Part shown: piece by piece, positions 1 through 64,000 of the stretch
How the letters are laid out: each line of letters begins with the position of its first letter
Position numbering within the stretch: the first letter of the stretch is position 1
Source: an uncultured Acidimicrobiales bacterium
GTDB taxonomy: Bacteria; Actinomycetota; Acidimicrobiia; Acidimicrobiales; SZUA-35
Length of the DNA stretch: 64,000 nt
Assembly: GCA_963723995.1 (NCBI GenBank)
Contig: CAVRSZ010000001.1
Location: 118,114 to 182,113 of the forward strand
Reading direction: 5' to 3'
Made by a program: the position numbers and the translations under genes
The notes under the pieces: model-generated
Told to the model about the DNA's origin: nothing
What the model saw: the letters and a program-made list of their open reading frames with translations, nothing else
The model's database searches: none

Positions 1-1
1 G

Positions 2-184
2 GGTCAGTGTGGGTGGTTGAAGGACCGCTACGGCTTGTCGTGGCAGATCGTGCCCAGTCAGCTGGGTGGGATCCTGGGTGATCCCGACCCCGAGCGTGCT
101 GCCCGGGCGACCGAGGCGATGTTGCAGATGCGCAAGCTCGACCTCAACGCCCTGCGGGCCGCAGCCGACGGCGCGCCGGCGTGA
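2..184 (+). CDS. C-terminal end of a PhnB-like VOC-superfamily protein (5' part outside window)
   Basis: Frame 2 is open to TGA 182-184 and reads ...GQCGWLKDRYGLSWQIVPSQLGGILGDPDPERAARATEAMLQMRKLDLNALRAA. This resembles the recalled conserved C-terminus of PhnB-like proteins. The stop overlaps the next gene's GTG (GTGA). Confidence 0.5.
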   Translation, partial: GQCGWLKDRYGLSWQIVPSQLGGILGDPDPERAARATEAMLQMRKLDLNALRAAADGAPA

Positions 185-810
185 AGGTGCAACGGCCTCG
201 ACATGGGGAGGCGAGGGCTGCGCTGCTCGATGCAGCGGTCGACGTGATCCGGGCGCAGGGGCTGCACGCAACGACGGTCGAGGACCTGTGCGAGGCGGCG
301 GGGGTGACCAAGGGGGCGTTCTTCCATCACTTCGCCTCCAAAGAACACCTCGCGGTGGCGGCTGCGGATCACTGGTCGCAGACCACCGGCGCGCTCTTTG
401 CTGGGGCGCCGTACCACGACCATGACGATCCGGCCGATCGAGTGTTCGGCTATCTGGATTTCCGGGCGTCGCTGATCTCGGGTGCGCCCGCTGACTACAC
501 GTGTCTGGTCGGGACCATGACCCAGGAGGCCTTCGACACCAGTCCCGCGGTTCGAGACGCGTGCGCGGCGAGCATCTTCGGCCACGCCGGAACTCTCGAA
601 GCCGACTTCGCGGCTGCCCTCACCGACAGCGACACCGATCCCGGCCTCAGCGCCGCAAGTCTCGCCCGACACACCCAGACGGTTCTCCAAGGCGCCTTCG
701 TGCTGTCGAAGGCGGCCAACGATCCAGCCGTGGTGCTCGAAGCAATCGATCATCTCCGCCGTTACCTCGAATGCGTCTTCGGGCGGACGTCGTCCGAAGC
801 GGGGAGGTGA
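181..810 (+). CDS. TetR/AcrR family transcriptional regulator
   Basis: N-terminal HTH: AALLDAAVDVIRAQGLHATTVEDLCEAAGVTKGAFFHHFASKEHL, a typical TetR_N signature. Confidence 0.85.
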   Translation: MKVQRPRHGEARAALLDAAVDVIRAQGLHATTVEDLCEAAGVTKGAFFHHFASKEHLAVAAADHWSQTTGALFAGAPYHDHDDPADRVFGYLDFRASLISGAPADYTCLVGTMTQEAFDTSPAVRDACAASIFGHAGTLEADFAAALTDSDTDPGLSAASLARHTQTVLQGAFVLSKAANDPAVVLEAIDHLRRYLECVFGRTSSEAGR

Positions 811-816
811 AGCGGG

Positions 817-1530
817 TTGTCGACCTTCTTGCTCTTGCACGGGGCCGCGTCGTCAGGTTGGTACTGGCATCTGGTCGCTCCGCTGCTCGATGCAGCCGGC
901 CACGAGACCGTGGCGCCGGACCTACCAGCCGATGACCCGACTGCCGGTCTGGCCGACTATGCGGCGACGGCACTCGAAGCGCTCGATGGCCACTGCGGCC
1001 AGGACGTGGTCGTCGTGGCGCAGTCGATGGCCGGGTTCTTCGCTCCGGTTGTCGCCGAGGCGCGATCGGCTACAGGGATCGTTCTGGTCGCGGCCATGAT
1101 CCCGAACCCGGGTGAGCGAGGGCACGACTGGTGGGTCAACACCGGCCAACCCGCCGCCCAGCAACACCACTTCGATGCGCTGGGACTGGACTGCGCCGAC
1201 CTGAACAACCCCGCGGTCATCTACGGCCACGACATCCCGCCCGATGTGTGGGCTGAAGCTGGACGGCGACTGAGGGACCAGACCGGGCGCCCGTTCGACG
1301 ATCCGTGTCCGATGACCTCGTGGCCAGCGGTCCCCACCCGAGTGATCGCTCCCCGAGGCGACCGGCTGTTCCCGATGGAGTTCCAGCGACGAGTGGCGAA
1401 GGAACGACTCGGACTCGGCGTCGATCCGATTCCGGGCGGGCACCTTCCTGCGCTCAGCCAGCCCCAGGCTGTTGCCCGTGCCGTGCTGCGAGCAGCGCGA
1501 TCAATGGCGAACCGAGAGGGGCATCCATGA
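817..1530 (+). CDS. alpha/beta hydrolase (methylesterase/SABP2-like)
   Basis: FLLLHGAASSGWYWHLVAPLL...VVVVAQSMAGFF, giving an oxyanion HG and a nucleophile-elbow-like S-x-A-G. Length is 237 aa. Confidence 0.8.
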   Translation: MSTFLLLHGAASSGWYWHLVAPLLDAAGHETVAPDLPADDPTAGLADYAATALEALDGHCGQDVVVVAQSMAGFFAPVVAEARSATGIVLVAAMIPNPGERGHDWWVNTGQPAAQQHHFDALGLDCADLNNPAVIYGHDIPPDVWAEAGRRLRDQTGRPFDDPCPMTSWPAVPTRVIAPRGDRLFPMEFQRRVAKERLGLGVDPIPGGHLPALSQPQAVARAVLRAARSMANREGHP

Positions 1531-1742
1531 TCATCGTGAGCGGGTGGTTGAGGACCCACCCGGACCGGCTGCCCGCCGTCCGGCCATGGAGGCAGCCCGC
1601 GCTGCGCCGGGCTGTGTCGACTTCCACCTGACCGACATCTGTTCGATCCCGTCGAAGTCGTTGCGCGACCTCGACGCCGTATCTTCGGTTTGTCATTTGG
1701 GATGGCTTCGAAGCGTGTGCCGCTCCGAGGTTCACAGTCTGA
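1527..1742 (+). pseudogene. ABM (antibiotic-biosynthesis-monooxygenase-like) domain gene, multiply frameshifted
   Basis: The ATG overlaps the upstream stop (ATGA at 1527-1530). Homology is spread over three frames: MIIVSGWLRTHPDR.., then ..AMEAARAAPGCVDFHLT.., then ..LRFVIWDGFEACAAPRFTV*. Confidence 0.5.
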
Positions 1743-1874
1743 GCGCTTCGACTGATCAGGATCCGCTCGGACCCGGCTATGGGGTGGGCGGCTCTCGGAC
1801 GCCTTCTCGCTCAGGGTGTCCTCAGTCGGGTGCCGATGTGCGCGGCCGTCGACGGCCCTGATCGTTCGGCGGGG

Positions 1875-2120
1875 TCACCCTGCTCTGCGTAGTCGGTCGA
1901 TCCCGTCGAGGAGTACGTCGAGGGCAAACTCGAACTCGACATCAGCATTGCAGGCCGAACCGGATGTACCGGGGCGTCGGAAAGACGTCGCGTGTCAGAC
2001 CCCACATTCGAGAACTCAATGCGTGCATGGCGTGGTGAACCAGGTCCGTCGAGAGGGCTCCGCTGCGCATCATGCCCATCAGTGTGCCCATGTATGCCAG
2101 CACAACCGGGCTTGATGCCT
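1875..2120 (-). pseudogene. C-terminal remnant of a TetR-family regulator (frameshifted, no HTH part)
   Basis: Minus-strand frames give PVVLAYMGTLMGMMRSGALSTDLVHHAMHALSSRMWGLT and then, in another frame, DVEFEFALDVLLDGIDRLRRAG*. The FEFGLD..LLDGL ending is typical of TetR C-termini. Confidence 0.4.
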
Positions 2121-2542
2121 GTCAGGTCTCGATGGCTTCGCTGGCCCATGTTCAGCCAGGGGCTGGTGATCAGCATCGTGATCGGCTACCTGCTGCGATA
2201 CTCCACCTCGTGCCCTGCTGGATCGCAACACTCGATCTGCTTCGCCGGATACGTGGTCATCAAAGGCCTCCGACCTCAGACCGACGAAGTCGACGACAGT
2301 GCAACACCTGTGGCGCAAGCCCGCTGAGGTCAATCGCAGCGCCGACCGACCCGACGCCGACTAGCAAGACGACGGCACCGCCGACGATCGAGAGAGGCGC
2401 CACTGCTCTCGGTTCCCTCGCCCCCGGCCCGGCGTAACGGTCCGCCGGGCTGGGTCGTGCGGTGCCGTTGGCCGAGTGCCGGGCCCAGAGAAGATCAGAC
2501 GAAGAGCGCCGGGGTGTGTGAGACTGGCTTTGATCCATTGAT

Positions 2543-3181
2543 CTATGGGTAGCCGAGGATGGGTTCGATGATGTCGAGGCCCCGTCCGACCAGATCCACG
2601 AGACGGGTCGCATCAGGACTGCGGTACCAGTCGATCATGGCCGCATTGATGACGCCCATGACCGCTCCGGCGAGGATGTGAGCCTGGAACTCGTCCCGGT
2701 CGACCTGGTCTCCCAGCAGTTCTTCGGTGAGACGTTCGATCCACAGCTGTTGGACCGCGGCGTTCCCCTTGGCCAGGGCGGGTGTGGCCTGAGCGACACC
2801 CATTGCCTGCCGCACGGGTAGAGGATCGCGGTCGATGTGCTCGCTGATCCTCCGGGCACCGTGGAGCAGTCGCTCGCGGACTGCAGCATCGGGCATCTCG
2901 GCCATGGCATCGCTGAGCACGTCGAGCCAGATACGGGGATGCAGATAGGCCAGGTCTTCCTTGTGATCGACATAGCGGAACACCGTGCGCCGAGACACAC
3001 CGGCACGCTGCGCAATCTCCTCCAGTGTCGCCGCGACACCCTTCTGCTCGAACAGCTCGCATGCCGCACTACTAAGCGCTCGCAGCGTCTCGTGTCGATG
3101 TTGGCGGCGGCCGACCACTTCGCCAATGGTACGCCACCCTCGGACAAATTGGCACTTTGCGACAGATACGACTTGATTCAA
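2543..3181 (-). CDS. TetR/AcrR family transcriptional regulator
   Basis: HTH: TLRALSSAACELFEQKGVAATLEEIAQRAGVSRRTVFRYVDHKEDL. The true start is probably downstream of 3181. Confidence 0.85.
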   Translation of the reverse strand: MNQVVSVAKCQFVRGWRTIGEVVGRRQHRHETLRALSSAACELFEQKGVAATLEEIAQRAGVSRRTVFRYVDHKEDLAYLHPRIWLDVLSDAMAEMPDAAVRERLLHGARRISEHIDRDPLPVRQAMGVAQATPALAKGNAAVQQLWIERLTEELLGDQVDRDEFQAHILAGAVMGVINAAMIDWYRSPDATRLVDLVGRGLDIIEPILGYP

Positions 3182-3255
3182 CTACTGTCACTATGAGACA
3201 CTTTCGACATGTTCGAGCAGCAGATCACCTCACTTCGACCACGGGCACCGAGACG

Positions 3256-3687
3256 ATGACCGCGCTCGTTGTCGCCGGCGCCGCAGTGTTCCTCCTCCTC
3301 GGCGTCGCCCACGCCGCTCTGACGCTGAGGTCATCTCCCAGCCATGGGCCGCTGACACCGACGAACCCTGACGTTCGTTCGGCCATGACAGACAACACCG
3401 GGCTCGGACTGGCGCCTCAACTGAGCACCACCCTCTGGAGAACCTGGGTCGGGTTCAACCTCTCCCACGCCCTCGGGATCATCACAATCGCAGGGACGAT
3501 CATGTTCCACGCTCTCAACGATCTCGAAGCCGTCGCCGATCAGGCCTGGTTCCTCGTGCTCACCTGCGGCTTGCCGGCCGTCTACCTGACCCTCTCGATC
3601 CGCTACTGGTTCGCCCGACCAACCCGGGGAATCATCGTCGGCGGACTCCTGCTCGCCATGGGAACGCTCGGCACCGCCCTGGCATGA
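3256..3687 (+). CDS. small integral membrane protein (4 predicted TM helices)
   Basis: An internal ATG at 3256 gives MTALVVAGAAVFLLLGVAHAALTL.., followed by several hydrophobic stretches. It is divergent from the TetR gene. Confidence 0.6.
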   Translation: MTALVVAGAAVFLLLGVAHAALTLRSSPSHGPLTPTNPDVRSAMTDNTGLGLAPQLSTTLWRTWVGFNLSHALGIITIAGTIMFHALNDLEAVADQAWFLVLTCGLPAVYLTLSIRYWFARPTRGIIVGGLLLAMGTLGTALA

Positions 3688-3832
3688 ACGAGCGCCAAGA
3701 GGCGGCGGCGCCCGCACGTCGCTCCGATTGCCTGGCCTGGGCGGCTCGCTGCACCGCCTAAAGGGATGGGGTTTGGGCTGTGCTTGCCGTGCTGCTGCGG
3801 CCATCGCTTGGCTAGACGATGGTCTCCCCGCG

Positions 3833-3903
3833 TCTGTCAAGGTAACGTTGACAGACGATTAGCGTCAAGATAACCTTGACACAACCGTCAAGATGAAATT
3901 GAC
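3833..3903. promoter_or_regulatory. array of three GTCAA-N7-TTGAC inverted repeats (operator-like)
   Basis: IR1 is TCTGTCAAggtaacgTTGACAGA at 3833-3855. IR2 is GTCAAgataaccTTGAC at 3864-3880. IR3 is GTCAAgatgaaaTTGAC at 3887-3903. The array sits immediately 5' of the 3893/3914 gene. Confidence 0.6.
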
Positions 3904-4483
3904 AGGAGCAGTGGTGGACGCCGAACAAGAGCAGGAACTACGAAGCCAGGTATCAGATCTGGTCATGGACTGGTACGAGGAGGTCGTCGGGGTCGGCGTC
4001 GATGATGCGAACCCTGAACACTTTGAGAACCTGATCAGGGCCGCTGCTGTGGTTGCTGATGAGTCCGGGAAGCTTGTCCGCGACTGGGTAGGCAGCGGCA
4101 AACGGGCCGGCCTGAGTTGGGCCGACATCGGAGCCGTGCTGGGGATAAGCCGCCAAGCGGCGCAGCAACGCTTTGCCCCCGCCACGACCTTCATGGGTGT
4201 CGGGATATCCGGAACAGACGAAGACGGACTCGTAGTCCGATCAGGGATGAACGCCTTCAACGAGGTGGCAGCAATGCACGAAGAAGGCAAGAAGGGCAAC
4301 GAACTGGTCGGAGCAGCTCCATTCAAGCTGTACTTCACTCCCCGCGGCGGGCAATGGGAGAACATCAGAGTTGGCGCGCTCCGTCGCCGAAGCTCTGTCA
4401 TCGAACAGTACGAGAATGAAGGGTGGACTCACGCTTTCACGTGGCCACCGTTCGTTTACCTCACGCGTCGAGGTACCAGTTGA
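3893..4483 (+). CDS. hypothetical protein with central HTH-like segment
   Basis: LSWADIGAVLGISRQAAQQRF looks like a sigma-70 region-4/LuxR-type HTH. The start may be GTG 3911/3914, following AGGAG at 3904-3908. Confidence 0.55.
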   Translation: MKLTGAVVDAEQEQELRSQVSDLVMDWYEEVVGVGVDDANPEHFENLIRAAAVVADESGKLVRDWVGSGKRAGLSWADIGAVLGISRQAAQQRFAPATTFMGVGISGTDEDGLVVRSGMNAFNEVAAMHEEGKKGNELVGAAPFKLYFTPRGGQWENIRVGALRRRSSVIEQYENEGWTHAFTWPPFVYLTRRGTS

Positions 4484-4678
4484 TCAACCAACCTGTAAGG
4501 GCCACGAATCCAACCGACATTCTCACCCTGCCGGCGCTGCCCCATACGAAACGCAACGGTTTCGTGAGCCCACGTCACCACGCGGAGTGCCCGAATAGGC
4601 GATCGCGTACGTGAGTGCCGTTGCAGCGCACTCGGTGAGATGTGCGTTTGTGTCCGGGATTGGGTGATCGGGCTGCAC

Positions 4679-4990
4679 TCATGTCGGAATGTCGAGGATC
4701 AGACCGATGACGTCCCGGATCTGGCCAGGAACCACCGGTCCGGTGTTGCCCCGTAGGTGTTCGACCCGTCGGGTCGACACCGCCCGTAGGTGCTGACATT
4801 GCGCAGCACGCCTGGCGCCTCGGACGCATCGTCGACCCGTTCGGCCAGGAGTGGGAGATCGGTCGACCGCTCGGCACCTGGCCGCCGTGACGACACGCTT
4901 GGTCGTGTACACCTCGTCAGCCGCGAAATCGCGTGCCCCGATGTGGCTTTGCCATCGGAGCAAGTGCACGGCGAAGCACGTCCGATCGCT
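4679..4990 (-). pseudogene. decayed MazF/PemK-family toxin gene (paralog of 18899-19243)
   Basis: The C-terminus AAQCQHLRAVSTRRVEHLRGNTGPVVPGQIRDVIGLILDI aligns with AAQCQHIRAVAAGRIERTRGNVGSAVLVEVRELLGLILDV of the intact toxin. Upstream matching pieces (SDVLRRALAPMAKPHRGTRFRG; VVTAAR; DLPLLAERVDDASE) lie in other frames. Confidence 0.55.
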
Positions 4991-5099
4991 GTGTAGCTGG
5001 CCACGGCCGGGCGCCGGTAGGCGTGGCGGTGGCGAGCGGGCAAACACCAGGGGGCCACCACCGCCGGCAGAAGGCGAGCGGCACAACACTCTCGCTCAC

Positions 5100-5196
5100 T
5101 CCGTTTCCGGCCCGGCATCTCCTCGATGTAGGCCTGGACCGGTTCGTTGCCATCGCCTTTGGGGATCTGCGGGTTACCGGCCGACAGCAGCTTCAC
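5100..5196 (-). pseudogene. N-terminal stub of a DUF1801/YdhG-like gene
   Basis: MKLLSAGNPQIPKGDGNEPVQAYIEEMPG matches the recalled DUF1801 N-terminus. The rest of the ORF is Arg/Cys-rich and looks non-genic. Confidence 0.4.
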
Positions 5197-5212
5197 CTCG
5201 CTGCTTGTGGGG

Positions 5213-6037
5213 TCAGCTCGGGCGGGCTGCCGCCCAGCCCAGCTCCGATGTGATGCGCAGGCCGGTGTTTCCGTCGCGGTCGTGCAGCGGGGCGATGGTC
5301 TTGCGGAGTGCGTCGCAGAAGTTGTCGTAGCCGATGGCTTCGATGGCGGGGACCGACGGGCCGGCGGCGGCGAGTGCGCGGATGGCGGTGTCGAGATCGG
5401 GCCATTCGTTGGTCACCTCGATGGTGCCTTGGTCGAGGAGTTCGAAGTCGGTTGCTCGGAGCATGTTGGCGATCACGTTGCTGGTCTCGCCCAGTTCCAT
5501 GGTCGCGCTCTGGTGACTTGGTGGTGAGTGCTCGATGACGCTGAGGAAGTAGGGCATGAGTCCCATGCGGTCGTGCGCGCCCCAGTAGGTGATCCCGAAT
5601 TGACCGTCGTCGGTGAGCACTCGGCGAGTCTCTCGGAGTGCGTCGTCGCATCCATTCCAGATGCCGTTGAAGCTCGTCACGACGTCGAAGGCCCCCTCGT
5701 CGAAGGGGAGTGCGTACATGTCGCCGACGCGGAAGTCGCCGTCGGGGGTGCGGGCTCGTGCGATGTCGATCAAGGTCTCCGAGGCGTCGAGCCCGGTGAC
5801 GGTGGCCCCGCGGCGGCTTGCGAGGTTGGCCGCGAACCCCGACCCACAGGCCACATCGAGATAGCGGGTCGCCGCACCGAGCCCCAACTGATCGAACACC
5901 TTCTGGTTTGCGGGGAGCGCGTAGGGCTCGAACAGGTACGCCCATTCCGTGGCCCGTGCGCCCCAGCCGCGTCCGGCGCGGATCCACTTCTCCTGACGTG
6001 TCGCATCGGTCACTGCAGTTGTCGTGGTCTCGGTCAT
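5213..6037 (-). CDS. class I SAM-dependent methyltransferase
   Basis: Motif I YLDVACGSGFAANLASRRGATVTGLDAS, plus post-I/II DMYALPFDEGAFDVVTSFNGIW. Confidence 0.85.
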   Translation of the reverse strand: MTETTTTAVTDATRQEKWIRAGRGWGARATEWAYLFEPYALPANQKVFDQLGLGAATRYLDVACGSGFAANLASRRGATVTGLDASETLIDIARARTPDGDFRVGDMYALPFDEGAFDVVTSFNGIWNGCDDALRETRRVLTDDGQFGITYWGAHDRMGLMPYFLSVIEHSPPSHQSATMELGETSNVIANMLRATDFELLDQGTIEVTNEWPDLDTAIRALAAAGPSVPAIEAIGYDNFCDALRKTIAPLHDRDGNTGLRITSELGWAAARPS

Positions 6038-6052
6038 CTGACCTTCTCCTAA

Positions 6053-6101
6053 ATAGCACGATCGGTCGTACTAGTTCGAACAGTACGACCGATCGTGCTA
6101 T
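6053..6101. promoter_or_regulatory. 49-bp near-perfect palindrome in a divergent promoter (TetR operator candidate)
   Basis: ATAGCACGATCGGTCGTAC-tagttcgaaca-GTACGACCGATCGTGCTAT. The arms are perfect 19-bp repeats and the spacer contains the palindromic GTTCGAAC. It lies between the methyltransferase start (6037) and the TetR start (6113). Confidence 0.7.
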
Positions 6102-6112
6102 CTTGTCAATTG

Positions 6113-6739
6113 ATGACCGAAACCCCGGAAGTCACGAAGCGGCGGACACGAGCCGACGGCGAACGCACGAGGCGACTGATCCTCGACGCTGCCGTGCGTT
6201 TGGCCACCGTTGAAGGTCTCGATGGATTGAGCATCGGCACCCTGGCCCGCGCCACCGAACACAGCAAGAGCGGCGTGTACGCACATTTCAACTCCAAAGA
6301 GGCGCTACAGCTCGCAACGATCGACAATGCCCGAGCGCTGTTCATCGACGTGGTAGTGGCCCCCGCCCTCAAGCAGGGAGGACTCGACCGTCTCCGAGCT
6401 CTGTGTGAGTCGTTTCTCGCCTATGTTGAGAACCGCACCCTCCCCGGCGGCTGCTTCTTCGCCGCCGCCGCTGCCGAGCTCGGCAGCCGGCCCGGTCCCC
6501 TGCGCCAGCGGGTCGCCGCCAACCAGAAGGACTGGATCAGGGTGCTCACCGACGCCGCAAACGAAGCCATGGCCCTCGGCGAGTTGCGCGATGACACCGA
6601 CGTGGCGACGCTCGTGTTCGAACTCAACGCGCTCGTCATCGCGGCAAACACCGCCTACATCCTTCACGACGACCCGGCCGCCCTGACTCAAGCCCGCATC
6701 GCCATAGAACGTGTGATCCTCGCCGCCACGCCCGCGTAG
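6113..6739 (+). CDS. TetR/AcrR family transcriptional regulator
   Basis: RRLILDAAVRLATVEGLDGLSIGTLARATEHSKSGVYAHFNSKEAL. ATG 6113 is preferred over the track's GTG 6095, which lies inside the palindrome. Confidence 0.85.
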   Translation: MTETPEVTKRRTRADGERTRRLILDAAVRLATVEGLDGLSIGTLARATEHSKSGVYAHFNSKEALQLATIDNARALFIDVVVAPALKQGGLDRLRALCESFLAYVENRTLPGGCFFAAAAAELGSRPGPLRQRVAANQKDWIRVLTDAANEAMALGELRDDTDVATLVFELNALVIAANTAYILHDDPAALTQARIAIERVILAATPA

Positions 6740-7100
6740 AGGCGGGCCCGAGCGCACCGTCCTGCGGCGCTGAATAGGCACACATGGGCCATCCCGGCCC
6801 TCGTGGGGACATAGGTTGATGTTGGCGGATTCCATCGGTGCCGTGAACTCGGACTGGCGCCTGTGACCTGGTCAAATGGCTGAGACCAGACGGCAGCGGA
6901 TAGTACGAGCCAGTCGCTGTGACGGCGTGGGTTCAGGCCGGCCTCGTGACCGGTGGCTGGGAAGCGGTAGAAGATGTGAAACCGAGCATCCAAGATGGCG
7001 CCATCGAGCCTGATCAGCGCCCACGCGCCACTCTCCGATCACCACCCCGACAGCTTCGCCTACAAGTTGCCCGTCGGCGGTACGTACGTATAATAGCTAC

Positions 7101-7325
7101 ATGCCGAATAAGACGATCAGCGTTCCGGATGATGTCATCCCGGTCATCGAGAGCTTGGATGTGCCGTTCTCGAGGTGGGTTACCGATCAACTCCGGCGGC
7201 ACACGGCGAAGTCGACAATGTCGTTCGCCGACCAGCTTCTCGCGGACGCTGCGCTGGCTGCAGGTGATCGCTTGCCCGATCGTGACATAGTCGGTGAACG
7301 CATGGAGCGATCTGCACCGTGGTGA
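7101..7325 (+). CDS. type II antitoxin (MazE-like partner of the downstream toxin)
   Basis: 74 aa. It overlaps the toxin start by 7 nt and begins MPNKTISVPDDVIPVIE.. Position and size are typical of an antitoxin. Confidence 0.6.
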   Translation: MPNKTISVPDDVIPVIESLDVPFSRWVTDQLRRHTAKSTMSFADQLLADAALAAGDRLPDRDIVGERMERSAPW

Positions 7326-7636
7326 CCCGTGGATCGGTCCACTGGGTCGATCTCGACCAGCGTCGTCCCTGCGTGGTGGTGTCGTCTCAGGAGGTGCTCG
7401 GGGTTGACGTCTGGCAGACCCATGTTGTGCCGCTCACCTCGAATCTGGATCGAGCCGGTCTTGCCGGCAATGTCTTGCTCGAGTCAACCGTCACCGGGTT
7501 GCCAAAGGACTCCGTCGCGGTGCCGCTCGGGCTAGAGCTGGTCGACCGTAGGTGGCTCGTCGAGAGAACAGGCCAGCTGCCACGAGCTCTCATCGACGCA
7601 ATCGACGACGGAGTCCGTGCTGTTCTCGGCCTGTGA
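7319..7636 (+). CDS. mazF: MazF/PemK family toxin
   Basis: RGSVHWVDLDQRRPCVVVSSQEVL...VVPLTSNLDRAGLAGNVLL...VDRRWLVERTGQLPRALIDAIDDGVRAVLGL, a classical PemK pattern. Confidence 0.8.
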   Translation: MVTRGSVHWVDLDQRRPCVVVSSQEVLGVDVWQTHVVPLTSNLDRAGLAGNVLLESTVTGLPKDSVAVPLGLELVDRRWLVERTGQLPRALIDAIDDGVRAVLGL

Positions 7637-7988
7637 CAAGCCTCGAATCATCCCGCCACGAACTCACCGCTCCACACGGCGCGTGTACTCAGGGTCGAAC
7701 TCGCCCCTCCGACACCGAACAAGTGATCGATCGATGCTCATGACGTTGCCTCTGGGTATCGACTGGTGTCGGGGAGCCTTCGTCGTCTCCTCTTGCCCCA
7801 CGAGGAGGAAGGATGTTGAGCGCCATCTTGGGTGAGCACGTGTGGGGTTGTTGGCGATGGGTTGGGTGAGCACGTTTTGGTGCTCGGGTGGGTTGTCGGC
7901 GGGGCGGGGGGTGAGCAGGCTCGGGGGGTCCTGGACGCGCAAGGACCCTCCCGTTGTCTCTTGGCCGAGTCGGGAGGGCTCTTCCTGA

Positions 7989-8594
7989 TTGGTGCGAGGC
8001 GCACCGGTGTTCATGGTAGGCAACGACGCGGGCGTGGTCGAGCACGATCTTGTTGGCGGGGAGCTGGTGTGCCCAGCATGTGAGGGCGGGCGATTGGGTC
8101 CGTGGGGTTGGGCTCGAATTCGGGTGCTGCGGTTGCGTGGTGTCGAGCAGCGGTGGCGTCCTCGCCGGTCACGGTGCGTCTCGTGTGGGGTGACGCATGT
8201 GTTGTTACCGGTTCGGGTGTTGTTGCGCCGTCGGGACGCTGTGGAGGTGATCGGGGCCGCAGTGGTTGCCTGGGCGGCTGGCGCGGGTCACCGGCGGATC
8301 GCCGAGGATCTGGGGGTTCCGGCCACGACAGTGCGAGGTTGGTTGCGTCGTTTCGCTTTGCGGGCTGGGTTCTTGCGTGGCCAGTTCATGGCCCTTGCCC
8401 ATCTGTTGGATCGTGATCTGGGTCGGGTCGAGCCCCGGGGTTCACCGGTGGCTGATGCGGTCGAGGCGATCGGTGTGGCGGCCTCCGCGGCGGCTCGGAG
8501 GTTTGGGCCGGGGTCGGTGTGGTGGTTCGCGTCGGGCGCGTCGGCGGGGAGGCTGCTGTCCAACACGGACTCGCCGGTCCCGCTGGCCGGTTGA
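7989..8594 (+). CDS. transposon-associated Zn-ribbon/HTH protein (DUF6431-like)
   Basis: CPACEGGRL...CVSCGVTHVLLP..., then HRRIAEDLGVPATTVRGWLRRF. From memory, this gene type precedes Mu/TniA-like transposases in actinobacteria. Confidence 0.45.
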   Translation: MVRGAPVFMVGNDAGVVEHDLVGGELVCPACEGGRLGPWGWARIRVLRLRGVEQRWRPRRSRCVSCGVTHVLLPVRVLLRRRDAVEVIGAAVVAWAAGAGHRRIAEDLGVPATTVRGWLRRFALRAGFLRGQFMALAHLLDRDLGRVEPRGSPVADAVEAIGVAASAAARRFGPGSVWWFASGASAGRLLSNTDSPVPLAG

Positions 8595-8640
8595 GCTGTC
8601 AACGTCGGTGTGATCGACCCCGACACGAGGAGGACCAAGG

Positions 8641-9036
8641 GTGGAAGACGAACGTCGACGGGACATCGCGTTGTTCCGCTATTCGCTGATCCGAGAAGCA
8701 GCGGACGCGGAGCTGAGCAAACGGGAACGAGGCCGCCTGGTCCGGCGTCTGGCTGGGCGTGAGCACGTGGTGCCCGACGGGCGGCGGGTGCGGATCGGTC
8801 GGTCGACTCTGGACCGCTGGATCCGGGACTACCGGGCCGGCGGCTATGACGCCCTGGTGCCCGAGGTTCGAGCCGGGGTGCCCTTGACGGACCCTGAGAT
8901 TCTCGACGCCGCTGTGATATCGAAACGTGAGGAGCCGAAGCGGACCGCAGCGCATGTGGCCGACGTGTTGGCCGCCAAGGACATGCACGTCAGTGCTCGG
9001 ACGTTGCAGTGGCACTTCGCCCGCCTCGGTCTCCCG
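8641..9036 (+). mobile_element. N-terminal (HTH) fragment of a Mu/TniA-type DDE transposase, 3'-truncated
   Basis: RRDIALFRYSLIREAADAELSKRERGRLVRRLAGREHVVPDGRRVRIGRSTLDRWIRDYRAGGYDALVP... The match stops near 9036, where the sequence becomes the antisense of an antiporter gene. No DDE core is present. Confidence 0.55.
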
Positions 9037-9044
9037 CAAGGCTC

Positions 9045-9654
9045 GTGGGTAGACAGCGAGACACCACACCGCAAGCACGAACAATCCGAACGCGATGCCG
9101 AACACGAGACCGAGACCTCCGGAATCACCGGTCTCGGAACCGATGATGAGGGCGAGCATGACGAGTGAGATGGTGTCGGTGATCGAGCTGGCACCGACGA
9201 TCGCGGCGACGGCCGGGTTCTTCGTCAACCCGTAGCGGCTCACCGTTGGATAGGTGATCAGCGTGAACGACGCCCACAGCGAACCGATCAACACCGCAGC
9301 CGTCGTATCGATGCCGAGCCACATCGCGACGCCGGTGCCGAGCACCAGCGGGATGAACGCCGTCAATAGCCCGAAGCCTGCCGAGATGCGCCGGAAGCGG
9401 ATGAACGAATCGATATCGAGCTGCAGGCCTGCGAGGAAGATCAAGTAGAGAATCCCGATGCTGCCCACCGATTCGAGCGTCGTAATGCTCGGCAACACAT
9501 CCAACAGGTTGGGACCGATCAGAGCACCGCCCAGCAGCAGCCCCAGCAACCCCGGCATTCGTAGCCGTGCCGCCATGAGCGACCCGAAGACCACGATCAA
9601 CGCCACGGCCGTGAAACCGAACGCCGACCCCTGCTGGACTTCGTTCCACGTCAT
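9045..9654 (-). pseudogene. 5' ~200 codons of a cation:proton antiporter (CPA2/Kef-type), truncated at the transposon junction
   Basis: MTWNEVQQGSAFGFTAVALIVVFGSLMAARLRMPGLLGLLLGGALIGPNLLDVLP...GIAFGLFVLAVWCLAVYP, after which the ORF turns into non-membrane nonsense to 8599. Confidence 0.7.
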
Positions 9655-10133
9655 CGTTCACCTCCCATCGACCAGCGGACGAGCAACACTCGTTGCGTGC
9701 TCCGGGCCGTCGTCGCCCCGTCCATGATCGCAAACCAGAGCTGCCGGAACCGGCTCTCAGGCCGCTGCGTCGATGCGCTCGTTTCCGAATCCCACGGGTG
9801 GTTCCGCTGTGGACGGCGGGTCGGTTGATCTGGTGGCCCAGGACGGCAAGTTGATCGCGTCGGACGACGACCGCCTATTCGGCCCCACAGGGTCACAACG
9901 TGGTTGGCAGGATTTGCCGCAATACTGTTATTGCTGTCGGTTTCGCATTGTCTCGGTTGCCGGCCACAATCGGGTTGGGCGCCGTTGCGTCGCAACCTTT
10001 GGACTGCTGCGCAGGAAGCGACCTCAAGGATGGATGACGGGAGCAGGTTTGAATCGAACACTTGACCAGGTTGTCGAAGAGGGCGAATGTCCGAAGCGGT
10101 TCATCATCAACCGTTTTCTCTCCGACAAGCCTT

Positions 10134-10163
10134 TGTGACAATGAGGGGCACCGTATTGTCACA
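10134..10163. promoter_or_regulatory. inverted repeat TGTGACAAT-N12-ATTGTCACA spanning the SDR start codon
   Basis: The 9-bp arms are perfect and the ATG at 10141 lies inside the left arm. Confidence 0.4.
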
Positions 10164-10917
10164 GGCCCCACAGCCCAGCTTTTCCCTCGAGGGCCGAGTT
10201 GCGTTGATCTCCGGCGCCAGCCGAGGCATCGGCCGGGGACTCGTCGATGCCCTCGCCCGGGCCGGCGCGACCGTTGCCGCCGGTGCACGCACGAAGGACG
10301 CCTTGAGCGACCTCGACGCTGCGGGCCCAGCCGTGCACCCCTACCGGCTTGATGTCACCGATCTCGACAACATCACCACCACCATTGACCAGGTCGTTGC
10401 CGACCATGGATCGCTGGACGTCCTCATCGCCAACGCCGGACTCGGAGACAATCGCCCCGCCGTCGACGTCACCGAAGACGACTGGGACACCATGATGGCC
10501 GTCAACCTCAAGGGACTCTTCTTCACGTGTCAGGCCGCTGGCCGCCACATGATCAAACAAGGCAGCGGCCGCGTCATCGCGATGAGCTCCCAGGCCTCGG
10601 TGGTGGGCATTGCCGACCACGCCGTCTACGCAGCCTCGAAAGGCGGCGTCAACCAGCTCGTGAAGGTCCTCGCTCTCGAATGGGGCCCGCTCGGCGTGAC
10701 TGCCAACGCCATCGCCCCCACCTTCACCTATACGCCCGGCACCGCCGAACGGCTCGACGACCCCGACTACCGAGCGCGAGTCATCGACCGCATCCCCGTC
10801 GCCGAGGTGGCCACGATCACCGACATTGCGGGCGCCGCCATCTACCTGGCTTCCGACGCCGCCCGCATGGTCAACGGCCACATCCTCCTCGTCGACGGCG
10901 GCTGGACCGCCCAATAG
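10141..10917 (+). CDS. SDR family oxidoreductase
   Basis: GRVALISGASRGIGRGL (TGxxxGxG), NAG, and S...YxxxK (YAASKGGV). Confidence 0.85.
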   Translation: MRGTVLSQAPQPSFSLEGRVALISGASRGIGRGLVDALARAGATVAAGARTKDALSDLDAAGPAVHPYRLDVTDLDNITTTIDQVVADHGSLDVLIANAGLGDNRPAVDVTEDDWDTMMAVNLKGLFFTCQAAGRHMIKQGSGRVIAMSSQASVVGIADHAVYAASKGGVNQLVKVLALEWGPLGVTANAIAPTFTYTPGTAERLDDPDYRARVIDRIPVAEVATITDIAGAAIYLASDAARMVNGHILLVDGGWTAQ

Positions 10918-11049
10918 CGTGGCGCTCCAGGTTGCTGATGGACAGCATGTGGTAGCGGCTGAACAAGGCGGTGTCGACGGTGAAGAAGTTCCAGGCATCG
11001 GCGGCTTGCGAGTGTAGGAATCACCACCAGGTGTCGTCCTGGCCTTGTT

Positions 11050-12036
11050 GTGGTTCGGGTCCCGGGTTGCCGCGACGCCATCGAAATGCGACGCTGGACA
11101 AAGCAGCTACGACGTCACGGAGGGAGAGATCGCATGCCGAGCGTGATCGCACGGGCCCAACGACCGGTGGTGCGACAGATCGGGAAGCGGCTCGCCGCAG
11201 CCGACACACCCGAACAGATGCGAGCATTCATCGACCGGGTCACCACCATCCTTCTGACGCCGACCAGGGGCGTCACCCGCTCGAACGCCACGCTGGGCGG
11301 CCTCGCCAGCCTCCGGATTGAACCGAAGGCTTCTACTTCCGGCGATCGAGGCCTTCTGATGTTCCACGGCGGGGGCTATGTGTTCGGCTCGCCGTCGATG
11401 TACAAGCACCTGGCCGGGCGGATCGCCAAAGCTGCCGGTGCAACCGTACACGTGCCCTCCTATCGGCTGGCACCAGAGCACCCGCATCCAGCTGCCATCG
11501 AAGACGGACTGGCCGCGTACCGAGCGATCCTCGACGATCACGAACCCGAACGGCTGGCGGTGGGCGGCGATTCCGCCGGCGGGAACATGGCTCTCACCGT
11601 GCTGATCGCTGCTCGCGATGAAGGGCTCCCGATGCCTGCGTGCGTCCTGCTGATGAGCCCGTGGACCGATCTCACTGCGACCAGCGACAGTTGGATGACC
11701 AACGTCGACAGCGAACTTCTGATCCGCCCCGAGGCGATTCGGCGGGTGACCGGGTGGTACTGCGGCGAAAGCGACGCCGGCGACCCGCGCCTCTCACCGC
11801 TTTTCGCCGATCTCCGAGGCTTGCCGCCGATGCTTATCCAGGTCTCCGACGAGGAGATCCTCTACAGCGATAGCACCGCCCTTGCCAAAGCCGCACTCGC
11901 CGCGGATATTGACGTGCGGCTGGAGGTGGCGAACGGCATGTGGCATGTGTGGCAGCTCCAGGCCCCGATCGTGCCCGAGGCCCGCGCCTCGATCAAATCG
12001 GCCGGTGAGTTCATCCGTCGGCACACGGACCGATGA
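11050..12036 (+). CDS. alpha/beta hydrolase, hormone-sensitive-lipase-type esterase
   Basis: HGGG box LLMFHGGGYVFGSP and nucleophile GDSAGGNMAL. The true start may be ATG 11134. Confidence 0.8.
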   Translation: MVRVPGCRDAIEMRRWTKQLRRHGGRDRMPSVIARAQRPVVRQIGKRLAAADTPEQMRAFIDRVTTILLTPTRGVTRSNATLGGLASLRIEPKASTSGDRGLLMFHGGGYVFGSPSMYKHLAGRIAKAAGATVHVPSYRLAPEHPHPAAIEDGLAAYRAILDDHEPERLAVGGDSAGGNMALTVLIAARDEGLPMPACVLLMSPWTDLTATSDSWMTNVDSELLIRPEAIRRVTGWYCGESDAGDPRLSPLFADLRGLPPMLIQVSDEEILYSDSTALAKAALAADIDVRLEVANGMWHVWQLQAPIVPEARASIKSAGEFIRRHTDR

Positions 12037-12241
12037 CAGGATTGACGCCATCGCGCGATGAAGTCGAAACGGCCGACTGAGGCTGAGGAGACGACGACGA
12101 GTGAGGTAATCCGGGAAGCGATCCGACAGTTCCTGGAAGGGGCCTAAATCGCCGTCCAGCCCGCAGCTCCGGACCAGGGTCTGCCCGCAGGCCCCGGTCG
12201 GCGCAGCGGATCGAGTCGGTTGTCATCGCACGCCTGGTTGC

Positions 12242-13207
12242 CTACTGCTGGTTGAGATGGCCGATCAGCGCATCAACCTCGTCGGCGACGACGCTGGGTT
12301 CGATGACGCGAACCGGGGCGCGAAGCGCCACTCGGGCCAGCGCCATGACGAGTGACTCGAGCTCGTTCGCGCCAAGTCGGATCGTGCACGAGTCGGCTTC
12401 AGTGTCGACCGGCGTGTTCTCAACCCATGACAATGCCTCGGCGACCTGTTCGTAGGGGGCCTGCACGGCCACGAGCGTTTCGATGTCGCGAGGTATCGAG
12501 GCGACCGAGGCCGCAAGGTATGCAGCAGCGTTGCCGCCGGGGATGTCGCGTGGCGCGAATCGTCCACCGGCAAGTTGCACGTCGCTGAGTCGGTCGAGGC
12601 GGAACGTGCGCCAGCCGGTACGCCGAAGATCCCATGCGAGGAGGTACCAGAGGCGGCCAGCGGAGAGCAACTGGTGCGGTTCGACCAGACGACGGCTGTC
12701 CTCGCCGTCGCGGCGTTGATAGTCGAAGCGGACTTCTTCGTGGGCTCGACACGCCGAGGCGAGCACGCTGAGTGTCTCCGGGGCGACGACTCCGCCGTCG
12801 CCGTGCGCTCGACGTAGCGATACGACAGCGCCGTCGAGTGCGGACACACGACGCCGTAGGCGGTCGGGCAGTGCCTGTTCGACTTTGGCCAGTGCCTGCA
12901 CCGATGTGTCCTCGATGCCGGCGATCGCAGCGCCGGCGGCGGCGCGCAGTCCGACTACGACCGCCACCGCTTCGTCATCATCGAACACCAGTGGCGGCAG
13001 GTGCGCACCGGCCGCCAGTCGGTATCCGCCGTCGCTGCCCGGTGTGGCATTGACCGGGTAGCCCAGATCGCGCAGTCGATCGACGTCGCGGCGAACCGTT
13101 CGCTCGGTGACGTCCAAGCGCTCGGCCAGTTCGGCCCCAGACCACAGTCGGTGGGTCTGCAGCAGCGAGAGGAGTTGCAGCGCCCGCCCGGTCGGATCGT
13201 TTCGCAT
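12242..13207 (-). CDS. YafY-type HTH/WYL-domain transcriptional regulator
   Basis: GRALQLLSLLQTHRLWSGAELAERLDVTERTVRRDVDRLRDLGYPV...GGYRL, plus the central WYLLAWD (WYL) motif. Confidence 0.85.
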   Translation of the reverse strand: MRNDPTGRALQLLSLLQTHRLWSGAELAERLDVTERTVRRDVDRLRDLGYPVNATPGSDGGYRLAAGAHLPPLVFDDDEAVAVVVGLRAAAGAAIAGIEDTSVQALAKVEQALPDRLRRRVSALDGAVVSLRRAHGDGGVVAPETLSVLASACRAHEEVRFDYQRRDGEDSRRLVEPHQLLSAGRLWYLLAWDLRRTGWRTFRLDRLSDVQLAGGRFAPRDIPGGNAAAYLAASVASIPRDIETLVAVQAPYEQVAEALSWVENTPVDTEADSCTIRLGANELESLVMALARVALRAPVRVIEPSVVADEVDALIGHLNQQ

Positions 13208-13303
13208 TTCTCAAGCTTCCCACATATTGCGGACAGAATCTGTCCGCAATGAGTTCTACGGTGGGTTCCGTTCGGAGATACCCCAGAAGAAGGAGGACAT
13301 GCA

Positions 13304-14251
13304 GTGTCCCATCCAGCAGTGTTCAATCCAGCAGAGTTTCCCGAGCCCACGATGATTTCGGTCAATGGTGTGGAGCTCGAAGTGTTCGAAGCAGGCCAAG
13401 AGAACGCAGGACGGCCCGTCGTGCTCTGCCACGGCTGGCCGGAGCATGCCTTCGCGTGGCGCCATCAGGTGCCGGCCCTTGCCGAAGCGGGCTACCACGT
13501 CATCGTCCCGAACCAGCGAGGCTATGGCAACTCGTCTTGCCCGAGCGAAGTCACGGACTACGACATCGAGCACTTGTCGGGTGACCTCGTCGCGCTCCTC
13601 GACCACTACGGATACCAAAACGCCACCTTTGTCGGTGAAGACTGGGGCGCGATGATCGTCTGGGGGTTGACCCTCTTGCACCCAAACCGTGTGAACGGAG
13701 TGATCGCCCTGAGCGTGCCCTATCTCGACCGCGGCGACCAACCCTGGGTCGAGTTCATGGAAGAGATGCTCGGCAGCGACTACTACATGGTGCACTTCAA
13801 TCGAAAGCCGGGCGTCGCCGACGCCGTGCTCGACAAGAACACTTCCCAGTTCCTTCGTAACCTGTACCGGAAGAACCAGCCGCCGGCAGAGCCTCAGCCA
13901 GGCAACGCAATGATCAACCTCGCCGAAGCAGAGATCCCTGTCGGCGATCCCGTCATGAGCGACAGCGAACTGGCTGTCTTCGTCTCCGCCTTCGAAGCAT
14001 CAGGGTTCACGCCAAGCATCAACTGGTACCGGAACCTCGACCGCAATTGGCATCTGTTGTCGGACGTGGATCCACTCATCCAGCAGCCCGCACTCATGAT
14101 CTATGGCGACCGCGATCTTGTGGCCAGGAATGAACGGATTGCAGAGTTCGTGCCCAATGTGCAAGTGGTCAACTTGGACTGCGGCCACTGGATCTCGCAA
14201 GAACTGCCGGACGAAACAAACCAAGCGATCCTGAAGTGGCTCGAGCAGTGA
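13304..14251 (+). CDS. alpha/beta hydrolase, epoxide-hydrolase-like
   Basis: PVVLCHGWPEHAFAWRHQVPALAEAGYHVIVPNQRGYGNS...GEDWGA. Confidence 0.85.
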   Translation: MSHPAVFNPAEFPEPTMISVNGVELEVFEAGQENAGRPVVLCHGWPEHAFAWRHQVPALAEAGYHVIVPNQRGYGNSSCPSEVTDYDIEHLSGDLVALLDHYGYQNATFVGEDWGAMIVWGLTLLHPNRVNGVIALSVPYLDRGDQPWVEFMEEMLGSDYYMVHFNRKPGVADAVLDKNTSQFLRNLYRKNQPPAEPQPGNAMINLAEAEIPVGDPVMSDSELAVFVSAFEASGFTPSINWYRNLDRNWHLLSDVDPLIQQPALMIYGDRDLVARNERIAEFVPNVQVVNLDCGHWISQELPDETNQAILKWLEQ

Positions 14252-14655
14252 ACGCCGACGGCTCGCCCGGGGTTTCGGCCGATATCCGGTTTGGGGTTGC
14301 GACGCTCTCCATTCTCTTCCCGATCGGCTTGGCCTCGTTGGTCGTTGGGCTCGTGGCGCTGATCGGCGGCGGCCGGCTGGTCACGTCCCTGCCGGCTCGG
14401 CCGGATGAGAGTCCCCGCTGGACTTGCGGGGGCGTTCGGTTCTGCCGACCACTGTTGCAGGACGCGTCGCAGTCCTGTGCTCGGTGTTGGTCTTCATCCC
14501 GTTCACCAGCGGGGCGATGTTCGGCGCCCCGATCTTCTTGTTCCTCGGTGTACGCAAGGGTGATCGGGGCCTGTTGTTGGTGCTGCCCGTGCTCGTGTCG
14601 ATCGTCGTGATCGGGGTGATCGCCATTGTGGTTTGGGCGGTTCTTGTTGGGTAGA
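14252..14655 (+). pseudogene. 3' fragment of the 25187-26119 membrane-protein gene, frameshifted
   Basis: Begins directly after the hydrolase stop. It corresponds to ..NADGSPGVSADxRFGV.. through the C-terminus of the full copy. A missing G (..gctggac-ttgcggg..) splits it into two frames. Confidence 0.75.
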
Positions 14656-14699
14656 GGCGTACCGGGCACCCCATGGAGCCCGTCGGACCGGGGTGTCTG

Positions 14700-15080
14700 T
14701 CAGGCTCGGTACACGTTGACACTGTTGGCGTGATCGGCCAGTGCGCGTAGGTCCTTGAGGTCGCTGGTGAGCACAGCGCCACCGGGTTCAGCGAGTGCTA
14801 CGACGATGGCGTCAACGGCGGAACCTTGGCCGGCCAGCGCACGCAGAGCACCTGCTCGGCGGGCGAGGCGTTCGGGCAGTTCCTCGATGATGTCGCACGT
14901 CTTGAGGAACCGATGGATGTTGGCATCACTTCGTTGCCGTCCTGAGGTCGACTCGGCGAGTACGGCCGAGGGGACCGCAGGCGGCCACAAGCCGTCGCGT
15001 TTGAACACCGCTATCAGGGCAGCGGAATCTTGTCGTCGTCGGGCGAGACGGCTCACACCGCCAGAGTCGAGAACGAGCAA
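14700..15080 (-). CDS. vapC: PIN-domain toxin VapC
   Basis: MLVLDSGGVSRLA...AVLAES...AVDAIVVALAEPGGAVLTSDLKDLRAL. Lies 3 nt downstream of its antitoxin gene. Confidence 0.85.
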   Translation of the reverse strand: MLVLDSGGVSRLARRRQDSAALIAVFKRDGLWPPAVPSAVLAESTSGRQRSDANIHRFLKTCDIIEELPERLARRAGALRALAGQGSAVDAIVVALAEPGGAVLTSDLKDLRALADHANSVNVYRA

Positions 15081-15083
15081 CGC

Positions 15084-15350
15084 TCAGCCGATCCTGGCGG
15101 CGGGGGCGTTGGCCTGGATTCGTCGTGACAGCGCTTCGGCCTTGGCCAGTGCCTCGTCGGTAGGTTCACCAACATCGTCGATGAGTTCGGCCAGGTACCG
15201 GTCGGTCTCTTCAAGCAGAGCCTGATGTCGCAACTCAGCCCGCACGGCATCTTGGAGGAGTTCCGAGGGTGACAGCCCGCGTTCTTTGACTGCGTCGTAG
15301 AGTTCGTCGGGGAGGTACACCTGCATCCGTGGCATACGTCTACTATACAC
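15084..15350 (-). CDS. RHH/CopG-type antitoxin (VapB-like)
   Basis: MQVYLPDELYDAVKERGLSPSELLQDAVRAELR, a ribbon-helix-helix N-terminus. The start may be the internal Met. Confidence 0.75.
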   Translation of the reverse strand: MYSRRMPRMQVYLPDELYDAVKERGLSPSELLQDAVRAELRHQALLEETDRYLAELIDDVGEPTDEALAKAEALSRRIQANAPAARIG

Positions 15351-15638
15351 ACTCCGAGTGTCATCGAGGAGTTGTGGGGGGTGTGTCGGTCTGCTGACGG
15401 GCTGCTAACGGAAGCGCCAGGTAACCAGAATCGAGCGGCGACGTCGGCGCGGGCGATGGGCTTGGCGAGGTGGATGGGGGACTTGGCGGTGGGCGTTGTA
15501 GCGGCCGGTTCGAGGCTTGTCGGTGAGGGCTAGGGGCGGACGATGGTGACTAACCGTTTTCCCGCTGCGGATGCGGTCGCCGCAACATTCCGATGGATCG
15601 TCGGGTCGAGGTGGAGTCAGGCACAGGATCCGTGCCTG

Positions 15639-16031
15639 TCAGTAGACCTCGAAGCGGGCGTCCAGCGCCGACATGTCTTCGCGGTCTGAGGTGAGAATGA
15701 AGGTGCCCAGACCTTCCGCGACCACCGCAAGGTGGGCGTCGACTACGTCAGCGGTTCCGGATGCGGCGAGCCTGTGTCCAACGCCTACTGACTCGTCAAG
15801 GGGGTGAATGTCGAAATGGCGAAGTGCCCGGGCCAGATTCGCCTGTCGTGCCGGCTCACGCCAGACTTGGGCGAGCACGGGGTGGGTCGTGTGCAGGTCG
15901 TCGCCACGTTCGGTTGCCCGCTTGATGATGGCCCAGAGTCGAGAGTTCAGGTTCTCTCCGTCGACGATGAAAGGGCCCGCATCGATAATCAACGATCGAC
16001 TCCTTGTCGGTCGAGCACCGTGTCGGCCCAC
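15639..16031 (-). CDS. vapC: PIN-domain toxin (VapC-like)
   Basis: LIIDAGPFIV...VVDAHLAVVAEGLGTFILTSDREDMSAL. The real start is probably inside the track ORF, near the antitoxin stop. Confidence 0.75.
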   Translation of the reverse strand: MGRHGARPTRSRSLIIDAGPFIVDGENLNSRLWAIIKRATERGDDLHTTHPVLAQVWREPARQANLARALRHFDIHPLDESVGVGHRLAASGTADVVDAHLAVVAEGLGTFILTSDREDMSALDARFEVY

Positions 16032-16234
16032 TCCAGATGCTTCCGGTCGATGGGGCCTTCGTCGGCCTCCCAGGAAGCGATCATGTCGAGCATTGCCTGA
16101 CTGCGCCGGCGGCGCTTCACCTCGGCCAGGAGAGATCGCTTGATGGCCAGCTTCTTCGTGCCGTCCATCGCCACCAGCTCGGCGAGTGCCGCTTCCATCT
16201 CGTCATCGAAGTTGATCGTCGTCTTGCTGGCCAT
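15989..16234 (-). CDS. antitoxin partner of the 15639 PIN toxin
   Basis: 81 aa, immediately upstream of and overlapping the toxin. MASKTTINFDDEMEAALAELV.. is RHH-like. Confidence 0.6.
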   Translation of the reverse strand: MASKTTINFDDEMEAALAELVAMDGTKKLAIKRSLLAEVKRRRRSQAMLDMIASWEADEGPIDRKHLEWADTVLDRQGVDR

Positions 16235-16320
16235 ACAAGTATGGTACCGGACCTGTAGATCTATGGCATCAGGACGGTAGACATGGGCGCCTGGAGTGAG
16301 TCGGTATCGCGCCGTCGGGG

Positions 16321-17052
16321 ATGGCTGATGTAGGTTGGTGTGACGCCGGCACGATCGACTGGCACGAGAACCACAAGCTCCTCAAGGTCGCCTTCCCGGT
16401 CGACGTGCGGGCCTCCTTCGCCCGCCACGAGATCCAGTTCGGTCACATCGAGCGAGCGACCCATCGGAACACGAGCTGGGATGCGGCCCGATTCGAGACC
16501 TGTGCCCACACCTGGGTCGACGTCAGCGAGGACGGATTCGGCGTGGCGCTGCTCAACGACTGCAAGTATGGCCACGACATCGTGGGCAACGTGATCCGCC
16601 TCCCGCTCCTTCGGGCCCCGACCTGGCCCGATCCGGTTGCCGACCGGGGTCGCCACCGCTTCGCCTACGCCCTGTTCCCCCACGCCGGCCCGCCCACCAG
16701 CGGCCGGGTGATCCAGGAGGCGCACGCCTTCAACGCACCGCTGCGGGTGATCCCTCTGGCTGCAGGGCCAGGTGGTGTGCATCCGGCCCGGCACTCGCTG
16801 GTCGAGCCCGGCGATCCGGGTGTGGTGATCACCGCGGTCAAGGCGGCCGATGACGGCGAGGGCATGATCGTGCGGCTCCACGAGGCCTTCGGAGGGCGCC
16901 GCCGGGTGAGGTTGCGGATTCCCGGTGCCACGCAGGTCGATCGCGTCGATCTTCTGGAGCAGCCGACCGCCCACGACCCGCCGGCCGTGCTTGACGAGGC
17001 CGTCGAACTCGCTCCAAAGCCCTTCGAGCTCGTGACTCTTCGCCTCCGCTAA
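16321..17052 (+). pseudogene. C-terminal fragment of a GH38 alpha-mannosidase
   Basis: HENHKLLKVAFPVDVRASFARHEIQFGHIERATHRNTSWDAARFETCAHTWVDVSEDGFGVALLNDCKYG matches the recalled GH38 C-terminal domain. The ~700 N-terminal residues are absent. Confidence 0.65.
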
Positions 17053-17103
17053 GCCATCGGCGGCAAGGCCGTGATCTTGGCACGGGCCGGTCGATGCGTC
17101 CTG

Positions 17104-17769
17104 TCACGGGGCCGCAGTTGGGTGGCGAGAGATGGTTGCCCACGGTCGACCATCGCGAAGAATGGTGACGGAGCGGTCTGTGTCGATCAGGTCGCCTATT
17201 TCGCCCCATCGGTCGCTCAACTGGGACTCGTCGAACGCATCGACGCCTGGTGTGCCGATCTCGGCGAGGACCGCGGTCATGGTCGCGGCACGTGCTTCCC
17301 GCTCGGCTTCGGCGTCGTCAGGATCGACGCGGCGTTCATCGAGCAGCCAGTCGATGGCCCGGCACTCACCGGCGGCGTTGCTGTACTCGAACCATCGTTG
17401 GCGCAGGTCGGGGAACTCATACAGGGTGCTGCGGAAGCGGCCGAAGGCGCCGCGCCCTTCGAGCGCTCGCGCCAGTAGATCGCACGCCCTGGCGTCGGCG
17501 ACCGACTCGGCGAACTCGACCATGTCTCGGTAGGCGTGGCGCGATCCGATTGAATCGATCGGGACCAAGCCTCGTTCGTATGGGTCGTCTTCGTCCTCTG
17601 CGTCCATGATGTACGAGTTGGGGAAGCCGATCTCGACCTGACCGTTTGTCGGGTCGTACCACCAGCTGGTCTCAACGCTGTTGTCTCCCAGCGCTTCGGC
17701 GAGTCCGGCGAGATCGATGTCGGCGATCGACCGCGTCGAACGCTCGTCGTCTGAGGCTGCATGTCGCAT
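17104..17769 (-). CDS. UPF0158-family protein with C-terminal extension
   Basis: WWYDPTNGQVEI...LVPIDSIGSRHAYRDMVEFAESV...ALEGRGAFGRFRSTL...WFEY, the recalled UPF0158 pattern. An extra ~70 aa tail ends ..RSVTILRDGRPWATI. Confidence 0.6.
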   Translation of the reverse strand: MRHAASDDERSTRSIADIDLAGLAEALGDNSVETSWWYDPTNGQVEIGFPNSYIMDAEDEDDPYERGLVPIDSIGSRHAYRDMVEFAESVADARACDLLARALEGRGAFGRFRSTLYEFPDLRQRWFEYSNAAGECRAIDWLLDERRVDPDDAEAEREARAATMTAVLAEIGTPGVDAFDESQLSDRWGEIGDLIDTDRSVTILRDGRPWATISRHPTAAP

Positions 17770-17786
17770 GGCACCATTATGAACCA

Positions 17787-17920
17787 GCGTGGACGTGAGA
17801 CTCGACGGTGGTGACCCAGGGGTGTCGCGGCCGCCAGATGCGGCCCTAGGGTGCTGGTTACCGCAAGACGTCGCGGGAGCCCGAACGGCGGAGGTTGTTC
17901 AAGTCCCCTCCGACACACTC
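17787..17920. repeat. conserved intergenic element, copy 1 (boxes CGTGGnCG..CTCG / CCAGGGGTGTCGC / GGAGGTnnGTTCAAGTCCCCTCCGAC)
   Basis: Shares three ordered sequence boxes, with similar spacing, with 28988-29096. It lies just 5' (minus sense) of the UPF0158 gene start. Confidence 0.45.
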
Positions 17921-17939
17921 GTCAGTACACGCTGGGTTC

Positions 17940-18353
17940 TCAGACGGCCACGACATCGATGAGGTCGTCGAGGGCCCTGAGGTCGTGAGGATTGCGGGTG
18001 AAGAGCGGGAGATTCTCAGCCAGAGCAGTGGCAGCGATGAGAAGGTCCACTGCTCGGGTGCCACGTGGCTTGCGTCCAGTGGTCGCGACTGCGGAGAAGA
18101 CTCTGCCGTAGGCGCGGGCCGCGTCGGCACCGAACGGAAGCGGGTCGAAGACGGCCTCGGCCCGCTGGAGCCGGTCCTGGCGGCGGCTGCGTTCGGCTGG
18201 GTCGTCGGTGGCGTGTGGACCGGCGGCCAGTTCGGCCAGGGTGAGGGCGCTGATGGCAACCTCGAGGGGGAGTGAGCTGACGGGGATACGTTCGAGATCG
18301 ATGACGACCGACGTGTCCAGCAGTCCTCGTCCGGGTCGGCTGGTGCTAGGCAC
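17940..18353 (-). CDS. vapC: PIN-domain toxin VapC
   Basis: GLLDTSVVIDLE...LTLAELAAG...AVDLLIAATALAENLPLFTRNPHDL. Confidence 0.85.
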   Translation of the reverse strand: MPSTSRPGRGLLDTSVVIDLERIPVSSLPLEVAISALTLAELAAGPHATDDPAERSRRQDRLQRAEAVFDPLPFGADAARAYGRVFSAVATTGRKPRGTRAVDLLIAATALAENLPLFTRNPHDLRALDDLIDVVAV

Positions 18354-18600
18354 GGGGGGCGAAGTGCTGGTCGGCGATCTGGTCGAGGTCGTGGCTGAGT
18401 TGATCGAAGTTGACGGGGGCGGCGGTTCGGAAGAGCTCGATCGCGGCCTCGGTTCGGACGAAGCGGTGACGGCGCAGCGGGGTCAGCTCGCCGATGGGTA
18501 CACCGTTGCGAGTGACAATGAAGGTCTCGCCCTCGGTGAGGGCGCGCATGATCCGCCCGCTGTCGTTTCGAAGCTCTCGCTGGCTGATCTCGCTACTCAT
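18346..18600 (-). CDS. Phd/YefM-type antitoxin
   Basis: An internal ATG at 18600 gives MSSEISQRELRNDSGRIMRALTEGETFIVTRNGVPIGELTP. The gene overlaps vapC by 8 nt. Confidence 0.75.
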   Translation of the reverse strand: MSSEISQRELRNDSGRIMRALTEGETFIVTRNGVPIGELTPLRRHRFVRTEAAIELFRTAAPVNFDQLSHDLDQIADQHFAPRA

Positions 18601-18720
18601 GACACCGAGTGTAGCACCATGTGCTACGGCGGCGACGAGGGTTTCTACGGCGCGCCTTCGAAGCGGTGCATGCGGTACTCCTCCCCGTCGCAGTGCATGC
18701 ATTTGTGCTAACCTGAGCGT

Positions 18721-18915
18721 ATGCGGAGTACAAGTGTGAGGATTGACGTTGGGACCCATCGGGAGCTCAAGCGGCTCGCTGCTTCATTGGGCGTGAGCGT
18801 AGGTGACACTGTTGCTCTCGCAGTCCGCCGTCTTCGCCAGGATCGCATCGGGGCTGACCTTGCTCACGACCTGACTGCCGAAGAGGTTGATTGGCTCGAT
18901 GCTGACCTCGGGTGA
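18721..18915 (+). CDS. RHH antitoxin (MazE-like)
   Basis: SVRIDVGTHRELKRLAASLGVSVGDTVALAVRRL. Overlaps the downstream mazF start. Confidence 0.65.
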   Translation: MRSTSVRIDVGTHRELKRLAASLGVSVGDTVALAVRRLRQDRIGADLAHDLTAEEVDWLDADLG

Positions 18916-19243
18916 TGTCGTCGACTTGGATTTTGGTGTTCCAGCGGGCAGAGAAGCGGGGTTTCGTCATCCTGCGATCGTGGTGACGGCGCAGCGAGTT
19001 TTGGACGCAGAACCGAGTGTTGTGCAGGTTGTGCCGCTCACTTCGACGCTTCGGGGATTCGCCTCCGAGGTCGAGATCGATGTCGACGATATGAATGGTC
19101 TCGAGCAGGCATCGGCTGCTCAGTGCCAACACATTCGGGCGGTGGCGGCCGGGCGGATCGAACGGACGAGGGGCAACGTTGGGTCGGCCGTGTTGGTGGA
19201 GGTTCGGGAGTTGCTCGGCCTAATTCTCGATGTGGCGGGGTGA
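18899..19243 (+). CDS. mazF: MazF/PemK family toxin
   Basis: GDVVDLDFGVPAGREAGFRHPAIVVTAQ...VVQVVPLTSTLRGFASEVEI...RIERTRGNVG..LLGLILDV. Confidence 0.8.
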   Translation: MLTSGDVVDLDFGVPAGREAGFRHPAIVVTAQRVLDAEPSVVQVVPLTSTLRGFASEVEIDVDDMNGLEQASAAQCQHIRAVAAGRIERTRGNVGSAVLVEVRELLGLILDVAG

Positions 19244-19913
19244 GGCCGGCGGTGTCATGCTGCAAATGGTTTGCGAACGGTATCTGGCGGCCGAGGGCGT
19301 TAGGGGGCGGCTGGACGATCGCTCGAGTGCATTGGTTGCTCGATAATTCGACATTGCGGAACGCATCCCATGCCTCGATCTCGACCTTGGCCGCCTCGGG
19401 AAGCAGGTCGGCGCACGCCTCCTCGGCGGCGTGCCAAGCCGCATCCAGCTCCATCCACTCCCCATCGGTCAGCTCGACGTCACGGCCACCGTCGAACATC
19501 TCGTCGAGTTCGGCCTGCCCGATGTCGACCTCGACATCGGGCTCGGTCCACAGGTCGCCGAGCTGGTCGGCCATGCACACCTCGAAGGCGCCGACGTGGT
19601 CGGCAGGCTTGCCGTCCGAGCTCTCGCCGATGTCCGCGTCCCCGGTTGCGTCCACCGGGCGGGGAGTGGCGTAGGCCGGGTTGTCCTGGGCGCCTGCGAT
19701 GGCGCGGACGCCGGTCACCGCTGCCGGTAGCGTCACCATGCCGACCAGTGCGCCGATCAGCGCCGGGCGTCGACGCCGGGTCCGGATGTCGGGGGTATCG
19801 ATGGGTTCCTCGTCCTCATCACTGGTTGTGGTTGGGGGACGGTCCGATGGTGCCTGACCGTTGCTGAGACCGACCTGAGAACCTGAGAACGCTCTCAGCT
19901 GGTTTGACGGCAA
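19038..19913 (-). CDS. hypothetical acidic protein with twin-arginine-like signal; 3' end uncertain
   Basis: TRRRRPALIGALVGMVTLPAAVTGVRAIAGAQD, followed by a D/E-rich region. The last ~200 nt of the ORF run antisense through mazF and look non-genic. Confidence 0.4.
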   Translation of the reverse strand: MPSNQLRAFSGSQVGLSNGQAPSDRPPTTTSDEDEEPIDTPDIRTRRRRPALIGALVGMVTLPAAVTGVRAIAGAQDNPAYATPRPVDATGDADIGESSDGKPADHVGAFEVCMADQLGDLWTEPDVEVDIGQAELDEMFDGGRDVELTDGEWMELDAAWHAAEEACADLLPEAAKVEIEAWDAFRNVELSSNQCTRAIVQPPPNALGRQIPFANHLQHDTAGLTPPHRELGRATPEPPPTRPTQRCPSSVRSARPPPPECVGTEQPMPARDHSYRRHRSRPRRRIPEASK

Positions 19914-19931
19914 GCAGGCACACTCGAAGTC

Positions 19932-19991
19932 ATGCGCATCCTTGTGGTCGACGACGAGGAACGCCTAGCCCGGTCGATCGCGCGGGGCCTA
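19932..19991 (+). pseudogene. 20-codon stub of an OmpR-type response-regulator receiver domain
   Basis: ATG at 19932 gives MRILVVDDEERLARSIARGL, a canonical receiver N-terminus. It then switches abruptly to dehalogenase-like sequence in another frame. Confidence 0.5.
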
Positions 19992-20440
19992 TCACCTTCT
20001 TCGGCCAGGACTGGGGTGGTCTCATCGGCCTGCGGCTGGTCACCGCCCAACCGGACCGGTTCGCTCAGGTTGCGGTAGGCAACACCGGGCTGCCAGCTGG
20101 ATACGGACGGCCGTCGGAAGCTTTCCTGCGGTGGCAGCAGTTCTCCCAGACAAGCCCGGTGTTCCCGGTCGGCGACATCATCAACGGGGCCACCACCAGC
20201 GACTTGGCCCCCGAGGTGATCGCGGCCTACGACGCCCCCTTCGCTGATGATCGAGGTGACCCGGAGCCGCCGTCTCGAACCCGAGACAAGCCAGGTTTGC
20301 GCCGCTCGGCCGGCCGACCCCGGGGTCGGGGGGAGCTCCAACGAGTGGCGGGCCGTTGTGCCCACCGCACTGCGGGGCTGGCTGGACAACTCCACATCGA
20401 GACCGTGGCTCGCCGGCACCGAGCCACCTTCGCACGACCT
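19984..20440 (+). pseudogene. internal fragment of a haloalkane-dehalogenase-type alpha/beta hydrolase, frameshifted
   Basis: PITFFGQDWGGLIGLRLVTAQPDRFAQVAVGNTGLPAG...AFLRWQQFSQTSPVFPVGDIINGATTSDLAPEVIAAYDAPF. The N-terminus is missing and the continuation (..NEWRAV..LRGW..) is in another frame. Confidence 0.6.
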
Positions 20441-20445
20441 CGACT

Positions 20446-20775
20446 TCAGCCCGCAAGGCCGAAGAACACGAGGATCGCTCGGCCGAGTCTGACAAGTTCA
20501 TCGTCACCAAGCCTGCCGATGCGCTCGCCAAGCTTGGAGCGGGGCACGGTCGTGATCCTGTCGACCATGAGGCTGCAGGGCTCTTGTAGTCCGTTCACCT
20601 CGTCGGGCTTGATCCGGAGCCGGAACAGCGGTGCATCGGTGGGGTCGGTCGTAAAGGCGCAGATCGTCACCGAGTCTGTTGCGTCGAAACGATCGTCCTG
20701 GACGATTGCAACGGGCCCTGGCTTCCCGGCGTACCCGGTGCCGGCCGCCGCGGTCCAGATCTCGCCGCGCCTCAA
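20446..20775 (-). CDS. mazF: MazF/PemK family toxin
   Basis: MRRGEIWTAAAGTGYAGKPGPVAIVQDDRFDATDSVTICAFTT...MVDRITTVPRSKLGERIGRL. Confidence 0.85.
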   Translation of the reverse strand: MRRGEIWTAAAGTGYAGKPGPVAIVQDDRFDATDSVTICAFTTDPTDAPLFRLRIKPDEVNGLQEPCSLMVDRITTVPRSKLGERIGRLGDDELVRLGRAILVFFGLAG

Positions 20776-20993
20776 TCGTCGTCCAGGCTGACTGCGTCGA
20801 TGAACGCCTGGTCGTCAGCTGCATGCTTGCTTGCAGCAACCGCTGCAGACTGGCGGTGGGCCTCGCTCTCGAACTCCGGTGACCGCACGTCCGGTACCCA
20901 AATCTGCACCGGACGAAGGCCCTGTGCACGAAGGCGACGGCGGTGCTCGCGCACTCGCTTCTTGACCCCGGCGTCATCCTGCGGAGCAGCCAT
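20772..20993 (-). CDS. antitoxin (DUF3018/MazE-like)
   Basis: KKRVREHRRRLRAQGLRPVQIWVPDVRSPEF..EAHRQS. Has a 4-nt overlap with the toxin. Confidence 0.65.
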   Translation of the reverse strand: MAAPQDDAGVKKRVREHRRRLRAQGLRPVQIWVPDVRSPEFESEAHRQSAAVAASKHAADDQAFIDAVSLDDD

Positions 20994-21206
20994 ACTCCCA
21001 TGTTACATGTAACGAATGGCCAGTCAACTCCCTCGCCCCAATCGGCCGTGACTAGGTGATCGGCCGCTCGCCCCTTCGACACCCGAGTTGAACCCTGTGA
21101 GATGTCGATCATCCAAGGCGTCCACCGGCGCATGGGTCTGTGTGGATTGCGAGCGGCCAGGACGTGTTCACCGATCGGCGGTGGGACCGGGGGTGCCCCT
21201 GCAGGC

Positions 21207-22428
21207 TCAGATGCCGGCGTCGGGGCGGGTCTGGCCGAGCTCGAACAGTTGCTGATGGTAGCTGACGTTGGCCGGGTCCTCGGGATCCTTGGTCTTGCCT
21301 GGCAGGAGCGAGGCGAACAGGCCCATCTCAGTGGTCAAGATGTAGGCGGTGACCACGGCGACTGCCGCCGGCGCAGCGGTGATCGGTCCAACGCTGACGG
21401 TGAGAACGGCGAGGAGGGCTATCGAGAACGGGGCCTTGATCGACGCCCCCGGTACGGCGACAAGAAGGCACGACAGGGTCAACGCGATCGGCAGGTCCGG
21501 GATGATGACGTGGGTGGCGACACCGGCAGCGCCGCCGATGACGAGCGTCGGCATGACCGGCCCCCCCGATGAAGCCGGTGGCCAGGCTCGTCGCCATCGC
21601 CACGATCTTTGCCAACACAATCCCGACGAGCACCAACGCCCCCAGCTCGTCGGCCTGGTTGATCATGTCCGGCAGCTGCGCCTTGCCCGACCCCAGTGTC
21701 AGCGGGAAGAACACGGCGATGAGCCCGACGGCGAGACCCCCGACCCCGGCACGCACGACGGTGTTCGGGATCCGCGTAAACCAGGTTCGCAAGACGAAAA
21801 CCGTCGCGCCCAGCAGCCGAGACAGGAACGCGCCCACCACACCAAGCAGCACGGCGACACCGAAGTGCCAGTACTCGATCTCGTAAGACGGCACGGCGAA
21901 GACATCGACGAAGGTGGCGCCGACAAACGTGAACACCACAAAGAAACCAAAGACCGACGCCACCAGACTGGGCGCCACCGTTCGGTAGTAGCGCTCATGG
22001 CGCTCCGGTGGGTTCAGCTCAGTCACCAACAGCGTGGCCAGGACCGGCGACGTGAGCAGGCCGCCGATCGCCCCGTTGATGCCGACCAGCGTGTTGAGCT
22101 TGCGCGTCTCGCCCTCGGCGCCGACCCGGTCCGAGAACCACTCGCCGACCGCGCCACCGGAGCGGACCCCGGCATCGAAGGGCCCCAGGCTTGCGCCGCC
22201 GACGAGAGAGACCCACGAGACGAGGATCATCGGTATAGCCGAGCGTTGATCGACGTGGCGGACGGCGATGCTCTCGAGCGCGCCGTTCGGCTCGATGGGC
22301 ACCTGCAGCCAGCGCCGCAGCAGCCCAACGAGAAGACCTGCTCCGACGGTGAGGGCAATCCATCGTCGAAGAATCCGGGAGGTTCTCGGTGGACGGCCAC
22401 CTAGCGGTCGATATCGGGCGCCGCGCAT
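21207..22428 (-). pseudogene. ClC-type chloride/fluoride channel gene with +1 frameshift in a G7 run
   Basis: The 21328-22428 frame carries ClC TM sequence up to ..ATGFIGG. Removing one G of the coding-strand G7 (plus-strand C7 at 21561-21567) joins it to ..PVMPTLVIGGAAGVATHV... in frame 21207-21620, restoring a GxFxP-like motif. Confidence 0.75.
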
Positions 22429-22499
22429 GGGTGGCCACGTGCGGTCGTGCTACTGCCACTGCCGGCGACGGGCGCCCTGCGGTGTGGTAGAACCGCACG

Positions 22500-23300
22500 A
22501 TGCCGACGTTTGCGGGTTCTGAGGGAGTGGTTCACTACGAGCGCTGGATCCCTGACGAGCCGCCAGTGCGAATCGTCATCATCGTGCACGGCTACGCCGA
22601 ATACGCCGCCCGCTACAGACACCTGGCCGAGGCGCTCACCGCTCACGGCTCGATCGTGTACGGCGAGGACCACCCCGGTCACGGACGCAGTGACGGGGAA
22701 CGAGCACTCATTGTCGACTTCGAACACGTGGTCGACGACCTCCGCGCACTGGTCGACATCGCCGTCGGCGAGCACCCCCGACTGCCGGTGGTGATGATCG
22801 GACACTCGATGGGTGGCCTACTCGCCGCCCGGTTTGCGCAGCGCTATACCGAACAGCTGGCGGGAATCGTGTTCTTGGGCGCAGTCATCGGTGATTGGCA
22901 TTGGGCCCGGGAGGTGCTGGAACGGCCGGAGCTGCCCCCGACGGCGTCCGATTTCTCCGGCATGTCCCGAGACGAGGCGGCCGTCGACGCCTACACAACC
23001 GATCCGCTCATCTACCACGGTCCCTACAAACGGCCTCTGCTCGAGGCGGAGGTTGTGGCACTCGATCGTTTTCAGGCTCACGTCGGCGCGTTGACGCTGC
23101 CGGTACTGTTCTGCCATGGGACCGAGGACCCCTTCGTCGACTATCGCACCTCACTGGCAGCAGTCGAGTTGATGCCCAGTGAGGACAAGACGATCAGGCT
23201 CTACGACGGAGCCCGCCACGAGCTCGTGAACGAGACCAACCGTGACGAAGTGATCGCCGACATCGTGGACTTCGTCGAGCCTCGTTCCTTCCTGAGATAG
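22500..23300 (+). CDS. alpha/beta hydrolase (lysophospholipase / monoacylglycerol-lipase-like)
   Basis: VIIVHGYAEYAARYRHLAEAL...VVMIGHSMGGLLAARFA...CHGTEDPFVD...ARHEL. Confidence 0.85.
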   Translation: MPTFAGSEGVVHYERWIPDEPPVRIVIIVHGYAEYAARYRHLAEALTAHGSIVYGEDHPGHGRSDGERALIVDFEHVVDDLRALVDIAVGEHPRLPVVMIGHSMGGLLAARFAQRYTEQLAGIVFLGAVIGDWHWAREVLERPELPPTASDFSGMSRDEAAVDAYTTDPLIYHGPYKRPLLEAEVVALDRFQAHVGALTLPVLFCHGTEDPFVDYRTSLAAVELMPSEDKTIRLYDGARHELVNETNRDEVIADIVDFVEPRSFLR

Positions 23301-23301
23301 C

Positions 23302-23345
23302 TTCCATGGAATATAACGAAACGGGTTAGAATAGATTCCATGGAA
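23302..23345. promoter_or_regulatory. two copies of the palindrome TTCCATGGAA (MarR box candidates)
   Basis: Copies at 23302-23311 and 23336-23345, centres 34 bp apart. The second covers the MarR ATG at 23340. Confidence 0.5.
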
Positions 23346-23819
23346 TTCAAAAGGAACGCGTGCGGGACTCCGCCGGTCGACCTGGCCGTTCTGTTCAGCG
23401 ACCTGGTCCGGATGGAAACCGACCTGTGGCATCTCATCGACCAGCGGCTGCGCCGGGAACACGAGGTCCCGCTGTCGTGGTTCGAGCCGATGCAGGTCAT
23501 GGACCGCGTCCGCGACTGTCGAGTTGCCGACATCGCCGAGGCGTTGTCGATCACGGTGGGCGGCGCGAGCAAGCTGGTCGATCGCATCGAGCACGCTGGC
23601 TGGTGCGGCCGTTCGCCGAACCCGAACGACGCTCGATCGTCTGTGGTCACCCTGACCCAAGCCGGGCGTCGCGTGCTCGACGCTGCGCAGGGCTCGTTCT
23701 GCGACGAACTGGCTGCCCGGCTCGCAGGGGCGGTCTGCGCCGAGCGGCTCGCCTCGTTCGCGACAACCGTGCAAGACCTGCGACACCACATCGCAAACCG
23801 GCAAGAGAGTGCAACATGA
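23340..23819 (+). CDS. MarR family transcriptional regulator
   Basis: Winged-helix segment RVADIAEALSITVGGASKLVDRIEHAGWCGRSPNPNDARSSVVTLTQAGRRVL. Confidence 0.85.
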   Translation: MEFKRNACGTPPVDLAVLFSDLVRMETDLWHLIDQRLRREHEVPLSWFEPMQVMDRVRDCRVADIAEALSITVGGASKLVDRIEHAGWCGRSPNPNDARSSVVTLTQAGRRVLDAAQGSFCDELAARLAGAVCAERLASFATTVQDLRHHIANRQESAT

Positions 23820-24805
23820 GCAAGACTTCAGCTTCGATGCGGGCCGCCGTGCTCGACGCACCCGGCCCGCCCGAAGCATTGCAGATCCGTGAGGTGCCCA
23901 TGCCGGTGCCTGGGCCCGGTCAGGTGCTGATCAAGGTCGAGGCATTCGGGCTCAACCGGTCGGAGCTCCACACTCGGCTCGGCCTTGCCGACGGGGTCAC
24001 GTTCCCTCGGGTGCTCGGCATCGAAGCGACAGGAGTCGTGGCCGAGTGTCCAGGCGGCGAGCTCGCCCCCGGCACACAGGTCGCGGCGTTGATGGGCGGC
24101 ATGGGGCGGACGTTCGACGGCGGGTATGCCGAGTTCACTTGTGTGCCGGTCCAACAAACGGTTCCGTTCACGAGCGATCTCGATTGGGCCACGCTCGGTG
24201 CTGTACCGGAGATGCTGCAGACCTCCTATGGGTCGCTCACCGTCGGCCTCGACGCCCAACCGGGCCAGTCGATCCTCATCCGCGGCGGTACCTCCTCGGT
24301 CGGTATGGCGACCGCCGTGCTCGCCCGGCGGCTCGGTATGACCGTTCTGTCCACCACACGCAACCCCGACCGTGCCGACGTGCTGCGGGAGATCGGCGTG
24401 CAGCACCCGTTGGTGGACGACGCTAACGTCGCCGCCCAGGTCCGTGACCGCATCCCCGACGGCGTCGACACCGCTCTCGAGCTCGTTGGCACCCCTACGC
24501 TGCCCGACACACTCCGAGCGACACGGGTGCACGGAGTCGTCTGCTTCACCGGCATGCTGTCGAACCAATGGACCGTGCCGGACTTCTACCCAATCGAGTA
24601 CCTGCCCCGGGGCGTTCGCCTCACCGCCTACGGAGGCGACGCCAGCGACCTGCCGTCCGGCGTGCTGCAGGAGTTCCTCGACGCGGTCGCTGCCGGCGAA
24701 GCCCAGGTGCCGATTCACAGGACATACCGCCTCGACGAGATCGCCGAGGCCCACGCAGACATGGAAGCCGACCGCGCCACCGGGAAACTCGTCGTACAGC
24801 CGTGA
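23816..24805 (+). CDS. zinc-type alcohol dehydrogenase / quinone oxidoreductase (MDR family)
   Basis: The ATG overlaps the MarR stop (ATGA). MRAAVLDAPGPPEALQIREVPMPVPGPGQVLIKVEAFGLNRSE...ILIRGGTSSVGMA...ATGKLVV. Confidence 0.85.
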   Translation: MSKTSASMRAAVLDAPGPPEALQIREVPMPVPGPGQVLIKVEAFGLNRSELHTRLGLADGVTFPRVLGIEATGVVAECPGGELAPGTQVAALMGGMGRTFDGGYAEFTCVPVQQTVPFTSDLDWATLGAVPEMLQTSYGSLTVGLDAQPGQSILIRGGTSSVGMATAVLARRLGMTVLSTTRNPDRADVLREIGVQHPLVDDANVAAQVRDRIPDGVDTALELVGTPTLPDTLRATRVHGVVCFTGMLSNQWTVPDFYPIEYLPRGVRLTAYGGDASDLPSGVLQEFLDAVAAGEAQVPIHRTYRLDEIAEAHADMEADRATGKLVVQP

Positions 24806-25186
24806 TCAATCCCCACCGAATGAGCCTTGCATGAGCGCCGACGGCGCTCGTGGCGCCCGACTTCGAAGGGCAGCCGTTCTCGATCGGCCGAGTTTCGCAT
24901 TCCGCCTAAGTTGAGAGTGTGCTCCCTCCGGGTTAAAGGTCTGGTGCTGTTGGCCGGCGGCACCGGGCACTCGATCGATGAACTCCTGGCCGAGATGGCC
25001 GCCACTTGGTAGCCGGGCACCACAGGTCGGGCGCAGGTTGCTGTGGGCGAGTTCGAGGGCGGCCCAAGTACGGGATTTCGAAGAAGATCGAGACGTTGGA
25101 CCCTGGTGGCGGCGACACGGATATGGCAGAAAGAAGGTGGAGACAGCCGACTTCCCGGTCGGTGACCCGGCGAAGTCGGTGACCTA

Positions 25187-26119
25187 GTGAAAAAGGTGGT
25201 TCCGGTGACGCGAAGAACCAAGGTGATTGGGTTCGGAACCGGGCTGGTGGTGGTGGGGCTGGTCCTCGTCTACAACTTCGGTCTCACATCGTTGGGGCAT
25301 TCTCCCGTTTTGCGCGAGTACAACTTGACCGATCCGTTGACGATCGAGGTGTCGTCCCGCGCCGTGGTCACTGACGACGTCGAGCTGCTGCGCTGGAACA
25401 CCATGCCCGAGTTCGTCTCGCTGCCCGATGATGTGCGGGTGGAGGGTGTTGCGGCGGGGTCCGAAACGCTGTTCATGGGCATCGCTCCTGCCGATGCGGT
25501 TGCCGGGTACCTCGACGGCGTCGCCCACGATGAGATCACCGACTGGGAATCCCGCGCCGACGACATCACCGATGTGGTGTACACCAGGAACGAGGGCGCC
25601 ACCGATCCCGCCGCTCCAGGGACCGAGGATTTCTGGGTGGCGTCGGTGAGCGGCAGTGGTGAACAGGCCCTCGAGTGGACGATCGAGGGCGGGGAGTGGG
25701 CCCTGGTGATCATGAACGCCGACGGCTCGCCCGGGGTTTCGGCCGATGTCCGGTTTGGGGTTCCGACGCTCTCCATTCTCTTCCCTATCGGCTTGGCCTC
25801 GTTGGTCGTGGGGCTCGTGGCGCTGGTCGGCGGCGGCCGGCTGGTCACGTCCCTGCCGGCTCGGCCGGATGAGACCCCCCGCTGGACGTTGCGGGGGCGT
25901 TCGGTTCTGCCGACCACTGTTGCAGGAGGTGTCGCAGTCCTGTGCGCAGTGTTGGTCTTCATCCCGTTCACCAGCGGGGCGATGTTCGGCGCCCCGATCT
26001 TCTTGTTCCTCGCCGTACGCAAGGGTGATCGGGGCCTGTTGTTGGTGCTGCCCGTGCTCGTGTCGATCCTCCCGATCGGGCTCATCGCCATGCTTGTTTG
26101 GGCGATTCTCGGTGGGTAG
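25187..26119 (+). CDS. membrane-anchored hypothetical protein (N-terminal TM, ~170-aa extracytoplasmic domain, C-terminal multi-TM block)
   Basis: The hydrophobicity pattern is clear. Its 3' third is the part duplicated at 14252-14655. Confidence 0.65.
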   Translation: MKKVVPVTRRTKVIGFGTGLVVVGLVLVYNFGLTSLGHSPVLREYNLTDPLTIEVSSRAVVTDDVELLRWNTMPEFVSLPDDVRVEGVAAGSETLFMGIAPADAVAGYLDGVAHDEITDWESRADDITDVVYTRNEGATDPAAPGTEDFWVASVSGSGEQALEWTIEGGEWALVIMNADGSPGVSADVRFGVPTLSILFPIGLASLVVGLVALVGGGRLVTSLPARPDETPRWTLRGRSVLPTTVAGGVAVLCAVLVFIPFTSGAMFGAPIFLFLAVRKGDRGLLLVLPVLVSILPIGLIAMLVWAILGG

Positions 26120-26550
26120 AGGCGTACCGGGCACCCCATGGAGCCCGTCGGACCGGGGTGTCTGTCAGGCCCGGTACACGTTGACATTGTTGGCGTGATC
26201 GGCCAGTGCGCGTAGGTCCTTGAGGTCGCCGGTGAGCACAGCGCCACCGGGTTCAGCGAGTGCTACGACGGTAGGTTCACCAACATCGTCGATGAGTTCG
26301 GCCAGGTACCGGTCGGTCTCTTCAAGCAGAGCCTGATGTCGCAACTCAGCCCGCACGGCATCTTGGAGGAGTTCCGAGGGTGACAGCCCGCGTTCTTTGA
26401 CTGCGTCGTAGAGTTCGTCGGGGAGGTACACCTGCATCCGTGGCATACGTCTACTATACACACTCCGAGTGTCATCGAGGAGTTGTGGGGGGTGTGTCGG
26501 TCTGCTGACGGGCTGCTAACGGAAGCGCCAGGTAACCAGAATCGAGCGGC
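25713..26550. repeat. segmental duplication, copy B (838 bp, with 354-bp internal deletion relative to A)
   Basis: Direct-repeat partner of 14249-15439. The deletion junction is ..ctacgacg|gtaggttc.. at 26270/26271. Confidence 0.9.
26165..26461 (-). pseudogene. in-frame chimera: antitoxin N-terminus (64 aa) fused to VapC C-terminus (34 aa)
   Basis: MYSRRMPRMQVYLPDELYD...DDVGEPT|VVALAEPGGAVLTGDLKDLRALADHANNVNVYRA. The two halves match 15084-15350 and 14700-15080 respectively. Confidence 0.8.
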
Positions 26551-27121
26551 AGCCACCGGGGGAGCCGTCGCCGGAAACGCCATGAATCACAACGATCTGC
26601 CGCTCCTTGCCGAGTCGGAACCAGCGCCGGCGGGCTGTCCGGCCCGTTCCGCCGGAGGATTGCGCCGCGTCGTACTTCCGGACCGGGGTGGAGTACTGCC
26701 GCAAAGTGATCGAGTAGCCGAAGCCTCGGTAGGTGGGCGGAAAACCCCGCCCAGATCGCTCGGCGAGTCCGGGCGGGTGGCGATTCTTGTGAGACTCTGG
26801 GTAGTGGGCAGACAAGCCCATCCAACATGTGCCGAACCGGAGCCGGAGAGATGATGCCCCTGCAACGTAATGGACCTGAAGGCGGGCCGATCCTGCGGCT
26901 GTTCGAGGCCACGGCGAAGGCGGGCTGCGGCGCGCAGCTGATGGCGAAGTGCGCTACGACCTCGGAGTGGGTCCGGCACGTGGATCTGAGCGACGGTTGG
27001 CATGTGGAGGCGACGTGAACCAGGTATTCCTCCGCCTAGGCCGTGAAGCTGATGGGCGGATCGAACCGTGTACCCAGCCACGGGACCGGGCCGCACCGAG
27101 CCAACAACCCCTGGAGTCGTC

Positions 27122-27979
27122 ATGACGAACTTCGCACGAGAGCTTTGGCGGCGCCTGGAGACCCTCCACGCCGTCACCTACTTCGCGCCCGAGTCCCTCG
27201 AGGCAGCGACCGCTCTCGGCATCCGAGGATTCTGGCGTTGCTACTTCGGCTATCGCGCTGCGCCGCTCGGTGCCTGTTCGGCCGGAACGGTGACCGCAGC
27301 GTTCTTCGGGTTCGCGCCATCGATGGTCCAGCGCGCCGTCCCCTCCATCTGGGATCTCGCAGCACCACCCGCACTGATCCGAGCCCGCTCGACGAGTGCA
27401 GCTGCCGCGCTCCGACGCCTTGCCGGAGAGGAACTCGATGCGATCCTCACCGACGACTGGCTCATCGCCACACTCGAAGCGGGCAGCCAAAGGGGATCCC
27501 CCGGCGGTCGACCGCTGTTCGCGGCGAACCGCAACCTCGGCCGCCCGGACGATCCAGTCGCTGCGCTGTGGCAACTTGCGACCACCCTGCGCGAGCACCG
27601 CGGCGACAGCCACGTGAACGTTTGGGCGACCCACGGGTTCACCGCGCTCGAGGTCGCCGTGCTCTTCGTCGCAGACGGCGGCACATCACGCGACGCGTTG
27701 CAGCCCAACCGCGGCTGGACCGATGCCGAGTGGGCCGAGACCACCGCCCTCCTCGAACAGCGCGGCCTGCTGGTCGACGGCAACACCACCCAGCACGGCT
27801 CGGCCATCCGTGCCGAGGTCGAACGAGTCACCGACGAGTTGGCCGAGCAACCATTTGCATGCCTCGACCTCGACGACCGGCAGCGGTTGCTCGACGTCCT
27901 CGAAGGACCGGCCCGCGCCATCAGCCGATCAACGACCATTCCGGCCATCAACCCGATGGGAGTCCGGCTCATCAGCTGA
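27122..27979 (+). CDS. conserved actinobacterial hypothetical protein (SCO6745-like, from memory)
   Basis: MTNFARELWRRLETLHAVTYFAPESLEAATALGIRGFWRCYFGYRAAPLG..., with a winged-helix-like C-terminus. Confidence 0.5.
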   Translation: MTNFARELWRRLETLHAVTYFAPESLEAATALGIRGFWRCYFGYRAAPLGACSAGTVTAAFFGFAPSMVQRAVPSIWDLAAPPALIRARSTSAAAALRRLAGEELDAILTDDWLIATLEAGSQRGSPGGRPLFAANRNLGRPDDPVAALWQLATTLREHRGDSHVNVWATHGFTALEVAVLFVADGGTSRDALQPNRGWTDAEWAETTALLEQRGLLVDGNTTQHGSAIRAEVERVTDELAEQPFACLDLDDRQRLLDVLEGPARAISRSTTIPAINPMGVRLIS

Positions 27980-28342
27980 GCCGCCATCGCAACGGCGCTC
28001 GACGCACCGCCCAAGCAGCGCTTGGCCAATCGGAACCAACCGGCCACGAGGCGAACACATCGCGATGGGGCCGTGGTGGGCACTCCGCCCCGAATCGGGG
28101 TGGTAGAGAGTGTGGAACACAGCCGACCAGCATCGGTTGCGTTTCCCCTGATCAGCGGCCACGGCCGATACTTGGCCCCCCACAGTCGCGGGCGTCGTCA
28201 CTGGCGCTGGTGAACGCGTTCGCTGCCCTGCGCCTCGAGGGCGACCAGGGCGCTGTAGCTGTGGCCCTCAGGGATCACCTTCCCGGGTTTTGGTTGGTTC
28301 CTGCTCGCTGGGTTGGTGGTCGTCCCGAAGTCGACCAGCTGA

Positions 28343-28771
28343 TCAGTCTGCGCTGCCTGGCTCCACAACCCATTGGCTTGGTTGGCCAGTGGTGTTGGAG
28401 ACGAGTTCGAAGTCAGCGTCGTAGTGCAAGATGGTGAGGTTGCGGGTTTCTGCGACCGCGGCCACGAGTGCGTCGACGAGCGAAAGGGCTCTGTGGTGCC
28501 CCTGGTGGGCGAGGAGCCGTTGCAGGTCGAGTGCTCGCTGGTGATCGCCTTCGGTCGTCGGTGCGGACTCGAAGGCGTCAATGCGGCTCATGATGGCGTC
28601 GTGATCGGCGCCGCTGCGGGCGCTGAAGCCGAGTTCAAATACGACTGGGGCGCACAGCGCGATCTTGCCCTCTGCGATCAGGGGACCGATCGCGGCGGCA
28701 ACGGTGGGCTTGTCCAGTCGGGTGAACGCGCTGGTATCGGCGAGGTAGGCGGCGCGAGCCATTTCAGTCAT
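28343..28771 (-). CDS. vapC: PIN-domain toxin VapC
   Basis: YLADTSAFTRL...VVFELGFSARS...SLVDALVAAVAETRNLTILHYDADFELV. Confidence 0.85.
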   Translation of the reverse strand: MTEMARAAYLADTSAFTRLDKPTVAAAIGPLIAEGKIALCAPVVFELGFSARSGADHDAIMSRIDAFESAPTTEGDHQRALDLQRLLAHQGHHRALSLVDALVAAVAETRNLTILHYDADFELVSNTTGQPSQWVVEPGSAD

Positions 28772-28970
28772 CACCGCCCCAGGCATCGTCGGCCGAGTCG
28801 AGGTCGTATCGGTCTGCGTCTTGAAGCAAGGCAACGAGTTCAAGCCGGCGCTTGGCGTTGACAATCTCGCGGAGGGACGCGTCGATGGTGTCGCGCAGTG
28901 TCGTCGTGCCCAGGATATCTGCAGCCTGGCTTGCGATATCTCTATCGATCTCCACAGATGTCTTTCCCAT
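28764..28970 (-). CDS. vapB: VapB-type antitoxin
   Basis: MGKTSVEIDRDIASQAADILGTTTLRDTIDASLREIV. Has an 8-nt overlap with vapC. Confidence 0.7.
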   Translation of the reverse strand: MGKTSVEIDRDIASQAADILGTTTLRDTIDASLREIVNAKRRLELVALLQDADRYDLDSADDAWGGDD

Positions 28971-28987
28971 GCTTGGATGATATCGGA

Positions 28988-29096
28988 GGCGTGGCCGACT
29001 CGCCAGGGGTGTCGCTCAGCAAGTGGTTTTCCAATGGCCACCTGTTGCCGTTCGCTGCCGGATGGGGGAGGTGCGTTCAAGTCCCCCTCCGACTTA
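28988..29096. repeat. conserved intergenic element, copy 2
   Basis: GCGTGGCCGACTCGCCAGGGGTGTCGC...GGAGGTGCGTTCAAGTCCCCCTCCGAC. Same box order as 17787-17920, and it lies just 5' of vapB. Confidence 0.45.
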
Positions 29097-29166
29097 TTCG
29101 GTAGAGGCCGTGGTCAAACGCTCTGCGCCCGGCGAGGTTTCGAATCGGGGGTGGTGATTCTTGAGC

Positions 29167-29770
29167 TCAGGCTGACCTGGTTCGGTCGGTGAGGCCATCG
29201 AAGGCGAGCAGCGCCTGAGCCCGCAGGAGAGCGGGGTCTTCTCCCGTCGCCATTCGCAGCAGCAGCGCGTTGCCCTGGATGTCGATCATGGCGGCAGCAA
29301 CGTCGGTGGGCACTCCCGGCGGGATTTCGCCGCGTTCCTTGGCCAGTTCGATGAGCCGGCGTAGCGTTGTCGAGCGCTGTCTCGCAATGCACTGACCCGT
29401 GCAGCGACAGTAGGGCCCAGCTGGGTGGGGGGGCGTGCAGCATTCGGGCGAGCAGGCAGCCGGCGGGGCCGGAACGGTCAGGGTCGGTGAACATCTCGAC
29501 CACCGCGGTCAGCACCCCACGGAGCGACGCCGCAGGATCTATCTGGGCGGCGTGCGGCTCCAGCACGGTCAAGGCGTAGTGTTCGAGGGCGGCGTCCATG
29601 AGTCCGTCCTCGCCGCCGAACTCCCGGTACATGCCGGGCTTGGACACCGATGCTCGGCGGCATAGCTCGTTGAGGGAGACGCCATCGACGCCCTCACGCC
29701 AGTATTCCTGCATTGCGGTCTCGATGACACGCCGGCGGAAGAAGCTGCCCCTGTACACGACCGTGCGAAC
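29167..29770 (-). pseudogene. TetR family regulator, frameshifted near a homopolymer
   Basis: The HTH part VIETAMQEYWREGVDGVSLNELCRRASVSKPGMYREFGGEDGL is in one frame. The C-terminus ..RRLIELAKERGEIPPGVPTDVAAAMIDIQGNALLLRMATGEDPALLRAQALLAFDGLT* is in another. The switch lies at or near the plus-strand G7 run 29427-29433. Confidence 0.65.
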
Positions 29771-29929
29771 GCGGCGAGCCTTCGTCTGGTGTCGCCCGAA
29801 TGGCCCCGTGTTGGTCGCGCTCGCAGGGCGGCGACATCCTTCGAAACGCCCGAGGTCGACATGCCCACCGAGATCCGAACCCTCGCCGGCCGCCAGATCC
29901 ACTTGTCGTGCTGCTCCATGACGAGCGTG

Positions 29930-30515
29930 CCATCATGGCGTGGTCGGCGCCCAGCGACCGGACAAGATCCAGGTTCTTCGTGCTGCAGACACCGGTCACG
30001 TCTGCGCCGAGGGCTTTGGCGAGCTGGACGGCGAGGACGCCGACCCCACCGGAGGCGCCCACGACTAGCACATGGTGCTCTGATGTGACCTGCCCTTTGC
30101 GCAGAGCCTGCAAGGCGGTGGATCCGGGCATGGCGACTGTGGCCGCCTCAGCGAATGACAGCTTCGGCGCCTTTGGCGCCAATGCATCCTCGGTCGCAGA
30201 TACGTACTCGGTGACGGCTCGCTTGGACGAGCCGAATACCGCAGCACCAGGTCGGAACCGGGTCACGTCGGTGCCGACGGCCTCTACCTCACCGGCGAAG
30301 TCCAGGCCGGGGAGGTGGACCTTTGGCTTGTGAAACCGACCAGTGATCCGGCCGATCGACTGCATGATGGCGGGCGGGTCCCAAGTCCACGGCTTCGCTG
30401 ATGCCGCCCGCACACGGACCAGCACCTCGTCGTCGTTGATGTGTGGCATCTCGATGTCCTCGACCTGGTCGATCCCTCCTTGCGGCAGATACCTATCTCG
30501 CACAAGCGCCTTCAT
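29930..30515 (-). pseudogene. MDR-family NAD(P)-dependent oxidoreductase lacking a normal C-terminal third
   Basis: MKALVRDRY...LPGLDFAGEVEAVGTDV...VLVVGASGGVGVLAVQLAKALGADVTGVCSTKNLDLVRSLGADHA, then the homology is lost. The ORF runs on into the TetR region. Confidence 0.55.
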
Positions 30516-30756
30516 CGTCTCCTCCTTCGCGCTTCGGCTACCTCCCTCATCGGGTCCGCTGGACGGGGGGTGTCGTAGCTGTACTCTGCCGGCTCAACGG
30601 CGTTGGCTCATGGCGTCGGCGATCCCAACACGACCTGGCCGGGGAACGCACCCTGAGGTGCACCGGTCGCAGCCTCTTCGTTTCAGCCTTGCGAGCCTGT
30701 GCAACCAACGCCAGGGTCGTTGGTCCTGTAGGGCTCGATAACTCTGTCGTGCCTCT

Positions 30757-31150
30757 TCATGCGGCGTCTTCGTGTTCGTTGACGAGACCGTCGAATCGGG
30801 TCGGTCGGAGTGCTGTGACGGTCGCCGGCGGTGCCGGGGGTGGCTCGTGCGCAGCTTCTGGCGATGGGCATCTTGAGGACTTCGGTTCGGAAGATCTCCT
30901 CGAAGCTCTCCATGAATTGGCTACCCCGATCATGAACGAGAGCTCGAGCCGTGTCGAGTTGTTCGCCATGACTGAGGAACAGGTTGCGCGCAATTCGGGT
31001 GGTCCAGGCGCCGGCCGGATCGCCACGCCGTTGTCGTGACCAAGGCCGACGAGCTCGCCATGGATCCGCCGGTGTCCCCAGGTCGGGTCCTCGGTGGCCA
31101 GTGCACGATCAGCCGGCGTCGCAAGGTGTCGGGGCGTCACGATCCAGCCT
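30757..31150 (-). mobile_element. internally deleted, frameshifted remnant of a DDE (rve-type) transposase/integrase
   Basis: Pieces lie in three frames: ..EDPTWGHRRIHGELVGLGH..; ..ARNLFLSHGEQLDTARALVHDRGSQFMESFEEIFRTEVLKM..; and the C-terminal ..RFDGLVNEHEDAA*. The order matches recalled actinobacterial integrase-type transposases. Confidence 0.55.
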
Positions 31151-31399
31151 TGGCGCAGTTGGCGGGGGAGTGCTGCGCCGATCTGCGAGGAGGGTGCGGT
31201 TGTCGTGGCACCGCCTTGCAGGTCGTTGTCGACGGCGATCGACCCGTAGGAGCCGTCGATTCCGTAGATGGCGCGGCACAGGCCACAGGGATGATGGTGG
31301 CGACGGTGAAGGTGGTCTTGGTCGAGGTAGGGCGGTATGCGTGGCGGCGTCGCGGCGTCGCCAGGTGTCAAGGTCGCTTCGCACTGGGTTCTTGTGCCG

Positions 31400-32155
31400 T
31401 CACGCCGATGCCTTCTTCATCTCGGACTCACTCCAGCCGAGGCGCCCCGAGAGATCGTGTGCAAGGCGGATCAGTTGCTCGCCGGTCCGCTTCCGGAAAG
31501 CCGGTGTGAACACCCGGAGCGATCCGGCGGCGCCGATCGACATGGTGGGGGGCTCACCGCTCGGGCCGAGCGGCGCTGCGACCGAGCACATGCCTCGCTC
31601 GATCTCCTCGACGCATTCGGCATACCCGGATCGTCGGATTCGATTGAATTCGGCTTTGAGATCGTCGTGGTCGGTGAGGGTGAACTCGGTGTATGCCTTC
31701 AGACGACCCGCCATCGACTGGGCGATGTCGGGTGAGAAGGCGGCGACCGCTTTGGAGCACGAGCAGGCGTGAAGTGGTCGCTTGCCGAGGCCCGGGTGGA
31801 GAAACGAGACTCCGGTGTTGGGCGTCTCGACGTGTACGATCTCCACCGCCCTACCCCGTAAACGGGACAGGAAGAACGTGATTCCGTGGGTGTCGGCGGC
31901 TTCCTGGAGCACGGGCGAAATGGTCTCGAGCAGGTTCTGATCGGAGTGGTCGGCTTCGGTGATGCGCTTGAGCCGGTTGCCGACGGCGTAACGACCCTTG
32001 GCCACGGAATCGAGTAGCCCGGCGTCGGCCAGATCGTTGACGAGCCGGTACGCGGTCGGTTTCGGCAGATCGGAGTGGGCGCAGATGTCGGCGACGGTGG
32101 CGTCGCCCTTTTGCCCGACGATTTCGAGGATCAGGGCCAAGCGTTCGAGATGCAC
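31400..32155 (-). CDS. IclR family transcriptional regulator
   Basis: LERLALILEIVGQKGDATVADICAHSDLPKPTAYRLVNDLADAGLL, plus an IclR effector domain (..HPGLGKRPLHACSCSKAV..ECVEEIERGMCSVAAP). GTG start. Confidence 0.85.
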   Translation of the reverse strand: MHLERLALILEIVGQKGDATVADICAHSDLPKPTAYRLVNDLADAGLLDSVAKGRYAVGNRLKRITEADHSDQNLLETISPVLQEAADTHGITFFLSRLRGRAVEIVHVETPNTGVSFLHPGLGKRPLHACSCSKAVAAFSPDIAQSMAGRLKAYTEFTLTDHDDLKAEFNRIRRSGYAECVEEIERGMCSVAAPLGPSGEPPTMSIGAAGSLRVFTPAFRKRTGEQLIRLAHDLSGRLGWSESEMKKASA

Positions 32156-32247
32156 GGTCTCCCCTCTGCGGAAGTCTCAGCTTGCGAGAAATACTATCTC
32201 ACTCTACGATAAATCGAAACCGACCTCAACCGCGATATCGAGGAAGC

Positions 32248-33615
32248 ATGGCCGTGGAGACCGAAAGCAGCTGCTGTGGGCCAGGGTTCCAAAGCCCTTC
32301 AGAAGCGATCAATGCGCCACGCGAGAAGCTGCTGTACACCGTTGCCCTGTACACCGGCACGGGTATCCAGAAGCCTGACTACCTCGCCACGATCGACGCC
32401 GATCCGGAGAGCCCGACCTACTCCCAAGTCATCCATCGGCTCGAGATGCCCGGTATCGGCGACGAGCTCCATCACACCGGATGGAACGCCTGCTCGTCGT
32501 GCCACGACGACTCGTCGATGGCCCGCAAGTACCTACTGCTCCCGGGCGTGCGCTCGAACAACATCTACGTCGTCGACACCGCCACCGACCCGAATGCTCC
32601 ACGCCTGCACACCGTGATCGACGGCGACGAGATCAAGGCGAAGACCAACCTCTCCGGTCCACACACCGTCCACTGCCTGCGCTCGGACATCATCATCTCG
32701 TTCCTCGGTGACGCCAAAGGGGAGGCACCCGGGGGGTACCTGCACCTCAGCAAGGATTTCGAGATCATCGGCCGCTGGGAGAACTCCATGGGCGACATTC
32801 CGTTCGGCTACGACTTCTGGTATCAGCCGCGGCACAACGTGATGGTCACGTCGGAGTGGGCGGCCCCCAACACCTTCATGCCCGGATTCGACCTGGAGGA
32901 GGTCGGCCACCTCAAGTACGGCCGGCGCCTGCACATCTGGGACTTCGAGAAGCGCGAACCGGTGCAGTCGATGTACCTCGGCGAAGATGGACTCCTTCCG
33001 CTCGAGGTCAAGTTCCACCACGACCCCGACTCGACTCACGGATTCTGCTGCGCAGCGTTGAGCTCCAACATCATCCACTTCTGGAAGGACGACGACGACG
33101 CCTGGCAGTGGGAGAAGACGGTCGATGTCGAGAACGAGCTGCATGCCGAATGGCCGATCCCGCTGCCCGGGGTGATGTCGGCGCTGCTCGTGTCGATGGA
33201 TGACAAGTACCTCTACATCAACAACTGGCTGCACGGCGACATGCGCCAGTACGACATCACCGACCCTCATGACCCCAAGCTGACCGGACAGGTCTGGATG
33301 GGCGGTCTGCTCGGGAAGGCACCGGAGGTCAACGGCGTGAAGGTCGCGGGCGGCCCGCAGATGTTCCAGCTGTCGCTCGACGGCAAGCGGATGTACGTGA
33401 CCACATCGCTGTTCTCGACGTGGGACAACCAGTTCTATCCCGAGATTCGTACCCAGGGTGGTGTGATGGTGATGATCGACTGCGACCCCGAAAACGGCGG
33501 GATGAGGATCAGTGAGGACTTCATGATCGACTTCGGACAGGAACCAAACGGTCCCAGCCGCTGTCACGAGACCCGGTACCCGGGCGGCGACTGCACCAGC
33601 GACATCTGGCTGTGA
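32248..33615 (+). CDS. SBP56 (selenium-binding protein / methanethiol-oxidase) family protein
   Basis: MAVETESSCCGPGFQSPSEAINAPREKLLYTVALYTGTG...DELHHTGWNACSSCH...NNIYVVD. The N-terminal CCGPG and the beta-propeller repeats are typical of SBP56. GAGGAAG RBS. Confidence 0.85.
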   Translation: MAVETESSCCGPGFQSPSEAINAPREKLLYTVALYTGTGIQKPDYLATIDADPESPTYSQVIHRLEMPGIGDELHHTGWNACSSCHDDSSMARKYLLLPGVRSNNIYVVDTATDPNAPRLHTVIDGDEIKAKTNLSGPHTVHCLRSDIIISFLGDAKGEAPGGYLHLSKDFEIIGRWENSMGDIPFGYDFWYQPRHNVMVTSEWAAPNTFMPGFDLEEVGHLKYGRRLHIWDFEKREPVQSMYLGEDGLLPLEVKFHHDPDSTHGFCCAALSSNIIHFWKDDDDAWQWEKTVDVENELHAEWPIPLPGVMSALLVSMDDKYLYINNWLHGDMRQYDITDPHDPKLTGQVWMGGLLGKAPEVNGVKVAGGPQMFQLSLDGKRMYVTTSLFSTWDNQFYPEIRTQGGVMVMIDCDPENGGMRISEDFMIDFGQEPNGPSRCHETRYPGGDCTSDIWL

Positions 33616-33986
33616 TGGTGCGCCGCACGATCACCATCGCCAACCAGGGCGGCGCCACCTATGTCGTCGACGCCGACCGCCCACTCCTCGAGACGCTGGC
33701 AGAGCTCGGCGTCGATCTCCCGTACGGCTGTCGCTACGGCGGTTGCATCACCTGTGCCGCCAAGCTGACCGCCGGCGAGGTCGACCAACACGAACAGGTC
33801 GCGCTCAACAACCGCCAGATGAACAACGGATACGTCACGCTTTGCGTTGCCCGCCCCCTGTCCGACTGCACGTTCGAAGTCGGCGTCGCAAGCCACGACA
33901 CGCTCTACCGCAATCCTTTCCTCGATCCACTCGAGCCACATGAGCTCAAGCCCGACATCGCCCAGCCAAGGAGGCGTGATGCCTGA
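33612..33986 (+). CDS. plant-type [2Fe-2S] ferredoxin
   Basis: Cys pattern YGCRYGGCITCAAKL...VTLCVARP (C-x4-C-x2-C...C). The start overlaps the SBP56 stop (GTGATG). Confidence 0.8.
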   Translation: MMVRRTITIANQGGATYVVDADRPLLETLAELGVDLPYGCRYGGCITCAAKLTAGEVDQHEQVALNNRQMNNGYVTLCVARPLSDCTFEVGVASHDTLYRNPFLDPLEPHELKPDIAQPRRRDA

Positions 33987-34491
33987 AGCCGACGTCGACC
34001 GACGATACGACTACGCGCCCGCCTTCCTCGCCGCGATCCTGCGCTCGGTGAAGACCATCGCCATGGTCGGCGCCAGCGCCGACAAGACCAAGTTCAGCTA
34101 CGGTGTGCTGCGACAGCTTCACGAGATCGGCTACGAGATCCTGCCGGTCAATCCGAACCCGGCGATCACCGAGATCCGCGGAATCAAGGTGTGGCGTTCG
34201 CTCGACATGATCGGCCGGCCCGTCGATATGGTTGATGTGTTCCGACCGAAGGAAGAGCTTCGTGAGATTGCGGAGCAAGCCATCGCAATCGATGCAAAGG
34301 TGCTGTGGGGTCAGATCGGCGTCTACGACGACGAGGCGGCGGCCCTTGCCGAAGCCGCCGGGCTCAAGGTCGTCATGGACCGTTGTCCGAAAATCGAACT
34401 CTTTCGTCCGTTCTGGAAGCCTCGTCTCGACCTCGAGCTCAATCTGCCCGAGAAGCCCGGATCGATCGTCCAAACCGAAACCCACCTGTGA
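33979..34491 (+). CDS. CoA-binding domain protein (YccU/YneT-like)
   Basis: KTIAMVGASADKTKFSYGVLRQLHEIGYEILPVNPN...VDMVDVFRP. AAGGAGG RBS and an 8-nt overlap with the ferredoxin gene. Confidence 0.8.
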   Translation: MPEADVDRRYDYAPAFLAAILRSVKTIAMVGASADKTKFSYGVLRQLHEIGYEILPVNPNPAITEIRGIKVWRSLDMIGRPVDMVDVFRPKEELREIAEQAIAIDAKVLWGQIGVYDDEAAALAEAAGLKVVMDRCPKIELFRPFWKPRLDLELNLPEKPGSIVQTETHL

Positions 34492-34498
34492 GAACACA

Positions 34499-35299
34499 AT
34501 GACGAACCTAGACCTTCTACTCCGTACTGATGACGACGGTGTCGCCGTCCTCACCCTGAACGAGCCGGGGTCGATCAATGCGCTCTCGGAGGCGATGATC
34601 GAAGCCCTCTCCGGTGAGTTCGACCGCATTGCCGACGACCGCTCGGTCAAAGCCGTCATCCTCCGAAGTGCCGGCGAACACTTCTGCGCAGGGCACAATC
34701 TAAAGGAGATGACCGCCCGCCGCGACGACGCCGACGGCGGATTCCAGTACTACCAGGATCTCTTCGCCGCCTGCTCGGCGATGATGCAACGCATCGTCAA
34801 CCTGCCCCAGCCGGTGATCGCGGAAGTGAAGGGAATCGCCACGGCGGCCGGCTGTCAGCTCGTCGCCTCGTGCGACCTGGCCGTGGCTTCCGACGATGCC
34901 AGATTCGCCACCTCGGGCGTCAATATCGGGTTGTTCTGCTCCACCCCGATGGTGGCGCTGAGCCGCAATGTGGCGCGCAAGTTCGCCATGGAGATGTTGG
35001 TCCTCGGCGAGTTCCTACCGGCGGCGCGAGCCGCCGAGATGGGCCTCGTGAACCGTGTCGTGCCGCGCGCCGAGATCGGGTCGGCGTCGATGGAGCTGGC
35101 GCGCACCATCGCCGACAAGTCACCGGCCGCGGTCAAGGTCGGCAAGCGGGCGTTCTACGAACAGCTCGAGATGCCACTGGCCGATGCCTACGCCTACGCC
35201 GGACGCGTCATGGCCGAGAACATGATGGCCCGGGACGCCGAGGCCGGGATCGGCGCGTTCACCCGCAAGGAACCGATGCCGACATGGACCGGCGAGTAG
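34499..35299 (+). CDS. enoyl-CoA hydratase/isomerase (crotonase) family protein
   Basis: VAVLTLNEPGSINALS...VILRSAGEHFCAGHNLKEM...VIAEVKGIATAAGCQLVASCDLAVAS. Confidence 0.85.
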   Translation: MTNLDLLLRTDDDGVAVLTLNEPGSINALSEAMIEALSGEFDRIADDRSVKAVILRSAGEHFCAGHNLKEMTARRDDADGGFQYYQDLFAACSAMMQRIVNLPQPVIAEVKGIATAAGCQLVASCDLAVASDDARFATSGVNIGLFCSTPMVALSRNVARKFAMEMLVLGEFLPAARAAEMGLVNRVVPRAEIGSASMELARTIADKSPAAVKVGKRAFYEQLEMPLADAYAYAGRVMAENMMARDAEAGIGAFTRKEPMPTWTGE

Positions 35300-35310
35300 C
35301 CGACGCCCGA

Positions 35311-35700
35311 TCAATCGGGACGATGGGTAGAGCCGTCAGGTAGCTGTTGACGGGCGTGGTCGATGACAGCGCGTCGACCCGGCTCGTCCCACGAAAAGGC
35401 ATGGATCGTGCCCGGGCAAATCACGTCGGAGGGCTCGGCGCCGAGGCGGTCGAGCGTGGTGCGCATGTCGTCGATGTTGCCCTCGTAGGAGTGGAATCCG
35501 AGTACGGCCGGGAAGCGGACCAGGGTGAAGTTGGTGAAGGTGTCGCGGTGAAGAGGTAGCGCCTGCTGTCAGCGGAGTTGACCCAGAGGTAGGCGACGGT
35601 GCCGGGCGTGTGGCCGGGGGCATGGAGGGCGAGTAGATCGGATCGGAGCCGAGCCTGGTTTCGGGTTCGGTCATCGGCTCGATCTGGCCCACGCCGCGTG
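35311..35700 (-). pseudogene. 3' fragment of an MBL-fold metallo-hydrolase, frameshifted
   Basis: ..RLGSD(ccgat ccgat 5-bp tandem repeat)LLALHAPGHTPGTVAYLWVNSADSRRYLFT / GDTFTNFTLVRFPAVLGFHSYEGNIDDMRTTLDRLGAEPSDVICPGTIHAF.. are in different frames. The N-terminal half is missing. Confidence 0.55.
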
Positions 35701-35737
35701 CTGATGTCGGCGGCGGCTACGAGCGGCAGCCTCGTCG

Positions 35738-37840
35738 TCAGGTGTGATTGTGTGGTCCGGTCCAGCCGGGTGGGGTTGCGATCACGGCTACCGTGGCGGG
35801 TGCGTGGCTCAATACATGGGTTGCCGTTGGTCCGAGATGACCGCCGGTGATGGTGGTACCGATGATCACGATGTCGATCTCGAGCTCGAGAGCGATGCGG
35901 TTGATCTCCGCCGGGGGGTTCTCGGCGGTTCGGGCGATGGTTGCGACATTGTGGGCTCCGGCGATGCGAGCGGCCTCGGTGGCAGCTCGAAGCGCTGGTT
36001 CGGCGACACCGATCATCCCGGTCATCGCCTCGTTGGCTATGGTTGCCGGCACGGGCACGATGTGGACGAGGGTAAGGCGCGTTCCGAGGGTGGCGGCCAT
36101 GCCGACGCCCAGTTCGAGGGCGGCCCTGCTGGTCTGTGAATCGGTAATCGGGATGAGAGCATGGGCGAATGCCGGTGGGAGGGGTCCACCGGTGATCCGT
36201 TCGCGGCGTACGAGGATGACCGGCACTGATGCGCCGGCAAGAAGTTGCGTGTGGAGGGGGCCGAGGAGGGGTTCTCCCGGGCGTTCATTGACACCCACGG
36301 CGACCGCGCTATAGCCACGCTGCGCCTTTGCCAGCAGCTCGGCGGTGCCACGGCTCGTCGAGATGCGGGTCCTGCGATCAGCGAACGTGTTGATGATCGG
36401 CGAGAGGCTCTCCGGTGCGGTCGTGGTGGCGATCTCGATCGGGTGATGCGGGGGCCAGCAACAGTGCATGAACTGGGCAGCGGCGATCGAACCGGGTTGG
36501 CCCCGGGTGAGCAGAATCGGGGGTCGATGAGAAATGACGACGCGACGCCGAGCATCGGCGTCTGCGGCAAGGCGTTCCTGTTCATGAGGAGTCCCGGGCC
36601 AGTCGCGCAACGCCCGCTTCAACAACGGTGGCGCCGCGATCGAGGTCGCCAGCGCCATGACAACCACTGCGGCGTAGGACGCGTCGGTCAGGATCCCCAG
36701 GTCGAGGCCAATCGACGCGATCACGATCTCGAGCGCACCGCGAGCATTGAGTCCAACGCCGAGGGCACGGGCTTCAGGCACGGGGAGGCCCGCGATACGG
36801 GCCCCGAGGCCGGCGCCGACGAGTTTGGTCACGCTGGCGACGGCGATGATGACCACGCTCCACGCGGCAACCGTCGGATCGGTGAACACTCCGAGATCGA
36901 GGCGAAGACCGGCCGTGGTGAAGAACAGCGGCGCAAAGACTGCGTTGGTCATCGACACGACGACGGCAATGGCACGATCGTCCCGCCAGCGTGACCTGCC
37001 GATGACGACACCGGCGACGAACGCGCCCAGCACCGCCTCGACTCCGATGGCCTGGGTGATCGCCGCTCCGGCGGTGGCGATGAAGACCACCGCCCCAATG
37101 TGGATCTCCAGCCCGAGCCCCGCTAGACGTCGCAGACTGCGATCGACGGCAAACCCGCCCAACCACAATGCCCCCACGGCGAAGAGCAGCACGGCGGCGA
37201 CGGCGGTCCCGACGGAGGCGGCGGTCACGTTGCTGCCAGATCCGGCCACACCCACGACCAGGCCGAGCAACAGCCAACCGACGACATCGTTCGTCACGGC
37301 CACGGCCAGCACCAGCTGTCCTACATTGCGACGAACTATGCCCAGCTCGGTTAACACCCGGGCCACCACCGGGAGGGACGAGATGCTCATGGCGACGGCC
37401 AGGAACGCAGCATAGACCCCGATCGACGTGTCGCTTCCCACAAGCGCGTCCGGTACGACCAGACCGAGGACATACCCGCCCGCCAATGGAACGACGAGGC
37501 TTCCCATCGACACGAGGGCAACCGGGCGACCGAGCGTTTTGACAATCGCAAGGTCCGACTCGATGCCTGCCTCGGTCAGCAGCAACAACAGCCCCAACCA
37601 CCCGAGCGCGAACAGCATCGCTGCGTCGCCGTCGAAGGTCCAGTCGAACGCGCTCGGTGCAACCCGCCCGAACACCGACGGGCCGGCGACGAGACCGGCG
37701 ATCAACTCGCCCACAACAGCCGGCTGGCCGATCCGTCGAGCGGCAGCGCCGAAGAGCCGAGCCAGACTGACCAGCACAGCGACCTGCACCAAGAAGACCA
37801 GGACTTGGTGCTCGCCAGGTGGCACAACTGCGATGATCAT
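35738..37840 (-). CDS. cation:proton antiporter (CPA2) fused to tandem universal-stress-protein domains
   Basis: QVLVFLVQVAVLVSLARLFGAAARRIGQPAVVGELIAGLVAGPS..., about 12 TM helices, and a C-terminal ..PVILVRRE...LTLVHIVPV...VAVIATPPGW. The Met at 37840 is the preferred start. Confidence 0.85.
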   Translation of the reverse strand: MIIAVVPPGEHQVLVFLVQVAVLVSLARLFGAAARRIGQPAVVGELIAGLVAGPSVFGRVAPSAFDWTFDGDAAMLFALGWLGLLLLLTEAGIESDLAIVKTLGRPVALVSMGSLVVPLAGGYVLGLVVPDALVGSDTSIGVYAAFLAVAMSISSLPVVARVLTELGIVRRNVGQLVLAVAVTNDVVGWLLLGLVVGVAGSGSNVTAASVGTAVAAVLLFAVGALWLGGFAVDRSLRRLAGLGLEIHIGAVVFIATAGAAITQAIGVEAVLGAFVAGVVIGRSRWRDDRAIAVVVSMTNAVFAPLFFTTAGLRLDLGVFTDPTVAAWSVVIIAVASVTKLVGAGLGARIAGLPVPEARALGVGLNARGALEIVIASIGLDLGILTDASYAAVVVMALATSIAAPPLLKRALRDWPGTPHEQERLAADADARRRVVISHRPPILLTRGQPGSIAAAQFMHCCWPPHHPIEIATTTAPESLSPIINTFADRRTRISTSRGTAELLAKAQRGYSAVAVGVNERPGEPLLGPLHTQLLAGASVPVILVRRERITGGPLPPAFAHALIPITDSQTSRAALELGVGMAATLGTRLTLVHIVPVPATIANEAMTGMIGVAEPALRAATEAARIAGAHNVATIARTAENPPAEINRIALELEIDIVIIGTTITGGHLGPTATHVLSHAPATVAVIATPPGWTGPHNHT

Positions 37841-38006
37841 GCGCGAATCTAACACCACTGCGACCTTGGTGAGACCATGCATGTGTCGGGCTGTGGCAGC
37901 AGCGGAAGATTGTGGAAACGCGATCTCCCGATTGCCGGGAACCACCGGTCCCTTCATGTCGTCGAAATGGGGTACAGCTCAACGTGAGCTGTCGAAAGGA
38001 CCACCC

Positions 38007-38939
38007 ATGTCACCGACGCGAATCCTCGCCGTGGCGCTTGCGACTGCGACTATGATCACCGCTTGCGGGGTTGACCCGGAAGTGGATCCCACAACCGCCG
38101 CGTCGTCCGGCCCCGAGCCGACCGAGGTGGCCGAGGGCGGCTTTGGGGCACCAAGTCGGAGCGGCAACGAGTTCGCAACCGGCAGCACGGCCTATCAGGT
38201 GACGGGGTCGGTCGAGGTTGCCGAGAATGGCTGTTGGTACGTCACCCTCAACGATTCGGAACGCCTTATCGTCTTCCCTTCCGGCTGGGAGTTCGCCGGG
38301 TCAGCATCGCCGGCGCTTCAGGGCCCGGACGGCGAGGTCGTTGACTCTGGAGACGAGATCGATGGGACGGTCCGCCTTCTACACGAAGATGAATTGCCCG
38401 CCGACGGGAAATGGGCGAACTACGTCGGATTCTGCCAACCCGACGTGCTCGAGCTCGCCGTGTTCGACCAGCTCACCAGCGCATACGACCCTGCGACCCT
38501 CACCGTCGACGACCAGCGGGCGGCCATCGCCGGGGCCGACTTCACCGAGCACTGGCCCTGCGGCCGAGGCTGGGCCGGCTCGACGGCCGACCAACGCATC
38601 GGGATCATGATCTACCAGGTCGACGACATGCAGCCGACACCTGGACCGGTCCTCGGTCTCCCCGACCCCGGTTGGACCGCCGATGTTGTCGTGGGGAAGC
38701 ATCTGTTCGCCAACCACTGCAACGACGCAATCGAGGAGTGGATGCCCACGCCCAACGTCGTCGCTCGATATCCACTCAGCGGGACCGTCACCCTCGAAGA
38801 TCCCGCACCCTCGAACTCGGAACCCCCCGCCATGGTGGGCGCGGTTCTGACCGATGGATACGCGGACATCGACGGTGTGGCCGTCCCGCTCCGGAATGTG
38901 CAACTCCGCAACGAAGCCTACAACGCATTCGCCGGCTGA
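38007..38939 (+). CDS. hypothetical lipoprotein
   Basis: MSPTRILAVALATATMITAC with lipobox I-T-A-C, preceded by GAAAGGA. No family recognised. Confidence 0.6.
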   Translation: MSPTRILAVALATATMITACGVDPEVDPTTAASSGPEPTEVAEGGFGAPSRSGNEFATGSTAYQVTGSVEVAENGCWYVTLNDSERLIVFPSGWEFAGSASPALQGPDGEVVDSGDEIDGTVRLLHEDELPADGKWANYVGFCQPDVLELAVFDQLTSAYDPATLTVDDQRAAIAGADFTEHWPCGRGWAGSTADQRIGIMIYQVDDMQPTPGPVLGLPDPGWTADVVVGKHLFANHCNDAIEEWMPTPNVVARYPLSGTVTLEDPAPSNSEPPAMVGAVLTDGYADIDGVAVPLRNVQLRNEAYNAFAG

Positions 38940-39001
38940 CGAGTTTACACAGCGGCCCGATGCTCGACGAGAAGATGTCGCAGGCCCGGATACGAAGCTC
39001 C

Positions 39002-41416
39002 TCAGGGGTTCGTTGGTTCCGTCGCGAGTATGAGCCCGCGGTTGCCGTCGATCCTGATGTGTTGGCCGTCCTGGAGTGCCGTCGTTGCTGCGCCGGTGCC
39101 CAGGACGGCGGGAATGCCATGTTCTCGGGCGGCGATCGCAGCGTGGCTCAGGGCGCCGCCGCCGTCGGCGACGACAGCGCAGGCGAGGGGGAAGAGCGGC
39201 GCCCAGGCCGGGCTGGTGACCTGGCAGACGAGGACGTCGCCATCGCTCAGTAGGTGCATATCGGCATGGCCGCGGATGACCCGCACAGGTCCTTCGGTGA
39301 TGCCGGGTGAGGCGGCCACTCCAGCGAGCAGGACATCGGTGTCGGCCGGCCGGGGAGTGGGGGGCGGGTACTCGTGGCTCACCATCCACAGGATTGGCTC
39401 ATTGACCTGTCGAAGAGCCCGGGGAAGCCGGGAGGTGTCGGGTGGAGGTGCTTGCTTGCCAACGTAGGCGGGGCCGGGATTGGCTCGGACCCAGGCTTCC
39501 TCACCTCGGCGCTGCACGACCCGGTCGGGAAGATCAGACCCCGGCCCGCCGGCGATCGCCGCTTCCAGCTCATCGATGAAGAGGTAGGCGGCGTCGGCCG
39601 CGGCGGGGATGAGGCCGCGGCCGGCCAGGCGGCGGCCCATTTCGAGCATGGTCCGGCGGAGTAGGGCGAGAGGGCGGTCGCCGACGACGATGGTGTTGTC
39701 CTCCCGTACGGGGTAGATGGCGCGGGCTTCGGCGAGCACGCCGTCGAACTCGGCTCGGCGCTCGGCCGGCAGGGCTTGGCGGGCCCGATCGGCGACCTCG
39801 TCGGCGGTGGTGTGATCGACGGGCTGGGGCTGGGCCAGGAGCAGTCGGGTGATCATGGTGGGGCGTTCGGCGAGCACAGGGACGCCGGCGTCATAGTTGA
39901 TGAGGGACCATCCGTGCTCGGCGATCCATTCCTCGAGTTCTTGGGCGAGGCTCGGGTCGACGGCGGTCAGGGCGGCGGTGGGTTGTCCTGGTTTGGCTTC
40001 GAGTCCGGCGACGGCGCCCTCGGTCTGGCGGAGGCGTTCGCGAAGGCGGGTCATCGCCTCTTCGGCGGCCCGGGTGGCCGGCGAGTGGCCGGCCAGCATC
40101 GTGGCGATGGTCGGATCGTCCCAGCCCAGCTCGTCGGAAACGAGAGTGTGCAGGCGGTGAAGTCGCTGCGCCAATGGCATGAAGAGCCGAAAGTGGATCC
40201 GATGGCCGTCGCGGGCCAGGTCCAGCACGTCATCGAGGTGAGCGTTCAGCTCGCCGTCGTCCAGTGCGGCCAGATCGACGGCGCCGAGCTCGGAGGCTCG
40301 CGCCGTCATGGAGTCGCGGTCGTGTCGGTGCCAGTCGTCGACCCAGCGTTGGACACGATCGTCCTCGATCGCCCGGCGAGCGGTTGCGGTGCGGCGTCGC
40401 AGCTCCGGTACCAGACGGGCTGCGATCCCCAGCACGAGCGCGGGTGGGGGTTTCCCGGCTCCGTTGGGTGAACCGAACGCAGGCAGGACCCGGCCGTAGA
40501 TCTCGCCGCCGACGAAGGCCTCCTCCAGACCTCGGATGAGAAGTCCCATCTCGTCGAACACGTGGCGGACCTGGTCTTCGCAGGCGTGCATGATGGACCA
40601 GCCGAAGGGGGTGAGTGGTTCGGGGTAGTGGGCGGTGTCCTTCTGCCAGTTGTTGCCGTCCGGCAGGGTGGGCTCGATGGGGAGCGCGGTGATGGGACGA
40701 GCCTGCACCAGCCACACCGTCCCGTCAGCAACGGCCCACTCGATGTCCTGAGGTTGGCCGAACGAGGCTTCGACGGCTCCCGCCACCTGGGCCACCCTCA
40801 CTGCGACCTCGGCGGGTAGGCCGGCCAGATCGCCGTGAACGTGCTCGGCCCGTACGGTGACATCGGAGCCGATGACGTCACCCTGTACGAGCGCCTCGCC
40901 CAGGCCTGCGGTGGCAGCAATCCGCACGACGTCGCGCTCACCGGTCATCGGGTCGGCGGTGAAGGCGACACCTGCCCATTCGGCGGGTACGAGTCGCTGC
41001 ACAACGACGGCGATGTCGCCGTCGGTACCGTGTTGGGCCGCCGCCCGAGCCGAGGCGTCGAGGCAGTGGCGGATCGCAGCCAGGGTCTCGCTGACCCCGG
41101 ACACGTCCAGGACTGTTGCCGTGGCCCCGGCGTGGGCGCTGGTTGCGCCGTCTTCCCACGTCGCCGATGTGCGTACGACAAGCGCAGTGTCGAGCCGGTC
41201 ACAGAGCGTGGCGAAGGCGAAGACCAATGAGTCGGGCGCCGGCCCGTCGGGCCATATCTCGGCGATGCCAACCGGCAATACCACACCGTCGGGGACACTG
41301 AAGCCCGCTGCTCGGAGGCGAGCGAGGCCGGCGCCCTTGTTCCCGGCGACGGCCGGGGCCATCGCTCGGGGATCATCGAGATCGATGAGCGCGACGGTCG
41401 TGTTTGTGAGGGTCAT
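39002..41416 (-). CDS. PEP-utilising enzyme family protein with rifampicin-phosphotransferase-like architecture
   Basis: N-terminal PPDK_N-type ATP-grasp (VAGNKGAGLARLRAAGFSVPDGVVLP) and a C-terminal swivel His domain (ASPGITEGPVRVI...DVLVCQVTSPAWAPLF...GGALSHAAIAAREHGIPAVLGTG). 804 aa. Confidence 0.75.
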   Translation of the reverse strand: MTLTNTTVALIDLDDPRAMAPAVAGNKGAGLARLRAAGFSVPDGVVLPVGIAEIWPDGPAPDSLVFAFATLCDRLDTALVVRTSATWEDGATSAHAGATATVLDVSGVSETLAAIRHCLDASARAAAQHGTDGDIAVVVQRLVPAEWAGVAFTADPMTGERDVVRIAATAGLGEALVQGDVIGSDVTVRAEHVHGDLAGLPAEVAVRVAQVAGAVEASFGQPQDIEWAVADGTVWLVQARPITALPIEPTLPDGNNWQKDTAHYPEPLTPFGWSIMHACEDQVRHVFDEMGLLIRGLEEAFVGGEIYGRVLPAFGSPNGAGKPPPALVLGIAARLVPELRRRTATARRAIEDDRVQRWVDDWHRHDRDSMTARASELGAVDLAALDDGELNAHLDDVLDLARDGHRIHFRLFMPLAQRLHRLHTLVSDELGWDDPTIATMLAGHSPATRAAEEAMTRLRERLRQTEGAVAGLEAKPGQPTAALTAVDPSLAQELEEWIAEHGWSLINYDAGVPVLAERPTMITRLLLAQPQPVDHTTADEVADRARQALPAERRAEFDGVLAEARAIYPVREDNTIVVGDRPLALLRRTMLEMGRRLAGRGLIPAAADAAYLFIDELEAAIAGGPGSDLPDRVVQRRGEEAWVRANPGPAYVGKQAPPPDTSRLPRALRQVNEPILWMVSHEYPPPTPRPADTDVLLAGVAASPGITEGPVRVIRGHADMHLLSDGDVLVCQVTSPAWAPLFPLACAVVADGGGALSHAAIAAREHGIPAVLGTGAATTALQDGQHIRIDGNRGLILATEPTNP

Positions 41417-42021
41417 GTCTCCTCCTTCGTGTCGGGGAGCGCGCCGGATTCGGCGGCTTCGATCAGCCTCTCGATCGCCCAGATGACGACGCGGATGAAA
41501 TCGGCGGTGTCGAGTCCATACTCGCGGGTGAGCCAGAACCAGCTGCGGTGGCTGAGAAGGTGCCGCAAGACCACGGCGATTGCGTGAGCATCGTCGGCCG
41601 GTGCGGACGGCATCTGCCGGGCGATGAAGTCGGTAATCAGCTTCGTCCGTGCGGCGCGGTCGGCGTCGCGGCCCACATCGGCCAGCGGCATCTGTGCCAA
41701 CGCCTCGCTGATGCCGCCAAGCTGGTCGAAGATCACTGCGTTGGACCGCACGGCGTGGAGCAGATCGTCGCAGGTCTCGAGATCGCGAGCGTTCCGGCTC
41801 CCCAGCGCTTCCGACTGCTCGTCCATCACTGCTCCCAGTGCATCGAGTAGATCTTCCCTGGTGGCGAAGTGGTTGTACACCGTCCGCAGCGACACGCCGG
41901 CGCGTTCGGCCACTTCCTTCATCGAGAAGTCCAGATGGTGCCGCTCGGTCACCAAACCGGCGCAGGCATCGACGATGGCTTGGCGCCCCAGTTCGCGTTG
42001 TCGGGACCGCAGATCATGCAT
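41413..42021 (-). CDS. TetR family transcriptional regulator
   Basis: LGRQAIVDACAGLVTERHHLDFSMKEVAERAGVSLRTVYNHFATREDL. The stop overlaps the downstream ATG (ATGA). Confidence 0.85.
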   Translation of the reverse strand: MHDLRSRQRELGRQAIVDACAGLVTERHHLDFSMKEVAERAGVSLRTVYNHFATREDLLDALGAVMDEQSEALGSRNARDLETCDDLLHAVRSNAVIFDQLGGISEALAQMPLADVGRDADRAARTKLITDFIARQMPSAPADDAHAIAVVLRHLLSHRSWFWLTREYGLDTADFIRVVIWAIERLIEAAESGALPDTKEET

Positions 42022-42040
42022 GCACGAAGTATATAGTATC

Positions 42041-42055
42041 TGCACTAGTAGTGCA
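42041..42055. promoter_or_regulatory. perfect palindrome TGCACTA-G-TAGTGCA (TetR operator candidate)
   Basis: Lies 20 nt upstream of the TetR start, in the divergent region shared with the DLH gene. Confidence 0.5.
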
Positions 42056-42146
42056 CGTTGCCGTCAGATCGAGCGGCGTGCTACGTCGCAGGAGGGTCAT
42101 AGGTGATAGGTTCCAGATCCGGATTTCGCGATCAACGGGAGGCTGG

Positions 42147-42731
42147 ATGGCCGAGATCGTACTGTTCCATCACGTGGCCGGACTGACCCCCGGTTGTCGG
42201 GAGCTCGCCGACCGGGTAGCCGGCGGTGATCATGTGGTGCACACCCCCGACCTGTTCGAGGGACGGACCTTCGCCACGATCGATGACGGTGTCGCCTACG
42301 TGGACGGGGTCGGGTTCGGAGCTCTGCAGGCCCGGGCCGACAAGGCCGTCGCCGGGCTCTCCTTGCATCTGGTCTACATCGGGGTGTCACTCGGCGTGTT
42401 GGCGGCCCAGCGGCTGGCTCAAACCCGTCCGGGCGCGATGGCCGCAATCCTGCTCGAAGCCTGTGTGCCGATGACCGAGTTCGCCGAAGGCTGGCCGAAG
42501 GGCGTGCCGGTCCAGGTCCACGGTATGGACGGCGATCCGTTCTTTGCCGGTGAAGGTGACATCGACGCTGCTCGTGAGCTGGTGGCCGTGGCCGCCGAGA
42601 CGGGCCCGGCGGAGTTGTTCGTCTATCAAGGCGGCGTCCATTTGTTCACCGACAACTCGCTGCCGTCCTACGACGCCGGCGCCACCGCCGAGGTCATCGA
42701 GCGGGTCCGGGTGCTGCTCGAGTCCCTTTGA
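42147..42731 (+). CDS. dienelactone hydrolase family protein
   Basis: AEIVLFHHVAGLTPGCRELADRVAGGDHVVHTPDLFEG...GVSLGV...VHGMDGDPFF...GGVHLF. Confidence 0.8.
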   Translation: MAEIVLFHHVAGLTPGCRELADRVAGGDHVVHTPDLFEGRTFATIDDGVAYVDGVGFGALQARADKAVAGLSLHLVYIGVSLGVLAAQRLAQTRPGAMAAILLEACVPMTEFAEGWPKGVPVQVHGMDGDPFFAGEGDIDAARELVAVAAETGPAELFVYQGGVHLFTDNSLPSYDAGATAEVIERVRVLLESL

Positions 42732-42826
42732 GCCGGGAGGACATCGGAAGTGTGACGTGCGATCGGGTCGAGGCGCTCGACGGGCCGAACTGGTCGTACT
42801 CGTCGACTTGTCACTTGGGCGACCGG

Positions 42827-43969
42827 TCAGGCGGTGGCGAGCGACTTTTTCGGGTCGAAGAACGGTCGGTCGGCGACTGTCGCCCGGGTCGGTCCCGAAC
42901 CTTTGCTCACCTCGACCTCGGTGCCGATCTCGGTGAAGTCAACCGAGATCATGGCCAGAGCGATGTTCTGCTCGAGTCGAGGCGAGTAGATGGCCGAGGT
43001 GACCTTGCCGATCGTCGAATCCTCTTTCGTGATGGGCCAGAACGAGGTGTTGGGGCCGGAAAGTCGCGGGCCATCAATGATCAGACCCACCTGTCGGCGG
43101 CTCACTCCTTCCTGTCGGATACGGCGCAGGGCCGGCTTGCCGATGAAGTCGGCTTCGATGTCGAGGTTGACCAGTCGGTCGAGCCCGAGCTCGTACGGGT
43201 TGGTGTGTATGTCGGCATCGGCGTGGTACGACAGCATACCGCCCTCGATTCGCCGGATCGAAGAGGTATGGCCGGGCTTCAGACCGAACGGCTCACCGGC
43301 GGCCATGATCGTCTCCCACAGCTCGTCGCCTCGGGAGCCGTCCTGCAGGTAGAGCTCATAGCCGAGCTCGCTCGACCATCCGGTCCGTGAGACAACGAGC
43401 GAGATGCCGTCGAGATCCACCTCGCGAAACCAGTAGTACTTGAGATCGTGGATGTCGTCGCCGAAGAGGGCCTCCATCACCCTGCCGGACTGCGGTCCCT
43501 GAAGTTGCAGCGGGGAGACGTCCGGTTCGACGATGGAGACGTCCATTCCCGAGTGCACGGCCGCGCCCTGGGCCCACAACAGAATGTCGGAGTCGGAGAG
43601 TGAGATCCAGAAGTGGTTCTCGGCGAGGCGCAGCAGGACCGGATCGTTCAGAATGCCGCCATCGGCGTTGGTGATGAGGATGTACTTGCACTGCCCGACG
43701 GCCATCGTCGACAGATCACGTGGCGTCAGCAGCTGCATGAATCGGGCCGCATCCGGCCCGGTTATCTCGACCTGCCGCTGCACGGCGACATCGCACAGGA
43801 TGGCGTCGTTCACAAGGTTCCAGAAGTTCTGCTCCGGATTCCCAAAGTCTCGAGGGATGTACATGTGGTTGTACACCGAGAAGTGCTTCGCGCCCCATCT
43901 GACGGTTGCGTCGAAGTACGGCGACTTGCGTATCTGGGTACCAAACCCGAATCCGTCCGTCTGGTTCAC
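42827..43969 (-). CDS. aminomethyltransferase-fold (GcvT/DmdA family) folate-dependent methyl/aminomethyl transferase
   Basis: SPYFDATVRWGAKHFSVYNHMYIPRDF...QRQVEITGPDAARFMQLLTPRDLS...NDPVLLRLAENHFWISLSDSDILLWAQG...EPDVSPLQLQGPQS...SRTGWSSELGYELYL...IRRIEGGMLSY. The GTG start follows GGAGGG and overlaps the upstream stop (GTGA). Confidence 0.85.
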   Translation of the reverse strand: MNQTDGFGFGTQIRKSPYFDATVRWGAKHFSVYNHMYIPRDFGNPEQNFWNLVNDAILCDVAVQRQVEITGPDAARFMQLLTPRDLSTMAVGQCKYILITNADGGILNDPVLLRLAENHFWISLSDSDILLWAQGAAVHSGMDVSIVEPDVSPLQLQGPQSGRVMEALFGDDIHDLKYYWFREVDLDGISLVVSRTGWSSELGYELYLQDGSRGDELWETIMAAGEPFGLKPGHTSSIRRIEGGMLSYHADADIHTNPYELGLDRLVNLDIEADFIGKPALRRIRQEGVSRRQVGLIIDGPRLSGPNTSFWPITKEDSTIGKVTSAIYSPRLEQNIALAMISVDFTEIGTEVEVSKGSGPTRATVADRPFFDPKKSLATA

Positions 43970-44952
43970 GTTCGTCCCTCCATCGGTGACAGGCCGCGGC
44001 ACACCAGGCATTGTTGCTCCCACTCGACCTGCTCGGCTGCGGTCCGGTCCGCCTCGGTTTGATACTTGGGTTCGGATGAGCGCTCGGATCGTGTGTCGCC
44101 GGCCGGCTCGGCCGTGGTCTGCTCGTTCTGCCGGTTTCGGCTCCACCCGAGGGGTTCTGCCTTCCAGTGGTCGTCGATGTAGCGGTAAGGAAGGTCGACA
44201 ATCGTGCCCGGCTCGGCGACACGATGGGCTCGGGTGAGGCCTTCGGTCAGGAGGGCCCTCTGACCGCTGGAATCGTTGGGCAGGCCGGTGGTATGGCCGA
44301 GCGGGAGGTCGACGAACACCGATCGGGGGGGCTTGACCCGAGCCGTGATGGTCCTGGCCGACGAGAAGGTGATGGTGGGGAGTCCGGCCTCCTCGAGGTG
44401 GCGGGCAACCAGTCCGACCGACTGGTGGCAGACCGGTCAAACCGGCACGAGGAGCACGAGGTCCGGCTCCTGGGCCCGGCAGTGCTCGAGCAGGAGCGGT
44501 GCTGTCTCGGCCACAAGGCGTCTGGTGGAGTAGATCCCACCCATGAAGGCGGCGGCGTCGGTGACGCTTCCGATCAGGCCCTCATCGGCGAACTCCCGGA
44601 GTCGGGCGAGGGGGTAGACACAGTTGAGATCGTTCCTGGCGTCGGTCTCGTCGTACGCGAAATGGGCTGTGCGCAGCTCGGACGCCGGGGTGTCGGCCGA
44701 GATGATCCGGATCGAGGTGTCATCCTTGGTGTGGAAGGCGATCTGACCGTGCCGGTAGATGCCTCCCGACCCGATCAGGGTGATTCTGCACTTGTCCAAA
44801 GGTCTCGCGATTGGTGCCCACGGCGGTTGGCCCGGCCGCTCAGCCCAACGGTACGGCTCGTAGCCGTACGAGTCGTAGAGTCGCCTCGTCTCGACGATGT
44901 AGTCGGCCGGCGGTAGCGGCGAGCGCCCCGAGCGGAGTTCGGATTCGTTCAT
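43966..44952 (-). CDS. GrdB/PrdB-family (glycine/sarcosine/betaine/D-proline reductase B-like) putative selenoprotein, in-frame UGA at 44437-44439
   Basis: Track ORFs 44437-44952 and 43966-44319 share one frame with no other stop between them. Read-through gives ..EPDLVLLVPV-U-PVCHQSVGLVARHLEEAGLPTITFSSARTITARVKPPRSVFVDLPLGHTTG... The U-x-x-C motif and flanks resemble recalled GrdB sequence around its Sec. GGGAGG RBS. Confidence 0.7.
44405..44429 (-). promoter_or_regulatory. candidate bacterial SECIS hairpin
   Basis: Seven nt after the UGA: GCCACCAGUC-GGUCG-GACUGGUUGC. This gives 9 Watson-Crick pairs plus one C.U mismatch and a G/U-containing apical loop about 18-22 nt from the UGA. Confidence 0.5.
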
Positions 44953-44971
44953 TCGTGCCTCCCGATTGGGA

Positions 44972-45730
44972 TCATTGGGCGAGGACGGAAAGTGGCTGCA
45001 TCGTCAGCACCAAGGTGAGACGTTCGGCCATGGTCCGCAGTTCCGCACCGAGTTGGGATCGGCGTCGAGCATCGAACCGTCGGATCGGCCCGATGACGCC
45101 AACGCTGAAGGCCGGTTCGACAGCATCAATCCAGATCGGAGCGGCCACACTGGCCACTCCCGTTTCCAGCTCCTCGACACATTCTGCGAAACCACTCTGG
45201 CGGACCTGTTCCAGCTCGAGCCGGACGACCTCCGGCGACGTCTTGGTGTGCTCGGTGTATGACCGCAGCGGCGTGTGGAGAATACGGTCGCGAACCTCGT
45301 CGTCCGAGAAGGCCAGGATCACCTTGGCGCACGAACAGGCATGGCGGGGTCGGTACCCGAGGCCGGGGTGGACGTAGGACAAGGATGGATCGGACGGGGT
45401 TTCGACGTGGATGATCCTCACTGCGTCGTCCCTGAACCGCGACAGGAAAACCGCCTCGCGAAGGTCATCGGCGGCTGCTGCAAGCGTCGGTGCAGTGGCG
45501 GAGACCACGTCGCCTTCACTCCAGCCGAGTATGGCGACGCGGCGTAGCCGTTCTCCCACTCGGTAGCCCCCATCGGCGATGTCGACCAACCCGTGATCAC
45601 GCAGCGATTGGAGCATCCGGTAGCAGGTGGGTCGGGGCAGCTTGGTGGCGGCCTGGACCTCGGCCACCGACACCGATCGGCCGGCGGCGGCGATGGTCTC
45701 CAGCACGGCCATCATCCGTTCGACGTTCAC
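44972..45730 (-). CDS. IclR family transcriptional regulator (paralog of 31400-32155)
   Basis: VERMMAVLETIAAAGRSVSVAEVQAATKLPRPTCYRMLQSLRDHGLV...FLSRFRDDAVRIIHVETP...HPGLGYRPRHACSCAKV...ECVEELETGVASVAAP. Ends 20 nt before the selenoprotein gene start. Confidence 0.85.
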   Translation of the reverse strand: MNVERMMAVLETIAAAGRSVSVAEVQAATKLPRPTCYRMLQSLRDHGLVDIADGGYRVGERLRRVAILGWSEGDVVSATAPTLAAAADDLREAVFLSRFRDDAVRIIHVETPSDPSLSYVHPGLGYRPRHACSCAKVILAFSDDEVRDRILHTPLRSYTEHTKTSPEVVRLELEQVRQSGFAECVEELETGVASVAAPIWIDAVEPAFSVGVIGPIRRFDARRRSQLGAELRTMAERLTLVLTMQPLSVLAQ

Positions 45731-45895
45731 GACCGTTGCTCCGACATAGTGTCAACTCCTTGGACCCCCACCGCGATCCTCGTTCCTTTCCGTGCAGTAT
45801 CTCATATTGCGAGTAGTAATCTCAATAGATAAGATCGCGCCGCAGGGGGTCCAATCCTCGGTGCAGATTGCGGGCCGGTTGAGGTTCGACCGGCT

Positions 45896-47350
45896 TTGAC
45901 TGCATCCGTCGAGCGAGCCCCGATCCCTCGCAGGAGGTCTCCGTTGGTTCTTTCTCGTGCCCACCAGTCGTCGGATTCCGCATCCCGACGAGTGATCGTG
46001 ATCGGCGGCGATGCGGCCGGGATGAGCGCTGCGGTTCGCGTTGCCCGCGATCCCGAGTCGGAGGTGATGGTCTACGAACGGGAGGACGTCGTGTCGTACG
46101 CGGCGTGCGGCATGCCGTACCACCTCGACGGTCGCATCCCCGACGCCGGCGCCCTGCTCGTTCGCAGCCCGGCAACGTTCCGTGAGAGTGGGGTGGCTTT
46201 GCGGCTCGGTGCCGAGGTCACCGCCATCGATCCTGAAGCCGGCACGTTGACCGGTCGTGACGTCGGCACGGGGGAAGAGTTCACCGACGTCTTCGACCGC
46301 GTGCTGATTGCCACCGGCTCCCGAGCCCTACGGCCTCCGGTCGAGGGGATCGACGCCCCCAACGTCTACGTGTTCCGACGCTACGTGGACATGATCGAGC
46401 TGGCCGGTTTCCTCAATGAACGCCGTCCGACGACCGTCACCGTGATCGGCGGCGGTTTCATCGGAATCGAGCTGGCCGAGGTGCTCACCGATCGAGGGCT
46501 GACCGTCACGCTCGTCGAGATGGCACCATCCCTGATGCCGGGTGCCCTCGACGCCGACATTGCCGAGCACCTGACGACCGAGCTCCGCCACCACGGCGTC
46601 GACGTCCATCTCGGCTGTCGCGTCGACACGCTCCACCTGGACGGTAAAGGATTGGCCGAAGCGGTTGAAATGTCGGGTCCGGATGGTGCCTCGACGACCT
46701 GGAGCACCGATCTGGTCGTGCTCGGTGCCGGCGTCGCCCCCAACGGCGAACTGGCCTCGGCTGCCGGGATCGAGGTCGACGGCCGGGGCGCCGTCGTGGT
46801 CGACGAACAGATGCGTACCAGCCACCCCCGCGTCTGGGCCGCCGGCGACTGCGCCACCACCTACCACCGCGTGACCGGCCTGACGGTGTGGGTACCGCTT
46901 GCCTTGGGTGCCAATCGGCAGGGTCGCATCGCCGGCCAGAACCTCGTCGGGGGCTCGGTGACATCGCCCGGCGTGCTCGGCACCTCGCTGGTCAAGGCAT
47001 TCGATCTCCATGTCGGCCGCACCGGCCTGACCGAGGCCGAAGCGACCGACGCCGGCTGTGACGCTGTCATCGATACCATCACCGCATCGGATCGGGCTCG
47101 CTACTATCCGGGCAGCGCCGACACCATCGTGAAGCTGGTTGCCGAGCGTACCACCGGCCGGGTGCTCGGGGGCCAGGTCGTCGGCCGTGATGGAGTGGCG
47201 GGCCGGACCAATGTCCTGGCCACTGCGCTTCACGCCGGGTTGAACGTGGCCGAGGTCGCCGACATGGACCTGGGCTACGCCCCACCCTTCTCCCAGGTCT
47301 GGGATCCGGTCCTGCTGGCTGCGTCGGAGCTCCTCAAGAAAGTGGGCTGA
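45896..47350 (+). CDS. FAD-dependent pyridine-nucleotide disulfide oxidoreductase, CoA-disulfide reductase/NADH-oxidase subgroup
   Basis: RVIVIGGDAAGMSAAVRVAR...VVSYAACGMPYHL (single redox Cys), VTVIGGGFIGIELAE, ..AAGDCA. The start codon is uncertain. Confidence 0.8.
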   Translation: MTASVERAPIPRRRSPLVLSRAHQSSDSASRRVIVIGGDAAGMSAAVRVARDPESEVMVYEREDVVSYAACGMPYHLDGRIPDAGALLVRSPATFRESGVALRLGAEVTAIDPEAGTLTGRDVGTGEEFTDVFDRVLIATGSRALRPPVEGIDAPNVYVFRRYVDMIELAGFLNERRPTTVTVIGGGFIGIELAEVLTDRGLTVTLVEMAPSLMPGALDADIAEHLTTELRHHGVDVHLGCRVDTLHLDGKGLAEAVEMSGPDGASTTWSTDLVVLGAGVAPNGELASAAGIEVDGRGAVVVDEQMRTSHPRVWAAGDCATTYHRVTGLTVWVPLALGANRQGRIAGQNLVGGSVTSPGVLGTSLVKAFDLHVGRTGLTEAEATDAGCDAVIDTITASDRARYYPGSADTIVKLVAERTTGRVLGGQVVGRDGVAGRTNVLATALHAGLNVAEVADMDLGYAPPFSQVWDPVLLAASELLKKVG

Positions 47351-47522
47351 CCTGGCCCTCCACAGTATGTCCCTTCCCCCAACACTGCGGGGGAGCAAGG
47401 CGACGGCTGCCGGGAGCGGAGAGCATCCGCCGTTGCCGGTTCCAACCGGCTAGTCTTGTCGCCAGTGAGCAACGCTGGTGCCGGTGTGAGTTGAGCGATC
47501 GGCTCGAACTCGGACGCGGCCT

Positions 47523-50083
47523 GTGACCACCACCGACCGCCAAACCGGCGAGACCACCGGCACGCTCGGGACGTTCGGCGGCGTGTTCACGCCCGAGCAT
47601 CCTCACCATCCTCGGGCTCGTCCTCTTCCTGCGCGTGGCCTACGTCGTCGGGTCGGTCGGCCTGGGCCAGGCGCTGGTCATTCTGGCCCTGGCGACCGCG
47701 GTCTCTGTGCTGACCAGCATCTCGCTGGCAGTGGTGGCCACCAACCTGCGGGTCAGAGGAGGAGGGGAGTATTTCCTCATCTCCCGGACTCTCGGCATCG
47801 AGTTCGGTGGTGCCGTCGGGGTCGTGCTGTACCTGGCGATCTCCGTCTCGATCGCCTTCTACGCAATCGGTTTCGCCGAAGCGGTGGTCAACGCGCTCGA
47901 CCGCGACAGCCCGGTACTGATCCAGCTGGTCGCAGCCGGCGTGGTGTTGCTGCTCACCGGCGTGGGCTTCGTCGGTGCCGATCTGGCCACCCGACTCCAG
48001 TACCTCGTCATGGTGTTGCTGATAGTGGCCCTGGCGTCCTTCTTCATGGGTGCCATCGGTCAGTTCAGCACCGATCAGCTGGTCGACAATTTCGGCAAGC
48101 CCGACTCCGGGGTCGGCTTCTGGGAAGCCTTCGCCATCTTCTTCCCGGCGGTGACCGGCTTCAGCCAGGGCGTGGCCATGAGCGGCGACCTGAAGACACC
48201 CAGCCGATCCATCACCCGGGGCACGCTCGCCGCCGTCGGGCTGTCGACCGCGGTCTACCTCGGCGTGGTTCTTGTACTGGCCGGCAGTGCCCGGGCGTCG
48301 GTGCTGGTGGAGGAAACGACCTCGATCATGGGTGAGCTGTCGCTGGCCGGGTGGACGATGCTGGTGGGTGTGCTCGCCGCCACCCTGTCCTCGGCCCTGG
48401 CGTCGACACTTGGCGGTCCTCGGGTGCTCCAGCGACTGGGGGAGGATCGAGTACTGCCCCGCCTCGAGCTCTTCGCCGTGGGCGCCGGTGCCGGCAACAA
48501 CCCGCGACGGGCCCTTGCCCTCTGCACGGTCATCGCCCTGGCCACCATCGCCGCCGGCGATCTCAACGCCGTCGCCCCAGTGATCTCGATGTTCTTCCTG
48601 GCCAGCTACGGAATGATCAACTACGCCACCTACTACGAGTTCCGGGCCGGGAGCACCTCTTTCCGCCCCAGGTTCCGATGGGGCGACCATCGGGCGAGCC
48701 TGGCCGGCACCGTCGCCTGCGGGGGTGCGATCGTTGCCATCAACCCATTGGCCGGAACCCTGGCCGCCCTTGTTCTGCTCGGCCTCTACAGCTATCTGCG
48801 CCAGCGCGACGTTCCCGATCGATGGGTTGACAGCGCAGGATCACACCACTACACCCGGGCCCGCCGGCATCTCCACTCGTTGGCCGTCGAGCCCATGGGG
48901 GTACGTGATTGGCGGCCTTGCATCCTTGCGTTTGTGCCCCGTGATCCAACCAACCGACTCAGGATGATCACCGTCGCCTCCTGGCTCGAGGGTGATTCCG
49001 GGTTCCTCACCGCAGTCCGGATCCTGGAGGGCTCGGGACCGATAGGGCGCCGGCAGGCACGCGAGATCGAGGAGGATCTGGGTGCCGAGGTCGACGCCAT
49101 CGCCGAAGGCGCCTTCGCACGGGTGTTGCTGGTGGCTGACGACGAGGTCGGCGTTCAGACTCTTGTCCAGGCTCACGGCATCGGCGACGTGCGGGCAAAT
49201 CTCACGGTGTTCGGCGTACGCGACCTGCGAGGCGACGAAGCCGATCGGCAGACCTACGGATCGATGTTGCAGAACTGCGTGCGCTTCGGCACCAACGTCG
49301 CCGTCATCAATGTGCGCGATGACGCTTGGGAGCGTTTCACAACCACACCGAGAGAGAAGCGGTCGATCGCACTGTGGTGGTCTGACGACCAGGTGGGTCA
49401 GCTCATCACCCTGCTTGGCTGGCTCTGTCAGCGACATCGGGACTGGGACGGTTCATCCATCGTGGTGTACGTGCCCGCCAGCGATGATCTGAACGAGACG
49501 GCAGCGCGTGGCCAAGCTGCTGGAGGACGCCCGGATCAAGGCCGAGGTGATCGCCGTCGACGGGACGCCTGCTGCCTTCTCTGCCGCACTGGGCGGAGCC
49601 ACCTTGGCGTTGGCTCCGCTGCGAGTGCGTCGCGGGAACGCCATCGGCCCATTCGAGACACCCCTCGGGATGCTGGTGGAGAGTCTCCCCCTGGCGGTGA
49701 TGATCCTGGCCACGGAGACCCTCGACCTTGACGCCGAGCCGGACGAGAGCAATCTCGCCGAGCTGGCGCGGGCCGCCGATCGGGCCAAGGCGTCCGCCAA
49801 GTGGGTGGCCGAGCTCGACCAGGAGGCGGCCCGCCTTCTCGTCGAGGCGGAGTCGCTGCGGGTGCGGCTCTATGGTGATGAACTGGAGCCCGGCACCCGG
49901 TCCGAACTCGAGCATCAGCTAACGGAGGTTGAGGCAGCGGCGGCGAAGGCCTATCGCAAGTACGTCGACGCCCGATCCCGCAGCGCCGTGCTCGAGGCCA
50001 GGGTGGCCGAGTTGGAGTCGGCCGGCGGTGCCGGGCGAGCCGACCCCGACATCTGGCGTAGCTCATCGCGCGCCACCAGCTGA
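47523..50083 (+). pseudogene. APC-superfamily (SLC12/cation-chloride-cotransporter-like) permease with two frameshifts
   Basis: The N-terminus GTLGTFGGVFTP is in frame 47523, and SILTILGLVLFLRVAYVVGS.. continues in frame 47635 (shift at CCC 47592-47594). The C-terminal cytoplasmic domain VAKLLEDARIKAEVIAVDG... is in frame 49508 (shift near 49505). Confidence 0.7.
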
Positions 50084-50115
50084 CCTTCCACGGCGCGCCG
50101 GCGGTCCGGTCGCGT

Positions 50116-50820
50116 TCAGGGGCGAAGGACGGCTTGGGCTGTATGGCCGGGTGCGGCCGTTGTCCCGGCGAGAATGGTCCCGTCGGCCGCCCAGATGGCG
50201 GAGTGGCCTGCTGCATCGGGATGGGTCGGTCCGGCGTAGCCGGCTGCACTGGCAAAGGCGACCGGGATCGAACCCCGTTCGGTGATCCGGGCTGCGCGAC
50301 GGCCGAGCTCGTGGAGCTCGTCGGCATGATGCACGAGTCCGGCGACGTACAGGTCGATGCCGAGATCGAGGGTGGCATCGATGTGCTCGTCGATGCCTGT
50401 GTCCTTGCAGACGCCGACACCAATCCGCCAACCGTCCACGGTGATGAGTCTCGGTCCGTCTCCGGCGACGAAGCGTAGAGCCTCGTCCGCACCAAGGAAG
50501 GTTTTGCAGTAGGCGACCCTGACACCTCCCTCCGTCACGCTCAGCGTGGCGATGTAGTCCGCGCCCGACAATCGCACCGGGGCGCCGATCAGGGCGATAG
50601 TGTGGCGATCGGCGCAGGCCCCCACCAGAGGCGCGAACACATCGGCTGTGACGTCGAGAGCGGGGGAGTCCAGGACATAACCCGAAATGGACAGCTCCGG
50701 AAAGACGACCAGGCGAGCGTCTGCATCTCCCACGACATCACGGTGGGCAACCACGTTTGCCGCAACATCACCGGGCACGCACACGGGCTGAGCGACCGCG
50801 ATCTCGAGTGGCTGGAGCAT
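50116..50820 (-). CDS. carbon-nitrogen hydrolase (nitrilase superfamily) protein
   Basis: MLQPLEIAVAQPV...ARLVVFPELSISGY...AYCKTFL...RIGVGVCKDTG, a Glu-Lys-Cys triad pattern. Confidence 0.8.
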   Translation of the reverse strand: MLQPLEIAVAQPVCVPGDVAANVVAHRDVVGDADARLVVFPELSISGYVLDSPALDVTADVFAPLVGACADRHTIALIGAPVRLSGADYIATLSVTEGGVRVAYCKTFLGADEALRFVAGDGPRLITVDGWRIGVGVCKDTGIDEHIDATLDLGIDLYVAGLVHHADELHELGRRAARITERGSIPVAFASAAGYAGPTHPDAAGHSAIWAADGTILAGTTAAPGHTAQAVLRP

Positions 50821-51099
50821 GTGATGACCATGGTACTGCCGTGCGTTGGCTGGTTCATTGCGGCTCTTGACGGGTGGTCGACGTCGTGGGGCGACTGCGC
50901 CGCGTCGGCTTTTGCAGGTAGCGGCGAAGTCGTTGAGGACGCTGTACCGAGCGACAAGGTCGGACCGGTTCACGTTGGCGCCGGTGGTGCAATTGTTCGT
51001 GATCCCCCAAATCGGCGGAGCCCGCCGGGCACTCACAACGGTGAGTGCCCGGAACCCGCTCCTGGTGATTCTCGCCGTCGTGTTGGAGGCGATTTGATG

Positions 51100-51660
51100 A
51101 ACACCGGATAGGCGGCGAGTAGGACCGAACCGGTCCGTCGGTCGAGATCCCGGCCACGACGGCGTCGGTGATACCCCTACGGCTCGCCGACCAGGCCAGC
51201 ACGACCAACTCGAATGCCGTGGCGAATCCCACAACGACAAGTCCGAGCCTGGTCGGGGTCTCTTCGACCCCCGGAGATGCGCCGCACCCCTTCGACCAGG
51301 GCAATCGACCCGGCGGTCAGCATGCACAGGCCGATGAGGACGAGGACCAACTCACGACCAATCGGGCCGACATGGTCACGTTCCTCGTCCAGTTCCGCGG
51401 TCTCGCCCAGCGCCGGGGCCGTCGCTCGGCCCGCCACCCCGGCAGCAGCCAATCCACCAGTTTCGTAGCGTCGAATACGCGGCCCGAAGGGCATCACCGT
51501 CACCGTGGCACCGACACCGAGGGCCACCGTCGTGATGGCCGCATTGGCTCCGATCACGTCTCGGAAGGCCACTCCGTCGACACCGCGCCCGGAGGCGGTG
51601 ATGACCGTGGCCGACTCCTCGGGCTCGGCGCCGGCCAGCAACAGGGCAAGGGTAAAGCCC
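51100..51660 (-). pseudogene. remnant of a Ca2+/Na+ antiporter (YrbG/NCX-type), frameshifted and 5'-truncated
   Basis: ..VIGANAAITTVALGVGATV...RELVLVLIGLCMLTAGSIALVEGVRRISGG is in one frame. ..EETPTRLGLVVVGFATAFELVVLAWSASRRGITDAVVAGI (alpha-repeat-like) is in another. Confidence 0.45.
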
Positions 51661-51671
51661 GGCAGCCCTGG

Positions 51672-52106
51672 TCAGACTCTGCGCGAATAGGCGATCTCCC
51701 AGTTGACCGTCCAGCTCGCACCGTCGGGTGAGGATTCCCATCGCCAGTGAAATGCATCATTGGTGATGTCGGTGAACACCATACGCTTGAAGACCTGCTC
51801 CTCATCGACCGGACCTGGGGTGCCGAAGCTCGGGTTCCCGTCGACAACAGAGCCCTCGAAGTGCCAATACGAACCCGACTCGTCGACCCAGGTCTGGAAC
51901 CAGGTGTCGCTGTGCTGGTGGAACACCGACATGCTCGTACCGGACCACGAGCGTGGCCGGTCGACGGTGAATCGTTCACGCAGCACCTTGTCGCCCATCT
52001 CCCGGGTGATGCGGTTGACGGCGTGTCCCCCCTCGAAGTTGCAGTCCCATTCCCCGAGCCAGAAGTCGAATGTGTCAGGACCCAACGAACTGATGGCCCG
52101 AAGCAT
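51672..52106 (-). CDS. hypothetical protein (DUF1579-like)
   Basis: FDFWLGEWDCNFEGG...FHQHSDTWFQTWVDESGSYWHFEG...WRWESSPDGASW. The family assignment is from memory only. Confidence 0.5.
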   Translation of the reverse strand: MLRAISSLGPDTFDFWLGEWDCNFEGGHAVNRITREMGDKVLRERFTVDRPRSWSGTSMSVFHQHSDTWFQTWVDESGSYWHFEGSVVDGNPSFGTPGPVDEEQVFKRMVFTDITNDAFHWRWESSPDGASWTVNWEIAYSRRV

Positions 52107-52173
52107 AGCCGGGGAGGTCGGTCCTATTTATGATCGCGTGCTTATATAATCGAAAACGTATACCATCGGGGCG

Positions 52174-52539
52174 GTGAATGCATTCGAGGTGCTGGGTGAT
52201 CCGATCCGTCGGCGACTGATCGAGCTACTGGCCGGCGGCGAGACCACGGCCGGCGACCTGACCAAGGTGGTGATGGCGGAGTTCGGCGTGACACAGCCGG
52301 CCGTGTCACGGCACCTGCGCATTCTGCGCCAGAGCGGGTTCGCCGACGCTCGTCCCCAAGGCTCCCGGCGCCTGTATTCGATCCGGTCGGAGCCGTTCAG
52401 CGAGATCGAGCAGTGGCTTGACCGGCACGGTCGGTTCTGGAATCAGGCGCTCGACGCACTGGAGACCGAACTGGTGCGGGGCCGACGACCCAAACCGGCG
52501 ACGATACCGGAAACGATCAGTCAGGAGTCCAAGAAATGA
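52174..52539 (+). CDS. ArsR/SmtB family transcriptional regulator
   Basis: FEVLGDPIRRRLIELLAGGETTAGDLTKVVMAEFGVTQPAVSRHLRILRQSGF. Confidence 0.85.
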   Translation: MNAFEVLGDPIRRRLIELLAGGETTAGDLTKVVMAEFGVTQPAVSRHLRILRQSGFADARPQGSRRLYSIRSEPFSEIEQWLDRHGRFWNQALDALETELVRGRRPKPATIPETISQESKK

Positions 52540-53654
52540 GCGAGATCATGACACCATCGAGCGGATCCCTGATCGCATCGGTGTTCACCGACCCCGACGG
52601 CGCAACCGTGCGTCTGAGTCGCCGGCTGAACGCCACGGTTGACGATGTATGGTCGGCCATTACCGAACCGGAGCGGGTCACCCGTTGGCTGGCGCCCACC
52701 ACCCGACTGGGGTCGGCTGAACTCGGCGTCGGCTTCACCATCGACTTCGGCCAGGGAGGAGTCATCGCAGGTCGAGTAACGGCGTGTGAGGCATCCACGC
52801 GTCTCGAGGTGACCTGGACGCTCGACGGCGACATCGACTCCGAGATAGCCGTCGACCTTCGACCCGAGGGCGACGGATGCGAGCTGGTGCTGGTGCATCG
52901 GCGGCTCCCGGGGTCCATGGCCCACGGGTACACCGCTGGTTGGCACGCCTACACGGCCCGGTTGGGGGCCGAGGTCGAGGGCGGTCCGTTTCCCGACTGG
53001 TCATCGATCTTCGACGACATCCTGCCCGCCTACCAGCGTGCCTTCCCCCATGCCTCGGCTCAACCGACGGGTCATCTGGTCGGCACCACAGACAAGCCGG
53101 TGATCGTCATCGAGCGGGAATTCTCGGCCAGTGCTGCCGACGTGTGGTCGGCCTGGACCGAACCCGATCGACTGGCCCGCTGGCTGGGTGCGGTCGACGG
53201 TTCCATGGCCCGAGCCGGCGCCGTCGTACGGATCGCCATGTCGCAGACCGAGCTGCCGGCCGATCCGGCGGCGGCCGACAACCCCGCCACCTTCACTGTG
53301 CACGAGGCACAGCCGCCGACCGCCGAAAACGAGGGTCGACTGACCTTCACCTTCGAGGACGCCGCCGATCCCGGTGGTGTGGTGACCGTGTTGGTGCAAC
53401 CCGTGAGTGCCGATCGCTGCCGGCTCCGCCTACAACATGCGCTGGCCCCGGTGGCAACAGCCCTCGAGTACTCGTCGACCTTCGGGGCCGGCTGGGAGGG
53501 ATTCCTGGACTGGCTCGAGGACGCTCTTGACGGGCGCCAGTTGGGCCCCGACGGGTACGAGCCGCTGGTTCGGTACTACGAACGGGAGCGAAACCGTTTG
53601 GTACGGGCCTCGGGCGCGACTTCGGGCGACCATGCAGGTACGGTCCGAGAGTAG
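52536..53654 (+). CDS. tandem SRPBCC (Aha1/BPI-like START-fold) domain protein
   Basis: Two repeats of ..A.VDDVWSAITEPERVTRWL.. and ..ADVWSAWTEPDRLARWL... A 4-nt overlap with arsR is the classical ArsR-SRPBCC pairing. Confidence 0.75.
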   Translation: MSEIMTPSSGSLIASVFTDPDGATVRLSRRLNATVDDVWSAITEPERVTRWLAPTTRLGSAELGVGFTIDFGQGGVIAGRVTACEASTRLEVTWTLDGDIDSEIAVDLRPEGDGCELVLVHRRLPGSMAHGYTAGWHAYTARLGAEVEGGPFPDWSSIFDDILPAYQRAFPHASAQPTGHLVGTTDKPVIVIEREFSASAADVWSAWTEPDRLARWLGAVDGSMARAGAVVRIAMSQTELPADPAAADNPATFTVHEAQPPTAENEGRLTFTFEDAADPGGVVTVLVQPVSADRCRLRLQHALAPVATALEYSSTFGAGWEGFLDWLEDALDGRQLGPDGYEPLVRYYERERNRLVRASGATSGDHAGTVRE

Positions 53655-53690
53655 GGATGACGAGGCGTCAACCGCGACGGAGCCTTCAGG

Positions 53691-54524
53691 ATGACGACAC
53701 CCGATGAACCGGCAGCGATCACATACGCCGCCACTCGTTCGCCACGGCCTACGGCGATGTGGCGCCAGGTCGCCGTGCCCTCCGAGCACGGTGGCTGGAG
53801 TCTGACCGCCGAGCCGGTGCTGCTTGGGTTGTTGGTGGCCTGGTCGTGGCCGGGGTTCGCCTTGGGTCTGGCGGCCATGGTGGCTTTCGTGGCCCGCACT
53901 CCGCTGAAGGTGGTGCTGGTCGATGGCTGGCGGAAACGATGGCTCGATCGCACCCGTGTCGCCGCCGGCATCGTCACCGTTGAGCTGGTCCTGATCGGTC
54001 TGCTTGCCCTCTGGGCGGCGAGCCGAGCGGAGAGCGGCCGGTTCTGGGTGCCGCTTGCTGTGGCCGCGCCGCTGGTCGGGGTGGAGCTGTGGTTCGACAT
54101 GCGGTCCAGGAGCCGTCGGCTGGTACCGGAGTTGGCGGGTACGATCGGCATCGGCTCGGTTGTGGCCGCCATTGTCCTCGTCGCCGTCCGACCGGCGGCG
54201 TTGGCCATTGGTTTGTGGGTCGTCGTCTCCGCCCGGGCCGTGGCCGCCATCCCCTACGCCCGGGCTCAGGTATTCCGAGTGCACAACCGGCCCATCCGGC
54301 TTTGGCACAGTGATCTGGCTCAACTCATCGCGGTGGCTGCGGTGACCGTGGCCTGGGCACTTGACGCCATTCCCCTTGCACCGGTCCTGACGGTGGCGGC
54401 GTTGGCCGCCTTCAACGTGGTGGCAGTGAGAGCGTCGGTTCGCCGGGTAGTCGTGATCGGGCTGGAGCAGGTGGCATCCGGTCTGGCCGTGGTCGCCGTC
54501 ACCGCGATTTCCGTACTCGCCTGA
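53691..54524 (+). CDS. YwiC-like integral membrane protein
   Basis: SEHGGWSLTAEPVLLGLLVAWSWPG.., followed by about 8 hydrophobic helices. Confidence 0.55.
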   Translation: MTTPDEPAAITYAATRSPRPTAMWRQVAVPSEHGGWSLTAEPVLLGLLVAWSWPGFALGLAAMVAFVARTPLKVVLVDGWRKRWLDRTRVAAGIVTVELVLIGLLALWAASRAESGRFWVPLAVAAPLVGVELWFDMRSRSRRLVPELAGTIGIGSVVAAIVLVAVRPAALAIGLWVVVSARAVAAIPYARAQVFRVHNRPIRLWHSDLAQLIAVAAVTVAWALDAIPLAPVLTVAALAAFNVVAVRASVRRVVVIGLEQVASGLAVVAVTAISVLA

Positions 54525-54636
54525 ACGATCCCCGACGGGGTCGGACGGGAGACATCGGAGCACCTCGGGTCGACGAGTTGGACCACATCACCGTCGGGCC
54601 GTCACGGTGGACTGAACCGATCCCCGATGCCATCAT

Positions 54637-55038
54637 GTGTCGATGACGGTGTGGCCCCAGTTCATGCTCGTCGTCGACGATGTACAGCGGTCTCGTCACT
54701 TCTACTGCGATGTGTTCGGGCTGGAGAGCGGTCACGGGGGTGACGAGTACGAGCAGCTCTATCAGGACGGCGAGCTGGTCCTGCAGCTACACGACCACGA
54801 GATCGACGACCATCACGGTCCGTTGGCCGACCCGCTACTGCCCTATGGCAACGGAGTGCTGGTCTGGTTCGAGGTCACGGACTTCGATGGCGCCGTTCGG
54901 CGGGCTCGGAACAGAGGGGCCGAGGTGGTTCGCGATGTCGAGGTCAATCCCAATGCCAAACAGCGGGAATTCTGGATCCGGGATCCCGACGGCTACCTGG
55001 TCGTGGTGGCCGGTGAAAGCGAGTACCGGCCCCGCTGA
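54637..55038 (+). CDS. VOC/glyoxalase-fold protein
   Basis: MLVVDDVQRSRHFYCDVFGLE...REFWIRDPDGYLVVV. Confidence 0.75.
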   Translation: MSMTVWPQFMLVVDDVQRSRHFYCDVFGLESGHGGDEYEQLYQDGELVLQLHDHEIDDHHGPLADPLLPYGNGVLVWFEVTDFDGAVRRARNRGAEVVRDVEVNPNAKQREFWIRDPDGYLVVVAGESEYRPR

Positions 55039-55044
55039 GCTCAC

Positions 55045-55854
55045 TCAGACACCACGATCTGTCGCCGAACGATTGGCGACGGCCGGGAGCACCACCAGGT
55101 GGCCGTCGATCTCCTTCACTGCGAGTGGTGTGTCGTAGGTCGCGCTCAGGATTTCGGCGTCGAGGGTGTGATCCGGCGAACCGTCCGCCACGATGCGACC
55201 CTGATGGAGCAAGACCAGTCGGTCGGCGAATCGGGCCGCCGTGGTCAGATCGTGCATGACGGCGATGACCGTCAGGCCGTCGGCGCTTCGCAGTTCGTGG
55301 ACCAGTTCCAATACCCCGGTCTGATGGCCGATATCGAGGGCGCTTGTTGGTTCGTCAAGCAGGAGAATCGGTGCCTCCTGGGCCAGGGCCCGGGCGATGA
55401 CCACCCGCTGGGTCTCGCCCCCCGACAGGGCCGACATCGGTCGCCCGGCGAATGGCGACAGATCGAGCCGGCGCAGCACATCGGCCACCACCGTTCGGTC
55501 TCTCCTTGATTCCTGGGCCAGCCAGCCGAGATGAGCGGTCCGACCGATCAGCACATACTCCGAAACCGTCATCTCGGCCGGGATCACGGGAATCTGGGGG
55601 ACAACGGCCACGTCGGCGGCGGCCGGTCGTCCCCCCGTGTCCAACATGACGTCTCCACTATGAGCGACGAGTCCTGCGATGGCCCTCAGCAACGTCGATT
55701 TACCGGCGCCGTTGGGACCGATGACGCCCAGCCATTGCCCGGTCTCCACGTTCAGGTCGAGCTGGTCGAGGACCAGACGACCACCGAGTTCGACCGTGAG
55801 TCCACGACAGCCGATGGCGACCGGGGCAACACTGCGCGCAGTGGTACCGGTCAT
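55045..55854 (-). CDS. ABC transporter ATP-binding protein (FecE/BtuD-type)
   Basis: Walker A GPNGAGKST, signature LSGGETQR, Walker B ILLLDEPTSALD. ATGA overlap with the permease gene. Confidence 0.85.
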   Translation of the reverse strand: MTGTTARSVAPVAIGCRGLTVELGGRLVLDQLDLNVETGQWLGVIGPNGAGKSTLLRAIAGLVAHSGDVMLDTGGRPAAADVAVVPQIPVIPAEMTVSEYVLIGRTAHLGWLAQESRRDRTVVADVLRRLDLSPFAGRPMSALSGGETQRVVIARALAQEAPILLLDEPTSALDIGHQTGVLELVHELRSADGLTVIAVMHDLTTAARFADRLVLLHQGRIVADGSPDHTLDAEILSATYDTPLAVKEIDGHLVVLPAVANRSATDRGV

Positions 55855-56915
55855 GTTGTCACCCCCGACCGGCGCCACAGGACGAATCCGAAGAACGGGG
55901 CGCCGACCAGCGCAGTGATCACCCCGACCGGGAGCTCGGCCGGCGCCACCAGGGTCCGGGCCCCGATGTCGACGAAGGCCAGGAACGAGGCTCCGACCAG
56001 AGCGGAGAGGGGCACGATCATTCGGTAGCTGTGGCCGACCAGCATTCGCACCACGTGAGGCACGACCAGGCCGACGAAAGCGATGAGACCGCTCACCGAG
56101 ACTGCAGCCGCAGTCATCAGTGAGGCGGCGATGATGACGATCAGCCTGGTTCGGGCCGGGTCGAGGCCGACCGAGCGGGCTTCGTCGTCGCCGACCCGAA
56201 GCACGTCCAGGTGACGGCGATGGGCGTGGAGCACCAGTCCGCATACGACCACATAGGGTCCGAGCACCGCAATCTGGTGCCATCCGCTGGTGGTCAACTG
56301 GCCGAACAGCCACGACAGCACCTCCCGGGCCCGGGTCTCGTCGAGCCGCTGGATGGCGTAGGTTTGGGCCGCGGAGAAGAGCGCGGCCATGGCCACTCCG
56401 GCCAGCAGCAGGGTGGACGGTGAGTTCCATGATCCCCTTGCCACCGCGGTGGAGCCGGCCACGGCAAGAATGGATCCCAGGAAAGCAGCGGCCGGCACCG
56501 CACCGAAGGGCCCCCACCCGAGGTCGAGTCCGAATCCGAATGCGAGGACGGCGCCGAGCCCGGCTCCGGCTGACACGCCGAGCAGGTACGGGTCGGCCAG
56601 CGGATTGCGGAAGACACCCTGATACGAGGCTCCTGCCATGCCCAATGACCCCCCGACCAGCAGGCCGAGGGCCAGCCGGGGCAGCCGGATCTGGAACAGG
56701 ATGGCCTCCTGGCGCTCCGACAAGGTGCTACCGACCTCGATCAGGGGCAAGGCGTCGACCAGCGATCTCAAGACGCCGCTGATGGGCAGGCCGGCGGCTC
56801 CGGTCGTGGCCGACAGGACGGACACGGCGACCACGGCGGCCACAACGGCGATGATGGAGATGGGAGGCACCGTGAAGGCCTTGGCAATGGCCAGCCCGGC
56901 ATCGCTGTCGATCAT
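55851..56915 (-). CDS. FecCD/BtuC-family ABC permease
   Basis: FQIRLPRLALGLLVGGSLGMAGASYQGVFRNPLADPYLLGVSAGAGLG...PVGVITALVGAPFFGFVLWRR. Confidence 0.85.
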   Translation of the reverse strand: MIDSDAGLAIAKAFTVPPISIIAVVAAVVAVSVLSATTGAAGLPISGVLRSLVDALPLIEVGSTLSERQEAILFQIRLPRLALGLLVGGSLGMAGASYQGVFRNPLADPYLLGVSAGAGLGAVLAFGFGLDLGWGPFGAVPAAAFLGSILAVAGSTAVARGSWNSPSTLLLAGVAMAALFSAAQTYAIQRLDETRAREVLSWLFGQLTTSGWHQIAVLGPYVVVCGLVLHAHRRHLDVLRVGDDEARSVGLDPARTRLIVIIAASLMTAAAVSVSGLIAFVGLVVPHVVRMLVGHSYRMIVPLSALVGASFLAFVDIGARTLVAPAELPVGVITALVGAPFFGFVLWRRSGVTT

Positions 56916-56970
56916 CTCGGCCGAGCCGGTGACGGCGGTGCGGGTGACGGTGGTGCCGGCCACGGGTGAC

Positions 56971-58005
56971 TCAGGATCCGGCCGAGGCTGCGGCCATGGC
57001 CTCGGCCACGGCCAGGACGAACTGGGGCAGGCGGGGGCCCCACCGTGAGGCGATGTCGGCTTCGACCACCACGATGTTGCCGTTGCGCACCGCACTGATC
57101 CGGTCCCATCCCGGTCGAGCGGCAACATCGTCGGGGGTGTAGGAGACCTGATCGGTGATCACGATCAGCTCGGGGTCTGCTTCGACAATGTACTCCTCGG
57201 TCAGCTGGGGGAATCCCGTGTTGTCGGTGTCGGCTTCGTCGGCGATGTTGTCGGCCCCAAGCTCGGCATAGACCGCACCGATGAAGCCACTGGAGCTGGC
57301 GGAGAAGAACGTTTCGTCGAGTTCGTGATAGACACGCATCGAGGTCTCCGGCGCAATGTCGAGCGCAGCGGCCATCTCCGAACGCATCGTTGCGATGGCG
57401 GCCTCCGATCCGTCGACCTGGCCCGTGACGAGGCCGATTTCGGCCATGTCCTCGTAGCCCGATTCAACATCGGCCGGCGCCGCGCTGATCAAGACCGGGA
57501 TCTCGAGTTCGGTGAGCCCGGCAACGAGGTCGTTGGCGTCGCTGGCGATGATCACGAGGTCCGGGTCATAGGAGGCGATGGCCTCGATGTTGGGATCGAA
57601 GCCGGAGAGGTCGGTGGTCGGTGCGTCCGGGGGATAGTTGGAGAAGGAATCGACGGCCACCACCTGGTCGCCTGCTCCCACTGCGAACAGGATCTCGGTG
57701 GCCGTGGGCGACAGCGACACGATACGTTCCGGCGGAGCGTCCAACGTCCAGGCCTGACCGGCGGACTCGAAGGATACAGGGAAGCCTGCGGTTGCCTCGT
57801 CGTCCTGCTGGGCGGCCGCGTCCTCACCTTCGTCGGCCTCCTCACCGTCGGACTCATCGCCGTTGTCGCCACCGGAGTCGGCGTCGCCACCGGAGTCGGT
57901 AGCGGTCTCGGGCCCGCTGGTCTCGGTGTCGCCGTCGCCTCCGCAAGCGGCGGTGAACAGGGTGAAGGCTGCCAGCAGCAAGGCCAGCAGTCGGAGTCGT
58001 GGCAT
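56971..58005 (-). CDS. ABC substrate-binding lipoprotein (BtuF/FecB-type)
   Basis: MPRLRLLALLLAAFTLFTAACGG lipobox, a D/E/G-rich linker, then ..ERIVSLSPTATEILFAVGAGDQVVAVD.. GGAGG RBS. Confidence 0.8.
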   Translation of the reverse strand: MPRLRLLALLLAAFTLFTAACGGDGDTETSGPETATDSGGDADSGGDNGDESDGEEADEGEDAAAQQDDEATAGFPVSFESAGQAWTLDAPPERIVSLSPTATEILFAVGAGDQVVAVDSFSNYPPDAPTTDLSGFDPNIEAIASYDPDLVIIASDANDLVAGLTELEIPVLISAAPADVESGYEDMAEIGLVTGQVDGSEAAIATMRSEMAAALDIAPETSMRVYHELDETFFSASSSGFIGAVYAELGADNIADEADTDNTGFPQLTEEYIVEADPELIVITDQVSYTPDDVAARPGWDRISAVRNGNIVVVEADIASRWGPRLPQFVLAVAEAMAAASAGS

Positions 58006-58059
58006 CGGGTACCTCCTTATGGTCGAGGTACTCGAGTTCGTTCGACCCGATCGGGGCCG

Positions 58060-58240
58060 CCCGAACCAACCCCAAGTCCTCGAGGGTTCAATTGGTTCGA
58101 TGAAACACCAGAGTTCGACCGGACTCGCCGATGCCGGGCATCGGATTACCGTTGCGGGACAGTGCCGGAATTCAACCGGACTTCGCCCCTGGGCTCGCTC
58201 GGATCCTAGCCGCCCGGTCCTTGCCGGTACAACAACCCCG
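58060..58240 (-). promoter_or_regulatory. cobalamin (B12) riboswitch-like leader
   Basis: The minus strand reads GGGGCGAAGTCCGGTTGAATTCCGGCACTGTCCCGCAACGGTAATCC...GAGTCCGGTCGAACTCTGG. This matches the recalled core GGGAA..GGTG.AA.TCC..C.G.CCCGCAAC.GTAA and has a partial B12 box (AGYCMGG). It lies upstream of the BtuF-like operon. Confidence 0.6.
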
Positions 58241-58291
58241 GCGGCCACACGTCTTGCACAGGGCGATCCGGTAGCCGGCGGAGATGGTTTT

Positions 58292-59506
58292 CTAGATGAC
58301 CGCCGTTTCGCCGAAAGGCCGGTTGTCGACGATGCGCTCGTAGCCGAGCGGCGAAAGGTCAAGGGATCGGTAGTTGCCATGGCAGATCAACTCGGCCACG
58401 CCCCGCCCGATGGCCGGCGCCTGCTGGAGGCCGTGGCCGGAGAAGCCGTTGGCAAAGACGAAGTTGTTGACGCCAGGGTGGGGTCCGACCACGACATTCT
58501 GGTCCAACGTGTTGTAGGCGTAGTGGCCGGCCCACTGGCTCGTGACCTTGATTCGCTCAAAGGTGGGAATGCGATGGGCCAGGACCGGCCAGACCTTCCG
58601 CTCGAAAACGTCGTGGTCCATGGCGAAGTCGTCGTAGTCGACGGCGGGGTCGGGATCGGGGCTGCAGCCGGCCAGAAAGGCGGCACCGTCGCTGCGGACA
58701 TGAACGCCGGACGGATCGATGGTCAGAGGAAGTGTGCCGTCAAGTGCCTCGCCCGCCTTGAACACGAAGCTGAAACGCTTGCGGGGCTCGACCGGCAGAG
58801 CCAGCCCGGCCATTCTGGCCACCTCGACCGCTCGGGGGCCTGCGGCATTTACCACGGCGGAGCAGCCGATCCGCCGGCCCCCTCCAAGCCGAACCGCCGT
58901 GACCCGGTTGCCGATCATGTCGAGGTCGACCACCTCGGCCTCGTGGTAGTGCACTCCGTTGTCCCTGGCCTTGCGTCGCCACCAATCGAACATGGTGCCT
59001 GAATCGAAGTAACCCTCGTTCACCGGGTTGTGGCTGCCGCACACGATGTCGTCGAGGTTGTAGAACGGGTAGGCGGCCCTGATCTCGTCAGGGGTCATGA
59101 TGACGGTGGCCGCCCCCAGATCGGCCTGGACTGCCTGATTTCGTCGGAGGTGGGCGGCCGTTGGCTCGTCGGCGGCCAGGTAGAGGTAGCCGAAGTAGTC
59201 GGTGAAGATGTCGGGGATGTCGGGGTCACCACCCAGTTCGTCCCGGAAGTTGGCGATGAAGTCCGCACCGTAGCGGGAGATCTGGATGTTGATCGGGTTG
59301 GAGAACTGCTGACGTATGCAGCTGTTGGTGCGGGAGGTCGATGAGTTGGTGTAGCTCATGTCCCGCTCGATCACGAGAATCGACCCGTCGAACTCGTCGT
59401 TGGCCGACAAGAACCAAGCGATGGCCGACCCGATGACGGCTCCTCCGATGATGATGATGTCGTAGCCGTCGGCCTGTGGCTGATGTGGTGGCACTTCCCG
59501 CCCCAT
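58292..59506 (-). CDS. FAD-dependent oxidoreductase (DAO / sarcosine-oxidase-beta-like family)
   Basis: YDIIIIGGAVIGSAIAWFLS...LVIERD...NAAGP...FANGFSGHGLQQAPAIG. Confidence 0.8.
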   Translation of the reverse strand: MGREVPPHQPQADGYDIIIIGGAVIGSAIAWFLSANDEFDGSILVIERDMSYTNSSTSRTNSCIRQQFSNPINIQISRYGADFIANFRDELGGDPDIPDIFTDYFGYLYLAADEPTAAHLRRNQAVQADLGAATVIMTPDEIRAAYPFYNLDDIVCGSHNPVNEGYFDSGTMFDWWRRKARDNGVHYHEAEVVDLDMIGNRVTAVRLGGGRRIGCSAVVNAAGPRAVEVARMAGLALPVEPRKRFSFVFKAGEALDGTLPLTIDPSGVHVRSDGAAFLAGCSPDPDPAVDYDDFAMDHDVFERKVWPVLAHRIPTFERIKVTSQWAGHYAYNTLDQNVVVGPHPGVNNFVFANGFSGHGLQQAPAIGRGVAELICHGNYRSLDLSPLGYERIVDNRPFGETAVI

Positions 59507-59756
59507 CAGGCGTCACACTTCTCGGTGAGTTGCGAAAACAGTTCACTGTCGATGGCGGCCGGGTGCGGCACGGCACCTCCCACGACGTTCACCTTCCGTC
59601 TGAGTCAGAGCACAACACTAGTGCCGTGACCACAAAGGTTGGCGCGCCTCACGGTGTAAGGCCTGATGGTCGATGGCGGGTTTGTGTTGGTTGTGGGTGC
59701 GGTGTCGGGCTTGGCGATCCCCTTCTTGGCCCACACCACTCCCCCCACATGGTGTC

Positions 59757-60041
59757 ATCACCAACCGAATAGAGGCCATGGAACTGCCGGACGCCGCACA
59801 GCTTGTGGTAGTTCGCTCGCAACCGCCGAGGCCGCTTCTTGGCCGCCCAGCAACAGCCCTTCACCGGGTGCAGACCGAGTGGGGCGAACTCGTCGAACGC
59901 GAACGTCCGGTCCGGGGCGTGTTCAACTACCCACTCGATACGGTCCAGCTTGGCGTCACGGTCCGCATCGCTGGATTCTTTCCAGGCTTTGGCCCGCTGG
60001 AAGGTGGCTCCTTCGGCGTGTTCACCAACACCGCAGGCCAC
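59757..60041 (-). mobile_element. IS630-family transposase fragment
   Basis: ATFQRAKAWKESSDADRDAKLDRIEWVVEHAPDRTFAFDEFAPLGLHPVKGCCWAAKKRPRRLRANYHKLCGVRQFHGLYSVGDDTMWG matches the recalled mid-region of actinobacterial IS630 transposases. The DDE C-terminal half is absent. Confidence 0.6.
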
Positions 60042-60231
60042 ACCCGCTGCTTCTTCACCTACAACCCTCCTCAGGGTTTCGCCCTCATCTTCGATGTCAC
60101 CTTGGTCGATGACGGCAACGGGTCTGAGCGTTGGCGAGCTCCGCTTCGGCGGTGACGCCGGCTGACCAGGCCGTCGATCTCGGACCGTGGAGTGTTTGCA
60201 ATACCGAGCGACGGCGGATTAACTCGGGGTC

Positions 60232-60915
60232 ATGGCGATCGTGCGGCGGATGCGGGAAGGTCGGCGTCGGTTCCGCCGCAAGGTCCACGAGGTGGGGTGG
60301 GGGTACACACTTCAGATCGCCATGCAGCGCTTCCTCCCGGCATTCCTCTTCGACGTCTCGGTGCTCTGGATCTGTGAGCTGCCGCTCGCCGAAGCACCGG
60401 TTGCGGTCGATCCTGGCTTCGTCTTCCGCCCGCCGTCCGAGATCGAGCGGCTGGTCGAGTCCGGAAGACTGCGAGAAAAGCTCGGACCGGCCGCAACCGA
60501 TCCGACCGCAGTGGTCTGGACTCTGGACGTCGACGGTGAACCGGCCGGCTACTTCCTGCTCCGAAAAGACTGCTATCGCCCGTTCCACTTCCTGCGACTG
60601 GATGTCGAACCCTTCGAACGGGCGGGAGCAGAGCTCTATGTTGCGCCCGAGCGACGGGGGCGAGGGCTGGGGCCCCGAATGAACGAACTGGCCGCTCACC
60701 ACTACCGCCACCAGGGTTTCACGAGGATCGTCTCGATGGTCGATGCCTGGAACCGCAATGCCCTCAGAGGAGACGAGAAGGTCGGGTATCGCCGACTCGA
60801 CCGACTCGTCGTGGTGCGCTTCCTCGGGCTCATGGTCATCCGAGTCCGCCACCGGACCCACGTGGGACGGTGGACGGATGAGCGCCCGTTCTTGCTGTCC
60901 ACTTCCGACCTCTGA
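60232..60915 (+). CDS. GNAT-like N-acetyltransferase (weak)
   Basis: AELYVAPERRGRGLGPRMNELAAHHYRHQGFTRIVSMVDAWNRNALRGDEKVGYR resembles the acetyl-CoA-binding R/Q-x-x-G-x-G/A region. Confidence 0.5.
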   Translation: MAIVRRMREGRRRFRRKVHEVGWGYTLQIAMQRFLPAFLFDVSVLWICELPLAEAPVAVDPGFVFRPPSEIERLVESGRLREKLGPAATDPTAVVWTLDVDGEPAGYFLLRKDCYRPFHFLRLDVEPFERAGAELYVAPERRGRGLGPRMNELAAHHYRHQGFTRIVSMVDAWNRNALRGDEKVGYRRLDRLVVVRFLGLMVIRVRHRTHVGRWTDERPFLLSTSDL

Positions 60916-61205
60916 ACTCAGCCTGCCTCCGACCGGAATCGCCGGTGATGGCCCGGGATTGGTAGAGAGAGGACGGACACCCGCTGCCAGCGCTAGGACC
61001 GATCCGCCCGTCGGTCCAGCGGGGCGAAGATGGCGATTTCGCCAGGTCCGATCGTAGCCGTAGTCGGATCTCCCGATCGTCTTGCTCGACGCCGACGCCG
61101 GTCGAATTCGCCAAAAGGTCTGAGCAGGATGACTCACGCCAGCGCCAGTGGTTAGGCAGCGCAGTAGCCTACACCCTTGTCGTCGGAGATTGGGGGTGGC
61201 GGTTC

Positions 61206-62399
61206 GTGGGGCCAATGGGCGGAGTCAAGGTTGTCGAGATCGGGCTCTGGGTCGCCGGTCCCAGCTGCGGTGGAATCCTTGCCGATTGGGGCGCTGATGT
61301 CGTCAAGATCGAGCCGTTGGGCGGTGACCCGTTCCGCTCGATCGAGTGGCAGTACCCAAACAACGTCAATCCACCATTCGAGCTCGATAATCGTGGCAAG
61401 CGGAGCCTGGCGCTCGACATCACCGATGAGCGGGGCCTGCGGCTCGTTCACGACCTCCTCGCCTCCGCTGATGTGTTCATTACCAACTATCGGCCGGGCG
61501 GTCTCGTCCGAGCCGGTCTCGACTACCCGTCGCTAGCCGATCGGTACCCGCAGCTGATCTACGCCCAGGTGTCGGGCTACGGCCTGGCCGGCGACGAGCA
61601 GGACCGGGCCTCCTACGACATGGGGGCGTTCTACAGCCGAGCGGGAATCGGAGCGGCCATCACCCCCGAGGGCCAAGACCTTCCGTACCCACGCTCGGCG
61701 ATGGGTGATCACATGACCGGGCTTTCGGCGGCAGCCGGTGTCTCGGCTGCGCTCTTCGATCGTGGTCGGACGGGGCGAGGCCAGCAAATCTCCACATCGC
61801 TGTTGCGGGTTGGGACCTACATGTACGGGTGGGATCACAACGTCAGCGCCCGGCTCGACATCGATGCCGAGCCGCTCACCCGTTCCCGTCCTCCGAATCC
61901 GTTGATCAATGGCTACCGCTGCGGCGACGGTAGGTGGGTCTGGTTGTTGGGCATGGAGGGCGATCGCCACTGGCCGAACGTGCTGGCCGCCTTGGGTACG
62001 CCGGAGTGGGAGAACGATGCTCGCTTCGCAACGGTCGAGACCCGGATGGAGAACTCGGCCGAGCTGGTGGCGGCCATCGACGAGGTGATGGCCACGAAGA
62101 CCAGGGCGGAGTGGGCCCCGATCTTGGACCGTCACGACGTCTGGTGGGCCAAGGTCCAGTCGACGCTGGAGATGCGGTCGGACCCTCAGGCCCACGCCGC
62201 AGGCTGCTACGTGAAGGCCCCGACCAAGAAGGGGGACATAGTGGACATGGTGGCCACCCCCGTCGACTTCGGCGCCACACCGTGGGAGGTGTCGGTGGCC
62301 GCCCCGGAGCTGGGCCAGCACACCGAGTCGGTTCTGATCGAGCTGGGCAAGGACTGGGACGAGATCGAGGCGCTGAAGGTCGCCGGCGTCATTCTCTGA
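61206..62399 (+). CDS. family III CoA-transferase (CaiB/BaiF/Frc type)
   Basis: GVKVVEIGLWVAGPSCGGILADWGADVVKIEPLGGDPFR...FITNYRPG... Confidence 0.85.
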   Translation: MGPMGGVKVVEIGLWVAGPSCGGILADWGADVVKIEPLGGDPFRSIEWQYPNNVNPPFELDNRGKRSLALDITDERGLRLVHDLLASADVFITNYRPGGLVRAGLDYPSLADRYPQLIYAQVSGYGLAGDEQDRASYDMGAFYSRAGIGAAITPEGQDLPYPRSAMGDHMTGLSAAAGVSAALFDRGRTGRGQQISTSLLRVGTYMYGWDHNVSARLDIDAEPLTRSRPPNPLINGYRCGDGRWVWLLGMEGDRHWPNVLAALGTPEWENDARFATVETRMENSAELVAAIDEVMATKTRAEWAPILDRHDVWWAKVQSTLEMRSDPQAHAAGCYVKAPTKKGDIVDMVATPVDFGATPWEVSVAAPELGQHTESVLIELGKDWDEIEALKVAGVIL

Positions 62400-63160
62400 G
62401 CTCGACGGATCCCGTCACCGTCGCACGGTAGAGCCTCCCAAAAGGCTCGCTCCACCTCCGGGTTCCGAAGGAGTTCGTCGCCCGTTCCGGCGTAGGTGAT
62501 TCGGCCCAGCTCCATGACGAAGCCACGGTGGCTGATGCTCAGTCCCTGACGGGCGTTCTGCTCGATGAGTAGCACGGCGATTCCGAGTTCCTGGTTGAGC
62601 CGCAGCACGGTCTGGAGCACGGCGGCCGAGATCTTCGGGGCGAGCCCGGCCGACGGTTCGTCCATCAGGAGCAGGTGGGGCTCCCACATCAGGGCCCGTC
62701 CGATCTCGATCATGCGCTGCTCCCCACCACTCATCGTTCCCACCAGCTGCCTCGCCCGGGGCGCCAGATCGGGGAAGAGCTCGAGAGCGTAGGCGATCCT
62801 CTCCTGGACGCGCCGCCGGTCGCGGACGAGGTACATCCCCAGCTCCAGGTTCTCGACCACGGTCATCTGCGGGAAGAGGCTGCGTTGCTGGGGCACGATC
62901 GTGATGCCGAGGTGCAGCATTCGACGGGGCGATGAACCGGTCACGTCGTCACCCCGGAACCGTATTCGTCCGGCCCGCACCGGCATGAAGCCGTAGACCA
63001 CGTTGAACACGGTCGACTTGCCGGCGCCGTTGGGACCGATGACGCACACGACCTCGCGTTCTTTCACCTGTAGGTCTAGTGCCTGCAGCACGTCGGCCTC
63101 GCCATAGCCGGCGCGGATACCGTTCAGGTCGAGCAGTGGCGTCACCGGTCCCTCAGACAT
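62207..63160 (-). CDS. livF: branched-chain-amino-acid-type ABC ATPase (LivF-like); 3' end abnormally extended
   Basis: GPNGAGKST, MSGGEQRMIEIGRAL, LLLMDEPSAGLAP. Homology ends at ..NPEVERAF, but the ORF runs about 80 codons further, antisense into the CoA-transferase gene. Confidence 0.8.
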   Translation of the reverse strand: MSEGPVTPLLDLNGIRAGYGEADVLQALDLQVKEREVVCVIGPNGAGKSTVFNVVYGFMPVRAGRIRFRGDDVTGSSPRRMLHLGITIVPQQRSLFPQMTVVENLELGMYLVRDRRRVQERIAYALELFPDLAPRARQLVGTMSGGEQRMIEIGRALMWEPHLLLMDEPSAGLAPKISAAVLQTVLRLNQELGIAVLLIEQNARQGLSISHRGFVMELGRITYAGTGDELLRNPEVERAFWEALPCDGDGIRRAQRMTPATFSASISSQSLPSSIRTDSVCWPSSGAATDTSHGVAPKSTGVATMSTMSPFLVGAFT

Positions 63161-63938
63161 CGACGCCGTCCTGGCCAAAGTACGCTGCCACGACGGTGGG
63201 ATCGGCGAAGACGGCGGCAACCTCACCGTCGGCCAGTTTCTGCCCGTGATCGAGCACGACCACTCGGCGGCAGAGGCTGGCTATTAGCTCGGTGTTGTGT
63301 TCGATGAGCACGACTGTCTTTCCGAGTTCGGTGTTCAGCGTGGCGACTCGATCGCTGATGGTGTCGACGAGGGCCGGGTTGACGCCCGATGTCGCCTCGT
63401 CCAGGAGGATGAGATCGGGATCGGGCATGAGGGCCATGGCGATCTCAAGCAACCGCTGCTGGCCCCAGGACAGCGAGCCTGCCTGTTGGGCTCGCTGGGT
63501 GTGCAACGTGACGAAGTGGAGGAGCTCCTCGGCCCGGCCGGTGGCGGACGGTCCGCTCGTTCGGAGCAGGTCGAGCGGGCCCCTCTTGCGCCATTGCTGG
63601 CTCAGCAGCATATTCTCCATCAGTGTGAGCCCTCGGTACACCCGAATGTTCTGGAAGGTGCGGGACATACCCAGGCGTGCCACTTCGAACGGCTTGCAGT
63701 CCGTGATGTCCTGCTCCCGGAAGAAGAGCCGGCCCTCGGTGACGTTCTCCAGGCCGGTCAGGCAGTTGAACAGGGTGGTCTTGCCGCTGCCGTTTGGTCC
63801 GATCAGCCCGACCATGTCGCCAGCGTGGATCACCAAATCGACCCCGGTGAGCGCAACCAGGCCCCCGAACGACTTGCTGATTCCTCGACCCTCCAGCAGC
63901 GGCTGATCCTTCTCGGCCGGGGTGGCTGGCCGTGTCAC
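63153..63938 (-). CDS. livG: branched-chain-amino-acid-type ABC ATPase (LivG-like)
   Basis: GPNGSGKTTLFNCLTG, LSWGQQRLLEIAMAL, ILLDEATSGVNP, and the C-terminal ..DPTVVAAYFG. Confidence 0.85.
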   Translation of the reverse strand: MTRPATPAEKDQPLLEGRGISKSFGGLVALTGVDLVIHAGDMVGLIGPNGSGKTTLFNCLTGLENVTEGRLFFREQDITDCKPFEVARLGMSRTFQNIRVYRGLTLMENMLLSQQWRKRGPLDLLRTSGPSATGRAEELLHFVTLHTQRAQQAGSLSWGQQRLLEIAMALMPDPDLILLDEATSGVNPALVDTISDRVATLNTELGKTVVLIEHNTELIASLCRRVVVLDHGQKLADGEVAAVFADPTVVAAYFGQDGVDV

Positions 63939-64000
63939 CTCTGCCGCCGCCGCCGGGCCCAGGCCCGCCGCACATCGAAGCCGGATCGATCGCCGAGCAG
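63935..64000 (-). CDS. 3' end of an upstream gene (possibly the LivM-type permease), partial at window edge
   Basis: Open frame ..LLGDRSGFDVRRAWARRRRQR*, whose TGA overlaps the LivG GTG (GTGA). Too short to identify. Confidence 0.3.
   Translation of the reverse strand: MLGDRSGFDVRRAWARRRRQR

Follow-up and report, generated by a model that had tools for sequence, protein, structure and literature searches.

Why should five toxin-antitoxin (TA) pairs and a series of broken genes be packed into a few kilobases of an ordinary bacterial chromosome? Type II TA systems are two-gene operons: the toxin is a stable RNase, and a labile antitoxin keeps it neutralised while also acting as repressor of the operon. 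The VapC family consists of PIN-domain nucleases, the MazF family of endoribonucleases that cut at specific sequences. We analyzed a 64,000-nt stretch (the window) of a 2.04-Mb metagenomic contig from an uncultured Acidimicrobiales bacterium, in which the 6.8-kb interval 14249-21000 (the island) contains three VapBC and two MazEF pairs, in mixed orientations and with all reading frames intact. All five pairs reported by the first-pass annotation were recovered, at the positions it gave or a few bases off, and with uninterrupted ORFs. The TA genes are the following.

14700-15080, minus strand: vapC-1, PIN toxin, 126 aa (Pfam PIN, E 4.8e-4, under the gathering cut-off)
15084-15350, minus strand: vapB-1, antitoxin, 88 aa, RHH-like N-terminus (weak RHH_5 match, E 1.6e-3)
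15639-15992, minus strand: vapC-2, PIN-subfamily toxin, 117 aa (601 homologs)
15989-16234, minus strand: vapB-2, putative antitoxin, 81 aa
17940-18353, minus strand: vapC-3, canonical PIN toxin, 137 aa (Pfam PIN, 2e-11)
18346-18600, minus strand: antitoxin 3, Phd/YefM-like, 84 aa (weak PhdYeFM match, E 1.9e-4)
18721-18915, plus strand: mazE-4, putative antitoxin, 64 aa
18887-19243, plus strand: mazF-4, PemK/MazF toxin, 118 aa (Pfam PemK_toxin, 7e-15)
20446-20775, minus strand: mazF-5, PemK/MazF toxin, 109 aa (Pfam PemK_toxin, 9e-18)
20772-20993, minus strand: mazE-5, antitoxin, 73 aa (Pfam MazE-like, 6e-27)

The VapC-1 toxin aligns with the PIN subfamily of toxin 2 with an hhalign probability of 98.2% and possesses the acidic residues D5, E43, D89 and D106; vapB-1 lies upstream of it, with 3 nt between the genes. 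Neither vapC-2 nor vapB-2 has a Pfam match of its own. Pfam PIN was matched in 41 of the 61 aligned VapC-2 homologs, and the family invariants are D4, Q42, D82, D85 and D103. The vapB-2 gene, which also gave no match in the NCBIfam search, was assigned as a putative antitoxin by its operon position and 4-nt overlap, the TTG start of vapC-2 overlapping the vapB-2 stop codon in a canonical TTGA arrangement. Antitoxin 3 and vapC-3 overlap by 8 nt. Pair 4 is divergent from pair 3, and their shared spacer contains a 20-nt near-palindrome (18643-18662); mazE-4 had no match in the Pfam search and was assigned by operon position. The mazE-5 and mazF-5 genes overlap by 4 nt, and a promoter scan placed a promoter-like site near mazE-5 (21027-21000). 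The five modules are probably active and addictive.

The DNA between the pairs holds at least six gene remnants and one apparently intact gene.

14249-14654, plus strand: membrane-protein tail, a pseudogene fragment corresponding to the last ~135 codons of the gene at 25187-26119
16349-17052, plus strand: GH38 alpha-mannosidase remnant, C-terminal, ~234 of roughly 1000 codons
17104-17769, minus strand: UPF0158-family gene, 221 aa, apparently intact (Pfam UPF0158, 2e-7)
19359-19913, minus strand: acidic protein remnant, from a membrane-anchored or secreted repeat protein, ~100 C-terminal codons missing
19932-19990, plus strand: response-regulator stub, a possible ~20-codon receiver-domain N-terminus (MRILVVDDE...)
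19991-20251, plus strand: haloalkane-dehalogenase-type fragment, internal, residues 118-204 of 306
20334-20416, plus strand: DUF1330-like tail, last ~27 codons, with an internal frameshift and the stop lost

The view that almost everything between the pairs is debris thus holds with the exception of the apparently intact UPF0158-family gene, which had no PADLOC match and was not recognised as a TA or defence component. The GH38 remnant is a genuine C-terminus: it matches Pfam Glyco_hydro_38C (profile positions 110-205 of 206) and Glyco_hydro38C2, its homology to L081 and L082 begins sharply at 16349-16354, and the N-terminal part (672 aa) has no match anywhere in the window. Its 234 codons are free of frameshifts and internal stops and retain a strong codon bias; the fragment may have formed very recently or may still be expressed. 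The acidic-protein remnant belongs to an ORF (19038-19913) that is 3'-truncated and, as had been noticed, runs antisense into mazF-4: homology stops near 19359, alignment with the homologs P0122-P0124 (298-334 aa) reaches only ...EIEAWDAF, and the rest is non-homologous. Of the proposed fusion between a response-regulator stub and a dehalogenase fragment, the dehalogenase piece is well founded, with sharp ends and 79% aa identity to a gene of L006 (4578-5498), another Acidimicrobiales genome; the stub identity is plausible, its best five PDB matches all being receiver domains at non-significant E values of 0.4-1.2. The DUF1330-like tail shares 16 of 17 residues with the C-terminus of L006 ORF 5495-5908, the gene after the dehalogenase, which we take to be DUF1330-like; in L006 the two genes are intact and neighbours. 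Sharp truncations next to TA operons are seen in the genes for GH38 and the acidic protein and in the dehalogenase/DUF1330 operon.

A close strain is represented by a single short metagenome contig, L084, whose overlap with the island covers debris and 199 nt of mazF-4. It is ~98% identical by substitutions only (25 in 1381 nt), and its positions 662-2065 align with window positions 20425-19045 at 96.7%, carrying the same debris. In the acidic-protein ORF the substitutions fall 3/4/1 at codon positions 1/2/3; the ATG of the stub (19932-19990) is AGG in L084; the stop of the DUF1330-like tail is TGA in L084 and CGA here; and the membrane tail carries a 1-nt frameshifting deletion at ~14423. The lack of third-position bias, the lost start and stop codons, and this frameshift all point to debris without purifying selection.

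The membrane tail, correctly called debris by the first-pass annotation, was considered as a leftover of local deletion and rejected as such, since it arrived with VapBC-1 in a 1.19-kb partial duplicate. The features involved are these.

13304-14251, plus strand: left flank, epoxide-hydrolase-type alpha/beta hydrolase (Pfam Abhydrolase_1, 1e-31)
14249-15439: partial duplicate, 1,191 bp, copy of 25713-26550, containing the membrane-gene tail, intact vapBC-1 and 89 bp upstream of vapB-1
25187-26119, plus strand: membrane-protein gene, intact, 310 aa, source of the tail
26165-26461, minus strand: eroded vapBC-1 copy, an in-frame VapB::VapC fusion formed by a 354-nt deletion

In the self-comparison, 14249-14805 matches 25713-26270 at 95.0%, and 15158-15439 matches 26271-26550 with no mismatches. 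TA pair 1 was thus copied along with 406 bp of the neighbour gene to a place 11.5 kb from the source locus. The left edge of the duplicate, where homology to 25713 onward starts (14249), falls at the very end of the hydrolase gene, where the final ~4 codons were replaced so that the stop TGA (14249-14251) comes from the inserted DNA; 14 of 16 hydrolase homologs end 3-5 residues past a WL[EDK][QR] motif (typically ...WLEQQDAT), and the protein in the window ends at ...WLEQ. Outside the vapB half the two copies are 5% apart, with derived changes on both. The vapB half shows 0 differences in 282 nt, as opposed to ~5% divergence in the other half, a disparity that requires an extra event, with gene conversion as a candidate. 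In the older copy, the fusion joins VapB residues 1-64 to VapC residues 93-126; the 354-nt deletion, with an imperfect 13-nt direct repeat at its ends, took away the toxin's catalytic part and the antitoxin's C-terminus. An identical VapB-1 supplied by the new copy presumably permitted this loss of the old toxin gene.

That the fragments and the duplication are artefacts of metagenome assembly or sequencing, made by chimeric joins or indel errors, is hardly credible. In favour of this reading, the break in the CLC gene next door falls precisely on a C7 homopolymer (21561-21567), genes are split in related MAGs (e.g. GH38 in L081), and the metagenomic origin of the source contig limits independent confirmation of the junctions to a minority of them. 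However, L084, an independent short-read contig, reproduces four fragment junctions over 1.4 kb, no frame contains the missing gene parts, which are thus lost rather than shifted to another one, and duplicates differing by 5% with derived changes on both are not expected of collapsed or chimeric repeats.

We consider it likely that the region is a chromosomal hot spot of type II TA gain and erosion, located in a high-turnover accessory part of the chromosome and operating via illegitimate recombination. TA modules would act here as autonomous selfish units. Through illegitimate recombination, with no need for mobile elements, they would insert into permissive DNA or be copied from one place in the chromosome to another. 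The junctions of such events would cut neighbour genes or take slices along, so that intact TA operons end up separated by non-functional remnants. For pair 1, the one of the five pairs whose mode of arrival was traced, the module and a neighbour slice were copied into the hydrolase gene at its 3' end, after which an in-frame deletion inactivated the older copy. The other fragments probably arose through insertion-linked or later deletions. The earlier proposal of repeated TA insertion with flanking deletion fits most junctions (GH38, acidic protein, dehalogenase/DUF1330) and fails for the membrane tail, which came by duplication.

A joint arrival of the pairs on a mobile element (plasmid, ICE, transposon or integron) that later lost its mobility genes and its ends is another reading, to which we give very little probability. 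Many plasmids of Proteobacteria and Actinobacteria carry annotated mazEF operons with 66-70% nt identity to mazEF-5, and an IS remnant lies 5 kb upstream of the island (7989-9168). The island itself, as first noted, lacks such hallmarks: a six-frame Pfam search found no integrase, transposase, resolvase or relaxase, and searches of the island found no direct or inverted terminal or flanking repeats, no attC-like R''/R' core pairs and no tRNA. A k-mer check against the rest gave a native tetranucleotide composition with no foreign signature, and the module directions are mixed. Moreover, the fragments are ordinary host genes, one having an intact parent 11 kb away and two being intact and adjacent in L006, and VapBC-3-like and VapBC-2-family pairs already occur individually at different loci in relatives. 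The IS remnant comprises DUF6431 and a transposase-type HTH and cuts a Na+/H+ exchanger gene short.

Many M. tuberculosis TA loci sit in horizontally acquired islands. TA-rich genomic islands of this species were reportedly described by Ramage, Connolly and Cox in PLoS Genet in 2009. Dense VapBC and MazEF clusters in an actinobacterial chromosome are common to both cases; the present island differs in being native in composition and in having gene remnants, not intact island genes, between its pairs. The organism is also not M. tuberculosis: the best genome matches, which concern a single widely shared enzyme, have aa identities of 76-81%. Sedentary chromosomal integrons, for example in Vibrio, have TA cassettes, reportedly the subject of a Sci Adv article in 2024, that likewise form variable arrays of many tightly packed TA pairs and are proposed to guard the array against large deletions. 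Unlike those arrays, the island has neither integrase nor attC sites, its orientations are mixed, and fragments of ordinary host genes, not promoter-less cassettes, lie between its pairs.

Gain and erosion of TA modules are also evident between strains and along the chromosome. L084 lacks the following block and has ~100 nt of other sequence instead, its positions 1-558 matching window positions 25484-24909 at 89.8%.

20426-24908: strain-variable block, 4.5 kb, with mazEF-5, CLC channel gene, lipase-type hydrolase, MarR regulator and zinc-type dehydrogenase

The site just downstream of the membrane gene 25187-26119 is a TA-variable hot spot in relatives: downstream of the orthologous gene, L092 has a VapBC-3-like pair (68% aa identity to the toxin and 58% to the antitoxin of pair 3) and HigBA, L093 has a VapBC-2-family pair, and L089, L090, L098 and L087 have no TA. 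Comparison with related genomes, suggested at the outset as a check, thus revealed TA presence or absence and family replacement at the same sites. The outlying TA loci were also found, with a PemK match at 7101-7636 (1.8e-11) and a PIN match at 28343-28970 (1e-9), as was the dead mazF upstream of the island (4682-5095). The island does not stand as a single unit between two borders but belongs to a wider decay and turnover zone extending from ~4.6 to 30.5 kb.

These observations bear on the idea of a TA-stabilised graveyard, in which deletions removing addictive modules are lethal, so that trapped junk cannot be purged and builds up. Deletions do end just before TA operons: the distance is 115 nt from the GH38 breakpoint to vapB-2, on the upstream side of that gene, ~115 nt from the end of the acidic-protein homology to the stop codon of mazF-4, and 30 nt from the end of the DUF1330-like tail to the stop of mazF-5. 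The second strain keeps the same debris at ~98% identity, and the sole eroded TA (26165-26461) is the one having an identical second copy. Yet debris retention at ~2% divergence requires no special cause, the close strain lacks the 4.5 kb including mazEF-5, TA content at the hot spot varies among relatives, a dead mazF is present, and in Photorhabdus TA systems fail to keep their neighbourhoods conserved (PMC13617665). We regard this explanation as unlikely; with MazEF-5 missing from L084, a VapBC copy eroded by deletion and no long-term neighbourhood stabilisation (PMC13617665), the suggestion is poorly supported.

A hot spot of TA gain and erosion agrees with the published pattern of TA systems co-localised in small high-turnover spots, duplicated without mobility genes and frequently eroded (PMC13617665), and the island is a clear case of this known pattern, in which selfish TA modules accumulate and erode in a fast-changing part of the genome. 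In Photorhabdus, TA 'spots' lie in high-turnover chromosomal intervals, where near-identical duplicated pairs lack mobility genes and modules are often eroded as DNA is deleted or the toxin lost (Belot, Payelleville, Jurenas, Rocha, Van Melderen, Mol Biol Evol 2026; PMC13617665). As here, several type II pairs are clustered in a short interval where other genes are few, duplicates that are nearly identical occur without mobility genes, presence and absence differ between close genomes, erosion proceeds via deletion and toxin loss, and neighbour genes are not stabilised (PMC13617665). The phylum is different, and the families are VapBC and MazEF here and mostly ParE/RelE there (PMC13617665). 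The present junctions also differ in having no Tn3-like res sites or palindromes; furthermore, a slice of a neighbour gene travelled with the duplication, and in the older copy antitoxin and toxin are now fused in frame.

The first-pass annotation had placed five type II toxin-antitoxin (TA) pairs within positions 14249-21000 of the window (hereafter the island), and we recovered all five as two-gene operons. The gene orientations of pairs 1 to 5 are -, -, -, + and -. The toxin genes, with their domain evidence, are listed below.

14700-15080 (-), vapC-1: weak Pfam PIN match (E 4.8e-4)
15639-15992 (-), vapC-2: no Pfam match of its own, PIN domain assigned via homologs
17940-18353 (-), vapC-3: Pfam PIN match (2e-11)
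18887-19243 (+), mazF-4: PemK_toxin match (7e-15)
20446-20775 (-), mazF-5: PemK_toxin match (9e-18)

Each toxin gene has a small ORF directly upstream, adjoining or overlapping it, with a 3-nt gap in pair 1, a 4-nt TTGA overlap in pair 2 and an 8-nt overlap in pair 3. Antitoxins 1 and 3 have weak matches to RHH_5 (1.6e-3) and PhdYeFM (1.9e-4), respectively, and antitoxin 5, which overlaps mazF-5 by 4 nt, is MazE-like by Pfam (6e-27). Antitoxin 2, with no match in Pfam or NCBIfam, and antitoxin 4 (64 aa, 29-nt overlap with mazF-4, no Pfam match) were assigned from position alone; for pairs 1, 2 and 4, NCBIfam gave no additional information. A full HMMER search with vapC-2 identified 601 relatives, and the Pfam PIN profile matched 41 of the 61 that were aligned. 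Residues D4, D82, D85 and D103 are invariant in this family, and the vapC-2 subfamily carries an invariant Q where the second acidic residue is usual. Using hhalign, the family was aligned to vapC-1 with a probability of 98.2% and to vapC-3 with 88.6%, and sequence searches of the PDB with toxins 1 and 2 and with the toxin-2 profile returned chance matches only. Pairs 1-3 are thus predicted to be VapBC systems, having PIN-domain toxins with conserved acidic active-site residues, and pairs 4-5 are predicted MazEF systems, with a PemK/MazF-fold toxin and an overlapping MazE-type gene upstream.

By a tally of coordinates, TA genes occupy ∼44% of the 6.75-kb island, gene fragments ∼31% and a UPF0158 gene ∼10%. 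The sequence between the pairs mostly consists of fragments; however, its earlier description as almost entirely debris is slightly overstated, since the UPF0158 gene (17104-17769) looks intact. No match to the UPF0158 protein was found in a metagenome scan. A six-frame Pfam search of 14200-21199 detected TA domains, GH38 C-terminal domains and UPF0158, and nothing else. The proposed GH38 mannosidase C-terminus is well founded, with profile positions 110-205 of 206 and the terminal beta-sandwich matched by Pfam. Its homology to two related loci, L081 (68% aa) and L082 (∼67% aa by local tblastx, 75% by BLASTP), starts at 16349-16354 in both cases, and the 672-aa N-terminal part has no match anywhere in the window. 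In L082 (Logan SRR33263696), which at 75% aa is the nearest relative of the GH38 piece, an unrelated MazEF pair (1543-2102) directly follows the GH38 3' end.

Further remnants lie between pairs 4 and 5. The similarity of an ORF at 19038-19913 to acidic membrane-anchored proteins of 298-334 aa ends at the residues EIEAWDAF (∼19359); the ORF lacks roughly 100 C-terminal residues of these proteins and reads on through unrelated sequence, antisense to mazF-4 as originally described. The suggested response-regulator stub (19932-19990) is plausible in that its five best PDB matches are all receiver domains, although they fall short of statistical significance. The dehalogenase fragment was confirmed and delimited: positions 19991-20251 correspond to residues 118-204 of a 306-aa haloalkane-dehalogenase-type gene and are 79% identical to a gene in the Acidimicrobiales MAG L006. 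Positions 20334-20416 correspond to the 3' end (∼27 codons) of the next gene after the dehalogenase in L006; this DUF1330-like tail is internally frameshifted and its stop codon is lost. The two pieces appear to be leftovers of a two-gene block that would have undergone at least two deletions.

In agreement with the first-pass annotation, no mobile element was found that would account for this arrangement. The six-frame Pfam search found no integrase, transposase or resolvase domain in the island, which also has no meaningful direct or inverted repeats, no flanking repeats and no res-like palindromes. An integron cassette array was rejected on the basis of the mixed orientations, the absence of integrase and the absence of attC-like repeats (RYYYAAC...GTTRRRY pairs within 40-150 nt). 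The features expected of TA genes borne on a transposon or IS, e.g., of the Tn3 family, were not found within the island; there is no IS boundary in it, and the nearest evidence is an unrelated IS remnant at 7989-9168. The k-mer check that had been proposed gave a host-like tetranucleotide profile (r = 0.975 for the island versus the rest of the window), and the GC content of the island is 65.3% versus 62-70% elsewhere in the window (∼65% for the window). Given this native composition and the lack of flanking repeats and of any tRNA, an acquired genomic island of foreign origin was likewise rejected. The window has no match to any Rfam family. Only the mazEF-5 pair resembles plasmid genes, being 66-70% identical at the nucleotide level to annotated mazEF operons on many plasmids. 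The island has no match in the phage collection, and ten island proteins have no defence-system match in PADLOC; an abortive-infection activity of the TA pairs would be compatible with the latter. A concatenated 1,218-aa query of eleven island proteins also returned no match, large unrelated proteins probably having filled the candidate list.

The most interesting detail of the region is that the VapBC-1 pair was copied and then eroded. Self-comparison of the window matched 14249-14805 to 25713-26270 at 95% and 15158-15439 to 26271-26550 with no mismatch. The second locus, near 26 kb, possesses a whole membrane-protein gene (25187-26119, 310 aa), of which the island has only the last ∼135 codons, frameshifted. 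The membrane-protein tail noted at the left edge of the island is therefore a real fragment, but it is a partial duplicate of the 26-kb locus that arrived with vapBC-1. The left junction of the duplicate is the stop codon of the flanking epoxide-hydrolase-type gene (13304-14251, +). Fourteen of the 16 hydrolase homologs examined end 3-5 residues past WL[EDK][QR], typically in WLEQQDAT, whereas the window gene ends in WLEQ; thus, the insertion removed the last four codons and provided a new stop. With relatives as outgroups, the two tail copies have 10 and 9 derived changes, so the duplication is not very recent. Divergence between the copies is uneven, at ∼5% in the 556 nt next to the vapB half but zero in the vapB half itself (∼282 nt), which suggests a later, recent gene conversion between the two copies. 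At the 26-kb locus, 354 nt flanked by imperfect 13-nt direct repeats have been lost, leaving an in-frame fusion of VapB residues 1-64 with VapC residues 93-126 (26165-26461, -, 98 aa). The resulting fusion lacks the catalytic part of the toxin and the antitoxin C-terminus, and retains the antitoxin N-terminal RHH-like part and an intact promoter region; it might still repress the intact vapBC-1 copy.

Using the membrane protein as a query for a metagenome scan, we obtained 15 loci, and in all of them the similarity to the window ends at the membrane-gene stop codon. What follows differs. In L092 it is a VapBC-3-like pair (68% and 58% aa) with a HigBA pair, and in L093 a VapBC-2-family pair; L089, L090, L098 and L087 have no TA there, but glgX, a short-chain dehydrogenase or other genes. 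Given the VapBC-3-like and VapBC-2-family pairs at this site, TA families that make up the island circulate in related populations via a single hot spot. After the two pairs of L092, at ∼2830-2915, lies a sequence that by its translation looks like a tRNA gene; it would be a possible integration landmark and is absent from the window.

A scan of genome contigs with the flanking hydrolase yielded 80 loci from many phyla, because this enzyme is 76-81% conserved everywhere, and only L041, L010 and L006 were informative. L041, a distant MAG ('Vin_3'), contains a mazEF pair (11386-11981) that is 67% identical to MazEF-5 and lies ∼440 bp after a WYL-regulator and hydrolase pair, in the orientation opposite to that in the window. 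As a lead only, this adjacency may be ancestral or may reflect an independent insertion. Neither an inversion nor a simple insertion accounts for every junction, and at ∼75% nt L041 is too distant to be used as an ancestor.

A closer comparison is provided by L084, a 2,065-bp JGI metagenome contig from a close strain, in which the counterpart of the truncated acidic ORF is 93% identical. Across window positions 19045-20425, it differs by 25 substitutions, two in-frame repeat indels and one 1-nt indel, and shares the acidic-ORF truncation, the stub and the dehalogenase and DUF1330-like remnants. An assembly artefact is unlikely for this part of the island, which L084 independently confirms; at the other junctions it is a possibility, since the source is a metagenomic contig (2.04 Mb). 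Codon positions 1/2/3 of the truncated ORF carry 3/4/1 substitutions, the ATG of the stub is AGG in L084, and the strains differ in the stop codon of the DUF1330-like remnant, signs that point to relaxed selection on the debris. Beyond 20425, L084 continues with ∼100 nt of other sequence and then matches window positions 24909-25484 at 89.8%, so it is missing the block 20426-24908, which includes mazEF-5, the CLC-type channel gene, a lipase-type hydrolase, a MarR regulator and a zinc-type dehydrogenase. The adjacent segments of L084 are ∼98% (substitutions only, 19045-20425) and 89.8% (24909-25484) identical to the window, a sharp change suggestive of inter-strain recombination at the edge of the island. 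Such strain differences argue against the earlier proposal of a TA-stabilised graveyard as the main cause of the packing, although it may be a minor contributor, because the deletions stop just short of intact operons.

The unstable zone is wider than the flagged interval, since further TA loci at 7101-7636 and 28343-28970, a dead mazF (∼4682-5095, -) and the IS remnant lie outside it. The two TA loci and the dead gene had been noted previously and are indeed present; the C-terminal ∼40 residues of the latter resemble MazF-4 (phmmer E 4e-11), and its N-terminal part is scrambled across frames. The 6.8-kb island has five intact TA pairs; counting from 7.1 to 29 kb gives seven, and searches with the window's own TA proteins found none in 32-64 kb. 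The IS remnant consists of a DUF6431/HTH_23 ORF (7989-8594) and a transposase-type HTH fragment (8641-9168), and overlaps and truncates a Na+/H+ exchanger gene (8599-9654, -) whose profile match extends only to position 199 of 375.

Judged from its sequence, the region is best supported as a hot spot of TA accretion and erosion, with co-localised pairs, polymorphism in L084, L092, L093 and L089, and eroded copies (vapBC-1 and the dead mazF). Autonomous, probably addictive modules would insert or be copied into permissive accessory DNA by illegitimate recombination, would truncate their neighbors or carry off pieces of them on arrival, and would themselves be removed by deletion. The same pattern is known from Photorhabdus, in which TA pairs co-localise in small high-turnover spots, near-identical duplicates occur without mobility genes, erosion is frequent, and the pairs give their neighbors no long-term stabilisation (Belot et al. 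2026; PMC13617665). The region is a real instance of a known pattern and no new kind of system; most quantification of this pattern to date comes from Gammaproteobacteria, and the region adds an uncultured, probably actinobacterial lineage. It forms a compact record of selfish TA modules reshaping a chromosome without transposase or integrase, in which three steps can be read from the sequence: the copying of a TA pair with part of its neighbor into the end of another gene, the decay of the older copy into an antitoxin-toxin fusion, and TA-bearing indels that distinguish related strains at the same sites.

It can be speculated, though we consider it rather unlikely, that in this lineage TA operons spread within the chromosome without a mobile element by illegitimate copy-paste together with a slice of the neighbor, an identical antitoxin then permitting deletion of the old toxin. 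VapBC-1 directly shows copying with such a slice, and offers a test case for whether the antitoxin of a second copy permits loss of the first toxin. If this were true, each fragment in the island would mark where the TA pair beside it had been located before, and intact parents of the GH38, acidic-protein and dehalogenase pieces would be found elsewhere in the genome, each beside an eroded TA.

Two further genes of the window appear to be interrupted. The CLC-type chloride channel gene (21207-22428, -) has a frameshift that coincides with a C7 homopolymer (21561-21567), for which slip-strand mutation and sequencing error are both conceivable causes; the ORF downstream of the break (21207-21620) has no Pfam match. 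A zinc-type alcohol dehydrogenase ORF (29694-30515, -), whose ADH_zinc_N match stops at position 47 of 129, overlaps a TetR-family ORF (29114-29902) and is probably another truncated or frameshifted gene.

Follow-up and report, generated by a model that had tools for sequence, protein, structure and literature searches.

Complementary copies of a 1.2-kb direct repeat in a toxin–antitoxin-rich island of an uncultured Acidimicrobiales bacterium: a probable partial segmental duplication

How did part of a membrane-protein gene and a toxin–antitoxin (TA) module come to lie twice, in the same orientation, within one genomic island of an uncultured Acidimicrobiales bacterium? The 64-kb window, i.e., the whole stretch of DNA that was analyzed, contains copy A of the repeat at 14249–15439 (plus strand, 1191 bp) and copy B at 25713–26550 (plus strand, 838 bp), offset by approximately 11.46 kb. 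Self-BLASTN of the window yields two collinear direct matches: 14249–14805 against 25713–26270 (557/558 bp, 95.0% identity with one 1-bp gap, E = 0) and 15145–15439 against 26256–26550 (295 bp, 98.6%, E = 3e-146). The remaining self-matches found by BLASTN and a repeat search amount to one 37-bp pair, and hence A/B is the sole large repeat. A preliminary description had placed near-identical direct repeats at these positions. Self-BLASTN, the repeat search, and a MAFFT alignment recover both copies there, but uniform near-identity does not hold, as divergence varies from 0 to 17% by segment. In total, the copies differ by 27 substitutions, one 1-bp indel, and one 354-bp deletion, and each has distinct sequence on either side. 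As collinear, same-orientation copies in one replicon, with chance excluded and with two identifiable novel junctions (J1 and J3, below), they probably represent a dispersed direct segmental duplication.

Copy A opens with a 3′ fragment of the membrane-protein gene, which a 45-bp spacer separates from vapC; vapB follows, and the copy closes with 104 promoter-proximal nt of the region upstream of vapB. Copy B has the same content minus 354 bp and retains native flanks on both sides. The intact membrane-protein gene (25187–26119, plus strand) encodes 310 residues with about four predicted transmembrane helices, while the fragment in copy A (14249–14654, plus strand) corresponds to its codons 176–310 (406 nt) and carries a 1-bp deletion after position 14423. 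The 124-aa ORF at 14236–14610 should be annotated as a pseudogene product. Neither Pfam nor NCBIfam contains a family for the membrane protein, and its single-sequence AlphaFold model is unusable (pLDDT 44). In the plasmid collection the repeat has no DNA match, and the protein has only distant (33–38%) matches to DUF4389 proteins; in PADLOC a WYL regulator is the sole match, the membrane and TA proteins being unmatched. No conserved neighbors of the gene were seen across about 17 other genomes (loci L001–L019). As an observation in its own right, this gene moves without its neighbors.

The intact TA pair of copy A lies on the minus strand. The antitoxin gene vapB (15084–15335; 83 aa, starting MPRMQVY, with a GTG start that extends the ORF to 15350) precedes the co-oriented toxin gene vapC (14700–15080; 126 aa, PIN fold), with a gap of 3 nt. 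The Pfam PIN model matches VapC with E = 4.8e-4 and 21.2 bits, below its gathering score of 23.6, and a PDB sequence search returned no solved VapC below E = 0.18. The VapC family includes 2655 homologs, some of them annotated as PF01850 or VapC; among its acidic residues, D5, E43, and D110 do not vary, and D90 and D107 show at least 90% conservation. The best 26 PDB fold matches of the AF2 model (pLDDT 66) are all PIN/VapC/FitB structures (probability up to 0.99, TM about 0.55–0.62). The ribbon-helix-helix (RHH) assignment of VapB is tentative, its matches being weak (RHH_5, E = 1.6e-3; VapB26, E = 0.04). A palindrome, ACACTCGGAGTGT, at 15347–15363 adjoins a TATAGT −10-like hexamer that precedes the ATG of vapB by 6 nt; copy B has an identical palindrome (26458–26474). 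Together, the palindrome and the hexamer constitute a putative operator/promoter. A strict sigma-70 consensus scan returned no promoter, and hence the assignment is a reading of the sequence.

Copy B has lost the segment corresponding to 14806–15159 of copy A (354 bp, 118 codons; B junction 26270|26271), as established by the MAFFT alignment and junction read-out. The edges of the deletion share an imperfect 13-nt homology (AGTGCtaCGaCG and AGTGCctCGtCG), with CG exactly at the junction. The result is a 98-aa ORF (26165–26461, minus strand) that joins VapB residues 1–64 in frame to VapC residues 93–126, and that should be annotated as a TA fusion remnant. This ORF keeps the promoter and the predicted N-terminal DNA-binding part, while the last 24 antitoxin residues are missing; lacking D5, E43, and D90, the product should be catalytically dead. 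The ORFs and alignment thus agree with the preliminary description on the gene content of the copies: A, with the membrane gene reduced to a frameshifted 3′ fragment, has the only intact, putatively working vapBC, and B, with its shortened TA module, the only intact, putatively working membrane gene. The term reciprocal decay, used there for this arrangement, presupposes that both copies were once complete, which goes beyond the evidence. What can be seen is a truncation of A at both ends, judged against the native flanks retained by B (the spacer on the left and the vapB-upstream element on the right), and this truncation may date from the formation of copy A itself.

The left end of copy A lies within another gene. 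The α/β-hydrolase gene (Abhydrolase_1; 13304–14251, plus strand) has its C-terminal tail clipped at J1 (14248|14249), where the 3′ end is joined to codon 176 of the membrane gene. The fragment had been described as fused directly behind the hydrolase stop at 14251; instead, the junction is inside the hydrolase 3′ end, and the stop codon TGA at 14249–14251 is derived from the repeat (A|TGA|AC of the membrane gene). Among the 39 closest homologs, not one shares the KWLEQ terminus of this hydrolase, and almost all extend 1–4 or more residues beyond, so that the annotation should carry a warning that the stop is donated. In the relative L022, whose hydrolase gene is 94.6% identical at the nucleotide level, the tail is kept, the spacer is located about 130 bp downstream, and the membrane gene comes next; the three form one contiguous stretch from which the 10.8 kb that separates them in the window is missing. 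The L022 sequence consists of one short-read metagenome contig of 1.4 kb, and its membrane gene has a deletion of ~190 bp. In the window, the spacer preceding the intact membrane gene occupies 25074–25186 (plus strand), and over 25074–25143 it shares 90% identity with the sequence downstream of the L022 hydrolase.

Junction J1 also bears on a rival explanation, that the repeat is an assembly artifact, caused either by a mis-join in the metagenome-assembled genome (MAG) or by the serial placement of two variants of a single locus from different strains. The closest relatives are all MAGs, and the proteins of the window are on record only on one 2.04-Mb contig. But 27 substitutions, a 1-bp indel, and a 354-bp deletion distinguish the copies, each of which is bordered by unique sequence to the left and right, and the intervening 9.6 kb is unique and coding. 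The ORF with a donated stop at J1 is coherent, and a chimera of strains would not give half a gene fused to a hydrolase. A 2-Mb contig, moreover, presumably implies a long-read or otherwise high-quality assembly. We thus regard an artifact as very unlikely.

The right end of copy A falls in a conserved element of ~205 nt upstream of vapB, complete at locus B (26447–26650, minus strand; positions 4–209 of an nhmmer model of this region built from B and four unrelated loci). Copy A matches only positions 100–209 (15336–15443), and hence J3 (15439|15440) is a breakpoint inside the element. The distal edge of the element coincides with the start, at 26652–26662, of window homology to L025/L026. 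The element has the same edges upstream of vapB in unrelated genomes and elsewhere also occurs alone, and the unit formed by it, vapB, and vapC is sharp-edged like a cassette and is found in many unrelated contexts. The element could not be assigned to anything described; at gathering score there is no Rfam family in the window or in loci L029, L033, L035, and L041, and RNAalifold of eight copies gives no covariation support. A motif, GGGGGACTTGAAC, was considered as a T-arm and rejected, since it has the resemblance only and does not fold as one. It is a speculative proposal, to which we assign a low probability, that the unit is a self-contained mobile cassette of ~0.95 kb whose element is an undescribed recombination site or non-coding RNA moving or regulating TA modules and, separately, that the VapB–VapC fusion has been kept as a repressor or decoy that lacks a toxin and targets the operator of copy A, which is identical to its own. 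The element and the membrane-protein gene are by-products of this analysis of possible separate interest.

Divergence between the copies is mosaic. It equals 3.8% in the first 340 nt of the membrane-gene part, 17% (83% identity) in its last 66 nt, about 2–3% at the vapC 3′ end, and 0% in vapB and the promoter, the TA part as a whole being 99.3–100% identical. Substitutions are concentrated accordingly, with 24 (and the indel) in the 407-bp membrane-gene part as opposed to three in the 431 bp of spacer and TA genes (Fisher p = 1.4e-5). Polarization of the membrane-gene differences on 12 orthologs assigns 16 of them to A and nine to B. Over 406 nt, the copies are mutually closest (94.1% identity, compared to at most 90.4% for any ortholog). 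At three linked positions (14548, 14607, and 14608), copy A has the haplotype of orthologs L003, L005, L007, L008, and L011, while B has the alternative one, and over its final 66 nt the A fragment resembles L003 more than it resembles B. The uneven divergence and shared haplotypes thus indicate gene conversion or recombination after, or besides, the duplication, some of which appears, judging by the haplotypes, to have drawn on alleles of types found in other genomes. A single duplication date without extra conversion fails to produce the range of 0–17%, and hence additional conversion events have to be assumed. The zero divergence of the vapB part could in part be an artifact of polishing through cross-mapping between the copies.

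The contrast between the two parts of the repeat would also be expected if two old membrane-gene paralogs had occupied both sites and a mobile vapBC cassette had later been inserted independently, or copied, downstream of each. This scenario accounts for the much younger look of the TA part (the p-value above) and agrees with the cassette-like appearance of the element–vapB–vapC unit, sharp-edged and present in many unrelated contexts. In other MAGs the membrane gene occurs twice on a contig (L009/L016, at a distance of 30 kb) or is accompanied by a fragment (L019). However, the 45-bp spacer between the stop codons of the membrane gene and vapC does not differ between A and B and resembles none of the sequences found downstream of the orthologs, from which it follows that the membrane-gene/vapC junction arose once. 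Further, the cassette of copy A is cut within the upstream element, while an independent insertion is expected to be complete. Finally, no adjacent vapBC of this type is seen at the other membrane-gene loci (L001–L019), and conversely the membrane gene is absent next to all 81 vapBC loci. We consider this scenario very unlikely.

The repeats belong to a variable TA-rich island of 19 kb (12028–31398), bounded by an Abhydrolase_3 gene and an IclR gene, which is rebuilt differently in every relative compared; in L027 and L028 it is replaced by 4 kb with SBF, amidase, and one further ORF. GC content is uniform across the island (genome, 65% GC). Five further TA-like pairs are found in the island, two of them weakly supported. 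Between the copies lies segment I (15440–25073), 9.6 kb of unique sequence with a PIN/RHH-like pair (15639–16234), a PIN/Phd pair (17940–18759), and MazEF (20446–20993), along with a GH38 C-terminal fragment, UPF0158, a ClC fragment, a Hydrolase_4 gene, MarR, and ADH. The flanked ClC, MarR–ADH, and additional TA loci mentioned in the preliminary description are therefore present, ClC as a fragment.

Several types of mobile element were considered for this arrangement and rejected. An integron or attC array is contradicted by the lack of a repeated boundary motif in 12–31.5 kb and of an integrase among the ORFs scanned there. An att-type integrative element disagrees with the absence of tRNA and tmRNA genes from the window and of integrase domains from the ORFs scanned, with the repeat length of 1.2 kb, and with the position of the fragment upstream of the intact gene, the reverse of the expected order; likewise, no tRNA or tmRNA attachment site was found in eight vapBC loci. 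A composite transposon or IS-flanked unit does not fit, as the repeat encodes a membrane-protein fragment and vapBC and inverted repeats of 40 nt or longer are absent. The 15-kb contig of L004 was also considered as a circle continuing into Abhydrolase_3, WYL, and hydrolase genes; the remainder of this contig (L026) has Abhydrolase_3 without WYL–hydrolase.

A more serious alternative is that copy A together with segment I (14249–25073) is a foreign piece, acquired from a related strain carrying the membrane gene, vapBC, and segment I in this order. Recombination, either illegitimate or facilitated by homology, would have placed it between the hydrolase gene and a resident spacer–membrane gene–vapBC locus, with vapBC later homogenized by intragenomic conversion. 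Such an origin is consistent with the linked haplotype that A shares with L003, L005, L007, L008, and L011, with the proximity of its last 66 nt to L003, and with the insertion-free layout of L022. The membrane gene's lack of conserved neighbors in about 17 genomes suggests frequent transfer, and the island is rebuilt differently in each relative. On the other hand, over 406 nt the identity between A and B (94.1%) exceeds that of either to any ortholog (at most 90.4%). The closest external vapC is 90% identical in protein and about 82% in nucleotide sequence, compared to 99.3–100% between the TA parts, so that an extra conversion step is still needed. J3 has to pre-exist in the donor, and the GC content of the island is uniform. 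On balance, we judge a foreign origin of this piece unlikely.

The explanation that we prefer, and consider probable, is a genuine partial segmental duplication in a TA-rich, rearrangement-prone island of an Ilumatobacteraceae-like member of the Acidimicrobiia, involving tandem duplication, deletion, and gene conversion, with B as the parental locus. In this reading locus B, with the order spacer, membrane gene, convergent vapC–vapB, ~205-nt element, and HTH_67 gene, is parental, as it has the full membrane gene, the upstream spacer, and the complete vapB-upstream element. Locus A, in turn, reads as a copy of 1.19 kb bounded by two novel illegitimate junctions, J1 on the left and J3, which connects the middle of the element to the start of segment I, on the right. 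At the outset, segment I would have lain between the hydrolase gene and the spacer. Next, a unit of ~11.46 kb (segment I, spacer, membrane gene, and vapCB) would have been duplicated in tandem by an illegitimate join, producing J3. A deletion of ~10 kb would then have taken out the hydrolase tail and, from the first unit, segment I, the spacer, and the 5′ half of the membrane gene, producing J1. Later changes can be read from the sequence itself: B suffered the in-frame 354-bp loss between sites of slight homology, leaving the fusion behind an unchanged promoter/operator, A acquired the frameshift and unique substitutions, and gene conversion or recombination reshaped parts of the repeat after duplication. 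No intermediate structures were found among the genomes compared, the order and number of events being inferred. Tandem duplication followed by deletion is most likely, as the most economical route compared with direct insertion of 1.2 kb at the edge of segment I.

The copies are still substrates for RecA-type deletion of 11.1–11.5 kb. Excision or amplification of the intervening 11-kb segment, suggested in the preliminary description, is mechanistically plausible, but its product is absent from every related sequence examined, none of which is from the same species. Any deletion between A and B would remove the sole intact membrane gene, and a crossover in the left block would remove the sole intact vapBC as well. 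Addiction to the toxin should therefore select against the latter class.

The proposed history has parallels among known systems. Amplifications in bacterial chromosomes have been described as tandem repeats of genomic regions (review, PMC11721125). As in tandem or segmental duplication with partial deletion, the direct repeats here are one unit apart, the join has little or no homology, most of one unit was subsequently lost, and the repeats remain recombination substrates. The present case differs in that only about 10% of one unit is left, selection for amplification is not evident, and the copies have been reshaped by conversion. The TA pair resembles the mobile, multi-copy type II VapBC systems of Actinobacteria in having the antitoxin gene first with a 3-nt gap, a PIN fold with acidic residues, a palindromic putative operator, many unrelated contexts, and clustering with other TA pairs; it differs in the sub-threshold PIN score (21.2 against 23.6 bits), the weak RHH match, and the conserved ~205-nt non-coding element upstream. 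Degenerate TA loci, orphan antitoxins, the anti-addiction idea, and cross-interactions of antitoxins have been reviewed (PMC7354431), and copy B is similar in keeping the promoter and N-terminal part of the antitoxin, without a functional toxin, next to an intact paralog with an identical operator. Unlike orphan antitoxins, this remnant is a predicted in-frame antitoxin–toxin fusion. Genomic islands can be stabilized by TA systems, e.g., that of SGI1 (PMC5006074). Here, too, an intact TA pair borders a segment that has direct repeats on either side, and one class of crossovers loses the antitoxin gene; however, there is neither an integrase nor an att site, and the repeats are a by-product of duplication rather than attachment sites.

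The A/B repeat is thus probably an ordinary remnant of duplication, deletion, and gene conversion, a fresh instance of a known process with little significance beyond this genome. At the same time, it offers a clean, dissectable case of the rebuilding of a TA-rich island in uncultured Acidimicrobiia, by means of duplication, illegitimate joining, a small in-frame deletion, and gene conversion, which leave a single putatively functional copy of each gene, distributed between two loci.

Comparison of the window with itself reveals a single large repeat, which consists of two collinear direct matches, 14249–14805 against 25713–26270 (95.0% identity over 558 columns, with one 1-bp gap) and 15145–15439 against 26256–26550 (98.6%). 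The sole other self-match in the window is a 37-bp direct repeat at 55694–55730 and 63012–63048 (92% identical). The self-comparison, the alignment of the copies, and the junction read-out bear out two claims of the preliminary description: the large direct repeat itself, formed by copy A (14249–15439) and copy B (25713–26550), and the loss of 354 bp (118 codons; A positions 14806–15159) from the toxin–antitoxin module of copy B. Imperfect homology of 13 nt is observed at the end-points of this deletion (AGTGCtaCGaCG / AGTGCctCGtCG); the junction itself falls on CG. The duplication is real, and an assembly error as its source is improbable.

The preliminary description was largely right, but "reciprocal decay" of near-identical copies, taken as symmetric, oversimplifies the case. 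The divergence between the copies is far from uniform: 24 substitutions and one indel fall in the part belonging to the membrane-protein gene M (407 bp), as opposed to none in vapB plus its promoter (280 bp), none in the 45-bp spacer between the M and vapC stops, and three in the vapC 3′ end (106 bp). The contrast between the M part and the rest of the repeat is significant (Fisher p = 1.4e-5).

The two copies share the same 45-bp spacer, which is unlike the DNA downstream of all 12 orthologues compared. A vapBC module of this kind is found beside M at none of the other M loci (L001–L019), and M is found beside none of 81 vapBC loci. The shared spacer and the lack of such pairing elsewhere argue for a single origin of the M/vapC junction, inherited by both copies. 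In the 406 nt that they have in common, A and B are each other's closest relatives (94.1% identity vs. at most 90.4% for orthologues). When polarised against the 12 orthologues, 16 differences are A-derived and nine B-derived; nine of the former are unique or nearly so (found in at most one orthologue), consistent with pseudogene decay. At the linked sites 14548, 14607, and 14608, A groups with the M loci L003, L005, L007, L008, and L011, and B with the other orthologues, and in the last 66 nt of M the copies are only 83% identical, A being nearer L003 and B nearer L001 and L002. Judging from this uneven divergence and the shared haplotypes, the mosaic cannot stem from point mutation after one duplication event, and gene conversion or recombination must have acted on the repeat. 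On the same grounds, the toxin–antitoxin part must have been homogenised or more recently copied, and the 3′ end of M swapped for another allele in at least one copy, as the patterns indicate. The perfect identity of the vapB part could in part be a polishing artefact.

Both claims about the membrane-protein gene itself stood. Copy B holds it intact (25187–26119; 310 aa, with an N-terminal TM helix, a domain of ~160 aa, and three C-terminal TM helices), and copy A retains a frameshifted 3′ fragment, namely the last 406 nt (codons 176–310) with a 1-bp deletion after 14423. A search of Pfam gave no family for the 310-aa protein. Its homologues are detectable in 2032 representative clusters, and orthologues with 66–86% amino acid identity occur in about 17 other MAGs of Ilumatobacteraceae and other Acidimicrobiia. 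No flanking gene is common to any two of the M loci L001–L019, and M is present twice in some genomes (L009 and L016, 30 kb apart) or accompanied by a fragment of itself (L019); in these respects it resembles a gene that is often transferred or recombined. In the window, a 124-aa ORF (14236–14610) starts with GTG within the hydrolase 3′ end, and encodes ~62 aa of the membrane protein before the frame is lost; it could be annotated by a gene caller as a hypothetical protein.

The intact toxin–antitoxin pair of copy A is encoded on the minus strand by vapC_A (14700–15080, 126 aa) and, 3 nt upstream of it, vapB_A (15084–15335, with the ORF open to 15350; 83 aa, starting MPRMQVY). The 126-aa protein matches the Pfam PIN family below threshold (E = 4.8e-4; 21.2 bits vs. 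a cut-off of 23.6), and NCBIfam and PADLOC gave no match. Its family comprises 2655 detectable homologues, some of them annotated as PF01850, VapC, or "PilT"; the acidic residues D5, E43, and D110 are invariant across it, with conservation of 90% or more at D90 and D107. The top 26 PDB fold matches of an alignment-based AlphaFold model (pLDDT 66) are PIN-domain toxins (probability up to 0.99, TM ~0.55–0.62), including VapBC2 of Rickettsia felis, FitB, and Mycobacterium tuberculosis VapC21 and VapC-5. Based on the homologue annotations, the conserved acidic residues, and these predicted fold similarities, we accept, for the toxin, a PIN fold and the earlier designation "VapBC-type". The best external vapC is 90% identical to that of the window at the protein level. 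VapB_A has weak matches to ribbon-helix-helix families (RHH_5, E = 1.6e-3; VapB26, E = 0.04).

In both copies, the vapB ATG is closely preceded by a TATAGT hexamer and the perfect palindrome ACACTCGGAGTGT, which we read as a putative −10 box and operator; the transcript would then be leaderless or have a short leader. A strict sigma-70 scan gave no promoter match. VapB_A should repress its own promoter and that of copy B, since the two copies do not differ in promoter or operator. Copy B has a 98-aa fusion ORF (26165–26461) that joins, in frame, VapB residues 1–64 to VapC residues 93–126. Its product retains the putative DNA-binding half and has lost the last 24 antitoxin residues; by its sequence it cannot be an active PIN nuclease, because three acidic residues are missing. 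Of the three substitutions in the vapC remnant, two change the amino acid, in one case a conserved Ser (TSD to TGD), which fits relaxed constraint.

To polarise the copies, DNA upstream of vapB in B was aligned with unrelated metagenome loci holding homologous vapBC (L029, L033, L035, and L041). A conserved non-coding element of ~205 nt lies directly upstream of B's vapB (26447–26650, minus strand) and runs beyond the repeat boundary in B, not in A: an nhmmer model of the element aligns to B over model positions 4–209 (window 26650–26447), and to A over positions 100–209 only (window 15443–15336). The element also occurs at L029 967–1171 and 5331–5491, L033 113–318, L035 486–692, and L041 989–1192, and at the M loci L003 9055–9208 and L016 7991–8108. 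In unrelated genomes it adjoins vapB and always ends distally at the same point, and it is found apart from any vapB as well. Rfam and tRNA searches gave no match, and there is no covariation support. The distal edge coincides with the point (26652–26662) where homology of the window to the region upstream of HTH_67 in the relatives L025 and L026 begins. The full element and this homology edge indicate that B is the complete upstream element–vapB–vapC cassette in its native flank, and that A breaks off part-way through the element, at breakpoint J3 (15439|15440) on its right. The element itself may delimit a mobile toxin–antitoxin cassette.

The left end of A was described as lying directly behind the hydrolase stop. 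This does not hold, as the TGA at 14249–14251 is the out-of-frame A/TGA/AC of M codons 176–177 and the hydrolase tail is clipped. KWLEQ is the C-terminus of the window protein alone: of its 39 closest hydrolase homologues not one stops there, and almost all extend 1–4 or more residues further. In the closest available relative (L022, a 1.4-kb JGI contig, 94.6% identical over 1 kb), the hydrolase ends in ...KWLEQQSAASARMR before its stop. About 130 bp further, L022 is 90% identical to the spacer upstream of B's M (25074–25143), and M sequence 94% identical to 25342–25560 follows. The homologue ends, the donated TGA, and the order in L022 together identify J1 (14248|14249) as a breakpoint that clipped the hydrolase tail. 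The likely ancestral order is hydrolase–spacer–M, relative to which the window has probably gained 14249–25073, i.e., copy A plus the intervening segment I.

The repeat lies in a larger region that differs from its relatives. Contigs L027 and L028, which encode a 258-aa SDR of the same 90%-identity cluster as that of the window (about 90% nucleotide identity over that region), are colinear with window 10062–12027 (SDR and Abhydrolase_3 genes) and 31399–36679 (IclR, SBP56, Fer2, CoA-binding, ECH, and Na/H exchanger genes). Between these blocks they have 4 kb (SBF, amidase, and one ORF; L027 1940–5963, also L028), as opposed to 19.4 kb in the window, so that 12028–31398, between the Abhydrolase_3 and IclR genes, is a variable island. 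It also contains a weak PIN/RHH-like pair (15639–16234; PIN E = 0.044, the antitoxin ORF lacking a family match), a PIN/Phd pair (17940–18759) with a solid PIN match (E = 2e-11) and a sub-threshold Phd match (E = 1.9e-4; 21.5 bits vs. a cut-off of 29.8), MazEF (20446–20993), and a PIN/VapB-like pair (28343–28970) with a weak antitoxin match (E = 0.049). A C-terminal GH38 α-mannosidase fragment of ~240 aa (16321–17052), a shortened ClC channel ORF (21328–22428), and a partial Zn-ADH (29694–30515) point to repeated truncating rearrangements. The same modules are ordered otherwise in other relatives; in L025 and L026, HTH_67 is directly upstream of the SDR gene. GC content is even throughout the island.

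The divergent WYL-regulator/α/β-hydrolase pair (12242–14251) is kept as a unit with varying neighbours in three other genomes (L020, L021, L024), in one of which (L021) it adjoins an IS110 transposase, a Fic gene, and another PIN/VapB pair. L022 (1050–1093) retains, between the hydrolase stop and the M spacer, a 44-bp relic of the Abhydrolase_3 3′ end (window 11981–12024), which suggests that the pair, too, arrived by insertion at that gene's end, accompanied by a short duplication. The region examined yielded no tRNA gene, integrase, or attC-like repeat, and both an integron (no attC-like repeat or integrase) and an att-site integrative element (no tRNA gene or integrase) were rejected; a composite transposon failed on a defining feature.

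The resulting map is hydrolase′ / 3′M-vapCB / I-spacer-M-vapCB′-up-HTH_67. We propose that tandem duplication of the unit I-spacer-M-vapCB would have created J3 as its join point; the length of this unit prior to the deletion in B, 11,465 bp, is the same as the distance observed between the copies. A deletion of ~10 kb from the hydrolase tail to M codon 176 would then have produced J1, and the in-frame 354-bp loss at B, with slight homology at its junction, would be later. Duplication plus the ~10-kb deletion reproduces the observed map exactly. The same map would follow from a template-switching event, from insertion of a foreign A+I fragment, or from an illegitimate event that placed a 1.19-kb copy directly at the hydrolase/I boundary; a search for an intermediate genome to decide among these routes found none.

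In consequence, M would remain functional only at B, and vapBC only at A. The repeat blocks (557 bp at 95% and 280 bp at 100%) should suffice as substrates of homologous recombination. Exchange within the right block would delete 11.1 kb, sparing vapBC_A and destroying the only intact M; exchange within the left block would cost the intact vapBC as well and should be counter-selected by toxin addiction. All features of this locus are within well-known processes, namely duplication and remnant formation, mobility and decay of toxin–antitoxin cassettes, and flexible islands rich in such modules (PMC11721125; PMC7354431; PMC5006074). The vapB-upstream element and the neighbour-independent M may be of more interest than the duplication.

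Follow-up and report, generated by a model that had tools for sequence, protein, structure and literature searches.

A conserved operon joins a predicted cytoplasmic SBP56-type thiol oxidase to a ferredoxin and a CoA-binding protein in an uncultured Acidimicrobiales bacterium

In an uncultured Acidimicrobiales bacterium, a single operon encodes an SBP56 protein related to human SELENBP1 together with a dedicated ferredoxin, a small CoA-binding protein and an ECHDC3-like enzyme, a combination also found in the most abundant bacteria of the ocean. The trio of SBP56, ferredoxin and CoA-binding protein is adjacent and in the same order in all 80 of the closest species genomes. With moderate confidence, we propose that this IclR-controlled, horizontally mobile operon serves to oxidize methanethiol or short alkyl thiols in the cytoplasm, as part of organosulfur catabolism of the DMSP, MMPA or methionine type. 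In the literature we found no paper naming the ferredoxin, the CoA-binding protein or the crotonase encoded with them as partners of SBP56.

Organization of the locus

In the window, by which we mean the whole 64,000-nt stretch of DNA analyzed, four genes face a divergent IclR-family regulator across an intergenic region of 92 nt (32156–32247; Table 1). Re-reading of the sequence and Pfam assignments agree with the preliminary description on each of the five genes and on the tight packing at each of the three junctions. The SBP56 stop codon (TGA, 33613–33615) lies within GTGATG (33612–33617), and the ferredoxin begins either at GTG 33612, overlapping SBP56 by 4 nt, or at the in-frame ATG 33615, overlapping it by 1 nt. 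The ferredoxin stop codon (33984–33986) and the ATG of the CoA-binding gene (33979) share 8 nt, ATGCCTGA, with an AAGGAGG ribosome-binding site for the latter shortly 5' of this overlap, and a gap of 7 nt separates the CoA-binding stop codon (34489–34491) from the crotonase ATG (34499). We take this gene anatomy as translational coupling and count it in favor of the proposed explanation.

Table 1. Features of the SBP56 operon and its wider surroundings in the window.
Feature	Position	Strand	Evidence
IclR-family regulator (IclR1)	31400..32155	-	Pfam IclR_C 2e-19, HTH_IclR 1e-9; divergent from operon
Operator-like motif TTGCGAGAAATACTATCTCACTCTACGATAA	32182..32212	+	Half-sites CGAGAA and CGATAA 22 nt apart; GAGAA-N5-TCTC between
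SBP56, 455 aa	32248..33615	+	Pfam SBP56 1e-201, 671 bits, full length
Plant-type [2Fe-2S] ferredoxin	33612..33986	+	Pfam Fer2 7e-15
Stand-alone CoA-binding protein	33979..34491	+	Pfam CoA_binding_2 (PF13380) 7e-37
ECHDC3/PRK08139-type crotonase-fold protein	34499..35299	+	Pfam ECH_1 1e-51; NF006008
DmdA-like GcvT-family methyltransferase	42830..43966	-	NF009133 (DMSP demethylase) 374, cut-off 410
IclR2, paralog of IclR1	44972..45730	-	41% identity to IclR1
Second operator-like motif TTGCGAGTAGTAATCTCAATAGATAAG	45807..45833	+	Between IclR2 and the CoA-disulfide-reductase-like gene; read from sequence
CoA-disulfide/persulfide-reductase-like flavoprotein	45896..47350	+	TIGR03385 405, cut-off 578.8; NF007123 400, cut-off 458

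Conservation of the gene set

The relatives compared are the best 80 species-representative genomes ranked by SBP56 similarity alone, and because every one of them, chosen on this single protein, keeps both downstream genes, the SBP56/ferredoxin/CoA-binding arrangement is far beyond chance. They span at least three phyla, with Acidimicrobiia, SAR11, SAR116, roseobacters and Gammaproteobacteria among them, and their SBP56 orthologs are 82–90% identical to the window protein (82–87% for those of Rhodobacterales). A Chloroflexota locus retains the adjacency with the order of ferredoxin and CoA-binding protein swapped, and the SBP56–ferredoxin pair is kept in more distant bacteria (Marmoricola, Paracoccus and another bacterium) and in three of the four haloarchaea checked. 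Some SBP56 relatives of 61–68% identity stand alone, which we count against the proposed explanation. A crotonase lies within 6 kb of the trio in 34 of the 80 genomes; all 24 SAR11 genomes have it upstream, whereas roseobacters have it downstream. The preliminary description had treated the genes as a real functional unit, which the adjacency of the trio in all 80 relatives bears out, and the four-gene set is likewise well conserved beyond the source strain.

The SBP56 protein

The N-terminus of SBP56, MAVETESSCCGPG, was inspected and contains neither a hydrophobic nor a twin-arginine leader. ATG 32248 is the likely start, because a longer reading from TTG 32182 is also without a leader and would run across the conserved operator-like motif. 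Against the MtoX equivalog model the protein scores 162.6 bits (cut-off 650), and neither SCO1/SenC nor MauG neighbors it in the operon; on these grounds an assignment as periplasmic MtoX is rejected, and the earlier view of a cytoplasmic SBP56 in an arrangement unlike that described for MtoX holds. All of the published copper-site and cysteine residues of RdMTO and SELENBP1 are found in the window protein, and C9/C10 (CCGPG), C82-x2-C85, H75/H76, H139/H142, D189, E253 and C449 are invariant in our alignment. By these residues, SBP56 is of the SELENBP1/RdMTO type, a predicted cytoplasmic copper thiol (methanethiol) oxidase. The ortholog RdMTO is a proven copper-dependent methanethiol oxidase that, alone with copper in vitro, converts methanethiol to H2S, H2O2 and HCHO. 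Since it turns over without partners, neither the ferredoxin nor the CoA-binding protein is strictly required for the basic chemistry, and the idea that thiol oxidation strictly needs a ferredoxin is not supported.

The ferredoxin and the CoA-binding protein

The ferredoxin conserves the ligand cysteines C40, C45, C48 and C78 and scores 78.9 against TIGR02008 (cut-off 81.15). Outside the canonical fold it has a C-terminal extension of about 33 aa, conserved across the family, with the conserved tail GVxSHDxLYRNPFLDPLxPHELK. No recognizable ferredoxin reductase adjoins the operon. The CoA-binding protein is of the YccU/TT1466/PH1109 type, its best solved structures being 2DUW, 1IUK and 2D59, and its motifs IAMVGAS and, at the C-terminus, RCPKIELFRPFWKPRL are conserved.

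Both proteins could in principle be maturation or maintenance factors of SBP56, which load copper, reduce the CCGPG and CSSC cysteines or repair the enzyme after oxidative inactivation, rather than partners in the catalytic cycle. This explanation, which we consider unlikely, would mirror the two accessory genes of MtoX, whose products SCO1/SenC and MauG are thought to serve its maturation, and it agrees with the near absence of copper from recombinant RdMTO unless copper is supplied (about 0.01 Cu per protein), with the activity of copper-loaded RdMTO on its own and with the many conserved cysteines of SBP56. However, no copper-chaperone role is known for either partner family, it is not obvious what a CoA-binding protein would do in maturation, and a strict 1:1:1 operon with overlapping stop and start codons, even in streamlined SAR11, better suits stoichiometric partners.

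Regulators and the organosulfur neighborhood

About 35 of the 80 relatives have a divergent IclR gene, of the IclR1 or the paralogous IclR2 type, next to SBP56, and IclR2 orthologs (46–53% identity) are the adjacent regulator in four loci (L006, L019, L027 and L048). Acidimicrobiia, roseobacter and gammaproteobacterial loci carry the pattern of 32182–32212 at the same position 5' of SBP56. Written as YGAKAA-N16-CGAKAA, this pattern has an expectation of 0.03 occurrences per window and is present twice, once at this site, a statistic that is partly circular because the pattern was drawn by eye from the same sequences; it also occurs shortly 5' of SBP56 in eight further loci. The operator-like motif is conserved across phyla, and we count it, too, in favor of the proposed explanation. 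The second motif resembles the first as judged by eye.

Behind the paralogous IclR gene and this similar operator, 7.5 kb from the operon, lies the DmdA-like gene, whose product is 74–75% identical to that of a GcvT-like gene flanking IclR/SBP56 in two related loci (L011 and L022) and which is probably accessory to the operon. Its score falls below the cut-off for DMSP demethylase, and a compound other than DMSP may thus be the upstream substrate. SBP56 neighborhoods in relatives contain, besides the DmdA-like gene, a rhodanese (15 loci), a Blh-like PDO domain (4 loci) or a PRK08162 acyl-CoA synthetase (8 loci). On the conjugative plasmid pP30_b of Phaeobacter inhibens, genes for all four kinds of protein are annotated together, the persulfide-dioxygenase-like one encoding an MBL protein and the DmdA-like GcvT gene closing the cluster, and in Paracoccus a formaldehyde-detoxifying dehydrogenase lies near the SBP56–ferredoxin pair. 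These fuller clusters add genes for the making of CoA thioesters (acyl-CoA synthetase), for demethylation (DmdA-like) and for the handling of sulfane sulfur (rhodanese and persulfide-dioxygenase-like). No homologs of the acyl-CoA synthetase, the rhodanese or the PDO were found within the 64-kb window. The CoA-disulfide-reductase-like flavoprotein is possibly linked to CoA-thiol chemistry; no such gene occurs within 6 kb of SBP56 in the other loci, and its membership here is therefore uncertain. Because of the fuller clusters, together with the window's DmdA-like gene and its similar operator, the organosulfur or methanethiol reading in the preliminary description is partly supported, although its analogy to DmdD fails, as follows.

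The crotonase

The crotonase exceeds the cut-off of NF006008 (PRK08139; 397, cut-off 313), and its best PDB matches are Mycobacterium smegmatis 3MYB (1.5e-75) and human ECHDC3 2VX2 (4e-64). DmdD needs Glu121/Glu141 and AcuH needs Glu112/Glu132, and it is Gln120 and Gly140 of the window protein that align with the AcuH pair. With both hydratase glutamates missing, it cannot release methanethiol by DmdD-style hydration, and an assignment as a DmdD-type hydratase is rejected. Neither DmdD nor 3HIN, the PDB entry closest to DmdD, is among the 60 best PDB matches of the window crotonase, and the match to AcuH (5XZD, 7e-32) is at the generic superfamily level only. Nor is it of the generic fatty-acid enoyl-CoA hydratase type. 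A literature search targeted at ECHDC3 returned no biochemical function for the family.

The His of AGH[ND]LKE is presumably reminiscent of methylmalonyl-CoA decarboxylase (YgfG), which makes a decarboxylase role conceivable, and the crotonase may alternatively have this activity; its score against the MMCD model is 123 bits (cut-off 257). A decarboxylase or hydrolase acting on a CoA product would belong to a scheme that we regard as distinctly unlikely, in which the trio acts not on free methanethiol but on another thiol, a selenol or a CoA-linked species, either converting a C1 unit and CoA to a CoA thioester with reduction of ferredoxin, in the style of 2-oxoacid:ferredoxin oxidoreductases, or processing CoA persulfide. 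Ferredoxin together with CoA binding is the cofactor pairing of CoA-acylating oxidoreductases. The CoA-disulfide-reductase-like gene in the window also fits such chemistry, the published products of RdMTO conflict (S0 in one study, H2S and H2O2 in the other), and RdMTO is reported to accept other alkyl thiols as well. Against this, the window protein matches proven methanethiol oxidases exactly in its copper site and cysteines, the recurrent DmdA-like, rhodanese, PDO-like and formaldehyde dehydrogenase neighbors fit a methanethiol intermediate, and no direct evidence supports an alternative substrate. A reading of the crotonase as a generic beta-oxidation enzyme unconnected with the trio, packed tightly here by local accident, is highly improbable and already largely refuted: although it is linked in only 34 of the 80 relatives and the closest Acidimicrobiia loci (L011–L017) have none within 6 kb, every trio-linked crotonase is of the same unusual ECHDC3 subtype (AGH[ND]LKE, AAGCQL, FAT[SP]GVNIGL) without the catalytic glutamates, the linkage holds in two gene orders and in each of the SAR11 genomes compared, and the window enzyme is no canonical hydratase.

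Proposed mechanism

For the preferred function, in which methanethiol or short alkyl thiols are oxidized, we put forward a hypothetical sequence of steps, the roles of the ferredoxin, the CoA-binding protein and the crotonase being inferred from gene context. An S-methylated acid would be demethylated and activated to a 3-(methylthio)acyl-CoA, from which the ECHDC3-type crotonase, with its oxyanion hole but no hydratase glutamates, would free the thiol non-hydratively, most plausibly by an enolate-driven beta-elimination. The copper site of SBP56 would oxidize this thiol to formaldehyde and reduced or sulfane sulfur. In vivo, the ferredoxin would dock via its conserved C-terminal tail and carry electrons to or from the Cu/Cys center, which would limit the release of H2O2 in the cytoplasm. 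The CoA-binding protein would offer CoA-SH to accept or carry the sulfane sulfur as CoA persulfide, and this sulfur would be passed on to rhodanese/PDO in roseobacters or to the CoA-disulfide-reductase-like enzyme in this genome. Expression would be controlled by IclR binding to the conserved TTGCGAGAA...CGATAA operator.

Comparison with known systems

RdMTO (Roseobacter denitrificans, Q166Z5), the 'cluster 1' MTOs of Rhodobacteraceae and human SELENBP1 belong to the same SBP56 fold family as the window protein and have no signal peptide. Compared by published residues, they share CC-GPG, CSSC and the ligands H75/76, H139/142, D189 and E253 with nearly identical numbering, as well as the C-terminal GGDC(S/T)SDIW cysteine. 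RdMTO, however, is published as a stand-alone oxidase, whereas the window and its 80 close relatives encode ferredoxin and CoA-binding partners; in the RdMTO papers the words ferredoxin and operon are absent and CoA appears only within one reference list. The MtoX operon (Hyphomicrobium sp. VS; Ruegeria pomeroyi SPOA0268-0272) resembles the present one in its SBP56-superfamily enzyme for copper-dependent methanethiol oxidation, in the IclR-family regulator immediately upstream in roseobacters and in having two accessory genes downstream. It differs in that MtoX has a signal peptide and is partnered by SCO1/SenC and MauG, in place of a ferredoxin and a CoA-binding protein.

The two MTA-CoA hydratases known from DMSP demethylation, DmdD and AcuH, share with the window crotonase a crotonase fold acting on CoA thioesters and a genomic tie to methanethiol metabolism, but not the two catalytic glutamates. 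Its true likeness is to ECHDC3 (2VX2), 3MYB and PRK08139, with which it has AGH[DN]LKE, AAGCQLVASCD and FATxGVNxGLFCSTP in common, and linkage to SBP56 is a new context for this family. We know of no pathway assigned to the CoA-binding proteins of Klebsiella pneumoniae (2DUW), Thermus thermophilus TT1466 (1IUK) and Pyrococcus horikoshii PH1109 (2D59), or to the YccU type. The window protein has the same single-domain PF13380 fold of about 150 aa, to which its subfamily adds the C-terminal motif and an invariant partnership with SBP56 and ferredoxin.

Gene organization of the cassette

The SBP56 gene of the window comes with two dedicated, co-inherited partner genes, which encode a [2Fe-2S] ferredoxin and a CoA-binding protein of the CoA_binding_2 type, and together with a crotonase gene and a divergent IclR gene these make up one example of a cassette that is very widespread. 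All five genes are intact. The stop codon of SBP56 is contained in GTGATG, the ferredoxin and CoA-binding genes overlap by 8 nt (ATGCCTGA) with AAGGAGG ahead of the junction, and the ATG of the crotonase follows 7 nt after the CoA-binding gene, so that the tight packing in the preliminary description (GTGATG, an 8-nt overlap and a 7-nt gap) had been read exactly. Since the next downstream gene lies on the opposite strand, the unit is made up of four genes plus the divergent regulator. Scans for sigma-70 promoters and intrinsic terminators gave none above shuffled background, and the Rfam search of the window gave no match.

Features of the cassette and of the second, paralogous regulatory unit in the window
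Feature	Position	Strand	Remarks
IclR (IclR1)	31400-32155	minus	
SBP56	32248-33615		455 aa
[2Fe-2S] ferredoxin	33612-33986		
CoA_binding_2 protein	33979-34491		
Crotonase	34499-35299		
DmdA-like GcvT gene	42830-43966	minus	74-75% identical to cluster copies
PrdB/GRDB-like small ORF	44437-44952	minus	
IclR2	44972-45730	minus	41% identical to first IclR
CoADR-like flavoprotein	45896-47350	plus	divergent from IclR2

Outside the cassette, several ORFs (8599-9654, 21328-22428, 29694-30515 and others) match Pfam profiles in part, with partial profiles such as Na_H_Exchanger (2-199 of 375), Voltage_CLC (35-264 of 346) and a truncated Zn-ADH, and long ORFs at ~25-28.4 kb and 30.7-31.4 kb have no Pfam match at all, which suggests pseudogenes or a frameshift-prone assembly.

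Assignment of the encoded proteins

The SBP56 protein matches Pfam PF05694 with 670.7 bits (residues 9-455 on profile positions 2-453 of 453). Residues H75, H76, H139, H142, D189, E253, C82, C85, C143 and C449 are invariant in an alignment of 12 diverse orthologs (A1), and C9/C10 of the window protein are also conserved. In RdMTO, the SELENBP1-type and experimentally proven methanethiol oxidase of Roseobacter denitrificans, and in SELENBP1 itself, the copper residues are H75/76, H139/142, D189 and E253 and the cysteines are C8/9, C82 (CSSC motif) and C448 (Schlemminger et al., 2026); every one of them is found in the window SBP56 at practically identical numbering. The cytoplasmic SELENBP1 type constitutes 'cluster 1' in Rhodobacteraceae, the markers of which are three cysteines in the motifs GWNACS, HTVHC and GGDC(S/T) (Cao et al., 2024). 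Judged by eye, the N-terminus MAVETESSCCGPG has neither a hydrophobic nor a twin-arginine leader, and a leader is also absent when the gene is extended upstream to the TTG at 32182. The window SBP56 is assigned as a cytoplasmic SELENBP1/RdMTO-type copper thiol oxidase. A 'Methanethiol oxidase' entry from the sea spider Nymphon striatum is 75% identical to it, and this may represent bacterial contamination of the animal assembly because the value is far above the ~53% identity reported between RdMTO and human SELENBP1.

The SBP56-linked ferredoxins form one family. Their plant-type cluster ligands (C40-X4-C45-X2-C48 and C78) are kept across 79 orthologs, and the window protein has a Pfam Fer2 match and its best PDB matches among chloroplast and cyanobacterial ferredoxins (~1e-21). 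A conserved C-terminal extension of ~33 residues (about residues 90-123), with the tail GVxSHDxLYxNPF..., reaches beyond the canonical fold and is no feature of the canonical family, for which the protein scores 78.9 bits (TIGR02008) against a trusted cut-off of 81.15. The CoA_binding_2 protein is a predicted stand-alone CoA binder, matching PF13380 over profile positions 1-114 of 116 (126.9 bits) and PDB 2DUW at 7e-30.

The crotonase is assigned to the ECHDC3/PRK08139 subfamily (NF006008, 397.3 bits, cut-off 313), its best structural relatives being M. smegmatis 3MYB (1.5e-75) and human ECHDC3 (2VX2, 4e-64), and it is not the generic fatty-acid enoyl-CoA hydratase that would have spoken against the preliminary description. 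An analogy with DmdD, an MTA-CoA hydratase of DMSP demethylation, had also been drawn, and we judged it by mapping catalytic residues through AcuH, a second such hydratase, and by PDB ranking. The catalytic glutamates are E121/E141 in DmdD, E112/E132 in AcuH, where they are essential, and E144/E164 in rat ECH. When aligned to AcuH (5XZD), the window crotonase has Gln120 and Gly140 at the Glu112/Glu132 sites, all 34 of the locus-linked crotonases likewise lack both hydratase glutamates, and the 60 best PDB matches include neither DmdD (4IZB-D) nor 3HIN, the PDB homolog nearest to it. The DmdD analogy is thus abandoned, and on its predicted active site the window enzyme cannot be a canonical hydratase.

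Conservation of the gene neighborhood

Relatives were picked by SBP56 similarity alone, as the best 80 of more than 591, with one per species-representative genome. Identity to the window SBP56 is 82-90% across this set, which comprises seven Acidimicrobiia (the closest, 88-90%), 24 SAR11, about nine SAR116, many roseobacters, three Gammaproteobacteria and other Alphaproteobacteria. The ferredoxin gene and then the CoA-binding gene lie directly 3' of SBP56 in 80 of 80, and a crotonase with the signature AGH[ND]LKE, AAGCQL and FAT[SP]GVNIGL is present within 6 kb of this trio in 34 of the 80 genomes, which bears out the expectation that the four-gene arrangement extends beyond this strain. The crotonase gene is immediately 5' of SBP56 in two roseobacters and in 24 of 24 SAR11 genomes; in seven loci from roseobacters, Gammaproteobacteria or Hyphomicrobiales it lies downstream, and in Spiribacter it is on the other strand. 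We argue for a functional link because one crotonase subfamily recurs in two gene orders. The same neighborhood is found on metagenomic contigs; in a Chloroflexota genome the order is SBP56, CoA-binding gene and ferredoxin, and an MBL-fold gene and a rhodanese come next. The closest cassettes are those of Ilumatobacter and other Acidimicrobiales MAGs, and the window crotonase is nearest to the roseobacter copies.

At greater distance the SBP56-ferredoxin pair is kept in Marmoricola (67% identity), in another bacterium (70%), in Paracoccus seriniphilus (66%), where a glutathione-dependent formaldehyde dehydrogenase is encoded close by, and on three of four haloarchaeal plasmids (49-54%); and in some relatives at 41-68% identity SBP56 stands alone. 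On the P. seriniphilus plasmid (6420-9300 of that locus) a DUF2182 protein follows the ferredoxin and replaces the CoA-binding protein, and 1.8 kb downstream there is an S-(hydroxymethyl)glutathione dehydrogenase gene, consistent with formaldehyde being a product.

The cross-phylum identity of 82-90% and a plasmid copy of the cluster point to horizontal spread of the cassette. The lowest-G+C 2-kb bin of the window is 32001-34000 (0.624 versus ~0.65 overall), which together with this protein identity is compatible with horizontal acquisition. A remnant of an IS or transposase suspected at 30757-31371 found no Pfam support and was dropped, so that our case for mobility is built on the cross-phylum identity and the conjugative plasmid of Phaeobacter and not on a mobile element in the window.

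Recurrent neighbors and a second locus in the window

Besides the ECHDC3-type crotonase, clustering of all ORFs in the related loci identified sulfane-sulfur handling, CoA-activation and demethylation genes as recurrent joiners of SBP56. A single-domain rhodanese occurs in 15 loci and a 294-residue MBL-fold protein in four; the best model for the latter is the dioxygenase half of Blh, a sulfurtransferase/persulfide dioxygenase. An acyl-CoA synthetase lies directly after the crotonase in eight loci and is of the PRK08162 type (831 bits), not DmdB (294 bits versus an equivalog cut-off of 822). For the GcvT-family neighbor, present at 60% identity or more in about a dozen loci, the best model is the DMSP demethylase DmdA (366-374 bits versus a cut-off of 410). 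According to the RefSeq annotation, all nine genes are together on pP30_b, a conjugative plasmid of Phaeobacter inhibens P30, at 57.8-65.9 kb of NZ_CP010619.1.

The window carries a second, paralogous regulatory unit at 42830-47350. Its DmdA-like protein scores 374.3 bits against the cut-off of 410, making DmdA the closest family but below threshold, and its regulator, IclR2, is of the type that is adjacent to SBP56 in other lineages. An amino-acid permease gene lies alongside the CoADR-like (CoA-disulfide reductase-like) gene and faces the IclR2 unit. The CoADR-like, PrdB-like and permease genes are not counted as core because none of the other loci has them in its flanks. By tblastn, the DmdA-like gene is the only cluster-type match in the window, with none to the cluster-type acyl-CoA synthetase, rhodanese, persulfide dioxygenase (PDO)-like or flavodoxin-like proteins, and an acyl-CoA dehydrogenase (DmdC) was not found among the subset of window ORFs scanned. 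A canonical dmdA-dmdB-dmdC-dmdD pathway is not supported in the window, with a DmdA-like protein below cut-off, no cluster-type ligase and no DmdC among the ORFs scanned.

Other lineages have neighborhoods of their own. In SAR11, as in the single-cell genomes L031 and L057 (~360-12500 of these loci), the operon of crotonase, SBP56, ferredoxin and CoA-binding genes often has a second CoA-binding paralog. Around it are genes of EgtB/EgtD-like type (FGE-sulfatase plus DinB; histidine methyltransferase), a Rieske oxygenase, small ORFs that resemble APS kinase and cytidylyltransferase, dioxygenases of the PhyH and HalD-like kinds, an NAD(P)H oxidoreductase of the Flavodoxin_2 family and a dimethylglycine-dehydrogenase-like gene. 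Upstream of the trio in Planktomarina contigs (L002-L005, 470-5840) are a MarR gene, a 681-residue Oxidored_FMN/Pyr_redox_2 flavoprotein, an iron alcohol dehydrogenase and an aldehyde dehydrogenase, which could handle an aldehyde product.

Comparison of IclR-SBP56 intergenic regions revealed a common operator-like motif, TTGCGAGAA-N-ATCTC-N-CGATAA, from Acidimicrobiia to roseobacters, which the inverted-repeat search did not pick up. A pattern derived from it is expected 0.03 times per window and is found at 32185-32212 and just 5' of SBP56 in eight other loci, a statistic that is partly circular since the pattern was drawn from those same sequences. At 45807-45833, between IclR2 and the CoADR-like gene, the window has a motif that resembles this one by eye. 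A second exact match to the derived pattern, YGAKAA-N16-CGAKAA, at 21401-21428 lies in a G+C-rich region overlapping the CLC-like ORF and is probably due to chance.

A hypothetical mechanism

Copper-dependent conversion of methanethiol to HCHO and a sulfur product has been demonstrated for RdMTO, RlMTO and SELENBP1 only, and for RdMTO the products are disputed between two studies (sulfane sulfur without H2O2 versus H2S plus H2O2), both of which assayed the isolated protein. Based on gene context, from which all partner roles are read, we put forward a route in which an S-methylated acid would be demethylated and CoA-activated, the thiol released and oxidized, and the sulfur disposed of. The crotonase, which keeps the fold of its superfamily but has no water-activating glutamates, would split the thiol off a 3-(methylthio)acyl-CoA by enolate-driven beta-elimination. 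The ferredoxin would probably pass electrons to or from the Cu/Cys center in vivo, and the CoA-binding protein would probably offer CoA-SH as a sulfur acceptor, a role that would fit the rhodanese and PDO neighbors and the CoADR-like gene.

RdMTO is active alone in vitro with copper, and therefore the partners would modulate, protect or couple the reaction rather than enable it. The main rival explanation is that they are maturation factors for SBP56. As an alternative, the crotonase may have decarboxylase-like chemistry, because its AGH[DN] motif resembles one in methylmalonyl-CoA decarboxylase; membership of that family itself is rejected by a score of 123 bits against a model cut-off of 257.

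Our proposed route can be taken further, to a version we regard as improbable, in which the trio is a three-component thiol dehydrogenase or sulfur relay rather than an H2O2-releasing oxidase, electrons passing to the ferredoxin and sulfur leaving as CoA persulfide, and the crotonase of ECHDC3 type acts as a hitherto unrecognized lyase that releases the thiol from 3-(methylthio)acyl-CoA. If true, SAR11 and roseobacters would be able to demethiolate without DmdC or DmdD, and in humans, where SELENBP1 and ECHDC3 are both present, ECHDC3 would serve the methionine transamination pathway by releasing methanethiol from 3-methylthiopropionyl-CoA.

Significance and comparison with known systems

Methanethiol turnover occupies a major node in marine sulfur cycling, and the SELENBP1-type enzyme is the version in SAR11, SAR116, roseobacters and marine Actinomycetota. 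The invariant pairing with ferredoxin and CoA-binding genes (80 of 80) gives a reason why the isolated enzyme may differ from its behavior in the cell. Many DMSP demethylators are without DmdD, and the cassette offers a candidate for their methanethiol-releasing step. It also places two orphan families in a functional context for the first time, the YccU-type CoA-binding proteins and the ECHDC3-type crotonases, which include a human mitochondrial protein. Genetics should be feasible, as one cultivable Phaeobacter carries a complete cluster on its conjugative plasmid.

The enzyme is already known and the conserved multi-gene system around SBP56 appears to be undescribed: in the open-access literature searched, including both RdMTO papers, the MtoX paper and the SAR11 and SAR116 genomics papers, we found no mention that SBP56 or methanethiol oxidase has a partner of the ferredoxin, CoA-binding or ECHDC3 type. 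The window SBP56 had been described as cytoplasmic and in an arrangement unlike that of MtoX, the periplasmic methanethiol oxidase, and this holds. MtoX identity was ruled out by a score of 162.6 bits against the equivalog cut-off of 650 (NF052453, NCBIfam), by the missing leader and by the different neighbors. The periplasmic MtoX of Hyphomicrobium and R. pomeroyi carries a signal peptide, whereas the window protein is leaderless, and the neighbors of MtoX are SCO1/SenC and MauG, whereas those downstream of the window SBP56 are Fer2, CoA_binding_2 and ECH.
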